Source: Actinomycetota bacterium
GTDB lineage: Bacteria > Actinomycetota > Thermoleophilia > Gaiellales > F1-60-MAGs149
Direction: 5' to 3'
DNA: 64,000 nucleotides
Assembly: GCA_009885805.1 (NCBI GenBank)
Contig: VFJZ01000007.1
Coordinates: 92,407 to 156,406, forward strand
The translations under genes and the position numbers were made by a program. Shown here one piece after another: positions 1 through 64,000 of the stretch; within the stretch, counting starts at the first letter, position 1, and each line of letters begins with the position of its first letter. Below the pieces are notes generated by a model. It saw only the letters and a program-made list of their open reading frames with translations, was not told where the DNA came from and did not search any database.

Positions 1-879
1 GAGCCCGTGCCGGCCACGACCGAGGGACCGGCGCTGTCGGGCACGATCGCCGCGGACGGCTCCTCGACCGTCGGTCCGTTGACGACGGCCGCGGCGGAAG
101 CCTTCGGCGCCGCCAACGCCGGCGTCCAGGTGACCGTCGGCATCTCCGGCACCGGCGGCGGCTTCGAGAAGTTCTGCGCCGGCGAGACCGACCTCCAGAA
201 TGCCTCGCGTGCGATCAAGGACGAGGAGAAGGCGGCCTGTGCCGAGAAGGGCATCGCCTATCACGAGTTCCTCGTGGCGAACGACGGTATCGCCGTCGTC
301 GTCAACAAGGAGAACACGTGGGCAACGTGCCTGACCGTCGACCAGTTGAAGGCGATCTGGGGCCCCGACTCCAAGGCCGGCACCTGGCAGGACGCCGACC
401 CGGCCTTCCCCGACGAGTCGCTGAAGCTGTTCGGCCCCGGCACCGACTCCGGCACGTTCGACTTCTTCACGAAGGAGGTCAACGGTGAGGAGGGCGCGAG
501 CCGCTCCGACTACTCGCCGTCGGAGGACGACAACATCACCGTCCAGGGCGTCTCCGGTGAGAAGGGCGGCCTCGGCTACTTCGGGCTCTCCTACTACGAG
601 CAGAACCAGGACAAGCTGTCAGCGGTGCAGGTCGACGGCGGCGCCGGCTGTGTTGCGCCGAGCCGCGAGACCGTGCAGGATGGCTCCTACGCGCCACTTG
701 CCCGGCCACTGTACGTCTACGCGAAGGCCGAGTCCTTCACCCGCCCGGAGGTCCAGGCCTTCATGGCCTACATGATCGACAACGCCACCGCCCTCGCCGA
801 CACCGCGCTCTTCGTGCCGCCCACGGACGCCCAGGCGACCGAGGCGAAGGCGAAGCTCGCCGCCGCGTTGGCCGGCTAG
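1..879 (+). CDS. pstS: Phosphate ABC transporter substrate-binding protein PstS (5' partial; frame is open to the window edge)
   Basis: There is no stop before nt 7 and no signal peptide, so the gene starts upstream of the window. Translation shows PstS-like motifs (GISGTGGGFEKF, PGTDSGTFDFFT). It sits directly upstream of pstC-pstA-pstB-phoU. Confidence 0.85.
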   Translation, partial: EPVPATTEGPALSGTIAADGSSTVGPLTTAAAEAFGAANAGVQVTVGISGTGGGFEKFCAGETDLQNASRAIKDEEKAACAEKGIAYHEFLVANDGIAVVVNKENTWATCLTVDQLKAIWGPDSKAGTWQDADPAFPDESLKLFGPGTDSGTFDFFTKEVNGEEGASRSDYSPSEDDNITVQGVSGEKGGLGYFGLSYYEQNQDKLSAVQVDGGAGCVAPSRETVQDGSYAPLARPLYVYAKAESFTRPEVQAFMAYMIDNATALADTALFVPPTDAQATEAKAKLAAALAG

Positions 880-884
880 GACGG

Positions 885-1823
885 ATGGCGTCTCACGACG
901 CAACGGCAGGCGCCCGGCCGGCTCATCGCCGGCTGGGCGCCGTCCGGCCGCGACGGGGCGAGGCCGCCGGCAAGGCAGTGCTCGCCCTCTGCGCGTTCCT
1001 GTCGATCCTGACGACGATCGGGATCGTCGTCGCGCTGCTCGAGCCGGCGCTGGAGTTCTTCACCGAGATCTCGCCGGTCGAGTTCTACGGCGGCACCGAC
1101 TGGGCGCCGCTGTTCGAGCCGGCGCGCTTCGGGGTGCTGCCCCTGATCGTCGGCACGCTCAAGATCACGGTGATCGCGTGCCTGGTGTGCGTTCCGTTCG
1201 GCCTCGGCGCCGCGATCTACATGGCCGAGTACGCGCGGCCGGCGATCCGGAGCGTCCTCAAGCCGGCGCTCGAGATCCTCGCCGGCATCCCGACCGTCGT
1301 CTTCGGGTACTTCGCGCTGACCCTCGTGACGCCGCTCCTGCGCGACATCGGCATCCACGTCGACGTCTTCAACGCCCTCTCCGCCGGCATCGTCGTCGGC
1401 GTCATGCTCATCCCGACCGTCGCGTCGGTCTCCGAAGACGCCATGCAGGCCGTCCCGGCCGGCCTCCGGCAGGGCGCGTTCGGCCTCGGCGCGACGAAGT
1501 TCCAGGTGTCGACGCGGGTGATCGTCCCGGCGGCCATCTCGGGCATCATCGCCTCCTTCGTGCTGGCCATCTCGCGGGCGGTCGGCGAGACGATGATCGT
1601 CGCGATCGGCGCGGGTCTGCTGCCCACGATGACGCTCGACCCGCGCCTGCAGACGGAGACGATGACAGCGTTCATCGCCGCCATCGGGATCGGCGACGTC
1701 CCGACCGGGTCGGTCGAGTACAAGACGATCTTCGCCGTCGGCCTGACGTTGTTCCTGATCACCCTGGCGCTGAACCTGTTCGCGATCCGGATGGTGCGCC
1801 GCTTCCGCGAGGTGTACGAATGA
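885..1823 (+). CDS. pstC: Phosphate ABC transporter permease PstC
   Basis: 312-aa polytopic membrane protein with an ABC permease EAA-like loop ([10 protein letters not shown]). Its position between pstS and pstA supports the call. Confidence 0.85.
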
Positions 1824-2662
1824 GGGGCCGGGCGCTGCGCGAGGGATCCTTCCGCGGCTTCCTCTACCTCTCCCTGGCGGTCGGCCTGGTCGCGCTCGGC
1901 GCGCTGCTCGTCCAGGTCGTCGGCGACGGCTTCAGCTTCCTCGACGGCGTCCTCTTCTCGAACCCGCCGTCCGCCAACCCGGACCGGGCCGGCGCTCGAC
2001 CGGCGATCCTCGCCACGATCTGGCTGCTCGGCCTCGTGCTCGTGTTCGCGGTCCCGGTCGGCGTCGCGACCGCCGTCTACCTCGAGGAGTTCGCGAACAA
2101 GGACCGCTGGCACAACCGGATGCTCGAACTGAACATCCAGAACCTCGCCGGCGTGCCCTCGATCGTCTACGGCATCCTCGGTCTCGCCTTCCTCGTCCGC
2201 GGGATCGGCCTCGGCCGCGTCCTCCTCGCCGGCGCTCTGATCCTCACGCTCCTCGTCCTGCCGACCGTGATCATCGCGAGCCGCGAGGCGCTGCGGGCGG
2301 TGCCCGGCTCGATCCGTCAGGGCGGGCTCGCCCTCGGCGCGACTCCCTGGCAGGTCACGTTCCGGTCCGTCGTGCCCGCGGCGCTGCCGGGGATCGCGAC
2401 CGGCTCGATCCTGGCGCTGTCGCGCGCGATCGGCGAAACGGCACCGTTGATCCTGGTCGGTGCGCTCACCTACGTCGCGTTCGACCCGACGCCGCTCGGT
2501 GCGTTCACGGCGCTGCCGGTGCAGATCTTCCAGTGGATCGGCCGCCCACAGGAGGACTTCCGCCTGCTCGCCGCGGCCGCGATCATCGTGCTGCTCGGCA
2601 TCCTGCTGACCATGAATGCGGCGGCGATCCTCGTCCGCAACAAGTATCAGAGAAAGTGGTGA
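1820..2662 (+). CDS. pstA: Phosphate ABC transporter permease PstA
   Basis: The in-frame ATG at 1820 overlaps the pstC stop (ATGA). The product is a membrane protein with the motif [11 protein letters not shown]. The Arg-rich upstream part of track ORF 1178..2662 was rejected as a shadow extension. Confidence 0.85.
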
Positions 2663-2670
2663 CCTCGGAC

Positions 2671-3528
2671 ATGGACGCAACCGCCGCACCGATCCGGATC
2701 GGTGCCGACCCCGGGATGGCGGCCAGCCCCGCCCTGCCGCCGCCCGAGGCGCGCGAGATCGTCTTCGGCGTGCGCGGTGCATCCGTCCACTACGGGACGC
2801 ACCTCGCGCTCCGCGACGTCGACCTCGACGTCTACCGCAACTTCGTGACGGCGTTCATCGGGCCGTCCGGCTGCGGCAAGTCGAGTTTCATCCGCTGCTT
2901 CAACCGCCTCAACGACCTGATCCCGACAGCCCGCGTCGGCGGGCAGATCACCTACCACGGTGAGGACCTGTACGCGCCCGCCGTCGACGCCGTCGAGGTG
3001 CGCCAGCGGATCGGCATGGTCTTCCAGAAGCCGAACCCGTTCCCGAAGTCGATCTACGACAACATCGCCTTCGGCCCGCGAGTGCTCGGGATGAAGGGCG
3101 GCCTCGACGAGCGGGTCGAGCAGGCGCTCCAGCGCGCAGCGATCTGGGACGAGGTCAAGGACCGGCTGAAGACGCCCGCGCTCTCCCTGTCGGGCGGGCA
3201 GCAGCAGCGCCTCTGCATCGCGCGGGCGCTTGCCACCGACCCGGACGTCCTGCTGATGGACGAACCGTGTTCCGCACTCGATCCGATCGCGCCGGCCAAG
3301 ATCGAGGAACTGATGCTGGAGTTGCGGCGCGACTTCACCGTCATCGTCGTCACCCACAACATGCAGCAGGCGGCGCGGGTCGCCGACATGACGGCGTTCT
3401 TCACCGTCGAGGTCGGCGACGAGGGGCGGCGCACCGGCATCCTGATCGAGTACGACGAGACGGCGCGCATGTTCACGAACCCGCAGGATTCGCGTACCGA
3501 GGCCTACGTCACCGGGAGGTTCGGATGA
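2671..3528 (+). CDS. pstB: Phosphate ABC transporter ATP-binding protein PstB
   Basis: Walker [10 protein letters not shown], signature LSGGQQQRL and Walker B LLMDEP are all present. The start is taken as ATG 2671; GTG 2656, which overlaps the pstA stop, is an alternative. Confidence 0.9.
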
Positions 3529-4178
3529 GGGCCGAGTTCGACGCCGAACTGCAGCGGCTCGAGGCCGAGGTGCAGGAGGCCGGCAACGTCACCGTCCAGG
3601 GCATCCGGGGTGCGATCGTCGCGCTCGAGGACTGGGAGCCGCCGATCCTCGACCACCTGACGGCGCTCGACGAGCGCGTGGACGTGATCTACCGACAGGT
3701 CGAGACCGACGTCGAGCAGATGCTGGCGCGGCAGGCGCCGGTCGCGACGGACCTGCGGATCGTCCTCGGCGTGCTCTACACCAACGTGCACCTCGAGCGG
3801 ATGAGCCACAACTGCCTGCGAATCGGGCGTCTCGCGACGCCCGTCGACGGCGCGGCCGTGCCGCGGGAGATGGTCGCGCTGCTGAAGCCGGCGCTCCTGC
3901 GCGGCGCCGAGATGACGCGGGTCGCCCTCGACGCGTTCGCCCTACGCGACGAGGCGCGGGCGCGGGAGCTCCCGGAGATGGACGAACTCGTCGATCACGA
4001 GACCGGCGCACTCGTCCAGCTGGCCCTCGAGCGTGGCCCTGGCGCGTGGTCGGGCAACGCCATCTTCCTCGCCCGATCGGCCGAGCGGATTGCCGACCAT
4101 GCGGTGCGGATCGCGGAGCAGGCCCTGTACGTCGTGACCGCGCGGCGGATCGAGTTCTCGGGCTCGTCGGCGGCGTAG
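3525..4178 (+). CDS. phoU: Phosphate signalling complex protein PhoU
   Basis: ATG 3525 overlaps the pstB stop (ATGA). The ~217-aa helical protein has a PhoU-like duplicated architecture and follows pstB. Confidence 0.8.
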
Positions 4179-4197
4179 CCCGATATCCTTCGGCGCG

Positions 4198-5934
4198 GTG
4201 TCGACCGCGCAGATCAGGCCGGCGGCGGCCGTCCTCCGACGCCGCGCGTTACCGCAGATCGGTTCGCTGCCGCTGGCCTGCGGTGCCCTGACGCTCGCGA
4301 TCGGGCTCGCGCTGTACCTGTTCGGGCCGCCCGGCGTCGACCGCGCCGCCCATGTCTACCACACGGGCGAGTTCGCCGAGCACGGCTGGCGGGTCTGGAA
4401 CAACTACTGGTACGCGGGCCGCTACGAGCTTCTCAACTACTCGGTCCTGTTCTACCCGCTGGCGTCCGTCCTCGGGCTCGGCCCGGTCGTGATCGGGGGC
4501 CTGGTCGCCGGCTCGGCGACGTTCGCGTCGCTGATTCGCACCGTGGCTGGCGCGCCAGGACGGTGGGCCGCGGTGGTGTTCGCCGTCTGGTGGCCGGTGA
4601 CATTGGTCGCGGGGCAGTACCCGTTCACTCTCGGCGCGGCGTTCGCGATCGCGGCGCTCCTCGCGCTGCTGCAGCACCACCCGCTCGCCGCGCTCGCCCT
4701 GACGGCGCTCGCCGCCCTCTCGAGCCCACTCGTGCTGCTCCTGGTGTCGGTCGTGCTCGCGGGCCTCGCCGCCGGTGCGGGTCGTTCGTGGCTCGCCCGT
4801 CCCCGAGCGCGGCTGGCCGCGACCGGGCTGCTGGCGCTCCTCGGCGCCGAGGTCCTCGTGCTGCGCATGTTCCCCGTCGAGGGGAGGTTCCCGTTCGGCA
4901 CGCCAGAACTCGCCTGGTTGCTGCTCTTCGCCGTCGGCGGCGCCGTCGTCGCCCGCTCCGTGCCGCTGCTGCGCGGCGTGTTCATCGCCTATGGCGTCGC
5001 CGCGCTGCTCGTCTACTCGTTCCCGAGTGGGGTGGGAGGCAACTTCGAGCGCCTGGCGGACTACTGGGCCGCCGCGCTGTTCGTCCTGGCGTATGCCGTC
5101 CGACCGCAGGGCTGGCGGCGGTCGGCGATCATCGTGCTGGGCCTCGCCGTGATCGTGCAGGCGGTGCCGGTCGCCCGCACCGTGTCGGGCGGACTGCAGG
5201 AGCGGGCCGACCGCGCCAGCTTCTGGCGACCCGCGATTTCGTTCCTGAACCAGAACGCCGACCCCGACCACCGCGTCGAGGTCGTCTCGACCTGGGGCCA
5301 CTGGGAGAGCTACCACCTGGCGCGGCAGCGGATCCCGCTGACTCGCGGTTGGTTCCGCCAGGACGACTTCCCGATCAACCTGCCACTGTACGACGGCGCC
5401 CTCGAGCCCGAGTCGTACCGCCGCTGGCTGTCCGCGCTCGCCGTTCGCTACATCGTCGTGCCACGGGACGAGCTCGACTACTCGTCGCGGAAGGAGGCCG
5501 AGATCCTCGCGCTTGGCCCGCGTCAGCTGCCCTTCCTGCGAACCGCCCACCGCGATGCGCACACCACGATCTACGAGGTCGTCGACCCGACGCCGCTGCT
5601 GACACTGGCGTCGCAGCCGGGGCTGGCCCCGGTCGTCACCGACGCGCCGGGCGTGATCCGGCTCGACGACACCTCGCTCGCGCTCTGGCTGCCACGCGCC
5701 GGCCACTATGACCTGCGTGTGCGCTACACGCCCTTCTGGCGGACGAGCGAGCCGGCTGCGATCTGCGTTGCGCCCGGTACCAACGGTATGACCCGACTGG
5801 CATCGACCCGTGGTGGTCCGGTGACGCTGTCCTTCGATCTGACGCTGGCGCGCTCCGCCTCGCAGGCGATCGGGGCGTCGCCACCGAGGTGTACGGCGCC
5901 GCCGGCCGGGGCGAGGTCGTCGCTGCTCAGGTAG
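4198..5934 (+). CDS. Large polytopic membrane protein of unknown function (N-terminal multi-TM region plus soluble C-terminal domain; possibly a GT-C-like glycosyltransferase)
   Basis: The 578-aa ORF has about 10 hydrophobic segments in its first ~330 aa. Its composition looks coding, unlike the Arg-rich antisense ORF. I did not recognise any specific family motif. Confidence 0.5.
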   Translation: MSTAQIRPAAAVLRRRALPQIGSLPLACGALTLAIGLALYLFGPPGVDRAAHVYHTGEFAEHGWRVWNNYWYAGRYELLNYSVLFYPLASVLGLGPVVIGGLVAGSATFASLIRTVAGAPGRWAAVVFAVWWPVTLVAGQYPFTLGAAFAIAALLALLQHHPLAALALTALAALSSPLVLLLVSVVLAGLAAGAGRSWLARPRARLAATGLLALLGAEVLVLRMFPVEGRFPFGTPELAWLLLFAVGGAVVARSVPLLRGVFIAYGVAALLVYSFPSGVGGNFERLADYWAAALFVLAYAVRPQGWRRSAIIVLGLAVIVQAVPVARTVSGGLQERADRASFWRPAISFLNQNADPDHRVEVVSTWGHWESYHLARQRIPLTRGWFRQDDFPINLPLYDGALEPESYRRWLSALAVRYIVVPRDELDYSSRKEAEILALGPRQLPFLRTAHRDAHTTIYEVVDPTPLLTLASQPGLAPVVTDAPGVIRLDDTSLALWLPRAGHYDLRVRYTPFWRTSEPAAICVAPGTNGMTRLASTRGGPVTLSFDLTLARSASQAIGASPPRCTAPPAGARSSLLR

Positions 5935-6658
5935 CGCCGCGCGGCTCGGCGCCGAACCGGTAGCCGACGCCGTACTGCGTGTGGATGTAGTCGTGGTCGG
6001 GTGACCGGCGGTCGAGCTTCGACCGGAGCTTCCGGACGCACACGTCAACGGTCCGGTCGCGATGGCGCGGCCGCGTTCCCCACACGCGCTGCTGCAATTC
6101 ATCTCGCGTCAGGACGCGGCCCGCCTCTCGGGCGAGGGCCACGAGCAGCCTGAACTCCGTCGGCGTCAGCCCGGCGTCGGCGAAGGCACCCGGCTCCTGC
6201 TCCGGCTCGACGCGGATGAAGGCGCGACGCTGCGCCGTGTCGACGCGGAGGCCCTCGACTTCGACGGCCTCCGCGCGCTCGTCCGTGACCCCACCGCTCG
6301 CACGGCGGAGTGCCGCGTGGACGCGCGCCACCAGTTCGCGCATGCCGAATGGCTTCGCGAGATAGTCATCGGCGCCGATGCCGAGCGTGTGCACCTTGTC
6401 GTGCTCGGACCCACGGGCCGAGACGGCGATGATCGGGATGCCGATGCGCTCGCTTCGCGCCGCCTCGGTGACCGCCCAGCCGTCGAGCCCCGGGAGCATC
6501 AGATCGACGATGACGAGGTGCGGTCGCTCGTAGCGGAGCTTCGTCAGGCCCCGTTCGCCATCCTCGACCCACTCGACGTCGAAGCCGGCGTGCCGTAGGT
6601 GGGTCGTCATCACGCGGGCGATCACCGGGTCGTCCTCGATCAGTAGGACGGTGGGCAC
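5927..6658 (-). CDS. OmpR/PhoB-family response regulator
   Basis: The receiver domain shows LLIEDD, VIVDLMLPGLDG and ADDYLAKPF. The winged-helix C-terminus shows TPTEFRLL...VWG...DRTVDVCVRKLRSKL...GVGYRF. It is divergent from a histidine kinase and adjacent to pst-phoU. Confidence 0.85.
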   Translation of the reverse strand: MPTVLLIEDDPVIARVMTTHLRHAGFDVEWVEDGERGLTKLRYERPHLVIVDLMLPGLDGWAVTEAARSERIGIPIIAVSARGSEHDKVHTLGIGADDYLAKPFGMRELVARVHAALRRASGGVTDERAEAVEVEGLRVDTAQRRAFIRVEPEQEPGAFADAGLTPTEFRLLVALAREAGRVLTRDELQQRVWGTRPRHRDRTVDVCVRKLRSKLDRRSPDHDYIHTQYGVGYRFGAEPRGAT

Positions 6659-6774
6659 AGCACGGAACGGTAGGAGGCGATCATGGTCGGGCGGGGTGCG
6701 TGTCGGTCATCGACCGGTGAAGAAGCGGTGATGCGGCCGGGCGAGGCCGTCGCGGCCCTATCCTGATCGGCGTC

Positions 6775-7872
6775 GTGATCGCCTGGATCGTCGCCGCCAT
6801 CGGTGTCGTCATCGTCGCCGTCGTCCTGGGCAGGCTGCGCGCTGCTCGCACTCGCTGCACGGCGCTCGAGGCGCAACTCGCCCTGGCCGGGGCGCCGTCG
6901 GCCGGCGACTCGGGGCTTGACGCGATGGACGCCCTGCTCGTCGCCGCGCCCACGCCGGTCATCCGCTTCGGCGCCGACGGCACCGTCGTCAGTCGCAACG
7001 CCGCTGCGATCGTCGCGTTCGGCGACGGTCCGCCGGCGCCGGAACTCGCCGCTGCCGTCGCCGAGGTCCTCGCAGGGCGCGCCGCCGTCGACACGGAGAT
7101 CGACATCTCCGAGCCGATCCGTCGCCGTTTCGAGACGCACGTGCGGCGCGACGCGCACGGTGCCGTGGCGATGCTCGCGGACGCAACGGCGGCGGGCGAC
7201 TTCCGGGAGGCGCGCCGGCTCTTCTCGGCGGCGGTCTCCCACGAACTGCGAACACCGCTCGCGCGCATTCTCGGGCTGGTCGAGACGTTGGCGTTGACCG
7301 GCGCGGACGTCGACCGCGACGAACTCGTCGCGCAGACCGAGGTGGAGATCGACAACATGCGTCGCCTGATCGACGACATGCTGCTGCTGGCAGCACTCGA
7401 CAGCGGGGCGATCGGCGGCGGTCAGACGGCCGACGCGGGAGCGTCGGCCGAGGCCGTCGTCGGTGACCGACTCGCTCGCCGTCCGGGCAGGGGGCGGGAT
7501 CTGCGAACCCTCGCGGAGCGCGGCCTTCGCGTGGCCGTGCCCGCTCGGCTGCTGGAGACGATGATCGGGAACCTGGTCGACAACGCGCTCCGCCACGCGG
7601 GTGCGGACGCCATCGTCCGGGTCGATGTCTCGTCGCTCGCCGAGGGCGTCGAGATCGTCGTCAGCGACGATGGTGTCGGCATCTCGCCCGAGCACCTGCC
7701 GCGCGTCTTCGAGCGCTTCTACCGGGCGGAGGCCTCGCGCGTCGGCCCCGGCACGGGACTCGGCCTCGCCGTCGTGAAGCACATCGTCGAGGCGCACGGT
7801 GGACGGGTCGCTGCGACCTCTCAGGCCGGGGTCGGGACAGTCGTCCGGATCGTGCTGCCACGAACAGTTTAA
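6775..7872 (+). CDS. Sensor histidine kinase (PhoR/SenX3-like)
   Basis: It has one N-terminal TM segment, H-box FSAAVSHELRTPL, N-box LVDNALRH and G-boxes DDGVGI and GTGLGLAVVK. The start is GTG at 6775. Confidence 0.8.
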   Translation: MIAWIVAAIGVVIVAVVLGRLRAARTRCTALEAQLALAGAPSAGDSGLDAMDALLVAAPTPVIRFGADGTVVSRNAAAIVAFGDGPPAPELAAAVAEVLAGRAAVDTEIDISEPIRRRFETHVRRDAHGAVAMLADATAAGDFREARRLFSAAVSHELRTPLARILGLVETLALTGADVDRDELVAQTEVEIDNMRRLIDDMLLLAALDSGAIGGGQTADAGASAEAVVGDRLARRPGRGRDLRTLAERGLRVAVPARLLETMIGNLVDNALRHAGADAIVRVDVSSLAEGVEIVVSDDGVGISPEHLPRVFERFYRAEASRVGPGTGLGLAVVKHIVEAHGGRVAATSQAGVGTVVRIVLPRTV

Positions 7873-7942
7873 GCACAGGAGGGTACGGTTTCAGCAGATT
7901 CTGCGGTACGATCACTCCAACTTCCCGGAGGTTCTCGGCCAC

Positions 7943-8938
7943 GTGCGCAGACTCGCCCTCACCATCGTTCTCCTCGCCGCCACGGCCCCGGTCGCGACCG
8001 CGGCCGTGCAGTTGCCGACGGCACCGGCGCCCTACGCCCTCGGCGACCGCGACGTCAGGTCGCTCGTCCGCCTCTCGCCGACGACCTTCATCGCCGGCAC
8101 CGACGGCGGCATCTTCCTGTCGCGCAACACGGCACGCTCGTTCCGGCGCCGCTACGCCGGTAGCGTGGACGCGCTCACGAAGGACGCGAAGTCGGCGCGC
8201 ACGGTCTACGCCGCCATCGGTGGCCGCATCGTCCGCTCGACGAACGCCGGGCTGACCTGGAAGGTGATGCGGAAGCTCCGCGCCACGGGTCCACAGCCGG
8301 CGCTGACGTCGCTCGCCGTGTCGGGCTCGACGCTCGTGGCCGGCAGCGATCTCGCCGTCTACGTCTCGCGGAACACGGGGCGGACGTGGAGGCGGCGGCC
8401 TGTCGGTTCGCCCGTCAGTAACGTTGCGATCCAGCCCGGAACTGGCCTGATCTGGCTCGCCGGGCGGGAGGCAGGCGTCGGGTTCTGGAGTCGAAGCGGG
8501 AACCTCTCCTTCGTGAACGCCGGGTTGCCGGCCACGATCGTCGGCGGCGTCTCCCGCATCAACGTGGCCGGCATCACGTTCCCGGGCGGACCCGGCAACC
8601 CGATCTTCGTCTCCGTCTGCGGAAACTTCTACTCGGTGGACAACGCCGACCTGGGCGGGATGCCGTGGCGCGAGCGCCAGGGCGTCAGGCAGGGCACGAA
8701 CCCGTCCTGCGACCCGGTCACGCCGGGGCTCGCTGGCCCGCTGCTGCTGGCCGGGAACCGCCGCGACTGGGGGTACTGCAGCGACGCGAGCGGCTGCTCG
8801 CCGCTCGGTGAGATCCGTTCGGGCACCGTGCGCGCGATGGTGCGGCGGACGAGCGCGACCTCCCGGCGGGCCGCCACGGTCCTGATCGGAACCTCGGCCG
8901 GCCTCGTCCGGGTGAATCTTCCACGCGGCCTCCGGTAG
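7943..8938 (+). CDS. Secreted BNR/Asp-box repeat (beta-propeller-like) protein
   Basis: GTG 7943 follows GGAGG at 7927-7931. The signal peptide is VRRLALTIVLLAATAPVATAA. Asp-box-like motifs are STNAGLTW and SRNTGRTW. Confidence 0.5.
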   Translation: MRRLALTIVLLAATAPVATAAVQLPTAPAPYALGDRDVRSLVRLSPTTFIAGTDGGIFLSRNTARSFRRRYAGSVDALTKDAKSARTVYAAIGGRIVRSTNAGLTWKVMRKLRATGPQPALTSLAVSGSTLVAGSDLAVYVSRNTGRTWRRRPVGSPVSNVAIQPGTGLIWLAGREAGVGFWSRSGNLSFVNAGLPATIVGGVSRINVAGITFPGGPGNPIFVSVCGNFYSVDNADLGGMPWRERQGVRQGTNPSCDPVTPGLAGPLLLAGNRRDWGYCSDASGCSPLGEIRSGTVRAMVRRTSATSRRAATVLIGTSAGLVRVNLPRGLR

Positions 8939-8949
8939 GTCATCCTGGA

Positions 8950-9657
8950 TCAGACGTCGAGCGGCTCGAAGCGGTAGCCGATGCCGTAGTGCGTCTGGAT
9001 GTAGCTGCGGCCGGCAGCGCGTTCGTCGACCTTCTCGCGGATCTTCCGCACGCAGACGTCGACCGAGCGGTCGCGCGGGCGGTAGGGGATGCCCCAGACG
9101 CGTTGCTGCAGTTCATCGCGGCTCATCGCCCGGCCCGGCGAGGACGCGAGCGTCCACAGCAGGCGGAACTCCTTGACCGTGAGGTGGGGATCGACCCATT
9201 CCCCGGCCACCTCGAGGAGCGCCCGCTGGCGGAGCGGATCGAGTTGCAACCCGGCGACCTCGATCGGCTCGGACACTGTCACCACGGGGGCGATGCCGGC
9301 TCGCCGAACACCGGCGCGGACACGCGCCACGAGTTCGCGCATCGAAGCGGGCTTCGTCAGGTAGTCGTCGGCGCCGCGCTCGAGGACGTGGACCTTGTCG
9401 TGCTCCGACGAGCGCGCGCTGAGGACGATGATCGGCGTGGTGTCGCCGTCGGCGCGGAGCAGATCGATCAGTCCCCAGCCGTCGGTGCCCGGGATCATCA
9501 GGTCGAGGACGACGACGTCGGGGCGCTCGAAGCGAATCTTCCGCAGCGCCCGGTCGCCGTCCTCGGCGGTCTCGACCTCGAAGCCGGCCGTCGTCAGGTG
9601 GCGTCGCATGACCTGGCTCAGCACAGGATCGTCCTCGACGATCAGTACGGTCGGCAC
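8950..9657 (-). CDS. OmpR-family response regulator, paralogue of 5927..6658
   Basis: The start is taken as GTG 9657 (VPTVLIVEDDP), which aligns with the MPTVLLIEDDP start of the paralogue. Receiver and winged-helix motifs are conserved. The longer track ORF runs through the antisense of the tRNA and was trimmed. Confidence 0.8.
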   Translation of the reverse strand: MPTVLIVEDDPVLSQVMRRHLTTAGFEVETAEDGDRALRKIRFERPDVVVLDLMIPGTDGWGLIDLLRADGDTTPIIVLSARSSEHDKVHVLERGADDYLTKPASMRELVARVRAGVRRAGIAPVVTVSEPIEVAGLQLDPLRQRALLEVAGEWVDPHLTVKEFRLLWTLASSPGRAMSRDELQQRVWGIPYRPRDRSVDVCVRKIREKVDERAAGRSYIQTHYGIGYRFEPLDV

Positions 9658-9713
9658 GGCGGACAGCGTATCGTCGGCCACGCCCGGCGTAGCGATATAC
9701 TGGGGGCTCGCCT

Positions 9714-9787
9714 GGTGGGCGTAGCTCAGCTGGTAGAGCACCGGGTTGTGGTCCCGGCGGTCGCGGGTTCGAGTCCCGTCGCTCACC
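9714..9787 (+). tRNA. tRNA-His (anticodon GTG)
   Basis: I folded the cloverleaf by hand. It has G-1 plus acceptor GTGGGCG/CGCTCAC and D arm GCTC-AGCTGGTA-GAGC. The anticodon stem is CCGGG/CCCGG with loop TTGTGGT. The T arm is GCGGG-TTCGAGT-CCCGT and the discriminator is C. No CCA is encoded. The antisense ORF translation (GTRTRD...LYQLSYA) is the typical tRNA shadow. Confidence 0.85.
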
Positions 9788-9864
9788 TCACGTCATCTCG
9801 CCGTGTTTGCGGGCTTCTCCTGGCACGGTCGGGGGCTCGACGGCGTACACTTGCGCTTGCAGCC

Positions 9865-10659
9865 ATGTTCGAGATCGGAACGACACTCCGCCAGGTGCGC
9901 GAGCGGCGCTCGCTGGGACTCGACCGTGCGGAGGCCGAGACGATGGTGCGCGCGCGATACCTGCGCGCCCTCGAAGACGAGGACTTCGACGCTCTCCCCG
10001 GCCCGACGTTCGTCCGCGGCTTCCTCCGTTCGTACGCGGCCTACCTCGGCCTCGATGGGCAGCTGTTCGTCGACGAGTACAACTCCCGCTACTTCGATCC
10101 GATTGCCGACGACCTCGCGCCGCGCCGGCGCCCGACGGCGCGCGAGCGGCGCAACCGAAAACGGGGCTCGCACCTGATCCTGATCGCGATGGTCGCGATG
10201 GTCGCCGTCGCCGTGCTGGTCATCGCCGCGGCGTCCTATCCGCGTGGCGGCGCGAGCGGTCCGCCGCCGCTGCCAGCCGAGGCGGGCGCACCCGTGCCGA
10301 CGACGGCCGGCAACATGCAGCTGACCGCCACGACCGCGACGGAGCCGACCGCGACAGCGACGACGGCGCTGGCCGTGGGCCGTGTCCGACTCGTGGCCGG
10401 CGAGCGTCCGTGCTTCGTGACCGTGTACGAGGGGAAGGGACGCAGCGGCCGCGTGCTGTTCTCCGACCTGATCGCCGCCGACACCGATTTCGCCGAGGTA
10501 CGGCTGGACCGGGTGGAGGGTGGCTACACGCTCGAGGTGGGGAACGCCGGAGCTCTGGAGATCGAGATCGATGGCCGTACGTACTTCGCACCCGACGACA
10601 TGAACCTGTTCTGGTTCGACCCGCGGGCGCAGGCGCCCGTGTTCGAATCTCTGACGTGA
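9865..10659 (+). CDS. RodZ-like helix-turn-helix membrane protein (HTH plus TM plus DUF4115-like C-terminus)
   Basis: The N-terminus (IGTTLRQVRERRSLGLDRAEAETMVRARYLRALEDEDFDALPGPTFVRGFLRSYAAYLGLD) is typical of RodZ-type proteins. A central TM segment follows. The gene sits upstream of cinA-recA, as in Firmicutes (ymfM). Confidence 0.65.
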   Translation: MFEIGTTLRQVRERRSLGLDRAEAETMVRARYLRALEDEDFDALPGPTFVRGFLRSYAAYLGLDGQLFVDEYNSRYFDPIADDLAPRRRPTARERRNRKRGSHLILIAMVAMVAVAVLVIAAASYPRGGASGPPPLPAEAGAPVPTTAGNMQLTATTATEPTATATTALAVGRVRLVAGERPCFVTVYEGKGRSGRVLFSDLIAADTDFAEVRLDRVEGGYTLEVGNAGALEIEIDGRTYFAPDDMNLFWFDPRAQAPVFESLT

Positions 10660-11912
10660 CGGCGGCGCGAGCTGCGATCCTGGTGACGGGATCCGAGATC
10701 CTCCTCGGTCGGACCGTCGATACGAACTCCTCGTTCATCGCCCGTGAGCTCGATCGGCACGGCATCCGCGTGATCAGGACCGTGGCTGTCGACGACCACC
10801 CGACCTCGATCGGCGACGGGCTCCGCGACCTGCTCGCGAGCGGCGCCGATCTCGTCGTGACGTCGGGGGGGCTGGGGCCGACCCACGACGACGTCACGAT
10901 GGCCTGCGTCGCCGAGGCCGCGGGCCTGCCAGTGGCGCTGGACGAGCGGGTCCTGGCCCGTATCGAACAGAAGGTTGCGGCGTTCGCCGCATCGCGCGGC
11001 ACCGACCCCGCTGCCTACGACCGCGGGAACCGCAAGCAGGCGACCGTGCCGGTCGGCGCCGAGGTGCTGGGACCGGTCGGCACTGCGCCCGGGGCGATCG
11101 TGCCGGCCGGATCGCAGCGGATCGTCGTGCTGCCGGGGCCGCCGGCAGAACTCGCTCAGATGTGGCCGGAGGTCGTCGCCAGCCCGCTCCTGGCGTCGCT
11201 GCTCGGCGGTGCGCAACCGCGCCGCGTGCTGCGGCTGTACGGCGTGCCCGAGTCGGAGGTCGGCGACGTCTTCGCCGATCTCGGCGGCGACGCCGACGGC
11301 ACCGAGACGACGATCTGTGCGTCGCGGGCGGAGATCGAGATCGTGATTCGGCACCGGCCCGACGCAGCGGCAGCGGCAGCCCATCTCGCCGACGGATTCC
11401 GTGAGCGATTCGGCCGCTCGCTCTTCGCGGAGGGGCCAGAGCGGCTCGAGGAGATCGTCCTTCATGCGCTGCGTGGCCGGTCATGGACGCTGGCGGTCGC
11501 GGAGAGCTGCACTGCCGGTCTCGTCGCGGCCCGACTGGCGGAGGTGCCCGGTGCGTCGACCGTGCTCCTCGGTGGCGTGATCGCCTACGCCGACGACGTC
11601 AAACGTGACGTCCTTCGCGTCCCGGCCGCGACGCTGCGCGACCACGGCGCCGTCTCGGCGGAATCCGCGCGGGCGATGGCCGAGGGGGCACGGCGGCTGC
11701 TGGGGAGCGATGTCGCCGTCGCCGTCACCGGCATCGCCGGTCCGGGCGGTGGCAGCGATACGAAACCGGTCGGCCTCGTCCACGTCCACGTCGCCGGGCC
11801 GGGTGTCGAGCGCGCGCTCGAACGTCGCTGGCCGGGCACGCGCGCGGCCGTTCGGGACTGGTCCGCGACGTCGGCGCTGCACCTCGTTCGACTGCTCGTA
11901 CGCGACGCGTGA
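10656..11912 (+). CDS. cinA: Competence/damage-inducible protein CinA (MoCF-like domain plus PncC-type nicotinamide-nucleotide amidase domain)
   Basis: GTG 10656 overlaps the rodZ-like stop. The N-terminus reads AILVTGSEILLGRTVDTNSSFIA...VVTSGGLGPTHDD. The C-terminus reads ESCTAGL...GGVIAY...VAVTGIAGPGGG. Confidence 0.8.
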   Translation: MTAARAAILVTGSEILLGRTVDTNSSFIARELDRHGIRVIRTVAVDDHPTSIGDGLRDLLASGADLVVTSGGLGPTHDDVTMACVAEAAGLPVALDERVLARIEQKVAAFAASRGTDPAAYDRGNRKQATVPVGAEVLGPVGTAPGAIVPAGSQRIVVLPGPPAELAQMWPEVVASPLLASLLGGAQPRRVLRLYGVPESEVGDVFADLGGDADGTETTICASRAEIEIVIRHRPDAAAAAAHLADGFRERFGRSLFAEGPERLEEIVLHALRGRSWTLAVAESCTAGLVAARLAEVPGASTVLLGGVIAYADDVKRDVLRVPAATLRDHGAVSAESARAMAEGARRLLGSDVAVAVTGIAGPGGGSDTKPVGLVHVHVAGPGVERALERRWPGTRAAVRDWSATSALHLVRLLVRDA

Positions 11913-11941
11913 AGAGGCGACGGACCGCGCGTTCTCCGACA

Positions 11942-11955
11942 CGAACGTCTGTCCG
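11942..11955 (+). promoter_or_regulatory. Possible LexA/SOS (Cheo-type) box upstream of recA, with a TATACT -10-like hexamer at 11966..11971
   Basis: CGAACGTCTGTCCG matches GAAC-N4-GTTC at 7 of the 8 core positions. It lies ~90 nt upstream of the recA ATG. Confidence 0.25.
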
Positions 11956-12045
11956 GTGCCCAGCCTATACTGGCTCTCCGGCCGCACCGCGACCGGCCCT
12001 AGACCACGACCATTCCCCGCCGTGACCGTGGGGAGGAGGCCATAG

Positions 12046-13149
12046 ATGGATCAACGCGCGCAGGCACTCGAGGCCGCCGTCGCCCAGATCGAGCGGCAGT
12101 TCGGCAAGGGCTCGATCATGAAGCTCGGCGACGAGTCCCGCATCCCGGCTGCCTCGATCTCGACCGGCTGCCTGTCGCTCGACATCGCCCTCGGCATCGG
12201 CGGCGTCCCGCGCGGGCGTATCGTCGAGATCTTCGGCCCGGAGTCGTCAGGCAAGACCACGCTCGTATACCACATCATCGCGGAGGCGCAGCGCCAGGGC
12301 GGCGTGGCCGCCTTCATCGACGCCGAGCACGCGATGGATCCCGCCTACGCCAGCCGGATCGGCGTCAACATCGACGAGTTGCTCGTCTCGCAGCCCGATA
12401 ACGGCGAACAGGCGCTCGAGATCGCCGAGTTGCTGATCCGCTCCGGCGCGGTCGACGTCGTCGCGATCGACTCCGTCGCCGCCCTCGTCCCCAAGGCCGA
12501 GATCGAGGGCGAGATGGGCGACTCCTTCGTCGGGCTGCAGGCGCGCCTGATGAGCCAGGCGATGCGCAAGATCGCCGGCGGGCTGAACCGCACCGGCACG
12601 GTCGCGGTCTTCACGAACCAGTTGCGGGAGAAGATCGGCGTGATGTTCGGCTCGCCCGAGGTGACGCCGGGCGGCCGCGCGCTCAAGTTCTACTCCTCGG
12701 TGCGGCTGGACATCAGGCGCATCGAAACGCTCAAGGACGGCGGCGAGGCCTACGGCAATCGCGTTCGCGTCAAGGTCGTCAAGAACAAGATGGCGCCACC
12801 GTTCCGTCAGGCCGAGTTCGACATCATCTACGGCGACGGAATCTCCTGGGAGGGGTCGGTCCTCGACGTCGGTCTCGAGGCGAAGCTGATCCAGAAGTCG
12901 GGTTCCTACTTCTCGTTCAACGACACGCGGCTCGGGCAGGGCCGGGCGAATGCCGTGACCTTCCTGAAGGCGAACCCCGACATGCTCCAGGCGATGCTCT
13001 CCGGCCTGATCGCCGCCGACCCGGCGATCAGGCTCGCAGTCCAGCCGACAGAGCCCGCGCCGACAGCGAAGGCCGTCGTCGCCGAGCCGGTCGAGGCCGA
13101 CTCGGACGCCGAGCCTGCCGCGAACGGGCTGGTGCCGGCCGGCGCGTGA
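12046..13149 (+). CDS. recA: Recombinase RecA
   Basis: The RecA sequence is unmistakable ([23 protein letters not shown], Walker [27 protein letters not shown]-like loop). RBS GGGGAGGAGG lies upstream. Confidence 0.97.
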
Positions 13150-13550
13150 GCGTGAACTCGGAACGTGACGCTGCGCTGCGGCGAGCCGGCAGATTGCTGG
13201 CTCGCCGCGCGCACGGTCGCGCCGAGTTGGTGGCGAAGCTCTCGCGCCACGTACCGGCTGACGTCGCCGGCAGCGTGACCGCAGAACTCGAGCGGTCCGG
13301 CCTGCTCGACGACGAGCGTTTCGCGGCGGAACTGGCGGCGCAGCGCCTCGCGCAGGGTTGGGGGCCGCGGCGGATCGCGTTCGACCTCGACGTCGCTGGC
13401 GTCGCTCGCGAGATCGCCGAGGCGGCGATCGCAGGCCTGCACGACGACGCCGTCCGGGCTGGCCGGTGCGCTGCAACGCGTGGGCTCGACCCGGTTCGCG
13501 CGCAGCGACGTCTGCAGGCGCGGGGTTTCGACGTCCACGACGACGTCTGA
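13146..13550 (+). CDS. recX: Regulatory protein RecX
   Basis: The 134-aa helical-repeat protein overlaps the recA stop (GTGA). Its position and size are typical of recX. Confidence 0.75.
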
Positions 13551-13698
13551 GGTTTGCAGCAGTTCTGTACGCGCGCTACCCTGGAGCCTGAACGTGGTGA
13601 TCGTCGTGCGGTCGTCGCGTACGGCGTCTTGTGTAGCTGATTTCCCACCGCGCGCCGTGGCGCGCGGATCACATACCCGCTTCGGGCGGGGAGAAGAG

Positions 13699-15249
13699 GT
13701 GGGTGTCGTGGACGTCCTCGTCGTTGCGATTGCCGTTGCGGCCGCGCTTGGGGTTGGCGCGTCGGTCGGATTCCTGCTGCACGCAAAGTTCGCCGGTGTC
13801 CGGGCAGAGGCTGATCGGGTGAAGGTCGAGGCGCTGCTCGAAGACGCGAGGCGCGACGCCGACGCGATGCGGCGGGAGGCCGAGATCGAGGCGAAGGAGT
13901 TGACGCTGCGGCTCCGCCAGGAGATCGAGGAGCAGCTCGAAGATCGGCGCGCGGAGCTCGCTCGGGTCGAGGAGCGCGCGACGACGCGCGATCAGCAGAT
14001 CGAGGTGAAGGACGCGGATCTGACGCGCCGCGAACAGGGGATCGCCGACCGCGAGGCCCACGCGCGCACCCTGCAGGACGAGCTGAAGCATGCCCGTGAG
14101 GAGGCGGTGCGCGAACTCGAGCGCGTCGCCGGGATGACGCAGGCGCAGGCGAGCGAACAGATCCTCCACCAGACGGAGGAAGAGGTTCGCCACGACATGG
14201 CACGTCTCGTGCGACGCGTCGAGGACGAGGCGAAGCAGGAGTCCGACCGTCGCGTGCGCAACGTCGTCTCGACGGCGATCGGACGCCTCGCGGCGAGCCA
14301 TGCGGCGGCGACGACCGTCTCGATGGTCGAGCTGCCCGGAGACGACATGAAGGGCCGTATCATCGGCCGCGAGGGTCGTAACATCCGCGCGCTCGAGATG
14401 ATCACCGGCTGTGATGTGATCATCGACGACACGCCCGGCATGGTGGCGCTGTCCGGCTTCGACGGGGTGCGTCGCGAGATCGCGCGCCTGACGGTCGAGA
14501 AGCTGATCGCTGACGGCCGCATCCACCCGGCCCGCATCGAGGAGCTGTACTACCAGGCGAAGGCCGAGATCGAGGAGAAGATCGTCCAGGCCGGCGAGCA
14601 GGCCTCGTTCGAGGCGAACGTCCCCGGGCTCCACCCCGAACTGCTGAAGGTGCTCGGGCGGCTGAACTACCGCACCTCGTATGGACAGAACGTCCTGCGG
14701 CACTCGCTCGAGTGCGCGCATCTCGCATCGATGATGGCTGCCGAGATCGGCGCCAACCAGAAGGTGGCGCGGCGCGCGGCACTGCTGCACGACATCGGCA
14801 AGGCCGTCACCCATGAGGTCGAGGGCTCACACGCCATCATCTCCGGACAGCTGAGCAAGAAGCACGGCGAGTCGGCCGAGGTCGTGCACGCCGTCGAGGC
14901 GCACCACAACGACGTCGAGCCGCAGACGGTCGAGGCCGTGCTCGTCCAGGCCGCCGACGCGATCTCGGCCGCGCGTCCCGGTGCGCGTGGCGAGAGCGCC
15001 GAGAAGTACGTCAAGCGCCTCGAGTCGCTCGAGGCGATCGCGATGGCGAAGAAGGGCGTCGAGAAGTGCTTCGCGATGCAGGCTGGGCGCGACCTGCGGG
15101 TTCTCGTCAAGCCGGAGGAGATCGACGACGACGCCGCGACCCTGCTCGTCCGCGAGATCGCGAAGGAGATCGAGGAGAGCCTCGAGTATCCCGGCCAGAT
15201 CAAGGTGACAGTGATCCGCGAGTCGCGCGCGACCGAGATCGCGAAGTAG
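13699..15249 (+). CDS. rny: Ribonuclease Y
   Basis: It has an N-terminal TM helix, a charged coiled coil, a KH domain (GRIIGREGRNIRALE) and an HD domain (LLHDIGKA...EAHH). The start is GTG 13699, after GGGGAGAAGAGG; GTG 13708 is an alternative. Confidence 0.9.
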   Translation: MGVVDVLVVAIAVAAALGVGASVGFLLHAKFAGVRAEADRVKVEALLEDARRDADAMRREAEIEAKELTLRLRQEIEEQLEDRRAELARVEERATTRDQQIEVKDADLTRREQGIADREAHARTLQDELKHAREEAVRELERVAGMTQAQASEQILHQTEEEVRHDMARLVRRVEDEAKQESDRRVRNVVSTAIGRLAASHAAATTVSMVELPGDDMKGRIIGREGRNIRALEMITGCDVIIDDTPGMVALSGFDGVRREIARLTVEKLIADGRIHPARIEELYYQAKAEIEEKIVQAGEQASFEANVPGLHPELLKVLGRLNYRTSYGQNVLRHSLECAHLASMMAAEIGANQKVARRAALLHDIGKAVTHEVEGSHAIISGQLSKKHGESAEVVHAVEAHHNDVEPQTVEAVLVQAADAISAARPGARGESAEKYVKRLESLEAIAMAKKGVEKCFAMQAGRDLRVLVKPEEIDDDAATLLVREIAKEIEESLEYPGQIKVTVIRESRATEIAK

Positions 15250-15270
15250 CGCGAGGCGTATCCTTCTGCC

Positions 15271-16590
15271 GTGCGCCGCTACCACCTGACGACGTTCGGC
15301 TGCCAGATGAACGCCCACGACTCGGAGCGGATCAAGGGCCTCCTGGAGTCGGCTGGCCTCGGCGAGGCGCAATCCGCGAACGAGGCGGACGTGATCGTCT
15401 TCAACACGTGCACCATTCGCGAGCGGGCGGACGGCCGCTTTCTGCAGCACCTCAGCAACGCTCGGGCGCTGAAGCGGCGCGACCCTGATCGTCGGATCAT
15501 CGTCGGCGGCTGCTGGTCGGAGTCGATGAAGGATGCCCTGTTCGAGGAGCACCCCGAGGTCGACTTCGCCTTCGGGCCCGGGTCGATCGCACGGCTCGGC
15601 GACTACATCGGCGCGGGTGGCTCACTGCCCCGCGGGCACTTCTCGACGTTCGACGAGTTCGCCGGCGACCTGCCGATGCGCCGCGAGCGCCCGCATCAGG
15701 CGTGGCTGCAGATCTCGATGGGCTGCAACTCGGTCTGCTCGTACTGCATCGTGCCGAGCGTACGTGGGCGTGAACGGTCGCGACCGTGGCGCGACCTCGT
15801 GGACGAGGCGGAGCGGCTCGTCGCGGACGGCGTCCGCGAGATCACCCTGCTCGGCCAGAACGTCAACTCGTACGGCCGCGACCTGCCCGTCGACGACCGC
15901 ATCGGCTTCGCCGACCTGATCCGGCGGCTCGACGGCATCGACGGCCTCGACCGCCTCCGCTACACCTCGCCGCACCCGAAGGACTTCACCGCCGACGTGA
16001 TCGCCGCCCTGGCGAGTTGCGCCAGCGCTTGCGAGCACATGCACCTGCCGCTCCAGTCGGGCTCGTCGAGGGTGCTGAAGCGGATGCGCCGCACGTACGA
16101 TCGTGACCGGTTCGTGGCGCTCGTGGGGCGCATTCGGGCCGCGATCCCCGACATCGCCCTGACAACCGATATCATCGTCGGCTTCCCCGGTGAGAGCGAG
16201 CAGGACTTCGCCGACACCCTGGCGGTCTACGACGAGGTCGGGTTCGACCACGCGTTCACCTTCGTCTACTCGCCACGGCGCGGAACGGAGGCGGCGGCGA
16301 TGGACGACCAGGTCGCCGACGTCGTCAAGCGCGAACGCGTCGAGCGGCTCGTGGATCTCGTCCAACTGCACGCCCACCGCCGCAACGCCGCCCTCGTCGG
16401 GACCGTGCAGGAGGTGCTCGTGGAGGGCGTCAGCCGTACCGATAGCGACGTCGGACGCGGTCGGTCCCGCGGGAACAAGACGGTGCTGTTTTCGCCGCCG
16501 GCGCCCGAGGGCGCGCTCGTCGACGTTCGCGTCGAGGCTGCCACGTCGCAGACCCTGCGCGGCGTCGCTCTCGTCGCCGCGCGACAGTGA
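15271..16590 (+). CDS. miaB: tRNA-2-methylthio-N6-dimethylallyladenosine synthase MiaB
   Basis: The UPF0004 N-terminus reads TFGCQMN...NTCTIRE. The radical-SAM motif is CNSVCSYCIVP. A TRAM-like C-terminus follows. Confidence 0.9.
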   Translation: MRRYHLTTFGCQMNAHDSERIKGLLESAGLGEAQSANEADVIVFNTCTIRERADGRFLQHLSNARALKRRDPDRRIIVGGCWSESMKDALFEEHPEVDFAFGPGSIARLGDYIGAGGSLPRGHFSTFDEFAGDLPMRRERPHQAWLQISMGCNSVCSYCIVPSVRGRERSRPWRDLVDEAERLVADGVREITLLGQNVNSYGRDLPVDDRIGFADLIRRLDGIDGLDRLRYTSPHPKDFTADVIAALASCASACEHMHLPLQSGSSRVLKRMRRTYDRDRFVALVGRIRAAIPDIALTTDIIVGFPGESEQDFADTLAVYDEVGFDHAFTFVYSPRRGTEAAAMDDQVADVVKRERVERLVDLVQLHAHRRNAALVGTVQEVLVEGVSRTDSDVGRGRSRGNKTVLFSPPAPEGALVDVRVEAATSQTLRGVALVAARQ

Positions 16591-17444
16591 CCGACGTCAT
16601 CGCGATCACGGGCGCAACGGCCGCCGGCAAGAGCGCGGCCGCGCTGACGCTGGCCGATCGCTGCGACGGCGAGATCGTCAACGCCGACGCAATGCAGATC
16701 TACGCCGGCCTGCCGATCCTCACCAATCAGCCGTCGGCGGCAGATCGAGCGCGCGTCCCGCATCACGTGCTCGGGGCGTGGCCGCTGACGGCCGAGGGCG
16801 ACGTCGCCCGCTACGCCGCCCTCGCGCACGCCGCGATCGACGGTGTGATCGCGCGGGGAAAGGTCGCGGTCGTCGTCGGCGGGACCGGCCTGTATCTGCG
16901 CGCCGCGCTCGCCGATCTGCAGTTGCCGCCGCAGCCGGCGCCGGAGCAGCGGGCGCGCCTGGTCGCGGCGTACGACGCCGACCCGGCCGCGACGTACGAA
17001 CGGCTGCAGGCGGTCGACGTCGAGGCCGCGAACCGCATTCATCGGAATGATCGTCGGCGAGTCGTGCGAGCGCTCGAACTGCACGAACTCGGGTCGTCGC
17101 TCGCCCCGGCGGGGGCCGACGCCCTCTGGAACGGCTCCTACCGTCGATCGACGCGCGTGCACGCCGTCCTGGTCGCCCGCGACGAACTCCATCGCCGGAT
17201 CGCTGCCCGCGCCGAGGCGATGTTCGCGGCCGGTGTCGTCGAGGAGGTGCGGGCGGCGCTCGCCGCTGGTGCACCTTCGACGACCGCCGCACGCGCGCTT
17301 GGTCTCGACGAGGTACGCGGCGTGATCGAGGGCCGACTGACCGAGGCCGCGGCCTGCCAGCGGCTGATCGAGCGCACCCGCCAGTACGCGCGCCGGCAGG
17401 AGATCTGGATCCGGCGCCTCCCGGACGTCGAGCCCTTGCCATGA
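16587..17444 (+). CDS. miaA: tRNA dimethylallyltransferase MiaA
   Basis: It has P-loop GATAAGKSA and the motif VNADAMQIYAGLPILTNQP. Its start overlaps the miaB stop. Confidence 0.9.
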   Translation: MTDVIAITGATAAGKSAAALTLADRCDGEIVNADAMQIYAGLPILTNQPSAADRARVPHHVLGAWPLTAEGDVARYAALAHAAIDGVIARGKVAVVVGGTGLYLRAALADLQLPPQPAPEQRARLVAAYDADPAATYERLQAVDVEAANRIHRNDRRRVVRALELHELGSSLAPAGADALWNGSYRRSTRVHAVLVARDELHRRIAARAEAMFAAGVVEEVRAALAAGAPSTTAARALGLDEVRGVIEGRLTEAAACQRLIERTRQYARRQEIWIRRLPDVEPLP

Positions 17445-18331
17445 TCCCCGCGGTGCGCGTCGACCGCCTCGGCATCGTGCTGGTCATCGGCGCCAGCGCC
17501 GCGTTCGGCGCGAACGCCATCTTCGCCAAGCTCGTCTACGAGCGGGGGGCGACCGTCGGCGAGTTCCTGTCAGTGCGGTTCTGCGTCGCCGCGCTCGCCT
17601 TCTGGGTCGTCCTGCGGCCGCGGGTCGCTCGGCGTCAGGTGGCGCCCGGCCTGCTGCTCGGGCTCGCCTACTGCGGTCAGGCCGGCTTCTACTTCACCGC
17701 CGTCTCGCTGCAGGATGCCTCCGTCACCTCGGTCTTTCAGTCCGTCACGCCGGCCGTTGTGGCGGTGACAGCGGTCGTGATGGGACGGGAGCGCCCTCGC
17801 TTCCGGATCTTCGCCGCGATCGCGGTGGCGGCGGCCGGAACGGCGCTGGTCGGCCTCGGCGGCGGCGCCGGGGTGGGCCACGTCGTTCCGCTCGGCGCGG
17901 CGCTCGCCGTCGCGTCGTCCGTCTGGTACGCGGGCTACCTGCTGGCAGGCGACCGCATCGTCGCGGGCATCGACCCGCTGATCCTCGGCTGCCTGATCGC
18001 GACCGGGGGCGGCATCGGCTTCGCCGTCGGCAGCGCGCTCCTCGGCCAGCTGCGCTTCGAGTTCGACGCCTCGGCGTGGGTGTTCATGGTCGCCTCCGCG
18101 CTTCTGTCGACCGTCTTCGCCGTCACCGCGGTGATGGCCGGGATGAAGCGCGTCGGGCCGTCGCTGGCGGGGCTTTTGCAGTCGTTCGAGACCGTCGCGA
18201 CGATCGCATACGCATACGTGATCTTCGGCGAGCGGCTGACACCGGTGCAGGTGGCCGGGGCGGCCATCGTCCTGGTGGCGGTGGTGGCGGTGCAGCTGCC
18301 GGGCCGGCGTCGGGCTACGGTATCGCCGTGA
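17441..18331 (+). CDS. EamA/DMT-family transporter
   Basis: The 296-aa protein has ~10 TM segments in a duplicated 5+5 pattern. Its ATG overlaps the miaA stop. Confidence 0.7.
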   Translation: MIPAVRVDRLGIVLVIGASAAFGANAIFAKLVYERGATVGEFLSVRFCVAALAFWVVLRPRVARRQVAPGLLLGLAYCGQAGFYFTAVSLQDASVTSVFQSVTPAVVAVTAVVMGRERPRFRIFAAIAVAAAGTALVGLGGGAGVGHVVPLGAALAVASSVWYAGYLLAGDRIVAGIDPLILGCLIATGGGIGFAVGSALLGQLRFEFDASAWVFMVASALLSTVFAVTAVMAGMKRVGPSLAGLLQSFETVATIAYAYVIFGERLTPVQVAGAAIVLVAVVAVQLPGRRRATVSP

Positions 18332-19137
18332 CGTCCGTTCGGGAGACGATCGAAGCGGCCTTCAGTGGTGCGCTGGCGGTGGCGGAGGCCCGATCCGCAG
18401 TCGCGGAGGCGATCGGGCTGCTCGATCGCGGCGAGGCGCGTCTGGCCCAGGCCGGCGACGACGGCTGGACCGTCAACGCCTGGCTGCAGCAGGCGATCCT
18501 GCTGCACTTCCGGCTGCAGCAGATGGAGGTGATCGAGCACGGTCCGTTCACCTACCACGACAAGATTCCGCTGAAGGGGATCGCGTCGCTCGCCGGCGTA
18601 CGGGTCGTCCCGCCCGCGACCGTCCGGCAGGGCGCCTTCGTCGAAGCCGGTGTGGTGCTGATGCCGAGCTACGTCAACATCGGCTCGTACGTCGGCGCCG
18701 GTACGATGATCGACACCTGGGCGACGGTCGGCTCCGGCGCGCAGGTCGGCCGTGACGTCCACGTCGCTGGCGGCGTCGGCATCGGCGGTGTCCTCGAGCC
18801 GCCCGGCGCGCGCCCGGTGATCATCGAGGACGGCGCGTTCCTCGGCTCGCGCTGCATCGTCACGGAGGGCGTGATCGTGGAACGCGAGGCGGTCGTCGCG
18901 CCCAACGTGTCGCTGTCGGCCTCCGTGCCGGTGATCGACGTCACGCAGTCGCCGCCCGTCGAGTATCGGGGCCGTGTCCCCGCCCGGGCGATCGTCGTCC
19001 CCGGCACGCGACCGAAGGAGTTCCCCGGCGGGACGTTCCAGCTCGCCTGCGCGCTGATCATCGGCCGCCGCAGCGAGTCGACCGACCGCAAGACGTCGCT
19101 CAACGCCGCCCTTCGAGACCATGGCATCGCCGTTTAG
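18328..19137 (+). CDS. dapD: 2,3,4,5-tetrahydropyridine-2,6-dicarboxylate N-succinyltransferase DapD
   Basis: GTG 18328 overlaps the EamA stop. It has the N-terminal helical domain and left-handed beta-helix hexapeptide repeats typical of DapD (VNIGSYVGAGTMIDTWATVGSGAQVGRDVHVAGGVGIGG). Confidence 0.8.
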   Translation: MTSVRETIEAAFSGALAVAEARSAVAEAIGLLDRGEARLAQAGDDGWTVNAWLQQAILLHFRLQQMEVIEHGPFTYHDKIPLKGIASLAGVRVVPPATVRQGAFVEAGVVLMPSYVNIGSYVGAGTMIDTWATVGSGAQVGRDVHVAGGVGIGGVLEPPGARPVIIEDGAFLGSRCIVTEGVIVEREAVVAPNVSLSASVPVIDVTQSPPVEYRGRVPARAIVVPGTRPKEFPGGTFQLACALIIGRRSESTDRKTSLNAALRDHGIAV

Positions 19138-20176
19138 CGGCTCGGTCGCGGCGATCTGCGAGGCGCTCGTCGCGACGCCGTCCGAGTACGGCGACGAGGA
19201 ACGGATCGCCGGGCTCGTCGAGGAGCGTCTGATCGAGCTTCGCGTGCCCCACGAGCGACTCGGCAACGCCCTCGTCGCGCGTAGCGGCGGGCCGGGGCCG
19301 GCGGTCGCCCTCGTCGGCCACCTCGACACCGTCCCGGCCTGGGACGGCGCGGCCCGTGTCCGCCGGGACGGCGATCGCATCGTCGGCCGCGGCGCCGCCG
19401 ACATGAAGGGGGGCGTCGCGGTGATGCTGGCCCTGCTCGAGCGATTCGTCGCGCAGCCGCGGCCGCTCGCCTTCCTGTTCTACGACCGTGAGGAGGGGCC
19501 GAACCACCTCAACGGCATCCACGCGGTGCTCCGCGATGCGACCCTGCTCGAGGACATCCGCTTCGCCGTCGTGCTCGAACCGACCGGAAACGACATCCAC
19601 GCCGGCGCCGTGGGCACGCTGAACGCCGACGTGGTCTACCGCGGCCGTCTCGCGCACAGTGCACGGCCGTGGGAGGGCTCGAATGCGATCTACGCCGGCG
19701 CCGCCGCGCTCGGACGGTTCGCCGGCCGCGCCGAGCAGCCAGTCGAGGTAGAGGGGCTTCGGTTCCACGACACCATCGCCGTCACGATGGCCCACGCCGG
19801 CGCCACACGGAACGTCGTCCCCGACGAGTTCCGACTCGCCGTCAACGTCCGTGTCGCGCCCGGACGGTCGCTGGACGGGGCTCGCGCGGAGGTCGAGACG
19901 CTCGCCGGCGCCGAGGCAGACGTGACCTGGCTCGACACCTCGCCGCCGGCACTGCCAGGCGTGACGCAGCCGGACGTCGCCGCCTTCGTCGCCGCGCTCG
20001 GGGTGCCAGTGCTCCCGAAGCAGGCCTGGACCGACGTCGCGACGCTGCAGGCAGCCGGCATCCCGGCCGTCAACCTCGGCCCGGGCGAGTCGTCGCAGGC
20101 ACACCAGCGGGACGAGTGGGTCTCGATCGCAGCGCTCACGCGCTGCGAGGAGCTCCTCGCGGGCTACCTCGCCTGA
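19121..20176 (+). CDS. dapE: Succinyl-diaminopimelate desuccinylase DapE (M20 peptidase)
   Basis: The M20 motifs GHLDTVP and GRGAADMKGG are present. It lies between dapD and dapF. Confidence 0.75.
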   Translation: MASPFSGSVAAICEALVATPSEYGDEERIAGLVEERLIELRVPHERLGNALVARSGGPGPAVALVGHLDTVPAWDGAARVRRDGDRIVGRGAADMKGGVAVMLALLERFVAQPRPLAFLFYDREEGPNHLNGIHAVLRDATLLEDIRFAVVLEPTGNDIHAGAVGTLNADVVYRGRLAHSARPWEGSNAIYAGAAALGRFAGRAEQPVEVEGLRFHDTIAVTMAHAGATRNVVPDEFRLAVNVRVAPGRSLDGARAEVETLAGAEADVTWLDTSPPALPGVTQPDVAAFVAALGVPVLPKQAWTDVATLQAAGIPAVNLGPGESSQAHQRDEWVSIAALTRCEELLAGYLA

Positions 20177-20925
20177 TGCGTGCCGAGCGCTGGCAGGGAG
20201 CCGGAAACGTGTACCTGCTGATCGAGGGCGCCGCGACGTTGGAGGCGGCGGCGCTGTGCCGGGTCGGCCGGGCGGACGGCATCCTGGTACTCGAGCCGAG
20301 TGCCGTCGCCGACGTCAGCATGCGGATCGTCAATCCCGACGGCACCACCGCCGAGGCCTGCGGGAACGGGACCAGGATGGTCGCGCGGTACGTCGCCGAG
20401 CGGGACGGGCTGACGCAGGTGCGGATCGCGACGGTGGCCGGGGTGCTCGCCGCGCAGGTCGAGGCGGACGGCACCGTCAGGGCCTCGTTGGCGCCGGCCA
20501 GGCTCAGCGACCCGCGCCAGTACCGTCCCGAGGCCGCGGGGTCGATCGGGTACGCGCACCGCTTCGTGTCGGTGGGCAACCCGCACCTCGTGATCCGTGT
20601 CCCGGACGTCGCATCCTTCCCGCTCGGCGCCGAGGGCCCGCGGCTGGAAACGCACCCAGCGGTGCCCGAACGCGCCAATGTCGAGATCTGGCAGGTGCGT
20701 GGCGACGGCGGCGTGCAGATGCGCGTCTGGGAGCGGGGTGTCGGGGAGACGCAGGCCTGCGGCAGCGGCGCCTGCGCCGTCGCCGTCGCCGCCGTGCTGG
20801 ATGGCGCGGCCTTCGGCCCGGTCGCCGTCCACCTCCCTGGCGGCGTGCTCGCGATCGAGGTCGGCGCCGACCTGGCCGTGACGATGACGGGACCGGCCGA
20901 GCGTCTGGAGGTGCTCGAGCTGTGA
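20176..20925 (+). CDS. dapF: Diaminopimelate epimerase DapF
   Basis: Both catalytic Cys motifs are present (CGNGTRMVARY and ACGSGACA). The motif SVGNPHLV is also present. ATG 20176 overlaps the dapE stop. Confidence 0.8.
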   Translation: MRAERWQGAGNVYLLIEGAATLEAAALCRVGRADGILVLEPSAVADVSMRIVNPDGTTAEACGNGTRMVARYVAERDGLTQVRIATVAGVLAAQVEADGTVRASLAPARLSDPRQYRPEAAGSIGYAHRFVSVGNPHLVIRVPDVASFPLGAEGPRLETHPAVPERANVEIWQVRGDGGVQMRVWERGVGETQACGSGACAVAVAAVLDGAAFGPVAVHLPGGVLAIEVGADLAVTMTGPAERLEVLEL

Positions 20926-22067
20926 GATTCTCCCGACGCCTCGACTCCCTGCCGGAGTACCTGACGACGCGCCTGAACCGGCGCGTCGCGGAGCGACGGG
21001 CGCTCGGGCGCGACGTCATCTCGCTCGGTGTCGGCGACCCCGACCTGCCGCCGCCGGAGGAGGCGCGCGCCGCGCTCGCGGCTGCCGTCCGGCGGCCTGA
21101 CGTCGCGCACTACCCGACGAACCGCGGGATCGCGCCGCTGCGCGAGGCGGTCGCACGCTTCTATGCCGAACGATTCGGCGTCGCCATCGATCCGGACACG
21201 GAGGTGATGCCGCTGCTCGGCGCGAAGGAGGGCCTCGCGCACCTCGCGCTCGCGCAGCTCGATCCCGGTGACGTGGCGCTCGTCGCGGACCCCGGCTACC
21301 CGGTCTACGCCGGCGGCCCGACGCTGGCCGGGGCCGAGGCGTTCGGACTGCCGTTGCTCGCTGCGAACGGGTTCCAGCCCGACCTCCCCGCGGTGCCGGC
21401 AGACGTTCGCGCGCGGGCGAACCTCGTCATCATCGGCTACCCCAACAACCCGACCGGCGCCGTTGCCGCCGACGGGCTGTTCGCGGACCTGGCCGGCTGC
21501 GGCATCCCCGTCTGCCACGACAACGCCTACTCCGAGATCACCTTCGACGGCTACGTCGCGCCGAGCTATCTCGCGACCGCCGGGGCCCGCGACAGCGGCA
21601 TCGAGATCCTCTCCCTCTCGAAGGCGTTCAGCCTGCCCGGTTGGCGGATCGCGTTCGCCGTCGGGAACGCCGCCATGATCGCCAACCTGCACCGCCTCAA
21701 GACGAACGTCGACGCCGGCATGTTCGTCGCCCTCCAGGAGGCGGCGATCGCGCTGCTCGATCTGCCGGCGTCCGTGCGGCGGGCCGTCGCCGATGTCTAC
21801 GAGCGTCGCCGCAACCTCGCCTGCGAGCTGCTGACGGCCGCCGGGGTCGCCGTCGACGTGCCGCGCGCCGGCATGTACATCTGGCTCGCCGTGCCGGACG
21901 GGTCCGACTCGCTCGCGTTCGCCGAGCGGATGCTGACGCAGGCCGACGTCGTCGTTTCGCCCGGCGTCGCCTACGGCGCGGCCGGCGAGGGCTACGTGCG
22001 CCTCGCGCTGACGCAGCCCGACGACCGGCTCGGCGAGGCCGTCCGGCGAATGACGCGGGCGCTGTAG
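20922..22067 (+). CDS. Class I/II PLP aminotransferase, probably N-succinyl-diaminopimelate aminotransferase (DapC-like)
   Basis: GTG 20922 overlaps the dapF stop. It has an aminotransferase fold with the PLP-Lys context (LSLSKAFSLPGWRIAF) and NPTG. Its place in the dap cluster supports the call. Confidence 0.7.
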   Translation: MRFSRRLDSLPEYLTTRLNRRVAERRALGRDVISLGVGDPDLPPPEEARAALAAAVRRPDVAHYPTNRGIAPLREAVARFYAERFGVAIDPDTEVMPLLGAKEGLAHLALAQLDPGDVALVADPGYPVYAGGPTLAGAEAFGLPLLAANGFQPDLPAVPADVRARANLVIIGYPNNPTGAVAADGLFADLAGCGIPVCHDNAYSEITFDGYVAPSYLATAGARDSGIEILSLSKAFSLPGWRIAFAVGNAAMIANLHRLKTNVDAGMFVALQEAAIALLDLPASVRRAVADVYERRRNLACELLTAAGVAVDVPRAGMYIWLAVPDGSDSLAFAERMLTQADVVVSPGVAYGAAGEGYVRLALTQPDDRLGEAVRRMTRAL

Positions 22068-22078
22068 GCTTCGCCTGC

Positions 22079-23356
22079 GTGGCAGAGGCCTTTCACATCG
22101 TCCGAGACGCCGAGCCCGAGCGGGCGCTGATCATGGCCGTCTGGCCCTCAGGTCACGACGGCGAGGCCGAGCTCGACGAGATGGAGGAACTCCTGCGCAC
22201 GGCGCGGGTCGCCACCGTCGGCCGGATCGTCCAACGCCGCAGCGCTCCCCATCCGCGCACCTACCTGGGACCCGGCAAGCTGCAGGAGCTCCAGGTGCAG
22301 TTCCACGAGGCCGGCGCCGAGGTCGTCGTCTGCGACGACGAGCTGTCACCCGTTCAGCAGCGCATCCTCGAGGACACGCTCGAGGTCCGCGTGATCGACC
22401 GCACGACGGTGATCCTCGACATCTTCGCCGCGCACGCACACACCGCCGAGGGGAATCTCCAGATCGAACTCGCTCAGCTCGAGTACGCGTTGCCGCGGAT
22501 GCGCGGGCTGTGGAAGCACCTCGAACGGCTCGGCGGTGGCGTCGGCACACGCGGGCCGGGCGAGTCACAGCTCGAAACCGACCGCCGTCTGGCGCGCAAG
22601 CGCGTGACGCTGCTCAAGTCCCGCCTCGCTCGCGCGTCGCAGCACCGCCGCACGACCCGCGCCCGTCGCCAGGCCTCGGAGACACCGTCGGTGGCCCTGG
22701 CGGGCTACACGAACGTCGGCAAGTCGACGCTCCTGAATGCCCTGACGGGGTCCGATGTGTCGATGGCGGACCGCCTGTTCGAGACACTCGATCCGACCAC
22801 CCGGGCCTACGTCTACAACGGCAGGGCGTACACGCTGACGGACACGGTCGGCTTCATCCGCAAGCTCCCGCACGGCCTGGTCGACGCCTTCTCCTCGACG
22901 CTCGAGGAGACCCTCGCCGGCGACCTCATCCTGCATGTCGCCGATGCCTCGGCCGAGGAGTCCGAGCGACTCGCGCAGCAGCAGGCCGTCGATGCCGTGC
23001 TCGACGAGATCGGCGCGCGGGACATTCCCCGCCTCCTCGTCCTCAACAAGATCGACCTCGTGGATCCGGTCACCGTGCGCCGGCTGCGTAATGCGAATCC
23101 GACAGCGGTCCTGGTAGCAGCACGCACGGGTGAGGGGATCGACGAGCTCGAGCAGGCGGTCGCGGCGTTCTTCGCCTCCCGGTTCGAACCGGTCGAACTG
23201 CTGGTCCCTCATGCGCAGGGGGCGACGCTCGCGGCGCTGTACGCACTCGGCACGCCGATCGAGCGCGAGGACACCGCCGACGGCGTCGTGATACGCGCTC
23301 ACCTGCCGGCTTCTGAGGCGCGCCGGTTCGCGTCCTTCCGGACGGATGGCGCGTGA
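22079..23356 (+). CDS. hflX: GTPase HflX
   Basis: It has the HflX N-domain, G1 GYTNVGKSTLLN, G3 DTVGFI and G4 NKID. The start is uncertain (GTG 22079 or ATG 22133). Confidence 0.85.
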   Translation: MAEAFHIVRDAEPERALIMAVWPSGHDGEAELDEMEELLRTARVATVGRIVQRRSAPHPRTYLGPGKLQELQVQFHEAGAEVVVCDDELSPVQQRILEDTLEVRVIDRTTVILDIFAAHAHTAEGNLQIELAQLEYALPRMRGLWKHLERLGGGVGTRGPGESQLETDRRLARKRVTLLKSRLARASQHRRTTRARRQASETPSVALAGYTNVGKSTLLNALTGSDVSMADRLFETLDPTTRAYVYNGRAYTLTDTVGFIRKLPHGLVDAFSSTLEETLAGDLILHVADASAEESERLAQQQAVDAVLDEIGARDIPRLLVLNKIDLVDPVTVRRLRNANPTAVLVAARTGEGIDELEQAVAAFFASRFEPVELLVPHAQGATLAALYALGTPIEREDTADGVVIRAHLPASEARRFASFRTDGA

Positions 23357-23790
23357 TGGAGTTGCCGTTCCGACTGCTGACGGCTGACGCGCGCCTGCCG
23401 GAGGCCGCGCATGACGGGGACGCCGGCCTCGACCTCCGGAGCGTCGAGGCGGTGGTCCTGCCTCCCGGGGGACGTCGTCTGGTGCCGTGCGGGCTGGCCG
23501 TCGAGATTCCACCCGTCCACGCGGGGTTCGTGATCCCCCGCAGCGGCCTGGCAGCGAGACACGGCATCACGATCCTGAATGCGCCTGGCCTCGTCGACGC
23601 GGGCTACCGAGGCGAGCTGAAGGTGGCGCTGCTCAACACCGATGCCAGCGAGCCGTTTGCGATCGAGATCGGCGACCGGATCGCGCAACTGGCGATCGTC
23701 GCGCTGCCGCAGCTACGGCCTGTGGCGGTGGAGGAACTCTCTGCGTCGGCCAGGGGCGTAGGCGGGTTCGGCTCGAGCGGAGTCGCCTGA
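23353..23790 (+). CDS. dut: dUTP diphosphatase
   Basis: The 145-aa protein carries dUTPase motifs (AGLDL, PRSGLA, GLVDAGYRGE, RGxGGFGSSG). Confidence 0.9.
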   Translation: MMELPFRLLTADARLPEAAHDGDAGLDLRSVEAVVLPPGGRRLVPCGLAVEIPPVHAGFVIPRSGLAARHGITILNAPGLVDAGYRGELKVALLNTDASEPFAIEIGDRIAQLAIVALPQLRPVAVEELSASARGVGGFGSSGVA

Positions 23791-23791
23791 C

Positions 23792-24247
23792 GTGCACCGG
23801 CCACCGCGGATACGCGTCGCTGCGCTGATCGTCCAGGACGACCGCGTGATGCTGATCCGGCACGAGAAGGACGGGCGCCGCTACTGGCTCCTGCCCGGGG
23901 GCGGCGTCGAGGCTGGCGAGACGCTCGAGGCCGCGTTGAGACGCGAGTTACGCGAGGAGTGCGGGCTGCGGCAGCCAGCGATCGGCGGGCCGGTGGCGCT
24001 GGCCGAATCGATCGCGCCGGCACACGTTCGCGATGGTCGGCACATCCTGCACGTCGTCTTCGCGGTCGACGTCACGCCCGGCGCGCTGGCCCTTGTCGCG
24101 TCGAACGACGGCGCGATCAGGAATCACGCCCTGATGACGCGCAGCGAGCTGACGGAAGTGGACGTCCGCCCGCCGATCCAGCGGTACCTCGCCCGCTATC
24201 AGCCGGGCGATCCGTTCATCGCGCTCGGCGCCGCCTGGACGCCGTAG
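23792..24247 (+). CDS. NUDIX hydrolase
   Basis: The Nudix box is GGGVEAGETLEAALRRELREECGL. Confidence 0.8.
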   Translation: MHRPPRIRVAALIVQDDRVMLIRHEKDGRRYWLLPGGGVEAGETLEAALRRELREECGLRQPAIGGPVALAESIAPAHVRDGRHILHVVFAVDVTPGALALVASNDGAIRNHALMTRSELTEVDVRPPIQRYLARYQPGDPFIALGAAWTP

Positions 24248-24356
24248 GGTACGCTCACGCAGCGACGTCCGGCTGCCGATATCCGCCTCGTGACTCGCCC
24301 CGCGGGCTGGCGCCGCCGTCGTTCTCGTCGCAGGCGTCGGCGGTGGCCTGATCGCG

Positions 24357-25432
24357 ATGGCGCTGCCACGCGACACGCCCACCGAGGCCCGGCACGCGAT
24401 CGCTGCTGCCCGGCAGGTCGGGCACGGCCTGCGCGCCGGCCAGGCGAAGCAGAAGGCGTACGGCATGCTCGGCTCCATGGTCACGTATCTGGCGTCGCTC
24501 GGCGCGTTCGGTGACGAGCCACCGGCGGGCCTCGCCCGCTTCACGGCCGTCGGGTCGGCCGCGCTCCAGTCGCAGTCGCGGGATGCGCGGGTCGACCTCC
24601 TCGCCACGCTCGGTCACGAGCTGCCGTCCCGCGCGAGGACACTGATAGCCGCCGGGCAGTCGGAGCCCGAACTGGAGGCGGTACTGCAGCCGCTGGACAC
24701 CGGCACCCTGACCGCGCTGCGGGCCGGACCGAGCCCCGTCGACCCGCAACCCTACGTCCTCGCGATCGAGACGCTGGAGGCGCGGGTCGCGGACAGCAGG
24801 GAGGCCGTCGCGGAGGCCACGGCGACGCTCGTCGCAACGCCGTCGATCCGAGCCGTGCCGCTCGCCAGAACACCGTTGGTTGCAGGTCTGGCCCTCCTCG
24901 GCCTGATGCTTGGCGTCGCCGCTGTCGGGTTGGCGGCAGCTCGCCGGCACGGCGCGCAGTCGGTGGTCGGTGGCACGGACGCACTCACCGGCGCCTGGAC
25001 TCGACGGCGGTTGGGGGAGGCCCTCGACGACTCGGCTGGCACCGGCGCCGTCGTGATGGTGGACATATCGACCACTTCAAGTCGCTCAACGACGCCTGCG
25101 GACATCCCGCCGGCGATGACGCCCTTCGGCGTGTGGCGAGTGCCATCGGCGCGTGCCTGCGGCGCTCCGACGGCCTCCATCGGTACGGCGGCGAGGAGTT
25201 CTGCGCGCTGCTGGCCGGAGCGGACGAGATCGCGGCGACGCCGGTCGCCGAGCGGATTCGGCAGGTGATCGAGGCGCTGCCGGTCGACGGCGAAGAGCGG
25301 TTGCCGACCGGCCGGCTGACGGTATCGATCGGCGTCGCCGCGCACCTGAGCTCGCCACGCGCCGCCCTCGTGGCCGCTGATCGAGCGCTGTACGCCGCCA
25401 AGGAGGGTGGCCGCAACCGCGTGGAGAGATGA
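24357..25432 (+). pseudogene. Membrane-anchored GGDEF diguanylate cyclase interrupted by a +2 frameshift (ATAT at 25065..25068)
   Basis: ORF 24357..25268 reads ...TDALTGAWTRRRLGEALDD..AVVMVDI and then loses the family signature. Shifting frame at 25067 restores DHFKSLNDACGHPAGDDALRRVASAIG...RYGGEEFCALL...DRALYAAKEGGRNRV, which ends at 25432. Removing one AT from GACATATCGACCAC gives the canonical DIDHF. Confidence 0.7.
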
Positions 25433-25453
25433 GGCCCGCGGCGTAGCTCGCAG

Positions 25454-26176
25454 TTACCGGCGCTCGGCGCGGGCGATGCGCGCCGCGCCCGCGGCCGCCT
25501 GCAGCTCCAACGCGTCATCGAGCGGCGCCAGCGCCCCGCCGCCTCGTCGAGCGACGGCCCGGGCGAGCAGTTCGTCCGCGATCCACGGGTTCTTCGGCAG
25601 CAACGGGCCGTGAACGTACGTGCCGATGATGCCCGGCGCCCGGCAGCCCTCCAGACCGTCCGCACCATTGTTGCCCGCTCCCGCGACGACCGAACCCAGC
25701 GGCCTCGTGTCGCTGCCGAGGAACGTCCGGCCGGCGTGATTCTCGAAACCGACCATCGTCCGACCCTCGCCGCAGTCGACCAGCACGTTGCCGATCAGAC
25801 GGGTATCGCCGGCGATCGTCTCCAGGTCGACGAGGCCGGTACCCAGCATCTCGTCGCCGTGGTGGCCGCGATAGCGATGGCCGAGCAGCTGAAAGCCGCC
25901 GCAGACCGCGAGGATACTGGCGCCGTCGTCGACGGCAGCGCGTAGCTGCGACGTCTGGGTGCGCAGCGCGTCGGCGACGAGCAGCTGATCGCGGTCCTGC
26001 CCGCCGCCGATCAGAATCAGGTCGGCCCGCGCAGGGTCGAGCGTCTCGCCGAGGCCGAGTGGTTCCACGCGGACGGCGATGCCGCGCCACGCTGCCCGCT
26101 GGACGAGCACGCGAACGTTGCCGCGATCGGCGTAGATCGACAGCAGCGAGGGGTAGACGGGGACGATCGTGATCAT
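25454..26176 (-). CDS. gatD: Lipid II isoglutaminyl synthase, glutamine amidotransferase subunit GatD (CobQ/CobB-type GATase)
   Basis: The nucleophile motif AVCGGFQLLG and the His (YVHG) are present. It lies downstream of and overlaps murT, the canonical pairing. Confidence 0.8.
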   Translation of the reverse strand: MITIVPVYPSLLSIYADRGNVRVLVQRAAWRGIAVRVEPLGLGETLDPARADLILIGGGQDRDQLLVADALRTQTSQLRAAVDDGASILAVCGGFQLLGHRYRGHHGDEMLGTGLVDLETIAGDTRLIGNVLVDCGEGRTMVGFENHAGRTFLGSDTRPLGSVVAGAGNNGADGLEGCRAPGIIGTYVHGPLLPKNPWIADELLARAVARRGGGALAPLDDALELQAAAGAARIARAERR

Positions 26177-27534
26177 GGCGCCCGCTCCTCCCAGTACGGG
26201 CGCACCAGGCCGCGCGCGGTTGCCGTTCGCTGGAGTTCCAGCATCGCCGTGTAGGTCGGCAGGACGTACGCGGTGCCGCCCGCCTCGGCGAGGGCGAGCG
26301 CTCGATCGAACGCCGCCGCCGGATCGACCACGACCTCGAGGCGCGCCGGCTCGACGTCCGCGTACCGGCAGCGCAGCGCGATGTCGGCCGCGCGCGTACC
26401 GCTGCAGACGACGTGGCGCGCAGCCGGCAGCACGTCCTCGAAGTCGACATCCCAGATCCAGGAGACGTCGCGCCCGTCGGCGATGCGGTCGTTGAGGACG
26501 AGGAGCACCACGCCGCCGGTGATCTGCGGCGCGAGCGTCCGCAGCGCCTCGTTCGCCCCGGCGGGATTCTTGATCAGCAGCAGCACCGCTTCGCGGTCGC
26601 CTGCGGCGATCCGCTCGAAGCGCCCGAACGGGGCGCGGAAGCCGCCGATCCGATCGGCTGCGGTCTCGGGCGCGACGCCGAGGGCGACCGCGAGTGCGTA
26701 GGCGCCGGCGGCGTTGTAGGCGTTGTAGATGCCGGGAAGCGCCAACGTGGCCGGCCTACCGTCGAGCCGCAGGCTGCTCCCAGCGAGGCCGCGGGGCCGG
26801 ATCTCCGTCGCGGCGACCGTGAGCGGCGGGCGGCCGGTGCCGCAGTCCCCGCAGCGCCATGCGCCGAGGTGGCCGAGGTAGACGGCGTCGTAGACGAGTG
26901 CAGCCCCACAGCGCCGGCACGTGATGGAGTCGGCCGCGTGGGGGAGACCCGCGAGCGCCACCGAAGGATCGTCGAGCCCGACGTACACCACGTTCTCGCG
27001 CCCCTCGCCCAGCGCCGCGACGAGCGGGTCGTCGGCGCAGAGGACGAGCGTCGTCGTCACGGGCAGGCGGTCGACCATCTCACGCCAGCGCCGCGCGATC
27101 AGCTCGAGTTCGCCGTAGCGGTCGAGCTGATCGCGGAAGAGGTTGCCGAGGAGCACGGCACGCGGCCCGATCCGCGCGGCCACCTCGGGCAGGGCGAACT
27201 CGTCGACCTCGAACAGCCCGAGCCGCGCCGCCGCCGGCCGGCTGACGAGTGCGCTCGCGACGCCGGAGGTGAGGTTCGCGCCCGCCGCGTTCCGGCAGAC
27301 GGCCAGATCCGGCTGGATGAGGGCTGCCGCAAGGGCTGCCGTCGTCGTCTTCCCGTTCGTCGCCGACACGAGTGCGACGCCGTCGGGCAGACGAGCGGCC
27401 ATGCGCTCGATCGCATCGGGCGCGAGGCGCAGCAGCGCTCGCCCGGGCAGCGTCGTGCCGCCGCCGCGACCGGAGCGGCGAGACAGCGAGCCGAGCGTGC
27501 GGGCGGCGGCGGCCTTCGCGGCGAACAGCGGCAC
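26173..27534 (-). CDS. murT: Lipid II isoglutaminyl synthase, Mur-ligase-like subunit MurT
   Basis: It has the Mur ligase P-loop SATNGKTTT, a Cys4 ribbon (CRRCGAALVY...WRCGDCG) and a DUF1727-like C-terminus. The start is taken as GTG 27534. Confidence 0.8.
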   Translation of the reverse strand: MPLFAAKAAAARTLGSLSRRSGRGGGTTLPGRALLRLAPDAIERMAARLPDGVALVSATNGKTTTAALAAALIQPDLAVCRNAAGANLTSGVASALVSRPAAARLGLFEVDEFALPEVAARIGPRAVLLGNLFRDQLDRYGELELIARRWREMVDRLPVTTTLVLCADDPLVAALGEGRENVVYVGLDDPSVALAGLPHAADSITCRRCGAALVYDAVYLGHLGAWRCGDCGTGRPPLTVAATEIRPRGLAGSSLRLDGRPATLALPGIYNAYNAAGAYALAVALGVAPETAADRIGGFRAPFGRFERIAAGDREAVLLLIKNPAGANEALRTLAPQITGGVVLLVLNDRIADGRDVSWIWDVDFEDVLPAARHVVCSGTRAADIALRCRYADVEPARLEVVVDPAAAFDRALALAEAGGTAYVLPTYTAMLELQRTATARGLVRPYWEERAP

Positions 27535-27581
27535 GGGGGCAGCGTACCCGCAGCAGGCTGTACGACATTCAACGCGTGGCC

Positions 27582-27609
27582 TTGCAAATTTGTGGCAGCA
27601 CTCTATGCT
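27582..27609 (+). promoter_or_regulatory. Candidate sigma-70-type promoter (TTGCAA-N16-TATGCT) for the 27711 gene
   Basis: The hexamers lie in the lower-GC divergent spacer between murT and the repeat-protein gene, ~100 nt upstream of ATG 27711. Confidence 0.3.
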
Positions 27610-27710
27610 GGGAGACGAGAGGGTTCGTACGCTCGTCGGGTTCTGGCGATATTCCGCGAGCAGAGTCTCCGGCCCGACTTCGGGCCTCAACCGACGGTAG
27701 GCGGCAACGG

Positions 27711-28397
27711 ATGCGATCGAAGACGGTCTTCACGGCACTCGAACACATTGATCAGGAGCGCCTGGCGCAGTTCCAGGCGGGAATGCGCAAGCGGTACTCG
27801 GACACGCAGATTCTCGAACAGTTGCGTGCCTGCTCGCAGCGCCTCGGCAAGTCGCCGACGATGCGCGAGTTCGAGGGAGACGCCGAGACGACCGTCCACC
27901 CGCAGACCGTGATCGAGCACTTCGGCAGCTGGAACGCCGCCAAGCGCCAGGCCGGCCTGGTGCCCCGTCGGTTCGCCACCCGCGAGGAGCTGCTGGATCA
28001 GCTCCGTTCGCTCGGGGAGGAGCTCGGTCGCGTGCCGAGCGCGAAGGACATCGAGGCTCGGCGCGGCCGGATGCCCTCCAAGTCGCTGTACTGGCACACG
28101 TTCGGTTCGCTGACCAGCGCACTCCGCGAGGCGGGCTTCGATGTCGTCGTCGGCGAGGAGCGCCTCGGGCGCGCGATCGACCAGGGCGTCCTGCTCGCGA
28201 TCCAGCTCGGTCGGCTACCGAAGTTCGCCGACTGGGCGGAGGCGCGCCGGTCCGACATCAACCTCCTGACCGAATGGCAGGTCTACCGGATGTTCGACGC
28301 CCGGCGCGGCGCGTGGTCGACGTTCCAGTTCCTCGTGCGCGAGCGCCTCGCGGCCCAGGACGTGGACGTCTCGCCGGACGGCATTCTCGTTTCGTAG
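27711..28397 (+). CDS. Protein composed of three homing-endonuclease-associated repeats (HNH_repeat-like), with no nuclease domain
   Basis: There are three ~55-aa units. The first two end ...HFGSWNAAKRQAGL and ...TFGSLTSALREAGF, and the third is more degenerate (...RRGAWSTFQFLV). Each unit begins with a helical LxxLRxxxxxLGRxP segment. Confidence 0.6.
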   Translation: MRSKTVFTALEHIDQERLAQFQAGMRKRYSDTQILEQLRACSQRLGKSPTMREFEGDAETTVHPQTVIEHFGSWNAAKRQAGLVPRRFATREELLDQLRSLGEELGRVPSAKDIEARRGRMPSKSLYWHTFGSLTSALREAGFDVVVGEERLGRAIDQGVLLAIQLGRLPKFADWAEARRSDINLLTEWQVYRMFDARRGAWSTFQFLVRERLAAQDVDVSPDGILVS

Positions 28398-28432
28398 CGC
28401 ATGAAACGTTGGGGCCAGGCCCCAACGTTCCA

Positions 28433-30178
28433 CTACGCGGCCAGCGCTGCGGCCTCGATCCGTACGTCGTGCTCCAGCGTGCTGGTCCGATGCTCGCTGC
28501 CGCCGATCGAGATCAACACCCCCGGCTGCACGATCGCGGCTTGCAGGACGCTGCCAGCGGCAAGTTCGATCGTCAGTTCCGTGCTCGCACCCGGTTGGAG
28601 CTCGTGGACGACGGCCGTGCCGGACAGCGCCAGCGTGCCGCCACGGAGCACGGAGCCTTGCCCCGTCATCTCGAAGTGCCCGGCGACCCGCAACGACGAG
28701 TCGACGACGCCCTTGCCCGTCACCGTCAGCCGGCCGACAACATCGACCTCGCACTTCTGCAGGAGCCCGACGGTCAGCACCGGCACGGTGGCGGTGAGGT
28801 CGGCGAGGCGTGCAGCCTCCCTCTGGAAGGCCGCAGCGACGCTGGTCAGCGCGTCGATCGGCCGCCGGCCGACGCAGATCTCGTCGTAGTCCTCCCTGGC
28901 ACGGCGCAGTGCGCCGAGGATGTCGACGGGAACGTGGCCGCCGTGCTGGTCGGCCACCGCCTCACACATCCTCCGGTCGAGATTCGGCGCGACGCGGTCA
29001 GCGATCATCGTCAGCCCCCGGAGCGGGTTCAGGGTACGGCCGGCCGATCGGGCGGCGGCGAGAGTGACGCCGAGCCCAAGCTGGAGCCGTGCGACATCAT
29101 CGGCGAGCGCTGGAATCAGGCTCGCCAGGGCGATCAGGGCGGCGTAGCCGTGGCCGCTGCGCAGCGTCGAGTCGAACGAGGCACCGCGAATCTCGAGCGA
29201 GTGCCCCGCTTCGAGCGTCGAGCCGCGAACAGCCTCGCCGATGACGATCGAGCACCTGGCGCGGACGAGGCCATCCTCGACGGACCCGGTCACCTCCACC
29301 GAGCCCGGACTCGACAGGCCGCCGTCCGAGCCCCGCAGGTCTCCCTCGTGGACGCGCGCAGCGACGACGGAGACGACGCCCTCCGCGAGTCGGGCGTGTC
29401 CGTCGAGTGTCGCGAGCAGGCGCCCGTCGGCCTCGAGCGAGACACCGTCACCGACGCGGAGCTCGACCTCCGCCGCGTCGCCCGCTGGCACCAGATGCCC
29501 CGTCACGGTGATGCCATCGGTCCCCCGCCGCGGTCGCGTCACCTGGGCGAGTGCCATCCCCGCCCGGACGAAGCGCTCCGCACCTCCCGCGTCCAGTGTC
29601 AGAAACCGCACCGTCGCGGGCGTCGTGTGCTGCGCCGGCAGCCCCCTCGCGACCGGCGCATCGACGCCGCCGTGGCAGAGCCGCCCCAGCGCATCCGGGC
29701 TGACGCCGTAGACGACGCCTGCAGCATCGAGCGCGTCCTGGAGCTCGGCAACCGTCGCCTCGGGCGCCGGGATCCGTTCGGCGACCAGGCGTCGCAGGAC
29801 GATGGAAGCGTTCGGCGGCTGATCCTCCAGGCGATAGGTCGCTCCCGGGATCCGTTCGACCGACAGCAGCGCCAGCAGCTCGTCTTGCGACACGGTGACC
29901 CGGATCTCGAGCCGCGGCTCGTCGGCGGTCAGCCGGACCTCGACGCTGCGCGCGTCGGTCGCCTCGACCGGGCCGCTCGAGGGTGCGGCGCCGGCGGTCA
30001 CGAGGTCGATCCCGGGCTCGGCGCGGACGACGGCCGGTCGACCTTCACCGGTGGCGGCGGTGATCACGAGCGCGCCGCCGACGACGGCGGCCGTACCGTC
30101 CCGGGTCGGCTCCATCTCCCGCGTATCGGCCGGCGCCTCCGGCTGCTTGATAGGCCGCCCGCGATCCGAACCGGCCAC
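28433..30178 (-). CDS. FapA/DUF342-like protein (flagellar-assembly-protein-A family)
   Basis: The 581-aa protein has DUF342-like organisation. An N-terminal domain is followed by a long beta-helix-like region of G/V/S-rich short repeats (VEVTGSVEDGLVRARCSIVIGEAVRGSTLEAGHSLEIRGAS...), a helical insert and a second repeat region. Confidence 0.55.
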   Translation of the reverse strand: MAGSDRGRPIKQPEAPADTREMEPTRDGTAAVVGGALVITAATGEGRPAVVRAEPGIDLVTAGAAPSSGPVEATDARSVEVRLTADEPRLEIRVTVSQDELLALLSVERIPGATYRLEDQPPNASIVLRRLVAERIPAPEATVAELQDALDAAGVVYGVSPDALGRLCHGGVDAPVARGLPAQHTTPATVRFLTLDAGGAERFVRAGMALAQVTRPRRGTDGITVTGHLVPAGDAAEVELRVGDGVSLEADGRLLATLDGHARLAEGVVSVVAARVHEGDLRGSDGGLSSPGSVEVTGSVEDGLVRARCSIVIGEAVRGSTLEAGHSLEIRGASFDSTLRSGHGYAALIALASLIPALADDVARLQLGLGVTLAAARSAGRTLNPLRGLTMIADRVAPNLDRRMCEAVADQHGGHVPVDILGALRRAREDYDEICVGRRPIDALTSVAAAFQREAARLADLTATVPVLTVGLLQKCEVDVVGRLTVTGKGVVDSSLRVAGHFEMTGQGSVLRGGTLALSGTAVVHELQPGASTELTIELAAGSVLQAAIVQPGVLISIGGSEHRTSTLEHDVRIEAAALAA

Positions 30179-30261
30179 TCGGCACTCTCATGCCGCCAGG
30201 CGGGTCTGCCGATCATCCAGATACGGGACGGCCATGGACGGCAGCCCCAGGAGGTGGAACT

Positions 30262-30525
30262 GTGGACGCGAAGTCGAGTACCGCGGAGATCGAATGCTGG
30301 TTTGCGGGCCGCGTCGAGGAGTTGGCCGGGCTGGAGCGGGAGGCCTGGGACGAGTACCTGACGACGATCCGGGGCGCGCACGACGGTGCCTACGACCAGG
30401 CTGAACCCCTGGCGTGGCGCAGGCTGCGGCGACAGATCGCACAGCTCGCGCACGATCGCCGCCGCGACGAGTTCGAGCGCGACCGCCGGGTTGCCGAAAC
30501 CATCGGCCTGCGGCTCGCCAGCTAA
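30262..30525 (+). CDS. Hypothetical small helical/charged protein
   Basis: GTG 30262 lies ~8 nt after GGAGG. The 87-aa product has a stop that overlaps the next ATG (TAATG). I recognised no family. Confidence 0.4.
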   Translation: MDAKSSTAEIECWFAGRVEELAGLEREAWDEYLTTIRGAHDGAYDQAEPLAWRRLRRQIAQLAHDRRRDEFERDRRVAETIGLRLAS

Positions 30526-31001
30526 TGGAGGTCAGGCTTCTCGACATCGAATCCGCGCCACGCGTGGATGCCTCGTCCCGCGTCTCGCGCCTGCGCCGCC
30601 GCTGCCCGCACGTCGCGGTCGACGGGCGTCTCACGGCGCTCGGCTACCGCTTCTACGCGATGCCTGGTTCCGACGTTCCGTCGTTCTTCTGCAAGCGGTT
30701 CCGGGCCGGTACGGGCGGCGCGGCCCTGACGCTGCTCGCCGGGATCGACCCGCAGACGGGCGAGGCCGTCCTCGACGACTGCCGATCGGCGAGCGAGGCC
30801 GCAACCGAAATCGCGTCGGGCCGCGCCGGCACGTGGCTGCTGCGGGTAACGTACGGAGCGCGGATGGTAGCGCTCGACGAGCTGTGCGGGACGTTCGCCC
30901 ACCGGGAGCCGGCGGCGTTCGCGGCCATCGCCGCGGAGCTCGAGGCGCTCGGGCCGGCACTGCGATCGGCGTGCAGTCTGTGCGTCGGAGACGACACCTG
31001 A
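30525..31001 (+). CDS. Hypothetical protein (158 aa)
   Basis: It is translationally coupled both upstream and downstream (one nt separates its stop from GTG 31003). I recognised no family. Confidence 0.45.
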   Translation: MEVRLLDIESAPRVDASSRVSRLRRRCPHVAVDGRLTALGYRFYAMPGSDVPSFFCKRFRAGTGGAALTLLAGIDPQTGEAVLDDCRSASEAATEIASGRAGTWLLRVTYGARMVALDELCGTFAHREPAAFAAIAAELEALGPALRSACSLCVGDDT

Positions 31002-31002
31002 C

Positions 31003-32397
31003 GTGAGCTCGGCGCCGATGCTCGGCAGGTCTGCGGTCCGTTCGGCGACCGCTCCTCTCCGCTCCCATCGGGTCCTCCGCCTCCGGCAGGGGCACGCGCT
31101 GATCGCGGCGACGTGGTTCGCGGCTCACGAGCTATCGCGCGGTACGACCGTCGCTCGCCTGCTGGTCGCCGCCCTGTATACGGCGATCTGGTACGGCTCG
31201 ATCCGCTGGACGCTGCTGCGGGAGTCGCGGGCCGCGCCGAGCTGGGCCTTCACCGTCGTCAGGGCCGGTCAGGCCGGTCTGTGCGCGGGCGCGATCATCC
31301 TGGCCGCGAACGAGGTGCTCGGCACGGGTGACCCGCTCGCGGCGGAGCTGGGGTCGATCGCGGCGATGACGGCGATGGCGTTCCTCTGGCAGGCGGCGGT
31401 GGCCGGGCACAAGGCCCTCGGCGAGCCGCTGCGCTGCATCATCATCGGCCCGGCGGAGACCGTACGGATGATGGAGGACGAGCGGATCGCGCCCGGTGCG
31501 CACGCCTTCGATCTCGTCGGCTGGATCGACGATCGGGCCGAGCCCGGCGCCCATGAGCCGACCGGGGCTCCGTGCCTCGGTACGCTCGACGACCTCGAGC
31601 GCATCGCCTACGGAGGCGGGGTCGACCTGTTCGTCCTCGGCATGCGCACCGGGCGACCCGCGCTCTACGGTCGACTGTTGGAGCTGACCCATCTCGACGT
31701 CTCGGTGATCGAGTTCGCGCCCTTCTTCGAGCGGACGTTCGGCCGCGTGCCGCTCGAGGGCCTGACGTCGACGTGGTTCATGCACACGATGCATCTGCAT
31801 CGCCGTGACGAGGAGGAGTTCACGAAGCGGGCGATCGACGTCGTCCTCGCGATCGTCGGGCTGGTCGCCGCATCGCCGCTCCTCGTGGTCGCCGCCTGCG
31901 CCGTGCGTCTCCGGGGCGGGCCCGGGCCGGTGATCTTCCGCCAGGTGCGGATCGGCGGGTACGGCCGACGCTTCACGATGCTGAAGTTCCGCTCGATGCG
32001 CAGCGACGTGTCGAATGACGGGCAGACGTGGACGGGCGACGCGGATCCGCGGATCACCGGCGTCGGCCGGGTCCTTCGTCGCTTCCGCATCGACGAGCTG
32101 CCGCAGCTCCTGAACGTCCTCCGCGGCGAGATGACGATCGTCGGGCCCCGGCCGGAGACGCCCGACTACGTCCGCTGGCTCGCCGAGGAGATTCCGTTCT
32201 ACAAGCCCCGCCACTTCGCGAAGCCGGGCATCACTGGCTGGGCCCAGGTCTGCGCCGGGTACGCATCGTCACTCGCCGACACGCGGACGAAGCTCTCCTA
32301 CGACCTGTACTACCTCCGGAATCGCTCGATCTCGCTCGACCTCGCGATCATCCTCCGCACGGTGGCGACGGTGACGTCGGGGAGCGGCGCGAAGTAG
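31003..32397 (+). CDS. Polyprenyl-phosphate glycosyl-1-phosphate transferase (bacterial sugar transferase, WbaP/EpsB-like)
   Basis: An N-terminal TM region and a C-terminal catalytic domain are present. The catalytic domain shows KRAIDVVLA...PVIFRQVRIG..GRRFTMLKFRSM...DPRITGVGRVLRRFRIDELPQLLNVLRGEMTIVGPRP. Confidence 0.8.
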   Translation: MSSAPMLGRSAVRSATAPLRSHRVLRLRQGHALIAATWFAAHELSRGTTVARLLVAALYTAIWYGSIRWTLLRESRAAPSWAFTVVRAGQAGLCAGAIILAANEVLGTGDPLAAELGSIAAMTAMAFLWQAAVAGHKALGEPLRCIIIGPAETVRMMEDERIAPGAHAFDLVGWIDDRAEPGAHEPTGAPCLGTLDDLERIAYGGGVDLFVLGMRTGRPALYGRLLELTHLDVSVIEFAPFFERTFGRVPLEGLTSTWFMHTMHLHRRDEEEFTKRAIDVVLAIVGLVAASPLLVVAACAVRLRGGPGPVIFRQVRIGGYGRRFTMLKFRSMRSDVSNDGQTWTGDADPRITGVGRVLRRFRIDELPQLLNVLRGEMTIVGPRPETPDYVRWLAEEIPFYKPRHFAKPGITGWAQVCAGYASSLADTRTKLSYDLYYLRNRSISLDLAIILRTVATVTSGSGAK

Positions 32398-32415
32398 CCT
32401 GCCGTGAATATGCTC

Positions 32416-32443
32416 TAAAGAACATAAAGACACCTCCCGATAC
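32416..32443 (+). promoter_or_regulatory. Candidate sigma-28 (FliA/SigD-type) promoter upstream of flgB
   Basis: TAAA lies at 32416-32419 and cCCGATAc at 32436-32443. The spacing is one nt longer than the TAAA-N15-GCCGATAA consensus. It sits in an AT-rich patch. Confidence 0.35.
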
Positions 32444-32485
32444 TGGTAGAGCCCGCAGGGACCGCGGGCGGCCAGCAAGTCCACG

Positions 32486-32511
32486 GAAGGACGCCCCACG
32501 GGGCGTCCTTC
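32486..32511 (+). terminator. Strong stem-loop (11-12 bp, GAAGGACGCCC/GGGCGTCCTTC) followed by GTCGTTTCC; either a terminator for the upstream operon or a flgB leader structure
   Basis: The perfect inverted repeat was read directly. It lies 89 nt after the 31003..32397 stop and 22 nt before flgB ATG 32533. Confidence 0.35.
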
Positions 32512-32532
32512 GTCGTTTCCGGGGAGGTGTCC

Positions 32533-32898
32533 ATGGAGCTGTTCGACGTCACGCAGAAAGCGCTCGAGGTCGCGCTGCACGGTACCGAGAAGCGGCAGTC
32601 CGTGATCGCGAACAACCTCGCGAACATCAACACGCCCGGCTTCAAGCGATCGGACGTGGAGTTCGGCGACGCGCTTGCCCAGGCACTCCAGTTCAGCGGC
32701 ACGGCCGAAGCCGTCGGCGCCGTCACCCCGATTGTCAAGACCGATAACGTCTCTTCGATGCGCGTCGACGGCAACAACGTCGACATCGATCGCGAGGCGT
32801 CGTACCTGGCTCAGAACCAGCTGCAGTTCTCCGCTCTCATGTCCGTCACGACCAAGAACCTGCAGACCATGTCCAACATCATCACGGGGGCGCGCTGA
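32533..32898 (+). CDS. flgB: Flagellar basal-body rod protein FlgB
   Basis: It has the rod N-terminal motif SVIANNLANINTPGFKR. GGAGG lies 5 nt upstream of ATG 32533; GTG 32527 is an alternative start. Confidence 0.85.
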   Translation: MELFDVTQKALEVALHGTEKRQSVIANNLANINTPGFKRSDVEFGDALAQALQFSGTAEAVGAVTPIVKTDNVSSMRVDGNNVDIDREASYLAQNQLQFSALMSVTTKNLQTMSNIITGAR

Positions 32899-33356
32899 TG
32901 GGCCTGTTCGATGCGATGAACGTCGCCGCCTCGGGCCTGACCGCCGAGCGCCTGCGGATGGATACGATCGCCGCCAACCTCGCGAACGCGAACTCGACGC
33001 GGCGCGCGGATGGCCAGCCGGGCCCGTACCTGCGGCGCCAGGTGGTGCTCCAGGAGCAGTCGCCGACCGGCATCGGCCAGTCGCCGAGCTTCTCGACGTT
33101 CGGAGACTTCGCCGCGTCGATGACGCCCGGTGGCGTCGCGGTCGCCGCGATCACCGAGCAGACGGATGGCACGGGTCTGATCCACGACCCGTCGCACCCG
33201 GACGCCGACGCGCAGGGCAACGTGCGGACGCCGAACGTGAACGCGGTGATCGAGATGACCGACCTGATCACCGCCACCCGCGCCTACGAGGCGAACACCA
33301 CCGCCCTGAACGCCATCAAGCAGGAGTTCATGCGCGCCCTGGACGTGTTGCGCTGA
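32898..33356 (+). CDS. flgC: Flagellar basal-body rod protein FlgC
   Basis: It shows ASGLTAERLRMDTIAANLANANSTR and the C-terminal motif MTDLITATRAYEANTTA. Confidence 0.9.
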   Translation: MGLFDAMNVAASGLTAERLRMDTIAANLANANSTRRADGQPGPYLRRQVVLQEQSPTGIGQSPSFSTFGDFAASMTPGGVAVAAITEQTDGTGLIHDPSHPDADAQGNVRTPNVNAVIEMTDLITATRAYEANTTALNAIKQEFMRALDVLR

Positions 33357-33679
33357 TGGCTGTCGGACCGATCGCCGGCGTCGGGATCGACGCGATCCAG
33401 TTCTACCGCTCCCTGCCGTCCATCGGCGGGCCGGCCGCCGTCGGCGAGACGCCGGGCGCGCAGTCGTTCGGCGCCCTCATCGCCGACAAGCTCCAGGCCT
33501 CCGCCGCCATCCAGGGCCAGGGGGCGCAGGCCGCGCAGGCTCTCGCCACCGGCCAGGCGAACGACATCTCGGCCGCGACGATCGCCGTCGAGAAGGCCGC
33601 CATCGCACTTCAGCTCACCGCAGCGTTCCGGAACAAGGCCGTCGAGGCCTACCAGGACGTCATGCGGATGCAGATCTGA
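33356..33679 (+). CDS. fliE: Flagellar hook-basal body complex protein FliE
   Basis: ATG 33356 overlaps the flgC stop. The 107-aa product has the C-terminus AIALQLTAAFRNKAVEAYQDVMRMQI, typical of FliE. Confidence 0.8.
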   Translation: MAVGPIAGVGIDAIQFYRSLPSIGGPAAVGETPGAQSFGALIADKLQASAAIQGQGAQAAQALATGQANDISAATIAVEKAAIALQLTAAFRNKAVEAYQDVMRMQI

Positions 33680-33691
33680 CCCGGAGGCTCC

Positions 33692-35290
33692 ATGCAACTT
33701 CTCGGCATCGCAATCGACCGTCTCGGCACCGCCTCCCGCCTGATCGTGGGCCTGATCGCGCTCGCGACGATCGGCGTCATCGCGTACATCGTGATGAGCG
33801 CCGGCGGCGCGGCCTACACGCCGGCCTTCACGAACCTCGACGCCCGCAGCGCCGGCGAGGTGCAGGCGGCGCTCGCGGGGGCCGGCATCCCGACGAAGCT
33901 CGGCGAGGGCGGCGCGACCGTGATGGTGCCGTCGGCGAAGATCAACGAGGCCCGGGTCGTGGCCGGCAAGGCGGGCGTCGGCGGCGGCCGCGCCGACTGG
34001 TCGCTGCTCGACGAGAGCTCCCTGTCGATGACGGACGGCCAGTTCCACTACAAGGTGCAGCGCGTCCGCAGCGACGTGCTGGCGGCGCAGATCGAGAGCA
34101 TCGTCGGCGTCCGGCACGCCACCGTCAACCTGGCGATCCCCGAGCGCAGCATCTTCTCCGTCGACCAGGAGCAGGTGACCGCATCGATCAACATCGACAC
34201 CGGCGGCGGCGCCCTCACCGACACCGCCGTGCGCGGCATCATCTCGCTCGTCTCGAACGGCGTCCCGGGCCTCGTGCCCCAGAACGTCTCCGTCGTCGAC
34301 GAGCAGGGGCGGCCGCTCGCCAGCGCCACGACGTCGATCGGCCTTGCCAGCGCCGACCGCATGACGGCCGAGGCGACGTGGGAGGCGATGCAGTCGGCGA
34401 AGGCGCAGGCGATGCTCGACCGCATGCTCGGTCCCGGGAAGGGGAGCGTGGTCGTCGCCGGCGAGCTCAGCTTCGACGAGGTCACCACCAGCGCGCAGAC
34501 GTTCGGGGAGGACAAGGGCGCGATCCAGTCGGCCGACGAGGTTGAGAAGCTGATCCAGAAGGGCGGCGCGACCGGGGGGACGCCGGCCGGGACGGCCGGG
34601 AACATCCCCGGCGCGGCGACGGCGGCCGGTTCCGCGTCGTCGAGGTACGACCACACGCAGAAGACGGCGACGAACGCCATCGACACGACCCAGACCGAGA
34701 CGAAGACGGTCGGCGGCACGCCGACGCGGATGACGGTATCGGTCGTCGTCGACAAGGCGGCTCTGGCAGCGATCGGCGGCACCGCGCCCGAGCAGACGGT
34801 GGCGGACGCGATCGCGAACAGCGTCGGGCTGGATACGGCTAACGCCGCGAACAAGATCTCGGTGTCGGCGATCGAGAAGCTCCCCAACCCGATCGACGCG
34901 CTCAAGAAAGCGGGTGTCCCGCTGGTCGCGACGGGTGGCACCTCGAGCGCCGACGGGTCGGCGCTCGGCGGGCTCATCCCCGCCCCGTTCGGCGGGCTGC
35001 TGCAGCCCGTCGGGGCCGGTGTCGGCCTGCTGGTGATGCTCTTCCTCGTCCGCAAGTCGCTGGCCCGGCGCCAGGCGCTGCTCGGCGGCACCGACTCCTC
35101 GTGGCTGCCCGCGCTGGAGGCGCCGCCGATCAAGATCGACGACCTGATGCCGGCGCTCGGCGCTCCCAGCGCGGGCGAGATCCACGCCGCGGAGAAGAAG
35201 GCGCTGCAGGGTCGGGTCGAGGAGATCGCCCAGAACCGCCCCTCCGATGTCGCCGCTCAGATGCGCGGCTGGCTGACCGCCAAGGCGTAA
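33692..35290 (+). CDS. fliF: Flagellar M-ring protein FliF
   Basis: The 532-aa protein has an N-terminal TM, a YscJ/FliF domain and a second TM near the C-terminus. It sits between fliE and fliG. Confidence 0.9.
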   Translation: MQLLGIAIDRLGTASRLIVGLIALATIGVIAYIVMSAGGAAYTPAFTNLDARSAGEVQAALAGAGIPTKLGEGGATVMVPSAKINEARVVAGKAGVGGGRADWSLLDESSLSMTDGQFHYKVQRVRSDVLAAQIESIVGVRHATVNLAIPERSIFSVDQEQVTASINIDTGGGALTDTAVRGIISLVSNGVPGLVPQNVSVVDEQGRPLASATTSIGLASADRMTAEATWEAMQSAKAQAMLDRMLGPGKGSVVVAGELSFDEVTTSAQTFGEDKGAIQSADEVEKLIQKGGATGGTPAGTAGNIPGAATAAGSASSRYDHTQKTATNAIDTTQTETKTVGGTPTRMTVSVVVDKAALAAIGGTAPEQTVADAIANSVGLDTANAANKISVSAIEKLPNPIDALKKAGVPLVATGGTSSADGSALGGLIPAPFGGLLQPVGAGVGLLVMLFLVRKSLARRQALLGGTDSSWLPALEAPPIKIDDLMPALGAPSAGEIHAAEKKALQGRVEEIAQNRPSDVAAQMRGWLTAKA

Positions 35291-36346
35291 GTGGCCGACG
35301 CCGCCGCCACCGCCACGGTCGACGAACCCGGGGCAGCGCTGAACCTGTCGCCGCGCCGGAAGGCGGCGATCATGGCGGTCGCGCTCGGCCCGAGCCTATC
35401 CGCCGAGGTGTTCAAGCATCTCGCCCAGGACGAGGTTGACGAACTGGTGCTCGAGATCGCCGTGCTCGAGCAAGTCACGTCCGAGGAGCGCCAGGCAGTG
35501 ATGGAGGAGTTCTACGAGACGGCGCTCGCGCAGGACTTCATTGCGCAGGGCGGTGTCGGCTTCGCCAAGGACATCCTCGAGCGGTCGGTCGGCAGCGACA
35601 AGGCGATCGAGATCATGGGTCGTCTGTCGACATTCATCCACGTCACGCCCTTCGAGTTCCTACGGCGGATCGACCCCGTCCAGGTCTTCAACTTCCTCCA
35701 GCACGAGCACGGCCAGACGATCGCGCTCGTGCTCGCGTACCTGCCGGCCGACGCCGCCGCCCACGTGATGGGGATGTTCCCGCAGGACCTCCAGACCGAG
35801 GTCGCGATGCGCATCGCGGCGATGGACCGGACCGCTCCCGAGGTACTCCGCGAGGTCGAGACGGTGATGGAGCGCAAGCTCTCGAACCTGATCAACCAGG
35901 ACCTCGAAGCCGCTGGCGGGGTCAAGGCACTCGTCGACATCATGAACTTCTCCGACCGCGCGACCGAGCGCAACGTCCTCGAGTTCCTCGACGAGAAGGA
36001 CGCGGAGTTGGCGGACGAGGTGCGGAAGCTGATGTTCGTGTTCGAGGACCTCCTGATCCTGGACGCGAAGGCGATCCAGCAGCTCCTGAAGGAGGTCGAC
36101 ATGAAGGACATCGCGCTCGCCCTCAAGGGGTCGAACGAGGATGTCAAGGCGCTGATCTTCGCCAACATGTCGGCCCGCGCCGGCGCGATGCTGAACGAGG
36201 ACATGGAGTTCATGGGCCCGGTCAAGCGCCGCTCCGTCGAGGAGGCGCAGGGCCGGATCGTCGCGATCGTCCGGCGCCTCGAGGATTCGGGCAAGATCCA
36301 GATCGCGCGTGGCACGCAGGGCGCCGAAGACGAACTCGTGACGTAG
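35291..36346 (+). CDS. fliG: Flagellar motor switch protein FliG
   Basis: FliG motifs are present (KAAIMAVALG, EVRKLMFVFEDL, and a C-terminal torque-helix region). Confidence 0.9.
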   Translation: MADAAATATVDEPGAALNLSPRRKAAIMAVALGPSLSAEVFKHLAQDEVDELVLEIAVLEQVTSEERQAVMEEFYETALAQDFIAQGGVGFAKDILERSVGSDKAIEIMGRLSTFIHVTPFEFLRRIDPVQVFNFLQHEHGQTIALVLAYLPADAAAHVMGMFPQDLQTEVAMRIAAMDRTAPEVLREVETVMERKLSNLINQDLEAAGGVKALVDIMNFSDRATERNVLEFLDEKDAELADEVRKLMFVFEDLLILDAKAIQQLLKEVDMKDIALALKGSNEDVKALIFANMSARAGAMLNEDMEFMGPVKRRSVEEAQGRIVAIVRRLEDSGKIQIARGTQGAEDELVT

Positions 36347-36355
36347 CCGCAGCCC

Positions 36356-37072
36356 GTGCCCGAGAAGCGCATCATCGCCCGTGCGACGGCTGCCGGCTCC
36401 CGCCGGCTGCAGGTCGTGCCGCTCGAGACGCTGGCGGCGCCCGACGACGAGTCCGTCGGCGGGATCGCGACGTCCGCGCCACCGGCGACCGGCCTGAACG
36501 CGTTCCTGGCGACCGCCCAACGGCAGGGCGCGGCACTGGTCGAGGCGGCTCGTGAGCAGGCCGAGCAGATTGCCGCCACCGCCCGCGCCGACGGGTACGA
36601 AGTCGGTCAGCGGGAGGGGCGCGAGCAGGCGCTACGCGAGGTCGCAGATCTGCTGACGTTCGCGGAGGCAGCCGTCCGCGAGGTCGCGGACACGCGGGCA
36701 CGGCTGCTCGACGAATCCGAGACGGCGCTCGTCGCCCTCGCGATCCACGCCGCCGAAAAGATCCTCCACGCGACGCTCGAGGCGGAGCCGGAACGGGTCG
36801 CGGATGTGCTCCGTGGCGCGCTGCGCAAGGCGTACGTCCGCGACCAACTGCAGGTCGTCTGCAATCCCGACGACCTCGCCCTGCTCGAGGCGGCCTCTGA
36901 TGATCTGCGCACCAAGGTGGGCACGCTCAAGCATCTCGAACTGGTCGGTGACCGGCGGATCAGCCGCGGTGGCGTGATGGTGCGGACTCCCGGCGGCGAC
37001 GTCGACGGTCGGCTCGAGACCCAGCTCGACCGTCTGCGGCAGGCGATGCTGCGCGAGGAGAGCGATGCCTGA
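36356..37072 (+). CDS. fliH: Flagellar assembly protein FliH
   Basis: It has a coiled-coil region plus a FliH C-terminal domain (GGVMVRTPGGDVDGRLETQLDRL). It sits between fliG and fliI. Confidence 0.7.
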   Translation: MPEKRIIARATAAGSRRLQVVPLETLAAPDDESVGGIATSAPPATGLNAFLATAQRQGAALVEAAREQAEQIAATARADGYEVGQREGREQALREVADLLTFAEAAVREVADTRARLLDESETALVALAIHAAEKILHATLEAEPERVADVLRGALRKAYVRDQLQVVCNPDDLALLEAASDDLRTKVGTLKHLELVGDRRISRGGVMVRTPGGDVDGRLETQLDRLRQAMLREESDA

Positions 37073-38399
37073 CGCGATCCGGTCGCTGGCGCTCTACGCC
37101 GATCGCCTGAAGCACGCCGATCCGTACCGGACGATGGGCCGGGTCGCCGAGGTGATCGGACTGATCGTGGAGTCGACCGGCCCGGAGGCGGAAGTGGGGG
37201 AGCTGTGTCTCATCGGCTCCGACCGCCGGCCCCGGGTCCTGGCCGAGGTCGTCGGGTTCCGCGACGGCCGCACGCTGCTGATGCCCCTCGGCGAGCTCGG
37301 CGGCATCCGCCCCGGCGATCCGGTCGTCGGCGCCGGCCACGGACTGTCGACGCCGGTCGGTGACGTGGTCCTGGGCCGCGTGCTCGATGGCCTCGGCAAC
37401 CCGATCGACGACGGCGAGCCGCTCGACAGCGCTGGCCGCTACGTCGAGCGGCGCTCGCTCAGCTCGGCGCCGCCGTCGCCGATGCGTCGGCAACCGATCG
37501 ACCGTCGACTACCGCTCGGCGTCCGCGCGCTCGACGTGCTCGTGCCCTGTGGACGCGGTCAGCGGCTCGGAATTTTCGCCGGCTCCGGGGTCGGCAAGTC
37601 GACGCTCCTCGGCATGATCGCCCGCAACACCGAGGCCGACGTGACCGTGATCGGCCTCGTTGGCGAGCGCGGTCGCGAGGTCCGGGAGTTCGTCGACCGT
37701 GATCTCGGCCCTGCCGGCCTCGCACGCTCGGTGCTGTGCGTGGCGACCTCGGATCAGCCGGCGCTCGCCCGGATCAAGTGCGCCGAGACGGCGATGACGA
37801 TCGCCGAGGCCTTCCGCGACGAGGGCAAGGACGTCCTGCTCCTGATCGACTCCGTGACGCGGTTTGCGATGGCTCAGCGCGAGATCGGACTCGCGGTCGG
37901 CGAACCGCCGGCCAGCCGTGGCTACACGCCGAGCGTGTTCTCCGCCCTGCCGCGGCTGCTGGAGCGAGCCGGCACCGGAGTGCGCGGCTCGATCACCGCC
38001 CTGATCACCGTCCTCGTCGAGGGCGACGACATGAACGAGCCGGTCGCCGACGCCGTGCGAGGCATCCTCGACGGGCACCTCGTGCTCGACCGCGCGCTCG
38101 CGCACCGCAATCACTATCCGGCGATCGACGTCCTCGCGTCGGTGTCACGGCTGACACCGGCGATCACGACCGTCGCCGCCCGTGAGGCCGCCGGGCGGCT
38201 GCGCGAGCTGCTTGCGTTGCACCGCTCGAAGGAGGATCTGATCTCCATCGGCGCCTACGCTCGCGGCTCGGACCCCCGGCTCGATGAGGCGATCGACCTG
38301 ATCGCGCCGATCGAGGCCTTCCTGCGCCAGGGAGCAGACGAGGCCGAGCAGCCGGAGATCGCCGAACGGCGCCTGGCGAACCTCCTCGGAATGAACTGA
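37065..38399 (+). CDS. fliI: Flagellum-specific ATPase FliI
   Basis: Walker A GSGVGKST and Walker B LLLIDSVTR are present. Overall it resembles an F1/T3SS ATPase. Confidence 0.92.
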   Translation: MPDAIRSLALYADRLKHADPYRTMGRVAEVIGLIVESTGPEAEVGELCLIGSDRRPRVLAEVVGFRDGRTLLMPLGELGGIRPGDPVVGAGHGLSTPVGDVVLGRVLDGLGNPIDDGEPLDSAGRYVERRSLSSAPPSPMRRQPIDRRLPLGVRALDVLVPCGRGQRLGIFAGSGVGKSTLLGMIARNTEADVTVIGLVGERGREVREFVDRDLGPAGLARSVLCVATSDQPALARIKCAETAMTIAEAFRDEGKDVLLLIDSVTRFAMAQREIGLAVGEPPASRGYTPSVFSALPRLLERAGTGVRGSITALITVLVEGDDMNEPVADAVRGILDGHLVLDRALAHRNHYPAIDVLASVSRLTPAITTVAAREAAGRLRELLALHRSKEDLISIGAYARGSDPRLDEAIDLIAPIEAFLRQGADEAEQPEIAERRLANLLGMN

Positions 38400-38482
38400 A
38401 CTACTCCAGAAAATATGTCTTTCAACCGATATAGATACTGGCTACGGATGGCCGCGCCGACCTTCGCGTCGCAGCCATCCCC

Positions 38483-38944
38483 ATGAAACGCTTCCGCTTC
38501 ACCCTCGAGACCGTCCGCGACCTCCGCGACGACCGTCAGACGGCCGCGATGCTCGTCCTCGCCGACCGGATCCGGACGCACGGACACGCACAGTCCGCCG
38601 CGGAGGCGTCACTGCGTCGGCATCGCCGGGCCCAGCAGGCGCTGGCCGGGGCAGGCCGTGCCGCTGCGATGCTCGTGCAGGCCGATCGGGACCGGGACGC
38701 CGCCAGGCTGTCGCTCGAGTCGTCCGCGATCGACCTGCGAGAGACCACCTTCGGGGTCGACGCCGCCCGTGACGATCTGGTCGAGGCGCGCCAGGCGCTG
38801 GAGCGAGTCACCCACCTGGAGGCGCACCGCCGCGCCGATCACCGCCGCCGACAGCTGGCCGAGGAGGAGCGCGAGCTCGCGGAGATGACCGAGGCCCGGA
38901 GGGCGCGCGCAGCCGCGATGGCGCGGCGTGGAGTGCTGCGATGA
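38483..38944 (+). CDS. fliJ: Flagellar export chaperone-like protein FliJ
   Basis: The 153-aa coiled-coil protein starts MKRFRFTLETV and sits immediately after fliI. Confidence 0.65.
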   Translation: MKRFRFTLETVRDLRDDRQTAAMLVLADRIRTHGHAQSAAEASLRRHRRAQQALAGAGRAAAMLVQADRDRDAARLSLESSAIDLRETTFGVDAARDDLVEARQALERVTHLEAHRRADHRRRQLAEEERELAEMTEARRARAAAMARRGVLR

Positions 38945-39969
38945 GTGTTGCCGAGGCCCTCTCCCGCGTCACCGCGATCCAGGCGCGCATCGCCACCATC
39001 GCCCCGCGACCGGCGCCGCCGCCGTCCCCGCCGACCCCGACCTTCGGCGCGATGCTGCAGGGCGAGGCCGCGATCGGGGGCGCCGGGCTCGTTCCCGTCG
39101 GCGCCGGCGGCGCGAGTCTCGGCGAGCCGTCGCAGTTCGACGCGCTGATCGTGCAGGCGGCGCAGGAGGCCGGTGTCCCGCCAGCGCTCGTCAAGGCGGT
39201 GGCGAAGGCCGAGTCCGGTTTCAATCCCGGCGCTGTGTCACCGGCCGGAGCCTCCGGACTGATGCAGCTGATGCCCGGAACCGCGCGCGGGCTCGGTGTC
39301 ACCGATCCGTTCGACCCCCTTCAGAGTCTGCGCGGCGGCGCCCGCTATCTCCGCGCCCAGCTCGACCGCTTCGGCGGTGACCCGTCGCTGGCGCTCGCGG
39401 CCTACAACGCCGGCCCAGGCGCGGTCGCCAAGTACGGCGGCATCCCGCCGTACGCCGAGACGCAGGCGTACGTGCCTCGCGTTCTCGGTTACTTCCAGCA
39501 GTTCGGCGGTGCGTCGGCCACCGCGGCGCCGGCCGCGACGCCGGGCGCCAGCCCCGCGTTCGGCGCCGAGGCGGCGCTGCCATTCACGCTCGCCGGCGGT
39601 GCCTCGGTCGGCGGTGAGGTCGTGCGACGCGGGATGGAGCATCTCGGCACCCCCTACGTGTGGGGTGGCGAGCAACCCGGCGGCTTCGACTGTTCGGGCC
39701 TGGCGCAATACCTCTACGGCCAGCAGGGCGTGCAGATGCCGCGGGTCTCCCAGGACCAGTTCCGCGCCGGCCGGAGCGTCCCGACCAACCAGATGCAGCC
39801 GGGCGACCTCGTCTTCTTCTCGAAGAACGGTGACGTCCATCACATGGGCATCTACATCGGTGGCGGGCGGTTCCTGCACGCGCCTCGCACCGGCGATGTC
39901 GTGAAGATCTCAGCCCTCTCCGAACCGCACTACGCCCGCGAGTTCGCGGGTGCGCGGCGGTACGCGTGA
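38941..39969 (+). CDS. Bifunctional peptidoglycan hydrolase: SLT lytic transglycosylase domain fused to an NlpC/P60 endopeptidase domain
   Basis: SLT motifs are AESGFNPGAVSPAGASGLMQLMP and AAYNAGPGAV. NlpC/P60 motifs are GTPYVWGG...FDCSGL, GDLVFF and HHMGIYIGGGRFLHAP. Its ATG overlaps the fliJ stop. Confidence 0.8.
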   Translation: MSVAEALSRVTAIQARIATIAPRPAPPPSPPTPTFGAMLQGEAAIGGAGLVPVGAGGASLGEPSQFDALIVQAAQEAGVPPALVKAVAKAESGFNPGAVSPAGASGLMQLMPGTARGLGVTDPFDPLQSLRGGARYLRAQLDRFGGDPSLALAAYNAGPGAVAKYGGIPPYAETQAYVPRVLGYFQQFGGASATAAPAATPGASPAFGAEAALPFTLAGGASVGGEVVRRGMEHLGTPYVWGGEQPGGFDCSGLAQYLYGQQGVQMPRVSQDQFRAGRSVPTNQMQPGDLVFFSKNGDVHHMGIYIGGGRFLHAPRTGDVVKISALSEPHYAREFAGARRYA

Positions 39970-39990
39970 GGCAATCGAGGAGGAGAGGAG

Positions 39991-41280
39991 GTGATTTCCA
40001 TGACAGATACCCCAATCACAACGACGGCCCCCGGCGGTCTGATCGCGGCCATCGTCGCTGCCCCTGAGGCAGCGGTCGAGGCGGTCGATGACAGCGGTGG
40101 CCTGGCGACGGCGTTCTCTACGCTGCTCGACTCCCTGGCGACCTCGCCAGCGACCGTCGGCGGCGTCGACGTCGAGGCTGCGGCCGAGGCTGAGGCCGAG
40201 GCCGCGGCCGAGACGGAAGGTGGGGATGAAGCGGTCGCCGCGACGGTGGCCGGGTTCGCCGTTCCCATGCCCGTCACCCTGCCGTTCAGTCCGGTGCCCG
40301 TGACGGCTCCGGTCGTTGCGGAGACGATCGAGGCACCGATCGCGGCCGTGGCGGCGGGCGCGCTGCCTCCGGTTCCGGTCACCACCGGCGCCGAGGGCGA
40401 GCCCGACACGCCACCGCCGGCCGTCGTTCCGGTCACGACCGGATCAGTGACAGCCGAGCGGCACGCGACGGTCGAGCGGCCCGCGACGATCGCCATGCCC
40501 GACGCCCCGATCGACGAGGCGATCGTGCAGGCGGCAATCGCTGCCGTCGCGACGACGGCGAAGCCTGAGCCGTCGACGCGTCCGCGCCGAAACGGCGATG
40601 CGGTCAGTTCGCGTCCGTCAGAGACGGCGACGGCGACGGCGACGGCGACGGTTCCGTCCGCGCCACCGGCCGCGGCACCCGTCGCCCCGGCGGCGGCAAG
40701 GGTGCCGACCGACCAGCCGAAGGACGGTCAGGACAACGGGAGGCCCGCGCCTCCGGCCGACCCGCTCGCCGGAGTCCTGGTCGACCGGCGCGGGCTCACG
40801 ACGACAGACACGACGTCGGCGCCCCCGTCCGCGATCGAGACGATCGACCGCGAGCGGATCGAGCGGCTCGCGGAGGGGCTCGCCGTTCGCCTGCGCGCGT
40901 CGCAGGCGTCGGACGGTGCACGCATCCGCATGCTGCTCGAACCGCGTGAGCTCGGCGAGGTGATCATCCGGCTCGACATCCGCGACGGCGTCGCTCAGGC
41001 ATTCCTGACGGCGGAGTCGCACGAGTCGGCGAAAGCCCTGCAGGCCGCGCTCGGTGACCTGCGGACAGCTCTGGCCGATCGTGGCCTGAACCTCGAGCGG
41101 ATCGACGTTCGCGTCGCCGGCGACGGCGCCCGCGAGGGTGTTAGGGACGGCGCGGCCGACGCACGCCACGGCCGCTCGGCCCACCACTCCAGCGGCTCGG
41201 CGGTCGAGGAGACCGAAATGGACGGAACGACCCAGACCGACGCGAGCATCAGCGGCCACGCCGTGTGGATACTCGCCTGA
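39991..41280 (+). CDS. fliK: Flagellar hook-length control protein FliK
   Basis: A long Ala/Pro/Thr/Glu-rich low-complexity N-terminal part is followed by a Flg_hook-type C-terminal domain (IRMLLEPRELGEVIIRLDIRDGVAQAFLTAES...LQAALGDLRTALADRGLNLERIDV). Confidence 0.7.
   Translation: MISMTDTPITTTAPGGLIAAIVAAPEAAVEAVDDSGGLATAFSTLLDSLATSPATVGGVDVEAAAEAEAEAAAETEGGDEAVAATVAGFAVPMPVTLPFSPVPVTAPVVAETIEAPIAAVAAGALPPVPVTTGAEGEPDTPPPAVVPVTTGSVTAERHATVERPATIAMPDAPIDEAIVQAAIAAVATTAKPEPSTRPRRNGDAVSSRPSETATATATATVPSAPPAAAPVAPAAARVPTDQPKDGQDNGRPAPPADPLAGVLVDRRGLTTTDTTSAPPSAIETIDRERIERLAEGLAVRLRASQASDGARIRMLLEPRELGEVIIRLDIRDGVAQAFLTAESHESAKALQAALGDLRTALADRGLNLERIDVRVAGDGAREGVRDGAADARHGRSAHHSSGSAVEETEMDGTTQTDASISGHAVWILA
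40624..40651 (+). repeat. (ACGGCG)4 plus a partial unit: in-frame hexanucleotide microsatellite (Thr-Ala)n inside fliK
   Basis: The tandem repeat was read directly from the sequence. It translates to TATATATAT. Confidence 0.9.
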
Positions 41281-41324
41281 TCGCCCGTGCAACCACCAGA
41301 CAAGACACGAGAAAGGAGGTAGTG

Positions 41325-41744
41325 ATGCCCAACCCCGTCAGCAGTACCAGCCCGGTGTTCGGCGGTCCCGGTAGCCCGGGGACGGTCGAACGTGCCGACT
41401 CGTCCGGATCGTGGGGCGGCGACACGTTCCTCCGGCTCCTGATGGCGCAGATGACGCATCAGGATCCGCTCGCGCCGACCGATTCGGCGCAGATGCTGAC
41501 GCAGCTCGCCCAGTTCGCGAACGTCGAGGGCGTCAACAAGCTCAACACGCAGGTCACCGCGCTCAACCTCGGGCAGGACTTCGCGGCCGCAGTCTCGATG
41601 ATCGGGAAGTCGGTCACGTGGCTCGACGACGAGGGCGCAACCCGGACCGGCATCGTGCAGGGCGTCAAGCCGAGCCCGACCGGCGCCGTGCTCGTGATCG
41701 ACGGCGAGGATGTCCCCTCCGGCTTCGTGCAGAGGGTGGAGTAG
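41325..41744 (+). CDS. flgD: Flagellar hook capping/assembly protein FlgD
   Basis: ATG 41325 follows GAAAGGAGG. The FlgD motif is FLRLLMAQMTHQDPLAPTDSAQMLTQLAQF. Confidence 0.8.
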   Translation: MPNPVSSTSPVFGGPGSPGTVERADSSGSWGGDTFLRLLMAQMTHQDPLAPTDSAQMLTQLAQFANVEGVNKLNTQVTALNLGQDFAAAVSMIGKSVTWLDDEGATRTGIVQGVKPSPTGAVLVIDGEDVPSGFVQRVE

Positions 41745-41746
41745 CG

Positions 41747-42124
41747 GTGGATCCGCGCCTCTCACCCGTCTCGCGCGCCGGCGGTCTGACAGCGCTCGGG
41801 GTCGCCGCTCCCGTTGCCCCCGCTCCGCGGACCGACGGTCCAACGTTCGCCGAGACGCTCGGCGGCCAACTCGGCGTCCGCTTCTCGGCGCACGCCGAGG
41901 CTCGCCTGCAGAGCCGTGGTCTCTCGTTCGACTCCAGCCAGCTCGAACGGCTGTCGTCGGGCGTCGACGCCGCCGCCGCCAAGGGCAGCCGCGAGGCGCT
42001 CGTCCTCCTCGACGAGGTCGCGATGGTCGTCGCGGTGCGCAACCGCACCGTCGTCACCGCCGTCCCGCGCGAGGAAGCCTCGCAATCCGTGTTCACCAAC
42101 ATCGATACCGCCGTCATCACCTGA
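41747..42124 (+). CDS. Flagellar operon protein of the TIGR02530-like family (located between flgD and flgE)
   Basis: The motifs VRFSAHAEARLQSRGL...AAAKGSREALVLLDEVAMVVAVRNRTVVTAV...VFTNIDTAVI match the family as I recall it. It is positioned as in clostridial and spirochaetal operons. Confidence 0.6.
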   Translation: MDPRLSPVSRAGGLTALGVAAPVAPAPRTDGPTFAETLGGQLGVRFSAHAEARLQSRGLSFDSSQLERLSSGVDAAAAKGSREALVLLDEVAMVVAVRNRTVVTAVPREEASQSVFTNIDTAVIT

Positions 42125-42214
42125 CGACGCGACTCCGGCTGGACCGCGACGACACCGTCGTCCGGAGGTCGGTTGGGACCCGCCCGAAGTGCGGGCCCGA
42201 AGGAGGAAATCCCA

Positions 42215-43120
42215 GTGCTCCGTTCCATGTTCACCGCCATCGGCGGACTCCGAAATCACCAGGTCATGCTCGACGTGACCGCCAACAACATCGCCAACGT
42301 CAACACCGTCGGTTACAAGTCGCAGCGCATCGCGTTCGAGTCGATGATGGCGCAGGTGCTGCGCGGTGCCGCATCGCCGGTCGCCGGTCAGAGCGGCGGC
42401 TCCGGTCCGACCGAGGTCGGCCTCGGCATGACGATGAACTCGATCGGCTCCGTCATGACGCAGGGGTCGCTGCAGACCACGGGTCAGTGGTCGGACATCG
42501 GCATCAACGGCGACGGCTACTTCATGGTCGGTACGTCGCTCAACGCCTCGAACCTCGTCCAGGCGACGTCGCAGGTCCAGTTCACCCGGGCCGGCAACTT
42601 CACGGTTGACAAGGACGGCTTCCTCGTCGACCAGCACGGCGGCTTCATCCTCGGCCTGCAGGCGCCGCCGCCGCCGCAGACACCGCCGGTGGCGTTCGGT
42701 ACGACGCTCGGCGGCCTGAAGCTGCCGAACGGCGCGACCAGCGTCTCGATCGACCAGAACGGCGTCGTCAGCTACGACCTGAACGGTCGGCAGCTGCTGG
42801 GGCAGATCCAGCTGGCGAAGTTCCCGAACCCCGCTGGCCTCTCCCGCGTCGGGGCGAACAACCTCGAGGATACGCCGAACTCCGGCATCTTCGACGCGAC
42901 CGACCCGACCGGCGTCACGGGTGGCGGCAACGTCGTCTGGGGCGCTGCCAACACGACCGGCATCGGCTCGCTCGCGTCGGGCGCGCTGGAGATGTCGAAC
43001 GTCGACCTCGCGCTCGAGTTCACGAACATGATCGTCGCGCAGCGTGGCTTCCAGGCCAACACGCGCGTGATCACCACCTCCGACGAGGTCCTGCAGGAGC
43101 TCGTCAACATCAAGCGCTGA
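42215..43120 (+). CDS. flgE: Flagellar hook protein FlgE (short, ~301 aa)
   Basis: GTG 42215 follows GAAGGAGGA. The N-terminus reads LRSMFTAIGGLRNHQVMLDVTANNIANVNTVGYK. The C-terminus reads LEMSNVDLALEFTNMIVAQRGFQANTRVITTSDEVLQELVNIKR. Confidence 0.8.
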   Translation: MLRSMFTAIGGLRNHQVMLDVTANNIANVNTVGYKSQRIAFESMMAQVLRGAASPVAGQSGGSGPTEVGLGMTMNSIGSVMTQGSLQTTGQWSDIGINGDGYFMVGTSLNASNLVQATSQVQFTRAGNFTVDKDGFLVDQHGGFILGLQAPPPPQTPPVAFGTTLGGLKLPNGATSVSIDQNGVVSYDLNGRQLLGQIQLAKFPNPAGLSRVGANNLEDTPNSGIFDATDPTGVTGGGNVVWGAANTTGIGSLASGALEMSNVDLALEFTNMIVAQRGFQANTRVITTSDEVLQELVNIKR

Positions 43121-43162
43121 TCGAGGACCTGTCGGGTGCTCAGCGGCGTTCTCATGCTCATC

Positions 43163-43199
43163 GCGCGCTCCCGCCGCCAGTTGGCGGCGGGAGACGCGC
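43163..43199 (+). terminator. Strong stem-loop after flgE (11-bp perfect core CTCCCGCCGCC/GGCGGCGGGAG with loop AGTT, extendable to ~16 bp with one bulge); possible attenuator or processing site
   Basis: The inverted repeat was read directly. It lies in the 174-nt flgE-flbD spacer. No U-tract follows it. Confidence 0.4.
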
Positions 43200-43294
43200 T
43201 CGAGGTCGCGGCGCGCGCGCGGAGCGTCCGCAAGACGCTGCACCGTCCACCGGACTTCCGTCACAAGCTGCTGAATCGCGAGGAGAATCGCGCC

Positions 43295-43504
43295 ATGATC
43301 AAGCTCCACCACGGCCGCGAAGGTCGCGAGATCTGGGTCAACGCCGACCTGATCGAGACCGTCGAGGCCACGCCCGACACCGTCGTCAAGCTCACGACCG
43401 ATCGGCGGATGATCGTCACGGAGACGCCCGAGGAGCTCGTCGCCCTCGTGGTCGAGATGAAGCGCAGGGCGGAAAATCGTCCTCATGTCATTTCCGACCG
43501 TTGA
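43295..43504 (+). CDS. flbD: Flagellar protein FlbD
   Basis: The 69-aa product reads MIKLHHGREGREIWVNADLIETVEATPDTVVKLTTDRRMIVTETPEELV, which matches the FlbD family pattern. GAGGAG lies upstream. Confidence 0.75.
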   Translation: MIKLHHGREGREIWVNADLIETVEATPDTVVKLTTDRRMIVTETPEELVALVVEMKRRAENRPHVISDR

Positions 43505-43554
43505 CGATAGAACGCAAGTACTCTCGTCTACCTTTTTTGAGTCACAAGTAGCCA

Positions 43555-44370
43555 GTGGATCCCGGAACCATCATCGGCCTCGTCCTCGGTATCGTCGCGG
43601 TGTTCGTCGCCATGATTCTCGAGGGTGGCAACCCGGCCGCCTTCATCCTGCCGTCGCCGCTCGTGCTGGTCATCTTCGGCACGCTCGGCGTGACCATGGC
43701 GTCGACGGGGCTGAAGGCGTCGCTGCGCATCCCGGGCCTGTACATCAAGGCGATGACGGGGAAGCCACCGAGTCGTCCGGACGCGATCAAGGCGCTCGTG
43801 AAGATGGCCGAGCGCGCCCGTCGCGAGGGCCTGCTGGCACTGGAGGAGGAGGCCGAGGTCGTCGAGGAGCCGTTCCTCGCGCGGGGTCTGCGGCTGGTCA
43901 TCGACGGCACCGATCCCGAGCTCGTCAAGGACATCCTCGATCTCGATGTCGAAGCGATGGCCGGCCGCCACCACGAGAGCGCCGCCCTCTTCACGCACGC
44001 CGCCGGCTTCGCACCGACGATCGGCATCATCGGGACGGTGATGGGACTCGTCCACGTGCTCGAGAACCTGTCGAACCCGGCCGCGCTCGGCCCGGCGATC
44101 GCCGCCGCCTTCATCGCGACGTTCTTCGGGGTCGCGTCGGCGAACCTGATCTACCTGCCGGTCGCGAACAAGCTGAAGGAGCTGTCGACCCACGAGGCCG
44201 ACGCCCGGACGATGATGATCGAGGGGATCCTCTCGATCCAGGCGGGCGACAACCCTCGCATCGTCGAGGAGAAGCTGAAGACGTTCCTGGAGCCGTCGGA
44301 GCGCAAGCACTTCGAGGCTCAGGACGACGCGGCGTCCGGCGGCGCCGAGGACCAGAAGAAGGCCGCGTAG
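43555..44370 (+). CDS. motA: Flagellar stator protein MotA
   Basis: The MotA/TolQ/ExbB-type channel protein has 4 TM segments. Conserved motifs are APTIGIIGTVMGL and FIATFFGVASANLIYLP. Confidence 0.85.
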   Translation: MDPGTIIGLVLGIVAVFVAMILEGGNPAAFILPSPLVLVIFGTLGVTMASTGLKASLRIPGLYIKAMTGKPPSRPDAIKALVKMAERARREGLLALEEEAEVVEEPFLARGLRLVIDGTDPELVKDILDLDVEAMAGRHHESAALFTHAAGFAPTIGIIGTVMGLVHVLENLSNPAALGPAIAAAFIATFFGVASANLIYLPVANKLKELSTHEADARTMMIEGILSIQAGDNPRIVEEKLKTFLEPSERKHFEAQDDAASGGAEDQKKAA

Positions 44371-44371
44371 C

Positions 44372-45283
44372 ATGGCGCGGAAACGCGTACACGAGCATGC
44401 CGACGAACGCTGGCTGCTGACCTACGCGGACATGATCACGCTGCTGATGGCGCTGTTCATGGTGCTGTTCAGCATGGCAGTCGTCAACAAGGGCAAGTTC
44501 GACGAGCTGGCGCGCTCCCTGAAGGAGAGCTTCTCCGGGCCGCTCGGGCCGGGTGGCGACTCGATTCTCAGCGTTGGTGCGCCGATCCCGGCCCCGAACG
44601 ACACACCGCAGCCCGACCCGCTGCCGCCGATTGCGGAGGGGTCGAAGCCGCCTGCGCCGGCCGAGACGGAGGAGACGAAGCGCGCGCTCGAGAGCGCCCG
44701 CGTCGCGGCCCAGCTGCAGGACAACAGCCTCAAGGACGCCAAGGCACGCATCGATGCGAGGGTCGACGAGATCGGGCTCCAGGATCAGGTGGAGACGCAG
44801 ATCCTGGCGGAGGGGCTTGTCATCCGCCTGCTCACGGACAACGTCCTATTCGATGTCGGCTCCGCGACGATCCGCTCCGGGACCGGGCCGCTGCTGGAGG
44901 CGGTCGCGCAGGCGATCAACGCCGTCGGCGACAACCCGATCCGGGTCGCCGGACACACCGACGCGATTCCGTTCGCCGGCAACCCGCACGGCAACGATCA
45001 GCTGTCGGCCGACCGTGCGGTTGCGGTCTACAGCTACCTCGTCGACCACGGCCTGTCCGAGGAGGCGCATCCCGACCTGGGCTTCGAGGGCTTCGGCGAG
45101 CGGCGCCCTCTCACCCCAAACGACCCGAAGACCGGTGCCGGCCGGCGCAACCGGCGCGTCGAGGTGCTGGTGAAGAAGATCGACTACGTCGGCGAGGCGC
45201 AGTCTGCCGCCACCGGCGCGCTCGGGACGAACGCGGTTGGCATTCCGCAGATCACGCCTGCGGCCCCTCAGATCCACCCGTGA
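44372..45283 (+). CDS. motB: Flagellar stator protein MotB (OmpA-like C-terminal domain)
   Basis: The N-terminus WLLTYADMITLLMALFMVLF carries the conserved Asp. The C-terminal OmpA-like motif is GHTD...N..LSADRA. Confidence 0.85.
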   Translation: MARKRVHEHADERWLLTYADMITLLMALFMVLFSMAVVNKGKFDELARSLKESFSGPLGPGGDSILSVGAPIPAPNDTPQPDPLPPIAEGSKPPAPAETEETKRALESARVAAQLQDNSLKDAKARIDARVDEIGLQDQVETQILAEGLVIRLLTDNVLFDVGSATIRSGTGPLLEAVAQAINAVGDNPIRVAGHTDAIPFAGNPHGNDQLSADRAVAVYSYLVDHGLSEEAHPDLGFEGFGERRPLTPNDPKTGAGRRNRRVEVLVKKIDYVGEAQSAATGALGTNAVGIPQITPAAPQIHP

Positions 45284-45286
45284 TCT

Positions 45287-45294
45287 GCCGATAA
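45287..45294 (+). promoter_or_regulatory. Perfect sigma-28 -10 consensus octamer GCCGATAA, 24 nt upstream of the fliL ATG
   Basis: The octamer was read directly. The matching -35 (TAAA expected near 45268) is poor (TCAG). Confidence 0.3.
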
Positions 45295-45317
45295 CACGCT
45301 CTGAAAGCGATACGACC

Positions 45318-45836
45318 ATGGTCAAGAAGATTCTCCCCATCGTGCTCGGATTGATCGTCGCCGGCGGCGGCTACTTCGCGTACACGAAGTTCCTCGCCGG
45401 CGGTGGCCCGACCGAGACACCCGTGCAGGCGCAGGCCCGCACGGTCAAAAAGGACGCTGCCGCGAAGAAGAAGCGGCTGAAGGACAAGGTCCACGGTCAC
45501 ATCTACTCGCTCGGTGACACGTTCGTGATCACGCTCGCCGATCCCGGCGTGAAGGCGTTCGCGAAACTCGACGTCTCGCTCATGGTCGACGCCGACACGC
45601 CGGTGGCGGCCGCCGGGGCGCACGGCCCGACCGGCCCGCCGGCCCTCGAGGAGCAGATCGAGTTGCGCGACCTGCTGATCGATGTCGTCTCCAGCCATTC
45701 GGCCGACGAGATGACCTCGGCGGAGGGGCGTCATGCGGTGAAGGAGGCGATCATCGAGGCCGCCAACGAAAAGCTGCCGAAGACGGTCGTGCTCGAGGTC
45801 TTCTTCTCCAACGTCGCAGTACAGCTGGTCACCTGA
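45318..45836 (+). CDS. fliL: Flagellar basal body-associated protein FliL
   Basis: It has an N-terminal TM (KKILPIVLGLIVAGGGYFAY) and a FliL-like C-terminal domain. It follows motB. Confidence 0.7.
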   Translation: MVKKILPIVLGLIVAGGGYFAYTKFLAGGGPTETPVQAQARTVKKDAAAKKKRLKDKVHGHIYSLGDTFVITLADPGVKAFAKLDVSLMVDADTPVAAAGAHGPTGPPALEEQIELRDLLIDVVSSHSADEMTSAEGRHAVKEAIIEAANEKLPKTVVLEVFFSNVAVQLVT

Positions 45837-46639
45837 TGGCCGACGGCCCTCTCGACCAGGATGCCATCGAGGCGCTGATCGCCCAGCAGGCGGCCGAGGC
45901 CGCTGGCGCCGGGGCGGCGGATGATGCCGCGGACGTCGTCGACGAGCCCCCGGCTGCGTCAGGCAGTGGGACGATGTCCGCCGACGACATCGCGGCGCTG
46001 ATCGCCGCGGAGGCGGCGGCCGGTGACGAGGCCGGCGATGCTGACCCGATCGAGGCGGAGATCGTCGCGGAGGAGGTCACGGAGGCCGAGCCAGCCGCTG
46101 CCGGCGGCGGATCGCTGTCGGCGGACGAGATCGCGGCGCTGATCGCGGGTGAGGAGTCCGCGGTCGCGGAGCTCCCGGCCGACGTCGAGGACGCCCCGGC
46201 TGCGGGCGGCGGGTCGCTCTCCGCGGACGAGATCGCCGCGCTGATCGCGGCCGAAGCCGACGACGCGGACGCCGGAGGCTTCACGGCGGCCGCCGTTCCC
46301 GCGCTGATTGGAGGGCCGGTCGTCGAGGACGTCGTCTACGCCGAGCTGCCACCGGTTCACGCACCGCTTGAGGAGATCGCGGAGATCGACCTCCTGCTCG
46401 ATGTCCCGCTCCGGATCACGGTCGAGCTCGGTCAGGCGTCGAAGACGATTCGGGAGCTGCTCGAGCTCGGACAGGGATCAATTCTGCACCTCTCCCGCCA
46501 CGCCGGCGAACCGGTCGACGTGCTCGTGAACGGGCAGCATATCGCTCGCGGTGAGGTGGTCGTGATCGATGAGAACTTCGGCATTCGCGTGACCGAGGTC
46601 GTCGCTCCTGCCGACCGGCTGCGGACCATGGCCGTCTGA
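45836..46639 (+). CDS. fliN: Flagellar motor switch protein FliN-like, with a ~150-aa acidic N-terminal extension carrying four CheY-docking-type motifs
   Basis: The C-terminal SpoA/FliN domain reads LLLDVPLRITVELGQASKTIRELLELGQGSILHLSRHAGEPVDVLVNGQHIARGEVVVIDENFGIRVTEV. The N-terminal motifs are described in the findings. Confidence 0.8.
   Translation: MADGPLDQDAIEALIAQQAAEAAGAGAADDAADVVDEPPAASGSGTMSADDIAALIAAEAAAGDEAGDADPIEAEIVAEEVTEAEPAAAGGGSLSADEIAALIAGEESAVAELPADVEDAPAAGGGSLSADEIAALIAAEADDADAGGFTAAAVPALIGGPVVEDVVYAELPPVHAPLEEIAEIDLLLDVPLRITVELGQASKTIRELLELGQGSILHLSRHAGEPVDVLVNGQHIARGEVVVIDENFGIRVTEVVAPADRLRTMAV
45851..46249 (+). repeat. Four copies of a 33-nt coding motif (LDQDAIEALIA, MSADDIAALIA, LSADEIAALIA, LSADEIAALIA) at 45851, 45974, 46115 and 46217; the last two sit in ~51-nt near-identical direct repeats (46100..46150 and 46202..46252)
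   Basis: The copies were read directly from the sequence and its translation. Confidence 0.9.
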
Positions 46640-47145
46640 TGCGGCGCCTGCTCGCGCTGGCGATCGGTGTCCTGCTCGTCGTGGCCGCGCCGGCGTCTGC
46701 CGTCGGTGAGACCGAGCTCGCAAACCTCGGCGACGGTGGTCCGGCGACGACGACCGTACCCGGATCGGGGGTCGCCGACATCGGTCGTCTCCTGCTCGGC
46801 CTCGTGCTGGTCGTGCTCGTGATCGGCGCGCTGTACGCCGGCCTGAAGCGCGTCCAGCACGGACGCCTACCTGGTAGCCGGTCGACGCGTGGAGACGGAT
46901 CCGTCGAGGTCCTGTCGACGACCGCGCTCGGGCCCGGTCGCAATCTGCACCTCGTGCGCGTCGGCGAGGGGGTCTTGCTCGTCGGGGCGAGCGAGCAGTC
47001 GGTGAACCTGTTGCAGAGCTACGATCGTGACGAGGCAGCCGCGGCGGGTCTGGTCGAGATCGAGCCGCCGGCGATCGCCGAGGTGCACGAACTCGACGTG
47101 CCGCGCACGTTCGTCGACGCGCTGCGCGAGCGCACGCTCAGATAG
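46639..47145 (+). CDS. fliO: Flagellar biosynthesis protein FliO/FliZ-like
   Basis: It has a signal-like N-terminus, a single TM (LLLGLVLVVLVIGALYAGL) and a conserved tail (LSTTALGPGRNLHLVRVGEGVLLVGASEQSVNLL). It follows fliN. Confidence 0.65.
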   Translation: MRRLLALAIGVLLVVAAPASAVGETELANLGDGGPATTTVPGSGVADIGRLLLGLVLVVLVIGALYAGLKRVQHGRLPGSRSTRGDGSVEVLSTTALGPGRNLHLVRVGEGVLLVGASEQSVNLLQSYDRDEAAAAGLVEIEPPAIAEVHELDVPRTFVDALRERTLR

Positions 47146-48085
47146 CGGCGGCGAGGGCGCGGTCGGCGCCCATCGCCGCGAACAGCAGCGCCAGGTACAG
47201 CAGCGAGTAGAGGAACGTCGCCCGTGCGACGAGCCTCGAGTGCGTACGCAGCAGGCGGACGGCGAGTTGCATGAAGCGCGCGCCGAGGGCGACGGCCGCG
47301 ATCGCGTAGACGATGCCGAGCAGACCGGTCGCGACGGGGATCAGGGAGACGACCGCGAGGGCGACCGTGTAGGCGAGTATCTGCACGGCTGTCTCGCGCT
47401 CGCTGGCGACGACCGGGAGCATCGGCACGCCCGCGTTGGCGTACTCGTCGCGCTTCAGGATCGCGAGCGCCCAGAAGTGCGGCGGCGTCCACAGGAAGAT
47501 GATCAGGAACATGACGAGTGGCGCGAGGCCGACGTCACCGGTCACGGCGGCCCAGCCGGCCAGCGGCGGAATCGCGCCGGCAGCACCGCCGATCACGATG
47601 TTCTGCGGGGTGCGGCGCTTGAGCAGCATCGTGTAGACGACGACGTAGAAGGCGCTCCCGCCGAGCGCGAAGGCCGCGGTCAGGACGTTCGTGAACGCGA
47701 GCAGCAGGATCGCAGCGGCGACGTTCAGCAACAGTCCGAGCACGGTCGCGGCGGGTGCCGAGACGCGACCGTCCGCGACCGGTCGCTGTCGCGTGCGCTC
47801 CATCAACCGGTCGATGTCGCGGTCGAGCACGTGGTTCAGGACCGCGCCACCGCCCGAGGCGAGGGCGAGGCCCGCCAGCGTGGCCAGGGCGATGCCGACC
47901 GGCGGCACGCCCTCGGCCGCCCACACCATTGCGCCGGCTGCCGTGACGAGGACGAGGAGCGCGATGCGGGGCTTGGTCAGCTCCCACAGGTCGGCGAGCA
48001 GGGACCGACGCACCTCGACCAGATGGGCGGCGTCAGCGGCCACGGGATCGGCGGTCGAGACGGGTGGAGTGGTGGCGGCGCACAT
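47138..48085 (-). CDS. ctaB: Protoheme IX farnesyltransferase (heme O synthase)
   Basis: The UbiA-family motifs NHVLDRDIDRLMERTRQRP and a second Asp-rich region are present, along with ~9 TM segments. Confidence 0.9.
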   Translation of the reverse strand: MCAATTPPVSTADPVAADAAHLVEVRRSLLADLWELTKPRIALLVLVTAAGAMVWAAEGVPPVGIALATLAGLALASGGGAVLNHVLDRDIDRLMERTRQRPVADGRVSAPAATVLGLLLNVAAAILLLAFTNVLTAAFALGGSAFYVVVYTMLLKRRTPQNIVIGGAAGAIPPLAGWAAVTGDVGLAPLVMFLIIFLWTPPHFWALAILKRDEYANAGVPMLPVVASERETAVQILAYTVALAVVSLIPVATGLLGIVYAIAAVALGARFMQLAVRLLRTHSRLVARATFLYSLLYLALLFAAMGADRALAAAI

Positions 48086-48097
48086 CGTGAGGATAGA

Positions 48098-48856
48098 TCA
48101 GCCGCCCCTCGGCTCCCAGCGGAACGTCCGCAGTGCCAGTACGGCTCCGCCGCAGCCCCAGAGCGCGACCACGATCAGTCCGAGCAGCTCGTCGCGACCA
48201 ACGCCGCCGTCGATGAACACCGCCCGCAGCGCGTCGAGCAGATGCGTGAGCGGGAGCGCGTCGGCCAGCACGCTGACGACGGCCGGCAGGTCGTCGACCG
48301 GGAAGAAGGCTCCGGACGCGAACAGGATCGGCAGGTAGATCGCGTTGACGACGGCCGACGAACCCTCGGCGCTGGGGACGTAGCGGGTGACGGCGATCCC
48401 GAGCCCGGCGAAGCTTGCCGCCCCGGCCACGACGAGTGCGATCACCTCGTACCAGTGATCGGGAAGGGGCACGTCGAACGCCAGGTCGCCGAGCGCGAGG
48501 ACGACGATCGTCTCGAGGGCGAGCACGATCGCGGTCGAGGCGACGAGCGCGCCGAGGTACACCGCCGGCGGCAGCGGGGTACCGCGCACCCGCTTCAGCA
48601 TCCCACGCTCGCGGCGGATGACCAGGGTGATGGCGAGGCCGGCGAACGTCGTCATGACGATCGCCATGCCGAGCATGCCGGGGATGAAGAACGAGCTGTA
48701 CGGCTCGCCGTCCACCTTGCGGTTGCGCCCGAACAGGCCGAGCACGACGACGAAGAAGATCGGCAGGAAGAACGTGAAGATGGCGCTGGCGCCGTTGCGC
48801 CAGTACACGCGCTGCTCCGCGCGCACCTGCCGGACGAACCGCCGCACGCCGGTCAC
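48098..48856 (-). CDS. ABC-2 type exporter permease
   Basis: The 252-aa protein has 6 TM segments and an ABC-2 topology. It overlaps the upstream ATPase gene. Confidence 0.75.
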   Translation of the reverse strand: MTGVRRFVRQVRAEQRVYWRNGASAIFTFFLPIFFVVVLGLFGRNRKVDGEPYSSFFIPGMLGMAIVMTTFAGLAITLVIRRERGMLKRVRGTPLPPAVYLGALVASTAIVLALETIVVLALGDLAFDVPLPDHWYEVIALVVAGAASFAGLGIAVTRYVPSAEGSSAVVNAIYLPILFASGAFFPVDDLPAVVSVLADALPLTHLLDALRAVFIDGGVGRDELLGLIVVALWGCGGAVLALRTFRWEPRGG

Positions 48857-49758
48857 GCCTCCTCCGCCGTCAGCGCCAGGTAAACATCTTCGAGGCTGGG
48901 GCGGACGACTTCGAGGTGTTCGAGAGTCGTCTGCTGCTCGACTGCCCAGCCGGTCAGGCGATGGAGGGAGCGCGTCGGATCGTCGACCTCGAAGACGAGC
49001 CGGTCGCCGCTCGCGAGCAACGTTCCCTCGGCGATGACGGCGAGCGCAGCGGCGTCGACGCCTGTCGGTGAGGCGAACCGGATCTGCGTCCGGCCCGGCT
49101 CGCCGAGGGCGGACGGGTGACCGGTGGCGACGATCTCCCCCTGGCGCAGGACGGCCACTCGCTGGGCGAGGGCCTGCGCCTCCTCCATGTAGTGCGTCGT
49201 CAGGAAGATCGTCGTGCCGCCCGCGGCCAGGCCTGCGATCGTCTCCCAGGCGGCCCGGCGCGCGCCGGGGTCGAAGCCGGTGGTGGGCTCGTCGAGGAAC
49301 AGCACCTCCGGGTCGCCGACGAGCGCGAGGGCGACGTCGAGCCGGCGGCGCTGTCCGCCCGACAGGAGCCGGACGCGGCGGTCGGCAGCGTCGCCGAGGT
49401 CGACCTTGGCGAGGACTTCGTCGACCGGTCGCGGCTTGGCGTACCAGCCCGCGAACAACGCGACGACCTCGCGGACGCTCATGTACGGGTACACGCCACC
49501 GGCCTGGAGGACGATGCCGATCCGCTCCCGGTAGGCGGTGCCGCCGGTCGCGGGGTCCATGCCGAGGACGCGCACCTCGCCGGCATCGGCGCCGCGATAG
49601 CCCTCCAGGATCTCGACGATGCTCGTCTTTCCGGCGCCATTCGGGCCGAGCAGGGCGAAGATCTCGCCGCGCGCCACCTCGAGCGTGACACCGCGGACCG
49701 CCTCCAGCGGGCCGTAGGATTTGCGCAGGTCACGGATCTGGATCGCGATGTCCATCAA
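48853..49758 (-). CDS. ABC transporter ATP-binding protein (DrrA/CcmA-like)
   Basis: Walker A GPNGAGKTS, signature LSGGQRRRL and Walker B LFLDEPTTGFD are present. Confidence 0.9.
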   Translation of the reverse strand: MMDIAIQIRDLRKSYGPLEAVRGVTLEVARGEIFALLGPNGAGKTSIVEILEGYRGADAGEVRVLGMDPATGGTAYRERIGIVLQAGGVYPYMSVREVVALFAGWYAKPRPVDEVLAKVDLGDAADRRVRLLSGGQRRRLDVALALVGDPEVLFLDEPTTGFDPGARRAAWETIAGLAAGGTTIFLTTHYMEEAQALAQRVAVLRQGEIVATGHPSALGEPGRTQIRFASPTGVDAAALAVIAEGTLLASGDRLVFEVDDPTRSLHRLTGWAVEQQTTLEHLEVVRPSLEDVYLALTAEEA

Positions 49759-49955
49759 CGGCGGCCGGCGACGAGCAGATCACGGAGGGCGAGGCCCATC
49801 AGGAGGCCACCGGTGAACAGCACGCCGTGTTGCGAGTAGTGCATCGTCGCGTTCGTCTCCGCCGCCTCGTCGACGGGCGGGAGGATCGCGAGGATCTCGA
49901 TCAGGAGGCCGAGCGCTCCAACCAGCACGGCCGTGCGGGGCGAGAGCAGCGTCAC
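49755..49955 (-). CDS. Small hypothetical membrane protein (66 aa, 2 TM)
   Basis: Its stop overlaps the ABC ATPase start (ATGA coupling). The profile is hydrophobic. I recognised no family. Confidence 0.35.
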   Translation of the reverse strand: MTLLSPRTAVLVGALGLLIEILAILPPVDEAAETNATMHYSQHGVLFTGGLLMGLALRDLLVAGRR

Positions 49956-50001
49956 GCGTCGGAGTCTACCGAGACGCGGACGCGCGTACTACGATGGTGG
50001 C

Positions 50002-50406
50002 ATGACACCTCAGCCGATCGCTGACGCGGATCGCGAGGCCGTCGTCATCCGAGCGCTACGCGACGAACTGGCGGCGCTCGACGACGAGACGCGCTGCGCA
50101 CTGGCGCACGTGCTCGAGCGTCAGGACGTGCCGCTCGAAGGCGGTGGCTGGGGCAGCAATGACGACGGCGCCGGCTGCCTGCTCTCGCTCGCTGCGTGGG
50201 ATATCGGCCTGCCGTGCGGCGAGGCGCTGATGGAGCGGTCGATCGCCGCCGTCCGGGTGCCGGTGCTGTTCGACGAGCTGTGGTTCCTGATCCTCCGACG
50301 TACGGGCGATCTCGATCACGCGCGGCGGGTCGCGCACCGCCTCGTGGCGCTCGCGATCATGGGCGACATGGACGCCCATGATCGTGACCCGCAGTCGGTC
50401 GCGTGA
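50002..50406 (+). CDS. Hypothetical protein (134 aa)
   Basis: It starts at ATG 50002 and its stop overlaps the next gene. I recognised no family. Confidence 0.4.
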   Translation: MTPQPIADADREAVVIRALRDELAALDDETRCALAHVLERQDVPLEGGGWGSNDDGAGCLLSLAAWDIGLPCGEALMERSIAAVRVPVLFDELWFLILRRTGDLDHARRVAHRLVALAIMGDMDAHDRDPQSVA

Positions 50407-51542
50407 CCACGAATCGCCTGCAAACGCCGCTCTTCCCGAACGTCCGCCGCTCGCCGTACTTCGACCGCACGGAGGCCGCCGGCGCGACCGCGTACATGGT
50501 CTACAACCACATGTACATGCCGATGGACTACGGGCGCCCGCCGGACTCCGACTACGCCGCGCTGACCGAGGACGTGACGCTCTGGGACGTCGGTGCCGAG
50601 CGGCAGGTCGAACTCGCAGGGCCCGACGCGTTACGCCTCGCCGACCGTCTCGCGACCCGCGACTTGCGCGATCTCACGCTCGGCCGCTGTCGTTACACCC
50701 TCGTCTGCGACGACGAGGGCATCGTCATCTGCGACCCGGTCGTCCTGCGGCTGGCGACTGACCGCATCTGGTTCTCGCACGGCAATGTCGACCTGCTGCT
50801 GTGGGCGAAGGGCATCGCCGTCGGTGCGGGGCTCGATGTCAGGGTGGGGGAGGCCGACATCGCGCCGATGCAGGTCCAGGGGCCGCGCGCCCGGGCGCTG
50901 CTGGCCGAGGTTGGCGTCGCCGGGCTCGATGACCTCGGGTACTACAGCCTGATCCACGCAACGATCGGCGGCGTCGCCTGCGTGGTGTCGCGGACCGGGT
51001 GGAGTGGGGGGCCTGGCTACGAGGTCTTTCCGCGCTCATCGGCGGTCGCCGGTGACGTGTGGGACGCGATCGTCGCTGCCGGCGCATCGCACGGCCTGCG
51101 GATCACGGCGCCCAACGTGCCGCGAGCGCTGGAGCGCGGCATCACCGACATCGCCTGGTTCCACAACCTCGGTGTGAACGCGCTCGAGGCTGCGCCGCGG
51201 CTGGTCGATCTCGACGCCGACGCCTTCATCGGCCGTGACGCGCTGCTTCGCGTCGCGGCCGGGGGAGTGCGCCGGGCAACCGTTGGCCTGCTCGGACCGG
51301 CTGCCCGACCGGCGCGCGCGGAGGGCACGTCTGCGATCACGGCCGCGGCGGGTGCGATCGTCGGCGCGACCCGCTGGTTGGCGTACTCCCCGGCGCTCGC
51401 GCGCACGATCGCCGTCGGCGTCGTCGGTCGCGCCCACGCGGAGATCGGCACACCGCTAACAATCCAGACGCCCGTTGGCGCGCTGTCGTGCATCGTCACC
51501 GGGCTGCCCTTCGTTCCCGCTCCGCCGGGCACGCGCGACTGA
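50403..51542 (+). CDS. Aminomethyltransferase (GcvT) family folate-binding protein
   Basis: GcvT-like motifs are present (LWDVGAERQVELAGPDA, YTLVCDDEGIV, SRTGWSGGPGYEVF). Confidence 0.65.
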   Translation: MTTNRLQTPLFPNVRRSPYFDRTEAAGATAYMVYNHMYMPMDYGRPPDSDYAALTEDVTLWDVGAERQVELAGPDALRLADRLATRDLRDLTLGRCRYTLVCDDEGIVICDPVVLRLATDRIWFSHGNVDLLLWAKGIAVGAGLDVRVGEADIAPMQVQGPRARALLAEVGVAGLDDLGYYSLIHATIGGVACVVSRTGWSGGPGYEVFPRSSAVAGDVWDAIVAAGASHGLRITAPNVPRALERGITDIAWFHNLGVNALEAAPRLVDLDADAFIGRDALLRVAAGGVRRATVGLLGPAARPARAEGTSAITAAAGAIVGATRWLAYSPALARTIAVGVVGRAHAEIGTPLTIQTPVGALSCIVTGLPFVPAPPGTRD

Positions 51543-52282
51543 TGCGGGCGCTGTCGTTTCTCGGCACGGCCGCCGCGCCGCACTATCAGGCCGTCGCGAG
51601 CATCGTCGCGGCGGCGGTCGGCGCACCGCGGACGACCCTGATCGAGGCCGATCTCGGCGTCCTGCGTCGGGAGGTGGCCGATCCTCGCCCCGCGATCGCC
51701 TTCCTCTGCGGCCTGCCCTACGTTCTCCTTCGACGCGACGGTGCACCCGTGGAGGCGCTCGCCGCACCCGTGCCGGACGATCCGGCCGAGCCGGAGGCGC
51801 CGATCTACTTCAGCGACATCGTCGCGCGCCCCGGTGCGCCCCCGCTCGAGCGGTGCCGGATCGGGTTCAACGGCGCCGACTCGCTGTCCGGCTGGGTGCT
51901 GCCGCGCAGTGGCCTGGCCGACCCCGACCGCCTGCACTGGGTGCGGACGGGCAGCCACCGGCGCTCGCTCGCCCTGCTCGTCACCGGCGAGATCGACGCC
52001 GCCCCGATCGACTCGCACGTGCTCCGCCTCGAGCGTCGCCTCGACCGGCGTCTGGCCGTGCTCCAACGGCTCGCGCGGATCGGCCCGCTACCGGCGCCGC
52101 CGGTCGTCGCGTTCGGTGGCACCGCCGCTTCCCGAGCGGTGATCCGGCAGGCGCTGCTCGACCTCCCGCGGACACCGGGCGGGCGCCGGGCGCTGCAGCT
52201 TGCCGGACTCGCCCGCTACGCTCCGGTCACGTCGGCGACGTACGCGCCGGTCCTGCGTCTGGCGCTGGCGGCGCGTGCCTGA
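51542..52282 (+). CDS. PhnD-like (phosphonate/phosphate ABC substrate-binding fold) protein, with no signal peptide evident
   Basis: The pattern IAFLCGLPYV...NGADSLSGWVLPR...GSHRRSLALLVTGEIDAAPIDSHV resembles the PhnD family. ATG 51542 overlaps the upstream stop. Confidence 0.45.
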   Translation: MRALSFLGTAAAPHYQAVASIVAAAVGAPRTTLIEADLGVLRREVADPRPAIAFLCGLPYVLLRRDGAPVEALAAPVPDDPAEPEAPIYFSDIVARPGAPPLERCRIGFNGADSLSGWVLPRSGLADPDRLHWVRTGSHRRSLALLVTGEIDAAPIDSHVLRLERRLDRRLAVLQRLARIGPLPAPPVVAFGGTAASRAVIRQALLDLPRTPGGRRALQLAGLARYAPVTSATYAPVLRLALAARA

Positions 52283-52877
52283 TGGCAGCCGCCACGGCGC
52301 GGCCGAGGTAGCGCCAGAGGTGCCACTGGAGCAGGATGGCCCACCAGACCGAGGTGATCAGGTGCACGTAGTCCAGGGTCGATTCGCCGTCCGGGCGTAC
52401 CTGCAGGACAACACCGGTCGCGAGCAGCGGCAGGCCGAGCGCGAGCAGGACGAGTGAGCTGGCGGCTCGTTGCGGGCGGGCGGCCGAGAGCTCGGCGCGG
52501 ATGGCAGGCCAGCCGATGCCCGCGACCTTGACGGCGACGATCGCGAGGGCCGCCGCCGACGCTCCGCTGTGCAACCAGACGTGCAGCTCGGACGGCCGAT
52601 CGCCGCGCAGGTTGAATGTGTAGATCGCGAGACCGGTGCCGAACGACGCCAGCAGCAGCACCAGTGCGGCCAGCCCGAGCCGGGAGACACGCCGCGAGAC
52701 CGGACGTCGGCGCTCGGCGCGCAGCGCGTCACGTTCATGGCGCCAGGCCGTCACCTCCTCGTCCGTGAAGTGCTGCGGTGGCTGGTCGGCCGCCCAGATC
52801 CCCAGCCGGATCAGAAACGCGAACGCCACGAACGGCGGCAGCAGGTGCGGCAGGTGGACGAGGACCCAGCGGGTCAC
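52227..52877 (-). CDS. Hypothetical His/Trp-rich membrane protein (216 aa, ~4-5 TM), last gene of the oxidase operon
   Basis: It begins 12 nt downstream of the ctaE stop on the same strand. The profile is hydrophobic, with conserved-looking His residues (HLPH, LHVWLH, YVHL, WHLW). Confidence 0.45.
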   Translation of the reverse strand: MTRWVLVHLPHLLPPFVAFAFLIRLGIWAADQPPQHFTDEEVTAWRHERDALRAERRRPVSRRVSRLGLAALVLLLASFGTGLAIYTFNLRGDRPSELHVWLHSGASAAALAIVAVKVAGIGWPAIRAELSAARPQRAASSLVLLALGLPLLATGVVLQVRPDGESTLDYVHLITSVWWAILLQWHLWRYLGRAVAAAIRHAPPAPDAGPARTSPT

Positions 52878-52889
52878 GGTCCGCCTCCG

Positions 52890-53510
52890 CTAGATCACGT
52901 GCGTGGGGAGCAGGTAGACCACAGTGAAGAGGATCACCCAGACGACGTCGACGAAGTGCCAGTAGATACCGATCACGACCAGGCCGGTCATCCGCTCCTT
53001 CGAGAAGTGACCGCGCACGAGTCGGATCAGGCAGAACGTCAGCAGCAGCAGGCCGAGGAAGACGTGGGCGCCGTGCAGTCCCGTCAGCGAGAAGAACGTC
53101 GCGCCCATCGCGTTGGTCGTCGGCAGGAAGCCGATCGTCTGGTACTCGATCGCCTGCAGGCCGAGGAAGACGCTGCCGAGCAGGATCGTCAGCACCATCC
53201 AGGCGATGGCGGCACTGCGTCGGGCCTTTGCGATCGCCAGCAGCACCATCTCGCACGTGAACGACGACGCGACGAGGATCGCCGTGTTGATCGACGTCGC
53301 GTCGGCCGGGATGTGGAAGCCGGGTTGCGGCCACTCGTACTCGAGAATCGTCCGGCTGTGCGCGTAGTAGAGGAAGAACGAGCCGAACAGCGCGATCTCC
53401 GAGGCGAGGAAGATGACGAGCCCGAGCGGAACGGCGCCGAGACCGAACGGGTGCGGCTGGTACGTGTACTCGGCGGGACCGTGGTGGTCGTGCTCGGCGT
53501 GGGCGCTCAT
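52890..53510 (-). CDS. ctaE: Cytochrome c oxidase subunit III
   Basis: ATG 53510 overlaps the ctaD stop (ATGA). Motifs are FLASEIALFGSFF, FFSLTGLHGAHV and YWHFVDVVW. Confidence 0.85.
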   Translation of the reverse strand: MSAHAEHDHHGPAEYTYQPHPFGLGAVPLGLVIFLASEIALFGSFFLYYAHSRTILEYEWPQPGFHIPADATSINTAILVASSFTCEMVLLAIAKARRSAAIAWMVLTILLGSVFLGLQAIEYQTIGFLPTTNAMGATFFSLTGLHGAHVFLGLLLLTFCLIRLVRGHFSKERMTGLVVIGIYWHFVDVVWVILFTVVYLLPTHVI

Positions 53511-55378
53511 GCGTGCGCCTGCTCGCGCGTCTCGGCCGGCGCGGGCTCCGGGAACATCGCGTGCCGCGCTCCCTCGATGCCGTACCCGTACGGGCCGCCG
53601 ACGATGCGTGGCGGCACGTCGAAGTTGAAGATCGGCGGCGGTGACGACACCAGCCACTCGAGCGTCATCGCCCCGAACGGGTTGCTGCCGGACGGCTTGC
53701 CGTGGCGTGCCGAGTGCAGCAGGTTGTAGACGAACAGCAGCATCCCGGCGCCGAGGCAGAACGCGGAGATCGAGATGAACAGGTTCCAGTTGGCGTACGA
53801 CGGGTCGTAGTCGGCGACGCGGCGTGGCATTCCCTCGAGCCCGAGCCAGTGCATCGGGAAGAACGTCAGGTTCGTGAAGATGAAGGTCGACCAGAAGTGC
53901 AGTCGACCGAGCGACTCGGACATGTGCCGCCCGAAGACCTTCGGGTACCAGAAGTAGAGACCGGCGAAGACCGTCATCACCGAGCCGCCGAACAGCACGT
54001 AGTGGAAGTGCGCGACGACGAAGTAGGTGTCGTGGACGTGGTAGGTGAACGGCACCGACGCCAGCCAGATGCCGGTCACGCCGCCGATCACGAACGTGAA
54101 GATGAATCCGGTCGCGAACAGCATCGCGGTCGTCATCTGCAGCACGCCCTGCCAGAGCGTGCCGAGCCACGAGAAGATCTTGATGCCGGTCGGGATCGCG
54201 ATCAGCATCGTCGTGATCATCATCGGCACCCGCAGCCATGGCTCCATGCCGGACGCGAACATGTGGTGCGCCCAGACCGAGAAGCCGAGAATGGCGATGC
54301 CGGCCGACGAGAACGCGATCGCGCGGTAGCCGAAGATCGGTTTCCGGGCCATCACCGAGATCACCTCGGAGATGATCCCGAACCCTGGCAGCACCATGAT
54401 GTACACCGCCGGGTGGGAGTAGAACCAGAAGACGTGCTGGTAGGCAAGCGTGTTGCCGCCGAGGTCCGGTTCGAAGAACGGTGTTCCGATTACGCGGTCG
54501 AACATGTTCATGAACTGCGACCCGGCGATGAACGGCGTCGCGGCGACGACGAGGGCGGAGGTCGCCAGGTTCGCCCAGACCAGCAGCGGCATGCGAAACA
54601 GCGTCATGCCCGGGGCACGCATCGTGATGATCGTAACGAGGAAGTTGACGGCAGTCGCGATCGACGAGGCGCCGCCGATCTGCACGCCGAGCTCGAAGAT
54701 GGTCTCACCCATCGGCCCGCGGGTGGAGAACGGCGGGTAGGCCGTCCAGCCGGACTCGAACGAGCCGACGAGGAAGGCGGACAGGAAGATCAGGCCGGCC
54801 AGTGGCAGCAGCCAGAAGGAGAGCGCGTTGAGGCGCGGGAAGGCCATGTCCGGCGCGCCGAGCATCAGCGGGATCACGAAGTTGCCGATGCCGGCGAAGA
54901 TCGGGATCAGGAAGCCGAGCAGCATGATGATGCCGTGCTGCGACATCAGGCCGTTGTACGCGGACGTGGTGATGAAGTCCTGGCCGGGGTGGGCGAGTTC
55001 GGCGCGGAAGATCTCCGCGAACATGCCGGCGACGAGGAACAGGATCAGCGTCGTGGCGATGTACTGGACGCCGATCACCATGTGGTCGGTGTTGAAGCGG
55101 AAGTAGTCCCGCCAGGAGCGGGCGCCGTGGGCGGAGTGGTCGTCCGGCCGCTCGGCAGCACCGAGCATCCACGGGAACCACGTATCGAACGCGCCGATCC
55201 CGATCAGGAAGCCGATGACGCCGCCCAGGTAGCCGACCGTGATCATCTGCTCGCTGTCGAAGATCGGCGTCATCCCGAACAGGTGCCGTAGCGCCAGCGT
55301 CAGGCACATCACGATCAGCGCCGTCAGCGGCGCCACCCACAGGCAGCGGGCGAGGTTCGGGCGCAGGAAGACGTTCAT
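53507..55378 (-). CDS. ctaD: Cytochrome c oxidase subunit I
   Basis: The heme-copper oxidase signature is present (WFYSHPAVYIMVLPGFG, VWAHHMF, HDTYFVVAHFHYV). The product is 623 aa. Confidence 0.95.
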   Translation of the reverse strand: MNVFLRPNLARCLWVAPLTALIVMCLTLALRHLFGMTPIFDSEQMITVGYLGGVIGFLIGIGAFDTWFPWMLGAAERPDDHSAHGARSWRDYFRFNTDHMVIGVQYIATTLILFLVAGMFAEIFRAELAHPGQDFITTSAYNGLMSQHGIIMLLGFLIPIFAGIGNFVIPLMLGAPDMAFPRLNALSFWLLPLAGLIFLSAFLVGSFESGWTAYPPFSTRGPMGETIFELGVQIGGASSIATAVNFLVTIITMRAPGMTLFRMPLLVWANLATSALVVAATPFIAGSQFMNMFDRVIGTPFFEPDLGGNTLAYQHVFWFYSHPAVYIMVLPGFGIISEVISVMARKPIFGYRAIAFSSAGIAILGFSVWAHHMFASGMEPWLRVPMMITTMLIAIPTGIKIFSWLGTLWQGVLQMTTAMLFATGFIFTFVIGGVTGIWLASVPFTYHVHDTYFVVAHFHYVLFGGSVMTVFAGLYFWYPKVFGRHMSESLGRLHFWSTFIFTNLTFFPMHWLGLEGMPRRVADYDPSYANWNLFISISAFCLGAGMLLFVYNLLHSARHGKPSGSNPFGAMTLEWLVSSPPPIFNFDVPPRIVGGPYGYGIEGARHAMFPEPAPAETREQAHA

Positions 55379-56382
55379 GCCCCACCTCCGGCGAGGGACT
55401 GCACGAGGATGTCGAGGTCACCCGGCGAGAGACTCGCGCCGAAGTCCTTCGGCATGATGTCACCGAACCCCGAAACGAGCGTCGCGCTCGGGTCGGTAAT
55501 CGACTGCCGGATCGCCTCGGCATCGCCGCCGGCCAGACCGTCCAGGCCGGGCCCGACGCCACCGGTGCTCGCCGCGGGCGTCCAGGCATGACAGCCACCG
55601 CAGCCCGCCTTGGTGAAGATCGACACCGCCGCGCCCTCCGGGCTCGACGCCTGCTCGGCCGCGGCCGCCTGAGCCTCGGCCGCCCACGCGTCCCACTCCG
55701 CCTGCGTGACGACACGTACGCGTCGCGGGATCGACCCCTTGACGTCGGTGCCCATCACCGGGTGGCCCGAGCCGCAGATGAACGTGCAGACGAGCTTGAA
55801 GCTGCCGGTCTTCGTCGGGGTCACGCGAAGCGCGGTTTCTCGGCCGGGCGTCGCGTTGATCTGCATGCGCCAGGCGGGGACCCAGAAGCCGTGGATGACG
55901 TCTTTCGTCCTGATGGTGAAGTCGATCTTCGCGCCGACGGGCACCACGAGCTCCGACTGCTGCTCGAGGCCGAGCGACGGATAGTCGTACTTCCAGTCGA
56001 ACTGCTGCCCCCAAACGGTGATCGCCAGGTCGGCCTTGCCGCCCTCGTTGTCGTTCAGTGCCTTCCAGGAGATGGCGGTGAAGAAGATGACGATGATCGC
56101 CGGGATGATCGTCCACCAGATCTCGAGCACGGTGTGGCCGTGCACCGGTGGCGCCACCCGCGTCTCGCCACGGCGGTGCCGGTAAATGACGATCGCAGCG
56201 ACGAGGACGGCCGTGACGAGACCGAAGATCCCGCCGGTGATGATCACCATGATGTCGTAGACCCAGTCGGTGTTCTCCGCCTGCACCGACGCCTGCTCCG
56301 GCATCGTCCCAGCCGCGACGATCGCGACGCCGAGAAGGCAGCCGACGATCGTCCCGACCACTCCGATGATGACTAGCTTCAA
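55375..56382 (-). CDS. ctaC: Cytochrome c oxidase subunit II fused to a C-terminal cytochrome c domain (caa3-type)
   Basis: It has two N-terminal TM segments, CuA site HGFWVP...CTFICGSGHPVM and C-terminal heme c motif CGGCH. Confidence 0.9.
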   Translation of the reverse strand: MKLVIIGVVGTIVGCLLGVAIVAAGTMPEQASVQAENTDWVYDIMVIITGGIFGLVTAVLVAAIVIYRHRRGETRVAPPVHGHTVLEIWWTIIPAIIVIFFTAISWKALNDNEGGKADLAITVWGQQFDWKYDYPSLGLEQQSELVVPVGAKIDFTIRTKDVIHGFWVPAWRMQINATPGRETALRVTPTKTGSFKLVCTFICGSGHPVMGTDVKGSIPRRVRVVTQAEWDAWAAEAQAAAAEQASSPEGAAVSIFTKAGCGGCHAWTPAASTGGVGPGLDGLAGGDAEAIRQSITDPSATLVSGFGDIMPKDFGASLSPGDLDILVQSLAGGGA

Positions 56383-56543
56383 CGATGCTCCTCAGCACGG
56401 CGCGCAGACGTCCCCGGACGCTGCTCGGCCACCCGGGGCGAAATCGTAGTGCTCGGGCAGGACGGCGGCAACGTTGAAACAGACGGCACGAAGATGATTT
56501 GGGGCGCTGCGGCCGAGATGCGAGCCGCTACACTCGGAAGCAT

Positions 56544-56852
56544 ATGTCCGATGAGACCGCGCCCGCAGCGCTCCTGACCGAGTCCGACTATGCCAACCGC
56601 GTGCTGCCGACCCGTGAGTCCCCGAGCGAGGTCGGTTCGACGCTGCTTGCAGCGGCGGCGATCGTGCTCGGGCTGTCGGCTCTGATCTTCACGCCCTTCA
56701 AGCCCGGCTTCGCCGCCATCGGGCTCTCGATCATCGCGGTCGCCACCGCCGGCGACCGCGGCCGCCTGCCGCGGATCGCGATGACCGTGGCCGGTGTCTG
56801 CTGGCTCCTCGGTGGGATCCTCGCGGTCATCGGCGACAAGCCCGTCTGGTAA
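56544..56852 (+). CDS. Small hypothetical membrane protein (102 aa)
   Basis: It starts at ATG 56544 and has three hydrophobic segments. I recognised no family. Confidence 0.35.
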   Translation: MSDETAPAALLTESDYANRVLPTRESPSEVGSTLLAAAAIVLGLSALIFTPFKPGFAAIGLSIIAVATAGDRGRLPRIAMTVAGVCWLLGGILAVIGDKPVW

Positions 56853-56857
56853 GTCGT

Positions 56858-57046
56858 TCAGCCGGCTGCGAGCAGCATCGTCAGCGTGACGCCGCCGACG
56901 TAGGCGATCGCTGCGATCACGGCGATCGTCGTTGCCCCGAGCGGCGTCGTGATCACCAGGACCGCCACCAGCACACCGACGACGAGCGCGACCACGAGTG
57001 CCGTCTCGAACAGCGTGCGTCGGTCGAAGTCGTCGAACTCGGGCAT
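56858..57046 (-). CDS. Small hypothetical membrane protein (62 aa)
   Basis: It has an acidic N-terminus and two hydrophobic segments. It is weakly supported. Confidence 0.3.
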   Translation of the reverse strand: MPEFDDFDRRTLFETALVVALVVGVLVAVLVITTPLGATTIAVIAAIAYVGGVTLTMLLAAG

Positions 57047-57142
57047 CTGCGATCACGGAGCGTAGTCGGTCGTCGGAGACATGGTCTGATCGCTCCTCCC
57101 TGCGACGCCCGATAATCACCGTTATGTCAAGTTGAAGTGCGC

Positions 57143-57186
57143 CACCTGGTCTTCCTGGACCTTTCACCTGGTCCGTCGCCTGGTCC
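57143..57186 (+). repeat. Four direct CCTGG(T/A)C(C) repeats (CCTGG cores start at 57145, 57154, 57167 and 57179) in the promoter region of the LuxR-type regulator
   Basis: The stretch CACCTGGTC-TTCCTGGAC-CTTTCACCTGGTCC-GTCGCCTGGTCC was read directly. Confidence 0.6.
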
Positions 57187-57304
57187 GGTCCCGTTTCCCA
57201 CCCACTTTGCGGCATTCATCGTTGCGTCGGGTACGGCGGAAGTGGTAGAAACCATCTAAATCAGCGGTCGTACCTCGATACACCGCGGGAAAGGCCCCGA
57301 CACG

Positions 57305-58042
57305 ATGGACGGCATCCCCACGCCTTCCGACCCGCTTTTCGAGTTGCTCGCCGCTGCCCGGCGGCGGCGTCGCCCGGAGCGAGCGCTGCTGCTGCTGGAC
57401 GACACGTTGCTCGCGACGGTGATCGAGGCGGCCATCGCGCGATCCGACGCGCTCGAGGTCGTCGCCGTCACGTCATCCGAGCAGGAGGCTCTGGAGATCC
57501 TCCGCCTCGAGCGCGTCGACCTCGTCCTCGTCGACGCCGACGCCGACCCGCTCCCGGTCGTCGTCCGACGCGTCGAGGCGATCGCCCGGGTCGCGCCGGT
57601 TCGCATCGTCTGTCTGATCGCCGCGGGCGACGGCCGTGTCACCCGTCCGCTGTGCGAGGCAGGTGCCGCGTCGTGCGTTCTCAAGAGCGTCTGTCCCGAC
57701 GACCTCGCGGCGGTCGTCCGCCACGCCGGACGTGGTGCGATCTTCCACGCGCCCCCGGCCGACGACGGCTGGGACGCCGCTCAGGGCGCAGCCGGCCTGA
57801 CGCTCCGCGAACTCGAGGTGCTGCGCCTGGCCGCCCAGGGTCTGGGCAACAAGCAGATCGCCCAGCGCCTCTGGGTGACGCAGAAGACGATCAAGTTCCA
57901 CCTCTCGAACGTGTTCCGCAAGCTCCGCGTCACGAATCGCTTCGAGGCGACGCGCCGCGCCCAGCAGCTCGGGCTCCTGCGCGTCGTAGAGCGGGACACG
58001 CTCGACGGTGGCGGCCCCGCCGTCGCGGTCGTCGGCGCGTAG
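57305..58042 (+). CDS. NarL/FixJ (LuxR) family response regulator with an atypical receiver domain
   Basis: The receiver-like N-terminus has LLLLDD, DLVLVDAD and VLKS, but lacks the usual MPxxdG and T/S87 context. The C-terminal HTH reads LTLRELEVLRLAAQGLGNKQIAQRLWVTQKTIKFHLSNVFRKLRV. Confidence 0.75.
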   Translation: MDGIPTPSDPLFELLAAARRRRRPERALLLLDDTLLATVIEAAIARSDALEVVAVTSSEQEALEILRLERVDLVLVDADADPLPVVVRRVEAIARVAPVRIVCLIAAGDGRVTRPLCEAGAASCVLKSVCPDDLAAVVRHAGRGAIFHAPPADDGWDAAQGAAGLTLRELEVLRLAAQGLGNKQIAQRLWVTQKTIKFHLSNVFRKLRVTNRFEATRRAQQLGLLRVVERDTLDGGGPAVAVVGA

Positions 58043-58059
58043 CAGGGCCGGAAAGGGGG

Positions 58060-58092
58060 GGTGCGGCCGGGCCCTGAGGGCCCGGCCGCACC
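58060..58092. terminator. Perfect 15-bp inverted repeat (GGTGCGGCCGGGCCC-TGA-GGGCCCGGCCGCACC) between convergent genes
   Basis: The repeat was read directly. It lies 18 nt after the LuxR-type gene stop. Confidence 0.5.
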
Positions 58093-58267
58093 TTGCACTC
58101 CCGGAGGCCCGGCGGGACACTGCGGCCCCTGCGGTCCCATGATGCCGGGTTGGCCCGGGAATCCTGTTCCGCGCCGAGTGGCGCGGTCTCTCGCCGGCGG
58201 TTGGCCCGCGACGCAGGGTGTCGTCGTGGGCTCGCCGCGACCGAGCGAGTCTCGTTGACCGGGCGCT

Positions 58268-58299
58268 GGCGTCTCCGGTGCCGAGGCACCGGAGACGCC
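58268..58299. terminator. Perfect 14-15-bp inverted repeat (GGCGTCTCCGGTGCC-GA-GGCACCGGAGACGCC) just downstream of the minus-strand 740-aa gene
   Basis: The repeat was read directly. It lies 24 nt from the stop at 58323..58325. Confidence 0.5.
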
Positions 58300-58322
58300 A
58301 CGCTCGGATCGGGGGACGTTGG

Positions 58323-60545
58323 TTAGCGGACGCGGATGACCCGGACGTTGACCGACTTGACTGCCTTCGACAGCGTCGGCTTCTTCAGGCGGATCGTCCG
58401 GTTGGTGCGGATGTCGACCAGTCGCGAGGCGATCAGGCCGTTCGTCCTGTTGCGGAACTGGATCCGGACGCGCGCGATCTTCTTCGCCGAGTTGACGCGG
58501 AGCACCAGGTACTTGGAGCCCTTGAGCGTGATCGTTCGGACGAAGGCGAGCGTGAAGGCGGGCTTCGCCGTCACCTGCTTGACGGTCGGCGGTACCGGCG
58601 AGACCGGCGGCGGAGTCGTCGCGCTGGACGAGCCCGGGATGCTGAAGTCCACGAACACGTGCCGGAACAGGCGCTCATCGACGAAGTTCGCGATCACGTT
58701 GACACGCGTCGGGTTCGAGTTGAGCACCTCGACCGCGGCGTTGCCGAGGCCGTTGGTGACGACGCACACGCGCCTACCGAGCGGATCGTGGCCCGGATAC
58801 GAGCCCTGGGTGTCGATCGGGGCGTTCAGCGGGCCCGTGACGCCGTCGAAGAAGATCATGTCCTCGGCGTTGTGGTCGGCCGAGAAACAGACCGTCTCGT
58901 GGGCGAAGGGCTGGCCGTCGACGTCCTGGGCGTGCACGGCGACGATCCGGGCGATGTCCGTCTCCGGGTTCGGCTGCGACGTCCACTTCGGCCAGTAGGT
59001 GATCGTCTTCGACCAGAGCGAGTTGACGACCTTTCGGAGCGCCAGCGACGTCTTCGCCGGGTCCGTGACCGGCTGGTACGGGTACCTGGCGGTGGCGGTG
59101 ATGTCGGAGTGGCCGAGGTCGATGACGTTGCGCAGGTCGCAACCACGGTTGTTGTCGAAGATCACGGCCGGATGCAGGTGCGGGAAGAAGTCGACGCCCG
59201 GCCGGTACGCGACCTGGGCCTCGCCGTGCTCGTCGGTGTAGACCGCGATGCTCTGCGGACCGTGCGGCGTCCAGCGGTAGTCGGCGACCTGATCGTACTT
59301 CGCGCCGTTCAGACGGCGCAGGCAGTGCGTCCACGTGCCGACGCCTTCGACGAGCGTCCGGGTGACGGCCCAGTTCGTGTACAGGTCGTTGTGGAGGAAG
59401 CCGTTGAAGTTGTTGGCCACGCCGCCGTCGATGCCGGAACTGAGGCCGGGTCGCGAGGTGGCCGGAATGTACTGGGCGTTGAACGGCGCGTAGATGTTCT
59501 CGCTCGTGCCGTTGCCCGAGCCGTCGCGGCTGTACACCTGCTGCTTGCGCACCGGGTGCAGCGTGCCGAGGCCGCTCTTGTCGCCGAACACGCCGGTGTT
59601 TGGCTTGATCGTGACGTCGACGCGCGCGGCCGGCATCGGGGCGTCGCCCCAGTCCAGCACGCCGTCGGGTAGTAGTGTCTCGTCAGGCCGGACCGGGTCG
59701 AACGGACCCTCTCCGGTCGACGGGCCCAACGTCAGCGGCGCCGTGGCGAGCCGGGAGAACGTCCAGGCGTCGTTCAGGAACAGCGGACCCTGCACCTGGT
59801 TGTCGACGGGATCCTGGAAGGCGAATGCGGTCTCGACGTCGTTGTCGTGGATATCCCAGCGCATCCAGGGCGTGGCGTTGAACACATTGGCGTCGGTCGC
59901 CATCACCCCGGCGAGTGCAGCCCAGGCGTCGGGCAGCGTGATCGACGATCCGAGGCCGAGCTCCGAGTAGTTGTTGAGCAGCGGCAGGCTGCCCTTCACC
60001 TTGACGCTGATGCGTCCGTCGTTGCCGCCGGCGTTGAAGATGCCGTCGCCGAGCGGGTCGCCGAGCGGCGGCCCGTTCAAACCGGTCGAGTCGTTCGCGC
60101 CGATCTCGTCGATCGACGGGGTCAGCAGACTCATCCAGGCGACGTTGAAGATGTGGGTCATCACGGGCGTCGTGCCGTGCTTCGCGATCATCTTGATCTT
60201 CGCGATTCCGGCCTTCTCGGAGGAGACCGTCACCCGCGCGCAGAAGCCCTGCTCACGGCTCAGGAAGATCTCCGACGTGCCCTCGAACTGGACTGGCGGT
60301 ACGGACGCGAGTCCGCTCCAGTCGACGACTTCGAAGGTGACGCTGCGCGCCGGGCCGAGTTCGATCGCCGGCGCAAGGATCGGATCGCACTTCACGATCC
60401 GGACGTGCTCGCCTCGCCAGGCGAGGTAGGGGATGTTCGTCGTCGACGGATCGGGATCCGTCGCGGCGCCGGCGATGGGGACCGCGGCGACGCCTGACGA
60501 GAGCAGCGCCAATGGCAGCGCTACTCGGCGGACGAGTCTGTGCAT
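58323..60545 (-). CDS. Large secreted protein of unknown function, with Ig-like (Big_1-like) segments and a basic C-terminal domain
   Basis: The signal peptide is MHRLVRRVALPLALLSSGVAAVPIAGAA. Ig-like stretches are VTVSSEKAGIAKIKMIAK and IVAVHAQDVDGQPFAHETVCFSADH...VVTNGLGNAAVEVL. A Pro-rich linker is followed by an ~85-aa Lys/Arg-rich tail. Confidence 0.6.
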   Translation of the reverse strand: MHRLVRRVALPLALLSSGVAAVPIAGAATDPDPSTTNIPYLAWRGEHVRIVKCDPILAPAIELGPARSVTFEVVDWSGLASVPPVQFEGTSEIFLSREQGFCARVTVSSEKAGIAKIKMIAKHGTTPVMTHIFNVAWMSLLTPSIDEIGANDSTGLNGPPLGDPLGDGIFNAGGNDGRISVKVKGSLPLLNNYSELGLGSSITLPDAWAALAGVMATDANVFNATPWMRWDIHDNDVETAFAFQDPVDNQVQGPLFLNDAWTFSRLATAPLTLGPSTGEGPFDPVRPDETLLPDGVLDWGDAPMPAARVDVTIKPNTGVFGDKSGLGTLHPVRKQQVYSRDGSGNGTSENIYAPFNAQYIPATSRPGLSSGIDGGVANNFNGFLHNDLYTNWAVTRTLVEGVGTWTHCLRRLNGAKYDQVADYRWTPHGPQSIAVYTDEHGEAQVAYRPGVDFFPHLHPAVIFDNNRGCDLRNVIDLGHSDITATARYPYQPVTDPAKTSLALRKVVNSLWSKTITYWPKWTSQPNPETDIARIVAVHAQDVDGQPFAHETVCFSADHNAEDMIFFDGVTGPLNAPIDTQGSYPGHDPLGRRVCVVTNGLGNAAVEVLNSNPTRVNVIANFVDERLFRHVFVDFSIPGSSSATTPPPVSPVPPTVKQVTAKPAFTLAFVRTITLKGSKYLVLRVNSAKKIARVRIQFRNRTNGLIASRLVDIRTNRTIRLKKPTLSKAVKSVNVRVIRVR

Positions 60546-60690
60546 GTGGACCTCCTGGGGCCTTGGGGACCGACTGCCAGCCTATGCCCGTTGTGGGGCA
60601 GACCACCAGACCAGCCGCAGGCGGGGCTGGAAGCCCGGCCAGGGGCCCGGGTTCAGGACCTGGCCGCGTCCCTGGACCGGTCCGGGACGG

Positions 60691-61065
60691 TCAGGCGCAC
60701 GAGCGCTCGACGCGGACGACGACCGTCGTGCCGACCGGCACGCGCGCGCCGGTCGCGGGCGTCGTCGCGCAGACCACCCAGCCGCTGTCGTCGAGCACTC
60801 CGAGCAGGCCGCCGCCGTCGATCCGGCGCTCCAGCGCCGACGCTTCGAGGAGCGCGGTCGCCTCGTCCAGGCGCACTCCGACGAGCGCCGGGACGGCGAC
60901 GCGGGGATCGGGCGCTGGCGCCGTCGTCGCGACCGTCACGGTGACGGCCACCGGTGCCGGCAACGCCGGCGCCTCGGGATCGCCGGCGACGAGCGCCACG
61001 GTCACCCCGGCGCCGAGCGCGGCCGCGGCTGCCATCGCGGCGAGGAGTCGACGACGGACGTCCAC
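60691..61065 (-). CDS. Small membrane-anchored PASTA-domain protein
   Basis: An N-terminal TM is followed by a Pro/Ala linker and a single PASTA-like unit (VPALVGVRLDEATALLEASAL...VVCATTPATGARVPVGTTVVVRV). Confidence 0.55.
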   Translation of the reverse strand: MDVRRRLLAAMAAAAALGAGVTVALVAGDPEAPALPAPVAVTVTVATTAPAPDPRVAVPALVGVRLDEATALLEASALERRIDGGGLLGVLDDSGWVVCATTPATGARVPVGTTVVVRVERSCA

Positions 61066-61099
61066 GAAAGGATGCTAGCGACGTGCCGATACCTGGAGG

Positions 61100-61936
61100 G
61101 TGGGACTTGCCGCCGACCTCCCCCCTCCTCCCGCCATCGGCCGGCCCGCGCCGATGGCCCTCGTGGCCGCCGTCCGGCTCCCGGCTGCCTCGCGCTGGGC
61201 GCTGCCGCCGCTGATCCGCCTGCGCGCTCCGGTGGCGCCAAAGGTGCCGGGCACCTTTGGCGCCACGGCGGCGTCGGAGCGTGCGCTCGACAACCCCGCC
61301 CTCGCGATCGCGCCCGACGCGCTGCGGGCTCTGCAGAGCGGCCGCGGGACGCGCGCGCTCGCGCCGCTCGCGGCGCTGCGGGCGTCGCCCCGCGGCCCGC
61401 TCCTGATCCTCCGCGTCGAGGAGGGACAGATCATCGCGCAGGCGGCGAGCGTCGAGCGGACGAAGGAGGTCGTCGCAGCCCTCGCGACGCTGCCCGACGA
61501 CGAGCGGCCGCGCGTGCTGCTCGAGCCCGCTCCCGGCGACATCGCCGACGCCAGCGGCCCGCCGGAGCCGCGCGCCGGCGAACTCGAGAGCCTCAAGCCC
61601 GTCTACATCCAGGCCGGCCTGCGGCACGGCATCGACTGGCGCGTCCTCGCCGCCATCAACGTCGTCGAGACCAACCTCGGCACGAACGTGAACACGTCGT
61701 ACGCCGGCGCCGTCGGCTGGATGCAGTTCATGCCGGCAACGTGGCGCGCCTACGGTGTCGATGCCTCGGGCGACGGCATCGCCGACCCCTACGACCCGCA
61801 CGACGCGATCGAGTCGGCCGCGAACTACCTGGAGGCGTCCGGAGCGCGGCGCGACATCCGCCGCGCCCTCTACGCCTACAACCACGCCTGGTGGTACGTC
61901 GACAAGGTCCTACGGATCGCCACGACGATGCGCTGA
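61100..61936 (+). CDS. Lytic murein transglycosylase (MltB/SLT_2-like catalytic domain); start codon uncertain
   Basis: The C-terminal domain reads WRVLAAINVVETNLGTN...YAGAVGWMQFMPATWRAYGVDASGDGIADPYDPHDAIESAANYL. The N-terminal ~140 aa is unremarkable and contains the palindrome listed next. Confidence 0.65.
   Translation: MGLAADLPPPPAIGRPAPMALVAAVRLPAASRWALPPLIRLRAPVAPKVPGTFGATAASERALDNPALAIAPDALRALQSGRGTRALAPLAALRASPRGPLLILRVEEGQIIAQAASVERTKEVVAALATLPDDERPRVLLEPAPGDIADASGPPEPRAGELESLKPVYIQAGLRHGIDWRVLAAINVVETNLGTNVNTSYAGAVGWMQFMPATWRAYGVDASGDGIADPYDPHDAIESAANYLEASGARRDIRRALYAYNHAWWYVDKVLRIATTMR
61232..61266. repeat. Perfect 35-nt palindrome (GTGGCGCCAAAGGTGCC-G-GGCACCTTTGGCGCCAC)
   Basis: The palindrome was read directly, with 17 bp per arm. 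It lies within or just upstream of the 5' part of the transglycosylase ORF. Confidence 0.9.
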
Positions 61937-62133
61937 GCCTGGACCCGGCGCTGTCCGCCGACATCGCATCCCGCCAGGAGGACTCCAGGCCGCTCCCCAG
62001 CCGGGCTCCGGCCTCGTCGCTTCGCTCCGCAGGCCTGCACCCGTCCAGTCGCTTCGGCGCGCCGCCCTGAAGCCTCCGGCCGGCGCGCTGCGCGCCGTCC
62101 ACCACCGGATCCAGGCTGAGTAGACTCAGACGC

Positions 62134-63513
62134 ATGCGCCTGGCGATCATCGGCGGCGGGCCGGCCGGCTACGCCGCGGCCGCGGCTGCGGCCGCCCGCG
62201 GCGCCGACGTGACCCTGATCGAGGGGCTCGGCCTCGGTGGCAACGCGACGATCTGGGACGCCATCCCGTCGAAGACGCTGCTGTCGACCGCGAACGTGAT
62301 GGCGACCGTGGAGCGCGCGGAGACGCTCGGCATCGAGTTCCAGCACGGTCGGCCGACCGTGGACCTGCTGCGCACCGTCGCCCACGCCCGCTACGTCGCC
62401 GCCCATCAGTCCCGCGGCATCCGCGACCGACTCGAGGGCACCTCCACCACCGTCGTCCACGGTAACGCCCGCATCACCGCGCCCGGCACGATTCTCGTCA
62501 CGAGCGAGGCCGGCGAGCGCGAGGTGACGTACGACCGGCTGCTCGTTGCGACCGGCGCGGCGCCGTGGGAGCCGCCGTTCGCCCAGGTCGATCACGAGCG
62601 CGTCTTCACCCCGCGTGACGTCTTGCGACTGCGGCGGCTCCCCGAGCACCTCCTCGTGGTCGGCGCCGGCGCGACGGGCTGCGAGTATGCCGAGTTCTTC
62701 CTCTCCTGCGGCGTGCGGGTCACGCTGCTCTCGGCCCGCGGGCAGGTGCTGCCGGCGGAGGACCGGGACATCGCGGAGATCGTCGAGGAGACGTTCCTGC
62801 AGCGCGGCTGCGAGCTGCAGTTCGACGCCCGCGTGTCCGACGTCGAGGTGGACGCGGATGGCGTCGCCGTCGTGACGGCCGACGGCCGCCGGTTCGACGG
62901 CTCACACGCCGCCGTCTGCATGGGGATGCGGGCAGCGACCGCCGACCTCGGCCTCGATCTCCTGAACGTCGACCTGGACGAGCGCGGCGCGATCATCACC
63001 GACGGCAACCAATGCACGACGGCGGCGGACGTCTATGCCGCCGGCGACGTCGCAGGCGGCATGATGCTGGCGTCGACCGCCGCGATGCAGGGCCGGCACG
63101 CGGCGTTCCACGCTCTCGGACTGACGACCGTCGCGCTCGAGCTCGGCACCGTCCCGTGGACGATCTTCACGCGGCCCGAGGTTGCGTCGGTCGGCCTGAC
63201 GGCTGGTCAGGCGGGTCTGCAGGGCATCGCCGTGGACGTCACGAAGCACTACCTCGGTGCGAACCCGCGCGGCGTCATCTCCGGCAATCACGAGGGCATG
63301 GTCAAGTTGGTTGCCGACGCGGCGTCCGGCGTGCTGCGGGGAGCGTCGATCGCCGGCTACCGCGCCTCGGAGATGGTCGCGACGCTGGCCCTCGCAGTCC
63401 GGGCCGGGCTGACGGTCGACGCCCTCGCGCAGGCCGGCACGGTGACGCCGTCGATGTCGGAGTCGCTCCAGCGTGCCGCCGAGAAGGCGGCGACGGCGCG
63501 TATGGCCGGCTAG
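62134..63513 (+). CDS. Pyridine nucleotide-disulfide oxidoreductase-fold flavoprotein, Lpd-like but lacking the redox-active CxxxxC (LpdA/NAD(P)H-quinone-reductase-like)
   Basis: The FAD motif is IIGGGPAGY and the NAD motif is VVGAGATGCE. The expected GGTCLNVGCIPSK is replaced by GGNATIWDAIPSK. The C-terminal HPT..E is replaced by TVTPSMSE. Confidence 0.8.
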   Translation: MRLAIIGGGPAGYAAAAAAAARGADVTLIEGLGLGGNATIWDAIPSKTLLSTANVMATVERAETLGIEFQHGRPTVDLLRTVAHARYVAAHQSRGIRDRLEGTSTTVVHGNARITAPGTILVTSEAGEREVTYDRLLVATGAAPWEPPFAQVDHERVFTPRDVLRLRRLPEHLLVVGAGATGCEYAEFFLSCGVRVTLLSARGQVLPAEDRDIAEIVEETFLQRGCELQFDARVSDVEVDADGVAVVTADGRRFDGSHAAVCMGMRAATADLGLDLLNVDLDERGAIITDGNQCTTAADVYAAGDVAGGMMLASTAAMQGRHAAFHALGLTTVALELGTVPWTIFTRPEVASVGLTAGQAGLQGIAVDVTKHYLGANPRGVISGNHEGMVKLVADAASGVLRGASIAGYRASEMVATLALAVRAGLTVDALAQAGTVTPSMSESLQRAAEKAATARMAG

Positions 63514-64000
63514 CCGAGCGCGACGCCCGTCGCGTACATGGCGACGAGCCCGAGGACGGCGCCGCTCAGCACCGGACCGCGCAGCGTCGGGTCGGCGGCT
63601 AGCCGCGGTCTGACGCGACGGGAGATCTCCCACACGACCTGCAGCGCCGCACCGGCGGCCAGGGCGAAGAAGAACACGCCGGTGACGCTGCTGGTGGTGT
63701 ACCCGCCGATCCACGTCCCGGGTACCGCCGGCAGACCGGCGACGGCCGCCAGCAACAGCAGGCGCCAGCGCGACGCGGTCTCCCCTCCACTCGCGATCGG
63801 CGCCGCGATGCCGAGGCCTTCGGTGACGTTGTGGATCATGAAGCCGAGGATCAGGAACGTTCCCAGAGCGGCCTCACCGAGCGCAAACGAGGCGCCGATC
63901 GCAAGGCCCTCGCCGAGGTTGTGGACGCCGATGCCGATCGCGACCATCAGGGCCAGGCCACCGGCCGTCCGCGTCAGCCGTTGCGAAACCCACGCTAGCC
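63510..64000 (-). CDS. ZIP-family metal transporter (5' end lies beyond the window)
   Basis: ZIP signatures are present (GVHNLGEGLAIG, MIHNVTEGLGIA). The ORF is open to the window end. Confidence 0.75.
   Translation of the reverse strand, partial: LAWVSQRLTRTAGGLALMVAIGIGVHNLGEGLAIGASFALGEAALGTFLILGFMIHNVTEGLGIAAPIASGGETASRWRLLLLAAVAGLPAVPGTWIGGYTTSSVTGVFFFALAAGAALQVVWEISRRVRPRLAADPTLRGPVLSGAVLGLVAMYATGVALG

Follow-up and report, generated by a model that had tools for sequence, protein, structure and literature searches.

Tandem EIDAL-type motifs in a FliN-type flagellar C-ring protein of an uncultured Thermoleophilia bacterium

Described FliM, FliY and FliN proteins and the present locus

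In textbooks, the flagellar switch figures as an ultrasensitive device whose input is usually described as a single CheY-P docking peptide on each FliM. The FliY proteins of Bacillus subtilis and Thermotoga maritima join an N-terminal CheY-P-binding EIDAL peptide to a CheC-like phosphatase domain and a SpoA domain, and the original cis function of their peptide is to feed CheY-P to the phosphatase. Among our outgroup loci, those of Firmicutes place a ~400-aa fliY with an N-terminal LSQEEIDALL after fliM. Within the Thermoleophilia, whose chemosensory system with CheY is of the F1 class (CheC/CheD-type, Bacillus-like), fliM of Miltoncostaea adjoins a 370-402-aa FliN/FliY (PMC10746217). According to the part of Henderson et al. 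2020 (PMC6946799) cited here, full or degenerate EIDAL motifs occur sporadically in some FliN and FliY proteins, and the co-location of fliM, fliN and fliY is variable; the cases described there are single motifs, in contrast to the tandem array reported below. The literature searched contained no report of tandem EIDAL arrays.

The window, the 64-kb stretch of DNA analyzed here, comes from an uncultured soil actinobacterium of the lineage Thermoleophilia (Actinomycetota), and its 267-aa protein is a FliN-type subunit of the flagellar C-ring (Table 1). The original prediction had confined the SpoA domain to the C-terminal part, in agreement with Pfam, which gave FliMN_C as the sole domain match. 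As in canonical FliN, the SpoA domain passes the NCBIfam fliN cutoff (TIGR02480; 103.1 bits against 84.05), and its PDB matches (E 7e-28), T. maritima FliN (1o6a/1yab) and Salmonella FliN within the C-ring entry 8umd, cover residues 181-265 only. The best match of the SpoA domain was the NCBIfam FliY model NF005995, whose whole-protein score of 121.8 bits is below the cutoff of 218 and whose alignment is restricted to model positions 293-376, the C-terminal 84 residues. Neither Pfam nor NCBIfam gave a CheC-type match for a phosphatase middle domain in the protein. The FliM middle domain (PF02154) was not found in it either: TIGR01397 reached 30.5 bits (cutoff 219.6) through the SpoA part only, and the FliM HMM aligned over model positions 256-328 only. 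By homology, the C-terminal SpoA domain builds the base of the C-ring. PF28396, which all homologues match, was rejected as a named N-terminal family; it is SepQ_C and overlaps weakly with the SpoA domain. The identical 267-aa sequence also occurs on a 902-bp contig of independent origin, assembled from reads of SRA run SRR8670876, and the protein is thus not an assembly artefact.

The gene is embedded in a flagellar cluster in which fliJ is followed, in order, by an SLT+NlpC/P60 hydrolase gene, fliK, flgD, a TIGR02530 gene (41747-42124), flgE, flbD, motA, motB and fliL. An ORF at 43485-44420 without a Pfam match was discarded as a shadow frame of motA. The fliL stop overlaps the fliN start (TGATG, 45834-45838), which leaves no room for fliM between them, as the original prediction had pointed out; the fliN stop overlaps the fliO start in the same manner (TGATG, 46637-46641). 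The fliL-fliN-fliO order is common to nine related loci. No cheY was found in the 64-kb window.

Table 1. Positions of the flagellar genes, domain, motifs and DNA repeats in the window
Feature	Position	Strand	Description
Upstream part of flagellar cluster	32527-45836	+	flgB, flgC, (fliE), fliF, fliG, fliH, fliI, fliJ, then more
motA	43555-44370	+	between flbD and motB
fliL	45237-45836	+	Pfam FliL PF03748, E 4.9e-16
fliN-type gene	45836-46639	+	267 aa: acidic disordered N-terminal tail with EIDAL-type motif array, then C-terminal SpoA domain
Motif 1, LDQDAIEALIA	45851-45883	+	aa 6-16; PSSM 17.2 bits; AF2 helix 8-24, pLDDT about 90
Motif 2, MSADDIAALIA	45974-46006	+	aa 47-57; PSSM 7.9 bits; AF2 helix 49-61, pLDDT about 86
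Degenerate fifth copy, GDADPIEAEIV	46034-46066	+	aa 67-77; DNA repeat family D1
Tandem duplication units	46097-46198, 46199-46300	+	two units of 102 nt (34 codons) each; sequence comparison
Motif 3, LSADEIAALIA	46115-46147	+	aa 94-104; PSSM 15.2 bits; AF2 helix 96-107
Motif 4, LSADEIAALIA	46217-46249	+	aa 128-138; PSSM 15.2 bits; AF2 helix 130-144, pLDDT about 85
SpoA / FliMN_C domain	46391-46603	+	aa 186-256; Pfam PF01052, E 3.2e-25, 88.3 bits (cutoff 23.8)
fliO	46639-47145	+	Pfam FliO PF04347; last flagellar gene of the cluster
UbiA-family gene	47138-48085	convergent to fliO	Pfam UbiA PF01040

The protein resembles FliY in its extreme N-terminal EIDAL-type peptide and C-terminal SpoA domain, in its operon slot (after fliL/fliM and before fliO(fliZ)/fliP) and in belonging to an organism group with the F1 chemotaxis class, but it lacks the CheC-like domain, carries four functional-looking peptides instead of one and has no adjacent fliM. 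It differs from canonical FliN, whose N-terminal extension is short and free of an EIDAL array, by a 185-residue tail with 4+1 motifs. Cultured Thermoleophilia of the genera Conexibacter, Solirubrobacter, Baekduia and Thermoleophilum share the fliL-fliN-fliO arrangement without fliM, whereas FliN of the cultured members is 119-139 aa long (PMC10746217). The FliN-type protein of related locus L071 has 113 aa and no EIDAL motif.

EIDAL-type motifs in the N-terminal tail

Sequence, conservation and structure prediction together define the N-terminal ~170 residues as disordered and very acidic, with four short amphipathic EIDAL helices (L-S-x-D/E-E-I-x-A-L-I/L) and one decayed copy. The first 150 residues consist of 32.7% Ala and 24.7% Asp+Glu, contain no Lys, Arg or His and have a net charge of -37, which bears out their earlier description as acidic and Ala-rich. 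The four 11-residue motifs lie exactly where the original prediction had placed them, and the degenerate fifth copy, which it had not noted, lies between the second and the third. The fifth copy has lost the first Leu and the Leu of A-L, and AF2 gave it low pLDDT and no helix. The four motif helices were predicted with pLDDT of 76-90, and the linkers between them fell below 50. Motif 1 lies at the very start of the protein, as the docking peptide does in FliM and FliY, and is kept in most homologues; about 45 residues separate motif 4 from the SpoA domain.

The motifs share consensus, helical propensity and acidic context with the CheY-P docking peptide at the N-terminus of FliM (LSQxEIDALL). 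Unlike that peptide, they are multiple, lie on FliN and are not followed by a FliM middle domain, and they have Ala/Gln at position 3, Ala/Glu instead of Asp at position 7 and Ile in place of the last Leu. Motifs 2-4 carry Ala where E. coli FliM has the Asp that pairs with CheY Lys119 (structure 1F4V). A 16-column EIDAL HMM (HMMER) gives uninformative scores for such short matches, and a log-odds PSSM trained on 94 distinct FliM N-terminal peptides (training minimum 10.9, median 32.6 bits) was used with controls instead. Motifs 1, 3 and 4 exceed the training minimum and motif 2 falls below it; all four fall at the low end of what genuine FliM-N peptides score, and the EIDAL consensus is matched weakly by motif 2 and by the degenerate fifth copy. 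Such scores are rare by chance: 7.9 bits was reached by 3 of 18,505 peptide windows taken from the 58 further proteins encoded in the 64-kb window and was reached even once in only 110 of 20,000 shuffles of residues 1-160. The repeated peptides are, judged by their sequences, genuine conserved motifs of the EIDAL type (the FliM/FliY N-terminal type).

Conservation is concentrated in the motifs. A regular-expression search found an EIDAL-type motif in 117 of 120 homologues (one copy in 54, two in 49, three in 13 and four in 1), which share a MAD..L[SD]Q start. In an alignment of 44 sequences, the N-terminal and SpoA-proximal copies align, and the linkers vary in length and sequence. Motif 4 is the SpoA-proximal copy, kept in nearly every homologue, and its L136 is nearly invariant in that alignment. 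Some homologues bridge toward the canonical peptide with motifs such as LSQDAIEALL, LSQEEIEKLL and LSQEDIEALL. The FliN-type proteins of the clade have 146-269 aa and 1-4 motifs, and among the best 150 representatives of the family at 50% identity, three or more copies occur only in this clade, which makes a multi-copy array unusual. The motifs are accordingly not the unconserved low-complexity sequence that the original prediction had named as a refutation.

The DNA repeats record part of the history of the array. Positions 46097-46148 and 46199-46250, spaced 102 nt apart, are 90% identical, as expected from the near-identical ~51-nt repeats already described around the last two motifs. The first 51 nt of the two 102-nt units differ at five sites, all synonymous third positions, and encode the same 17 amino acids (AAGGGSLSADEIAALIA), and the second 51 nt have diverged (17/51 identical). 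With five synonymous and no non-synonymous changes over 51 nt next to diverged flanks, copies 3 and 4 appear to be under purifying selection. The DNA of motif 2 belongs to repeat family D2 (77% identity). From these comparisons, lineage-specific expansions best describe how the docking helix was amplified: identity among internal motif copies is 0.82-1.0 within a protein vs 0.49-0.62 between lineages, and in homologue group P0055 copy 2 equals copy 1, while copies 2-4 of the window protein resemble the SpoA-proximal copy.

The N-terminal EIDAL peptide is ancestral to FliY-type proteins. The original idea that a docking array had moved onto FliN is not supported in that form, given that Firmicutes FliY encoded beside fliM has its own EIDAL peptide and that the cited part of Henderson et al. 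2020 (PMC6946799) places such motifs sporadically in FliN and FliY. The simpler history, therefore, starts from a FliY in which the CheC-like domain was lost and the peptide was duplicated. A FliY-type ancestor with EIDAL peptide, CheC-like domain and SpoA domain, a layout still found in Firmicutes and, by length, in Miltoncostaea, would have lost the CheC-like domain, and the clade would then have duplicated the docking helix repeatedly and independently. What was already known is the EIDAL peptide on FliY and, sporadically, on FliN; the loss of the CheC-like domain in combination with the lineage-specific amplification of the docking helix is new.

Location of fliM

The original prediction had also reported no FliM-like ORF in any frame of the window, and our searches agree. 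An HMM built from 12 outgroup FliMs and run with filters off against six-frame stop-to-stop ORFs returned only the fliN-type ORF, through its SpoA domain, and PF02154 was absent from Pfam scans of the 58 window genes. Neither fliM nor a FliM middle domain was present in the nine related loci (about 165 kb). They include the separate fliPQR-flhBAF-sigma-PilZ locus of the closest relative in the genome collection. Walking from FlhA of related MAGs led to the second flagellar locus, without fliM. Two unannotated ORFs upstream of fliP in locus L005 were considered as a divergent FliM and rejected as frameshifted PhoD fragments.

Metagenomic searches did not yield a FliM of the clade. JGI metagenomes were scanned for the FliM motif YDF[RK][RK]P..K.S.[RK][ED][QH], written as a DNA pattern with a GC bias, and the scan gave 120 loci, nearly all with a clear FliM and none assignable to the clade. 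One of them, L176, has the flagellar proteins most similar to those of the window (FliG 64%, FliI 62%, MotA 53%) and proved to be Armatimonadota; its FliM, used as a query, retrieved only FliMs of Armatimonadota, Firmicutes and Spirochaete, none of them on the long contigs of the clade. Tetranucleotide signatures separate Thermoleophilia from Micromonosporaceae too poorly to classify FliM contigs, and a Patulibacter-like fliN-fliM order among the JGI FliM contigs occurred only at an unrelated locus.

Cultured relatives provide the clearest guide. FliM (308-343 aa) is present in each of the 13 cultured Thermoleophilia of Table S2 (PMC10746217), mostly not adjoining fliN. In Conexibacter, Solirubrobacter, Baekduia, Patulibacter and Thermoleophilum it lies away from the fliL-fliN position; in Solirubrobacter pauli, FliM and FliN are remote from each other (tags RS27150 and RS11040). 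Most probably, the lineage of the window likewise has a fliM encoded elsewhere in its genome. Of the proposed FliM-less or modified switch, the missing fliM between fliL and fliN stands, also in the nine related loci, whereas a FliM-less switch is unlikely because all 13 listed cultured members have FliM. The FliG of the window, moreover, keeps the FliM-binding motif EHPQR as an EHGQ...R variant (E139-H-G-Q and a downstream Arg). As a separate observation, the Actinomycetia-type FliMs seen in this analysis have lost their own EIDAL peptide.

Proposed role of the tail and alternative readings

Taken together, the protein is best read as a FliY-derived FliN whose tail docks CheY-P multivalently at the base of the C-ring, with FliM encoded elsewhere, a combination that our analysis makes fairly probable. 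With the CheC-like domain absent, the original cis function of the FliY peptide is gone, and the present role is thus inferred. Like FliM-N and FliY-N, each helix would bind the alpha4-beta5-alpha5 face of phosphorylated CheY. Because no C-ring subunit is more abundant than FliN, a ring would present several hundred tethered putative CheY-P sites. Such sites could capture CheY-P, raise its local concentration and then hand it to the switch (FliM/FliG) or act as a buffer. It is doubtful that CheY-P receptor function lies mainly or solely on FliN, with FliM encoded elsewhere without its own EIDAL peptide or absent. If true, several hundred docking helices (four per FliN) would place CheY-P capacity and cooperativity far from the 34-site FliM model.

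An unlikely alternative is that the helices dock another EIDAL-binding partner, above all the MinD-like ATPase FlhG, and serve assembly or patterning rather than chemotactic signaling. Through the N-terminal peptide of FliM or FliY, FlhG delivers building blocks of the C-ring and controls how many flagella form and where. In B. subtilis it binds FliY instead of FliM, whereas in polar flagellates its target is the N-terminus of FliM (PMC12826062). A gene for FlhF (SRP54-type) follows flhA in related locus L070, but no MinD/ParA-type gene follows flhF in L070 or L071, where the next ORFs have no Pfam match. We know of no benefit of multivalency for FlhG, which counts against this partner; the FlhG and CheY-P roles are not mutually exclusive.

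A different origin of the gene, in which an in-frame fusion or deletion between fliM and fliN left the N-terminal peptide of FliM but took away its middle and C-terminal domains, with a second fliM surviving elsewhere, seems to us decidedly unlikely. Such an event would suit both the lack of fliM at precisely this junction and the offset of the EIDAL peptide, which is that of FliM (residues 5-16), but FliY proteins have their own N-terminal EIDAL at that offset, and a FliM HMM detected no residual FliM-like sequence after motif 1. Cultured Solirubrobacterales have the same fliL-fliN junction with a short FliN (119-130 aa) and a relocated full-length fliM (PMC10746217), which points to translocation rather than deletion. 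The present function after a fusion could equal that of the FliY-derived docking tail.

Complete loss of FliM, with the FliN tail left as sole CheY-P receptor in a re-modelled switch or with a motor that no longer switches, is highly improbable. It would account for the lack of a FliM middle domain throughout the window and the nine related loci, in contrast to 55 of 61 outgroup loci with fliM beside fliN/fliY, and for the tight, overlapping fliL-fliN-fliO junctions. However, locus L071 has exactly the gene order of S. pauli, likewise without a local fliM, and the FliM of cultured Thermoleophilia and the retained FliM-binding residues of FliG also speak against a loss. To our knowledge, FliN alone has no way to attach to FliG. 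Least probable of all, and largely refuted by conservation, is that replication slippage in GC-rich DNA made a mere low-complexity acidic spacer whose motifs have no specific partner: extreme composition (33% Ala, 25% Asp+Glu), widely varying copy number and linker length and one decayed copy would fit a spacer, but the motif is kept in nearly all homologues and the linkers are not, copies 3 and 4 differ synonymously only, same-composition shuffles almost never yield one match, and the helices are confidently predicted by AF2.

A FliN with two to four selected peptides and no phosphatase domain would alter the number, position and tethering geometry of the CheY-P sites at the switch. It offers a natural experiment on the effect of site number and local concentration on motor sensitivity, on the role of the FliY peptide uncoupled from dephosphorylation, and on how short linear motifs expand in bacterial signaling proteins. 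In the Thermoleophilia, fliM is gone from the position next to fliN that is otherwise very conserved, and this bears on MAGs in which automated annotation calls core flagellar genes "missing".

The acidic tail of FliN and its motifs

The FliN of the window (G+C 70.6%) consists of a disordered polyacidic tail and a ring-building SpoA domain. Translation gives the 267-aa protein of the original prediction, with SpoA limited to the C-terminal part as claimed: SpoA/FliMN_C, at residues 186–256, is the sole Pfam domain (E 3e-25), the protein exceeds the NCBIfam TIGR02480 fliN cutoff, the NCBIfam FliY model aligned to it over its last 84 positions only, and structural matches in the PDB (T. maritima FliN 1o6a/1yab; Salmonella FliN 8umd) extend over residues 181–265 only. 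The first ~150 aa are acidic and Ala-rich, as had been noted; residues 1–150 contain 32.7% Ala and 24.7% Asp+Glu, with a net charge of −37 and zero Lys, Arg or His. An identical 267-aa FliN occurs on an independent 902-bp contig of SRA run SRR8670876.

Four 11-residue EIDAL motifs, i.e., of the LSQxEIDALL type that docks CheY-P at the FliM N-terminus, lie in the tail exactly where they were first read (45851–45883, 45974–46006, 46115–46147 and 46217–46249). A fifth, decayed copy (GDADPIEAEIV, aa 67–77) is detectable in the DNA. The near-identical ~51-nt repeats described around the last two motifs belong to two tandem 102-nt units: the first 51 nt differ at five synonymous third-codon positions, leaving 17 residues identical, and the next 51 nt have diverged (17/51 identity). 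Purifying selection acting on the peptide once it had been duplicated would leave such a pattern.

A log-odds PSSM was trained on 94 distinct FliM N-terminal peptides of outgroup and metagenome origin. It gave the four motifs 17.2, 15.2, 15.2 and 7.9 bits, against a minimum of 10.9 and a median of 32.6 bits for genuine FliM N-termini. In the remaining 58 proteins of the window, 7.9 bits was reached by only 3 of 18,505 peptide windows; of 20,000 shuffles of residues 1–160, only 110 reached it at least once. AlphaFold2, run on a 44-sequence alignment, predicted helices at residues 8–24, 49–61, 96–107 and 130–144 (block pLDDT 76–90) joined by linkers of pLDDT <50. The tail thus carries four predicted amphipathic helices of the FliM-N/FliY-N type, conserved and under selection. 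Each helix would dock CheY-P; the main alternative partner is FlhG, known from other bacteria to bind this class of peptide (PMC12826062), but a MinD-like gene was not found after flhF in the related loci.

A further PSSM match is VSQDELLALLS (aa 96–106), with which the FapA_N domain of a FapA/DUF342-family protein begins; the gene for this protein lies upstream of the flagellar genes. The match may be a coincidence or a docking motif common to both proteins.

Coordinates of the features discussed (window positions unless a related locus is named)
Feature	Position	Strand	Remarks
murT-like gene	26173–27690	−	
ORF with two HNH/homing-endonuclease-associated repeats	27372–28397	+	PF18780, E 5e-31
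FapA/DUF342-family gene	28433–30178	−	
VSQDELLALLS	29861–29893	−	best EIDAL-PSSM score in the window outside FliN, 15.9 bits
Flagellar cluster	32527–47145	+	flgB, flgC, (fliE), fliF, fliG, fliH, fliI, fliJ, SLT+NlpC/P60 hydrolase, fliK, flgD, TIGR02530, flgE, flbD, motA, motB, fliL, fliN, fliO
EHGQ of FliG (aa 139–142)	35705–35716		canonical EHPQ
SLT–NlpC/P60 fusion	38941–39969		342 aa, between fliJ and fliK
fliN	45836–46639	+	267 aa
Region downstream of fliO	47138–64000		UbiA, ABC-2 transporter, GcvT, cytochrome oxidase genes and others
Right-end synteny	61100–63513		76% amino-acid identity
fliN and BrkB-family gene (L071)	5208–6533		BrkB-family gene between fliN and fliO
Second flagellar locus (L070)	18801–20925		acetyltransferase gene after fliR

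Expansion and origin of the array

Nearly all of the best 120 matches to the window FliN are proteins without a name, encoded in soil metagenomes and long-read MAGs. By regular expression, 3 of them have no motif, 54 one, 49 two, 13 three and 1 four, the last being P0001 (248 aa, 55% identical to the window FliN). Many copies are nearer the canonical sequence (LSQDAIEALL, LSQEEIEKLL, LSQEDIEALL). This survey, which the original prediction had proposed, found the motif conserved; in the 44-sequence alignment the N-terminal and SpoA-proximal copies are conserved, whereas the linkers differ from protein to protein in both length and sequence. Internal copies share 0.82–1.0 identity within one protein versus 0.49–0.62 with those of other lineages, and the routes of expansion differ: in the group of homologue P0055 copy 2 equals copy 1, whereas copies 2–4 of the window FliN resemble the proximal copy. 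The arrays therefore appear to have expanded independently in several lineages. HMMER, run exhaustively against 1.84 billion representatives, matched 15,563 proteins; among the best 150 of these, 77 have no motif, 66 one, six two and one (P0001) more, the second match in three of the six being the CheC-domain start of FliY. Arrays of at least three copies thus seem restricted to the window's clade among the best 150 of 15,563.

The FliY model is the best-scoring match for the SpoA domain. In Firmicutes outgroup loci, fliM is followed by a ~400-aa fliY product with an N-terminal LSQEEIDALL, a CheC-like domain and a SpoA domain, and PMC6946799 describes EIDAL motifs that occur sporadically in FliN and FliY, with fliM, fliN and fliY variably co-located. 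Both argue against the earlier reading that the peptide was moved onto FliN. The simplest history would be that a FliY-type ancestor lost its CheC-like domain but kept the peptide, which was then duplicated in the window's clade; cultured Solirubrobacterales would, most simply, have been further reduced to short FliN proteins. The 113-aa FliN of L071, a Solirubrobacter-like MAG, has no motif, in contrast to the four of the window FliN.

Position and presence of fliM

As originally stated, the fliL stop overlaps the fliN start (TGATG), no fliM intervenes, and no frame of the window holds a FliM-like ORF. A TGATG overlap joins fliN to fliO as well. An HMM from 12 outgroup FliMs, applied unfiltered to all six-frame ORFs, did not find a FliM middle domain in the window and in related loci L001–L007; L070 and L071 gave no match to it either. 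In all related loci fliL, fliN and fliO follow one another directly, except that in L071 a brkB-family gene separates fliN from fliO. In the outgroup loci (the 61 fetched with FliN and so classed), 55 have a strong FliM match (score >100) beside fliN/fliY. A GC-targeted DNA pattern yielded 120 FliM loci from metagenomes, none attributable to the window's clade. The best candidate was Armatimonadota, and tetranucleotide signatures set Thermoleophilia and Micromonosporaceae too little apart to classify the FliM contigs. Flagellar proteins of Armatimonadota (L176, L074, metagenome contigs) and of other Thermoleophilia resemble the window's to the same degree (L176: FliG 64%, FliI 62%, MotA 53%), so percent identity is a poor taxon guide here. 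Long-read MAG contigs L003, L004 and L005 (ENA ERZ250394xx/ERZ250395xx) have many frameshift-split flagellar genes (e.g., FlhB, FlhA, FliI, FlgE and PhoD fragments), probably from indel errors, and gene-presence calls from them call for caution.

All 13 cultured Thermoleophilia listed in Table S2 of PMC10746217 have a FliM of 308–343 aa. According to that table, fliM lies six or seven genes past fliN in Conexibacter, remotely in Solirubrobacter pauli (RS27150 vs fliN RS11040), upstream of motA in Baekduia, after fliN in Patulibacter, next to fliI in Thermoleophilum, ahead of fliN with one gene between them in Gaiella, and directly upstream of a 370–402-aa FliN/FliY in Miltoncostaea. The L071 order is that of S. 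pauli, its BrkB-family membrane protein gene agreeing with the locus-tag spacing there. That fliM can stand apart from fliN in the Thermoleophilia is thus documented, though left undiscussed in PMC10746217 itself, which uses FliM as a universal marker. The window FliG also retains E139-H-G-Q and, further on, the Arg of the EHPQR motif that binds FliM; its Pro-to-Gly change is unusual. Together these points make a FliM-less motor, raised as an option in the original prediction, unlikely in this lineage.

FliMs starting without an EIDAL peptide (HMM alignment from position 22–33) occur in Micromonosporaceae and a large group of high-GC Actinomycetia-like contigs (loci L038–L040, L043, L049–L056, L058, L069; metagenome clade, e.g., L093, L112, L126, L153, L162), whose ~250-aa FliN proteins also lack it.

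Genomic setting and putative function

A convergent UbiA-family gene directly follows the cluster, and the genes downstream of fliO split the flagellar complement. In the closest genome-collection relative, a second locus (fliPQR, flhB, flhA, flhF, sigma factor, PilZ), which has no fliM, lies on the opposite strand ~30 kb from fliN, on the contig of L007. Synteny links the right end of the window to the edge of that locus, so the counterpart of the locus probably lies just past the window edge. FlhA relatives carry the names Gaiellaceae and Solirubrobacteraceae, and L007 bears the label of an uncultured Actinomycetes MAG, which places the lineage in the Thermoleophilia. The SLT lytic transglycosylase–NlpC/P60 endopeptidase fusion keeps its position in relatives and is probably a peptidoglycan-remodelling enzyme for rod insertion, analogous to FlgJ/CwlQ. 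The HNH-repeat ORF and the 5' part of the murT-like gene share ~320 nt on opposite strands, and gene boundaries there are doubtful.

If CheY-P docks on the FliN helices, the ring would bear several hundred tethered sites, since FliN outnumbers the other C-ring subunits; these may trap CheY-P and raise its concentration in the vicinity of FliM/FliG, or act as a CheY-P buffer. As no phosphatase domain is left in cis, dephosphorylation would fall to free CheC/CheD; for Thermoleophilia, PMC10746217 reports the F1 chemosensory class of the Bacillus type, which includes CheC and CheD. We found no report of tandem EIDAL arrays in the searchable literature. What appears to be new, judged from sequence, is a conserved and amplified array of CheY-docking-type peptides on a CheC-less FliN.
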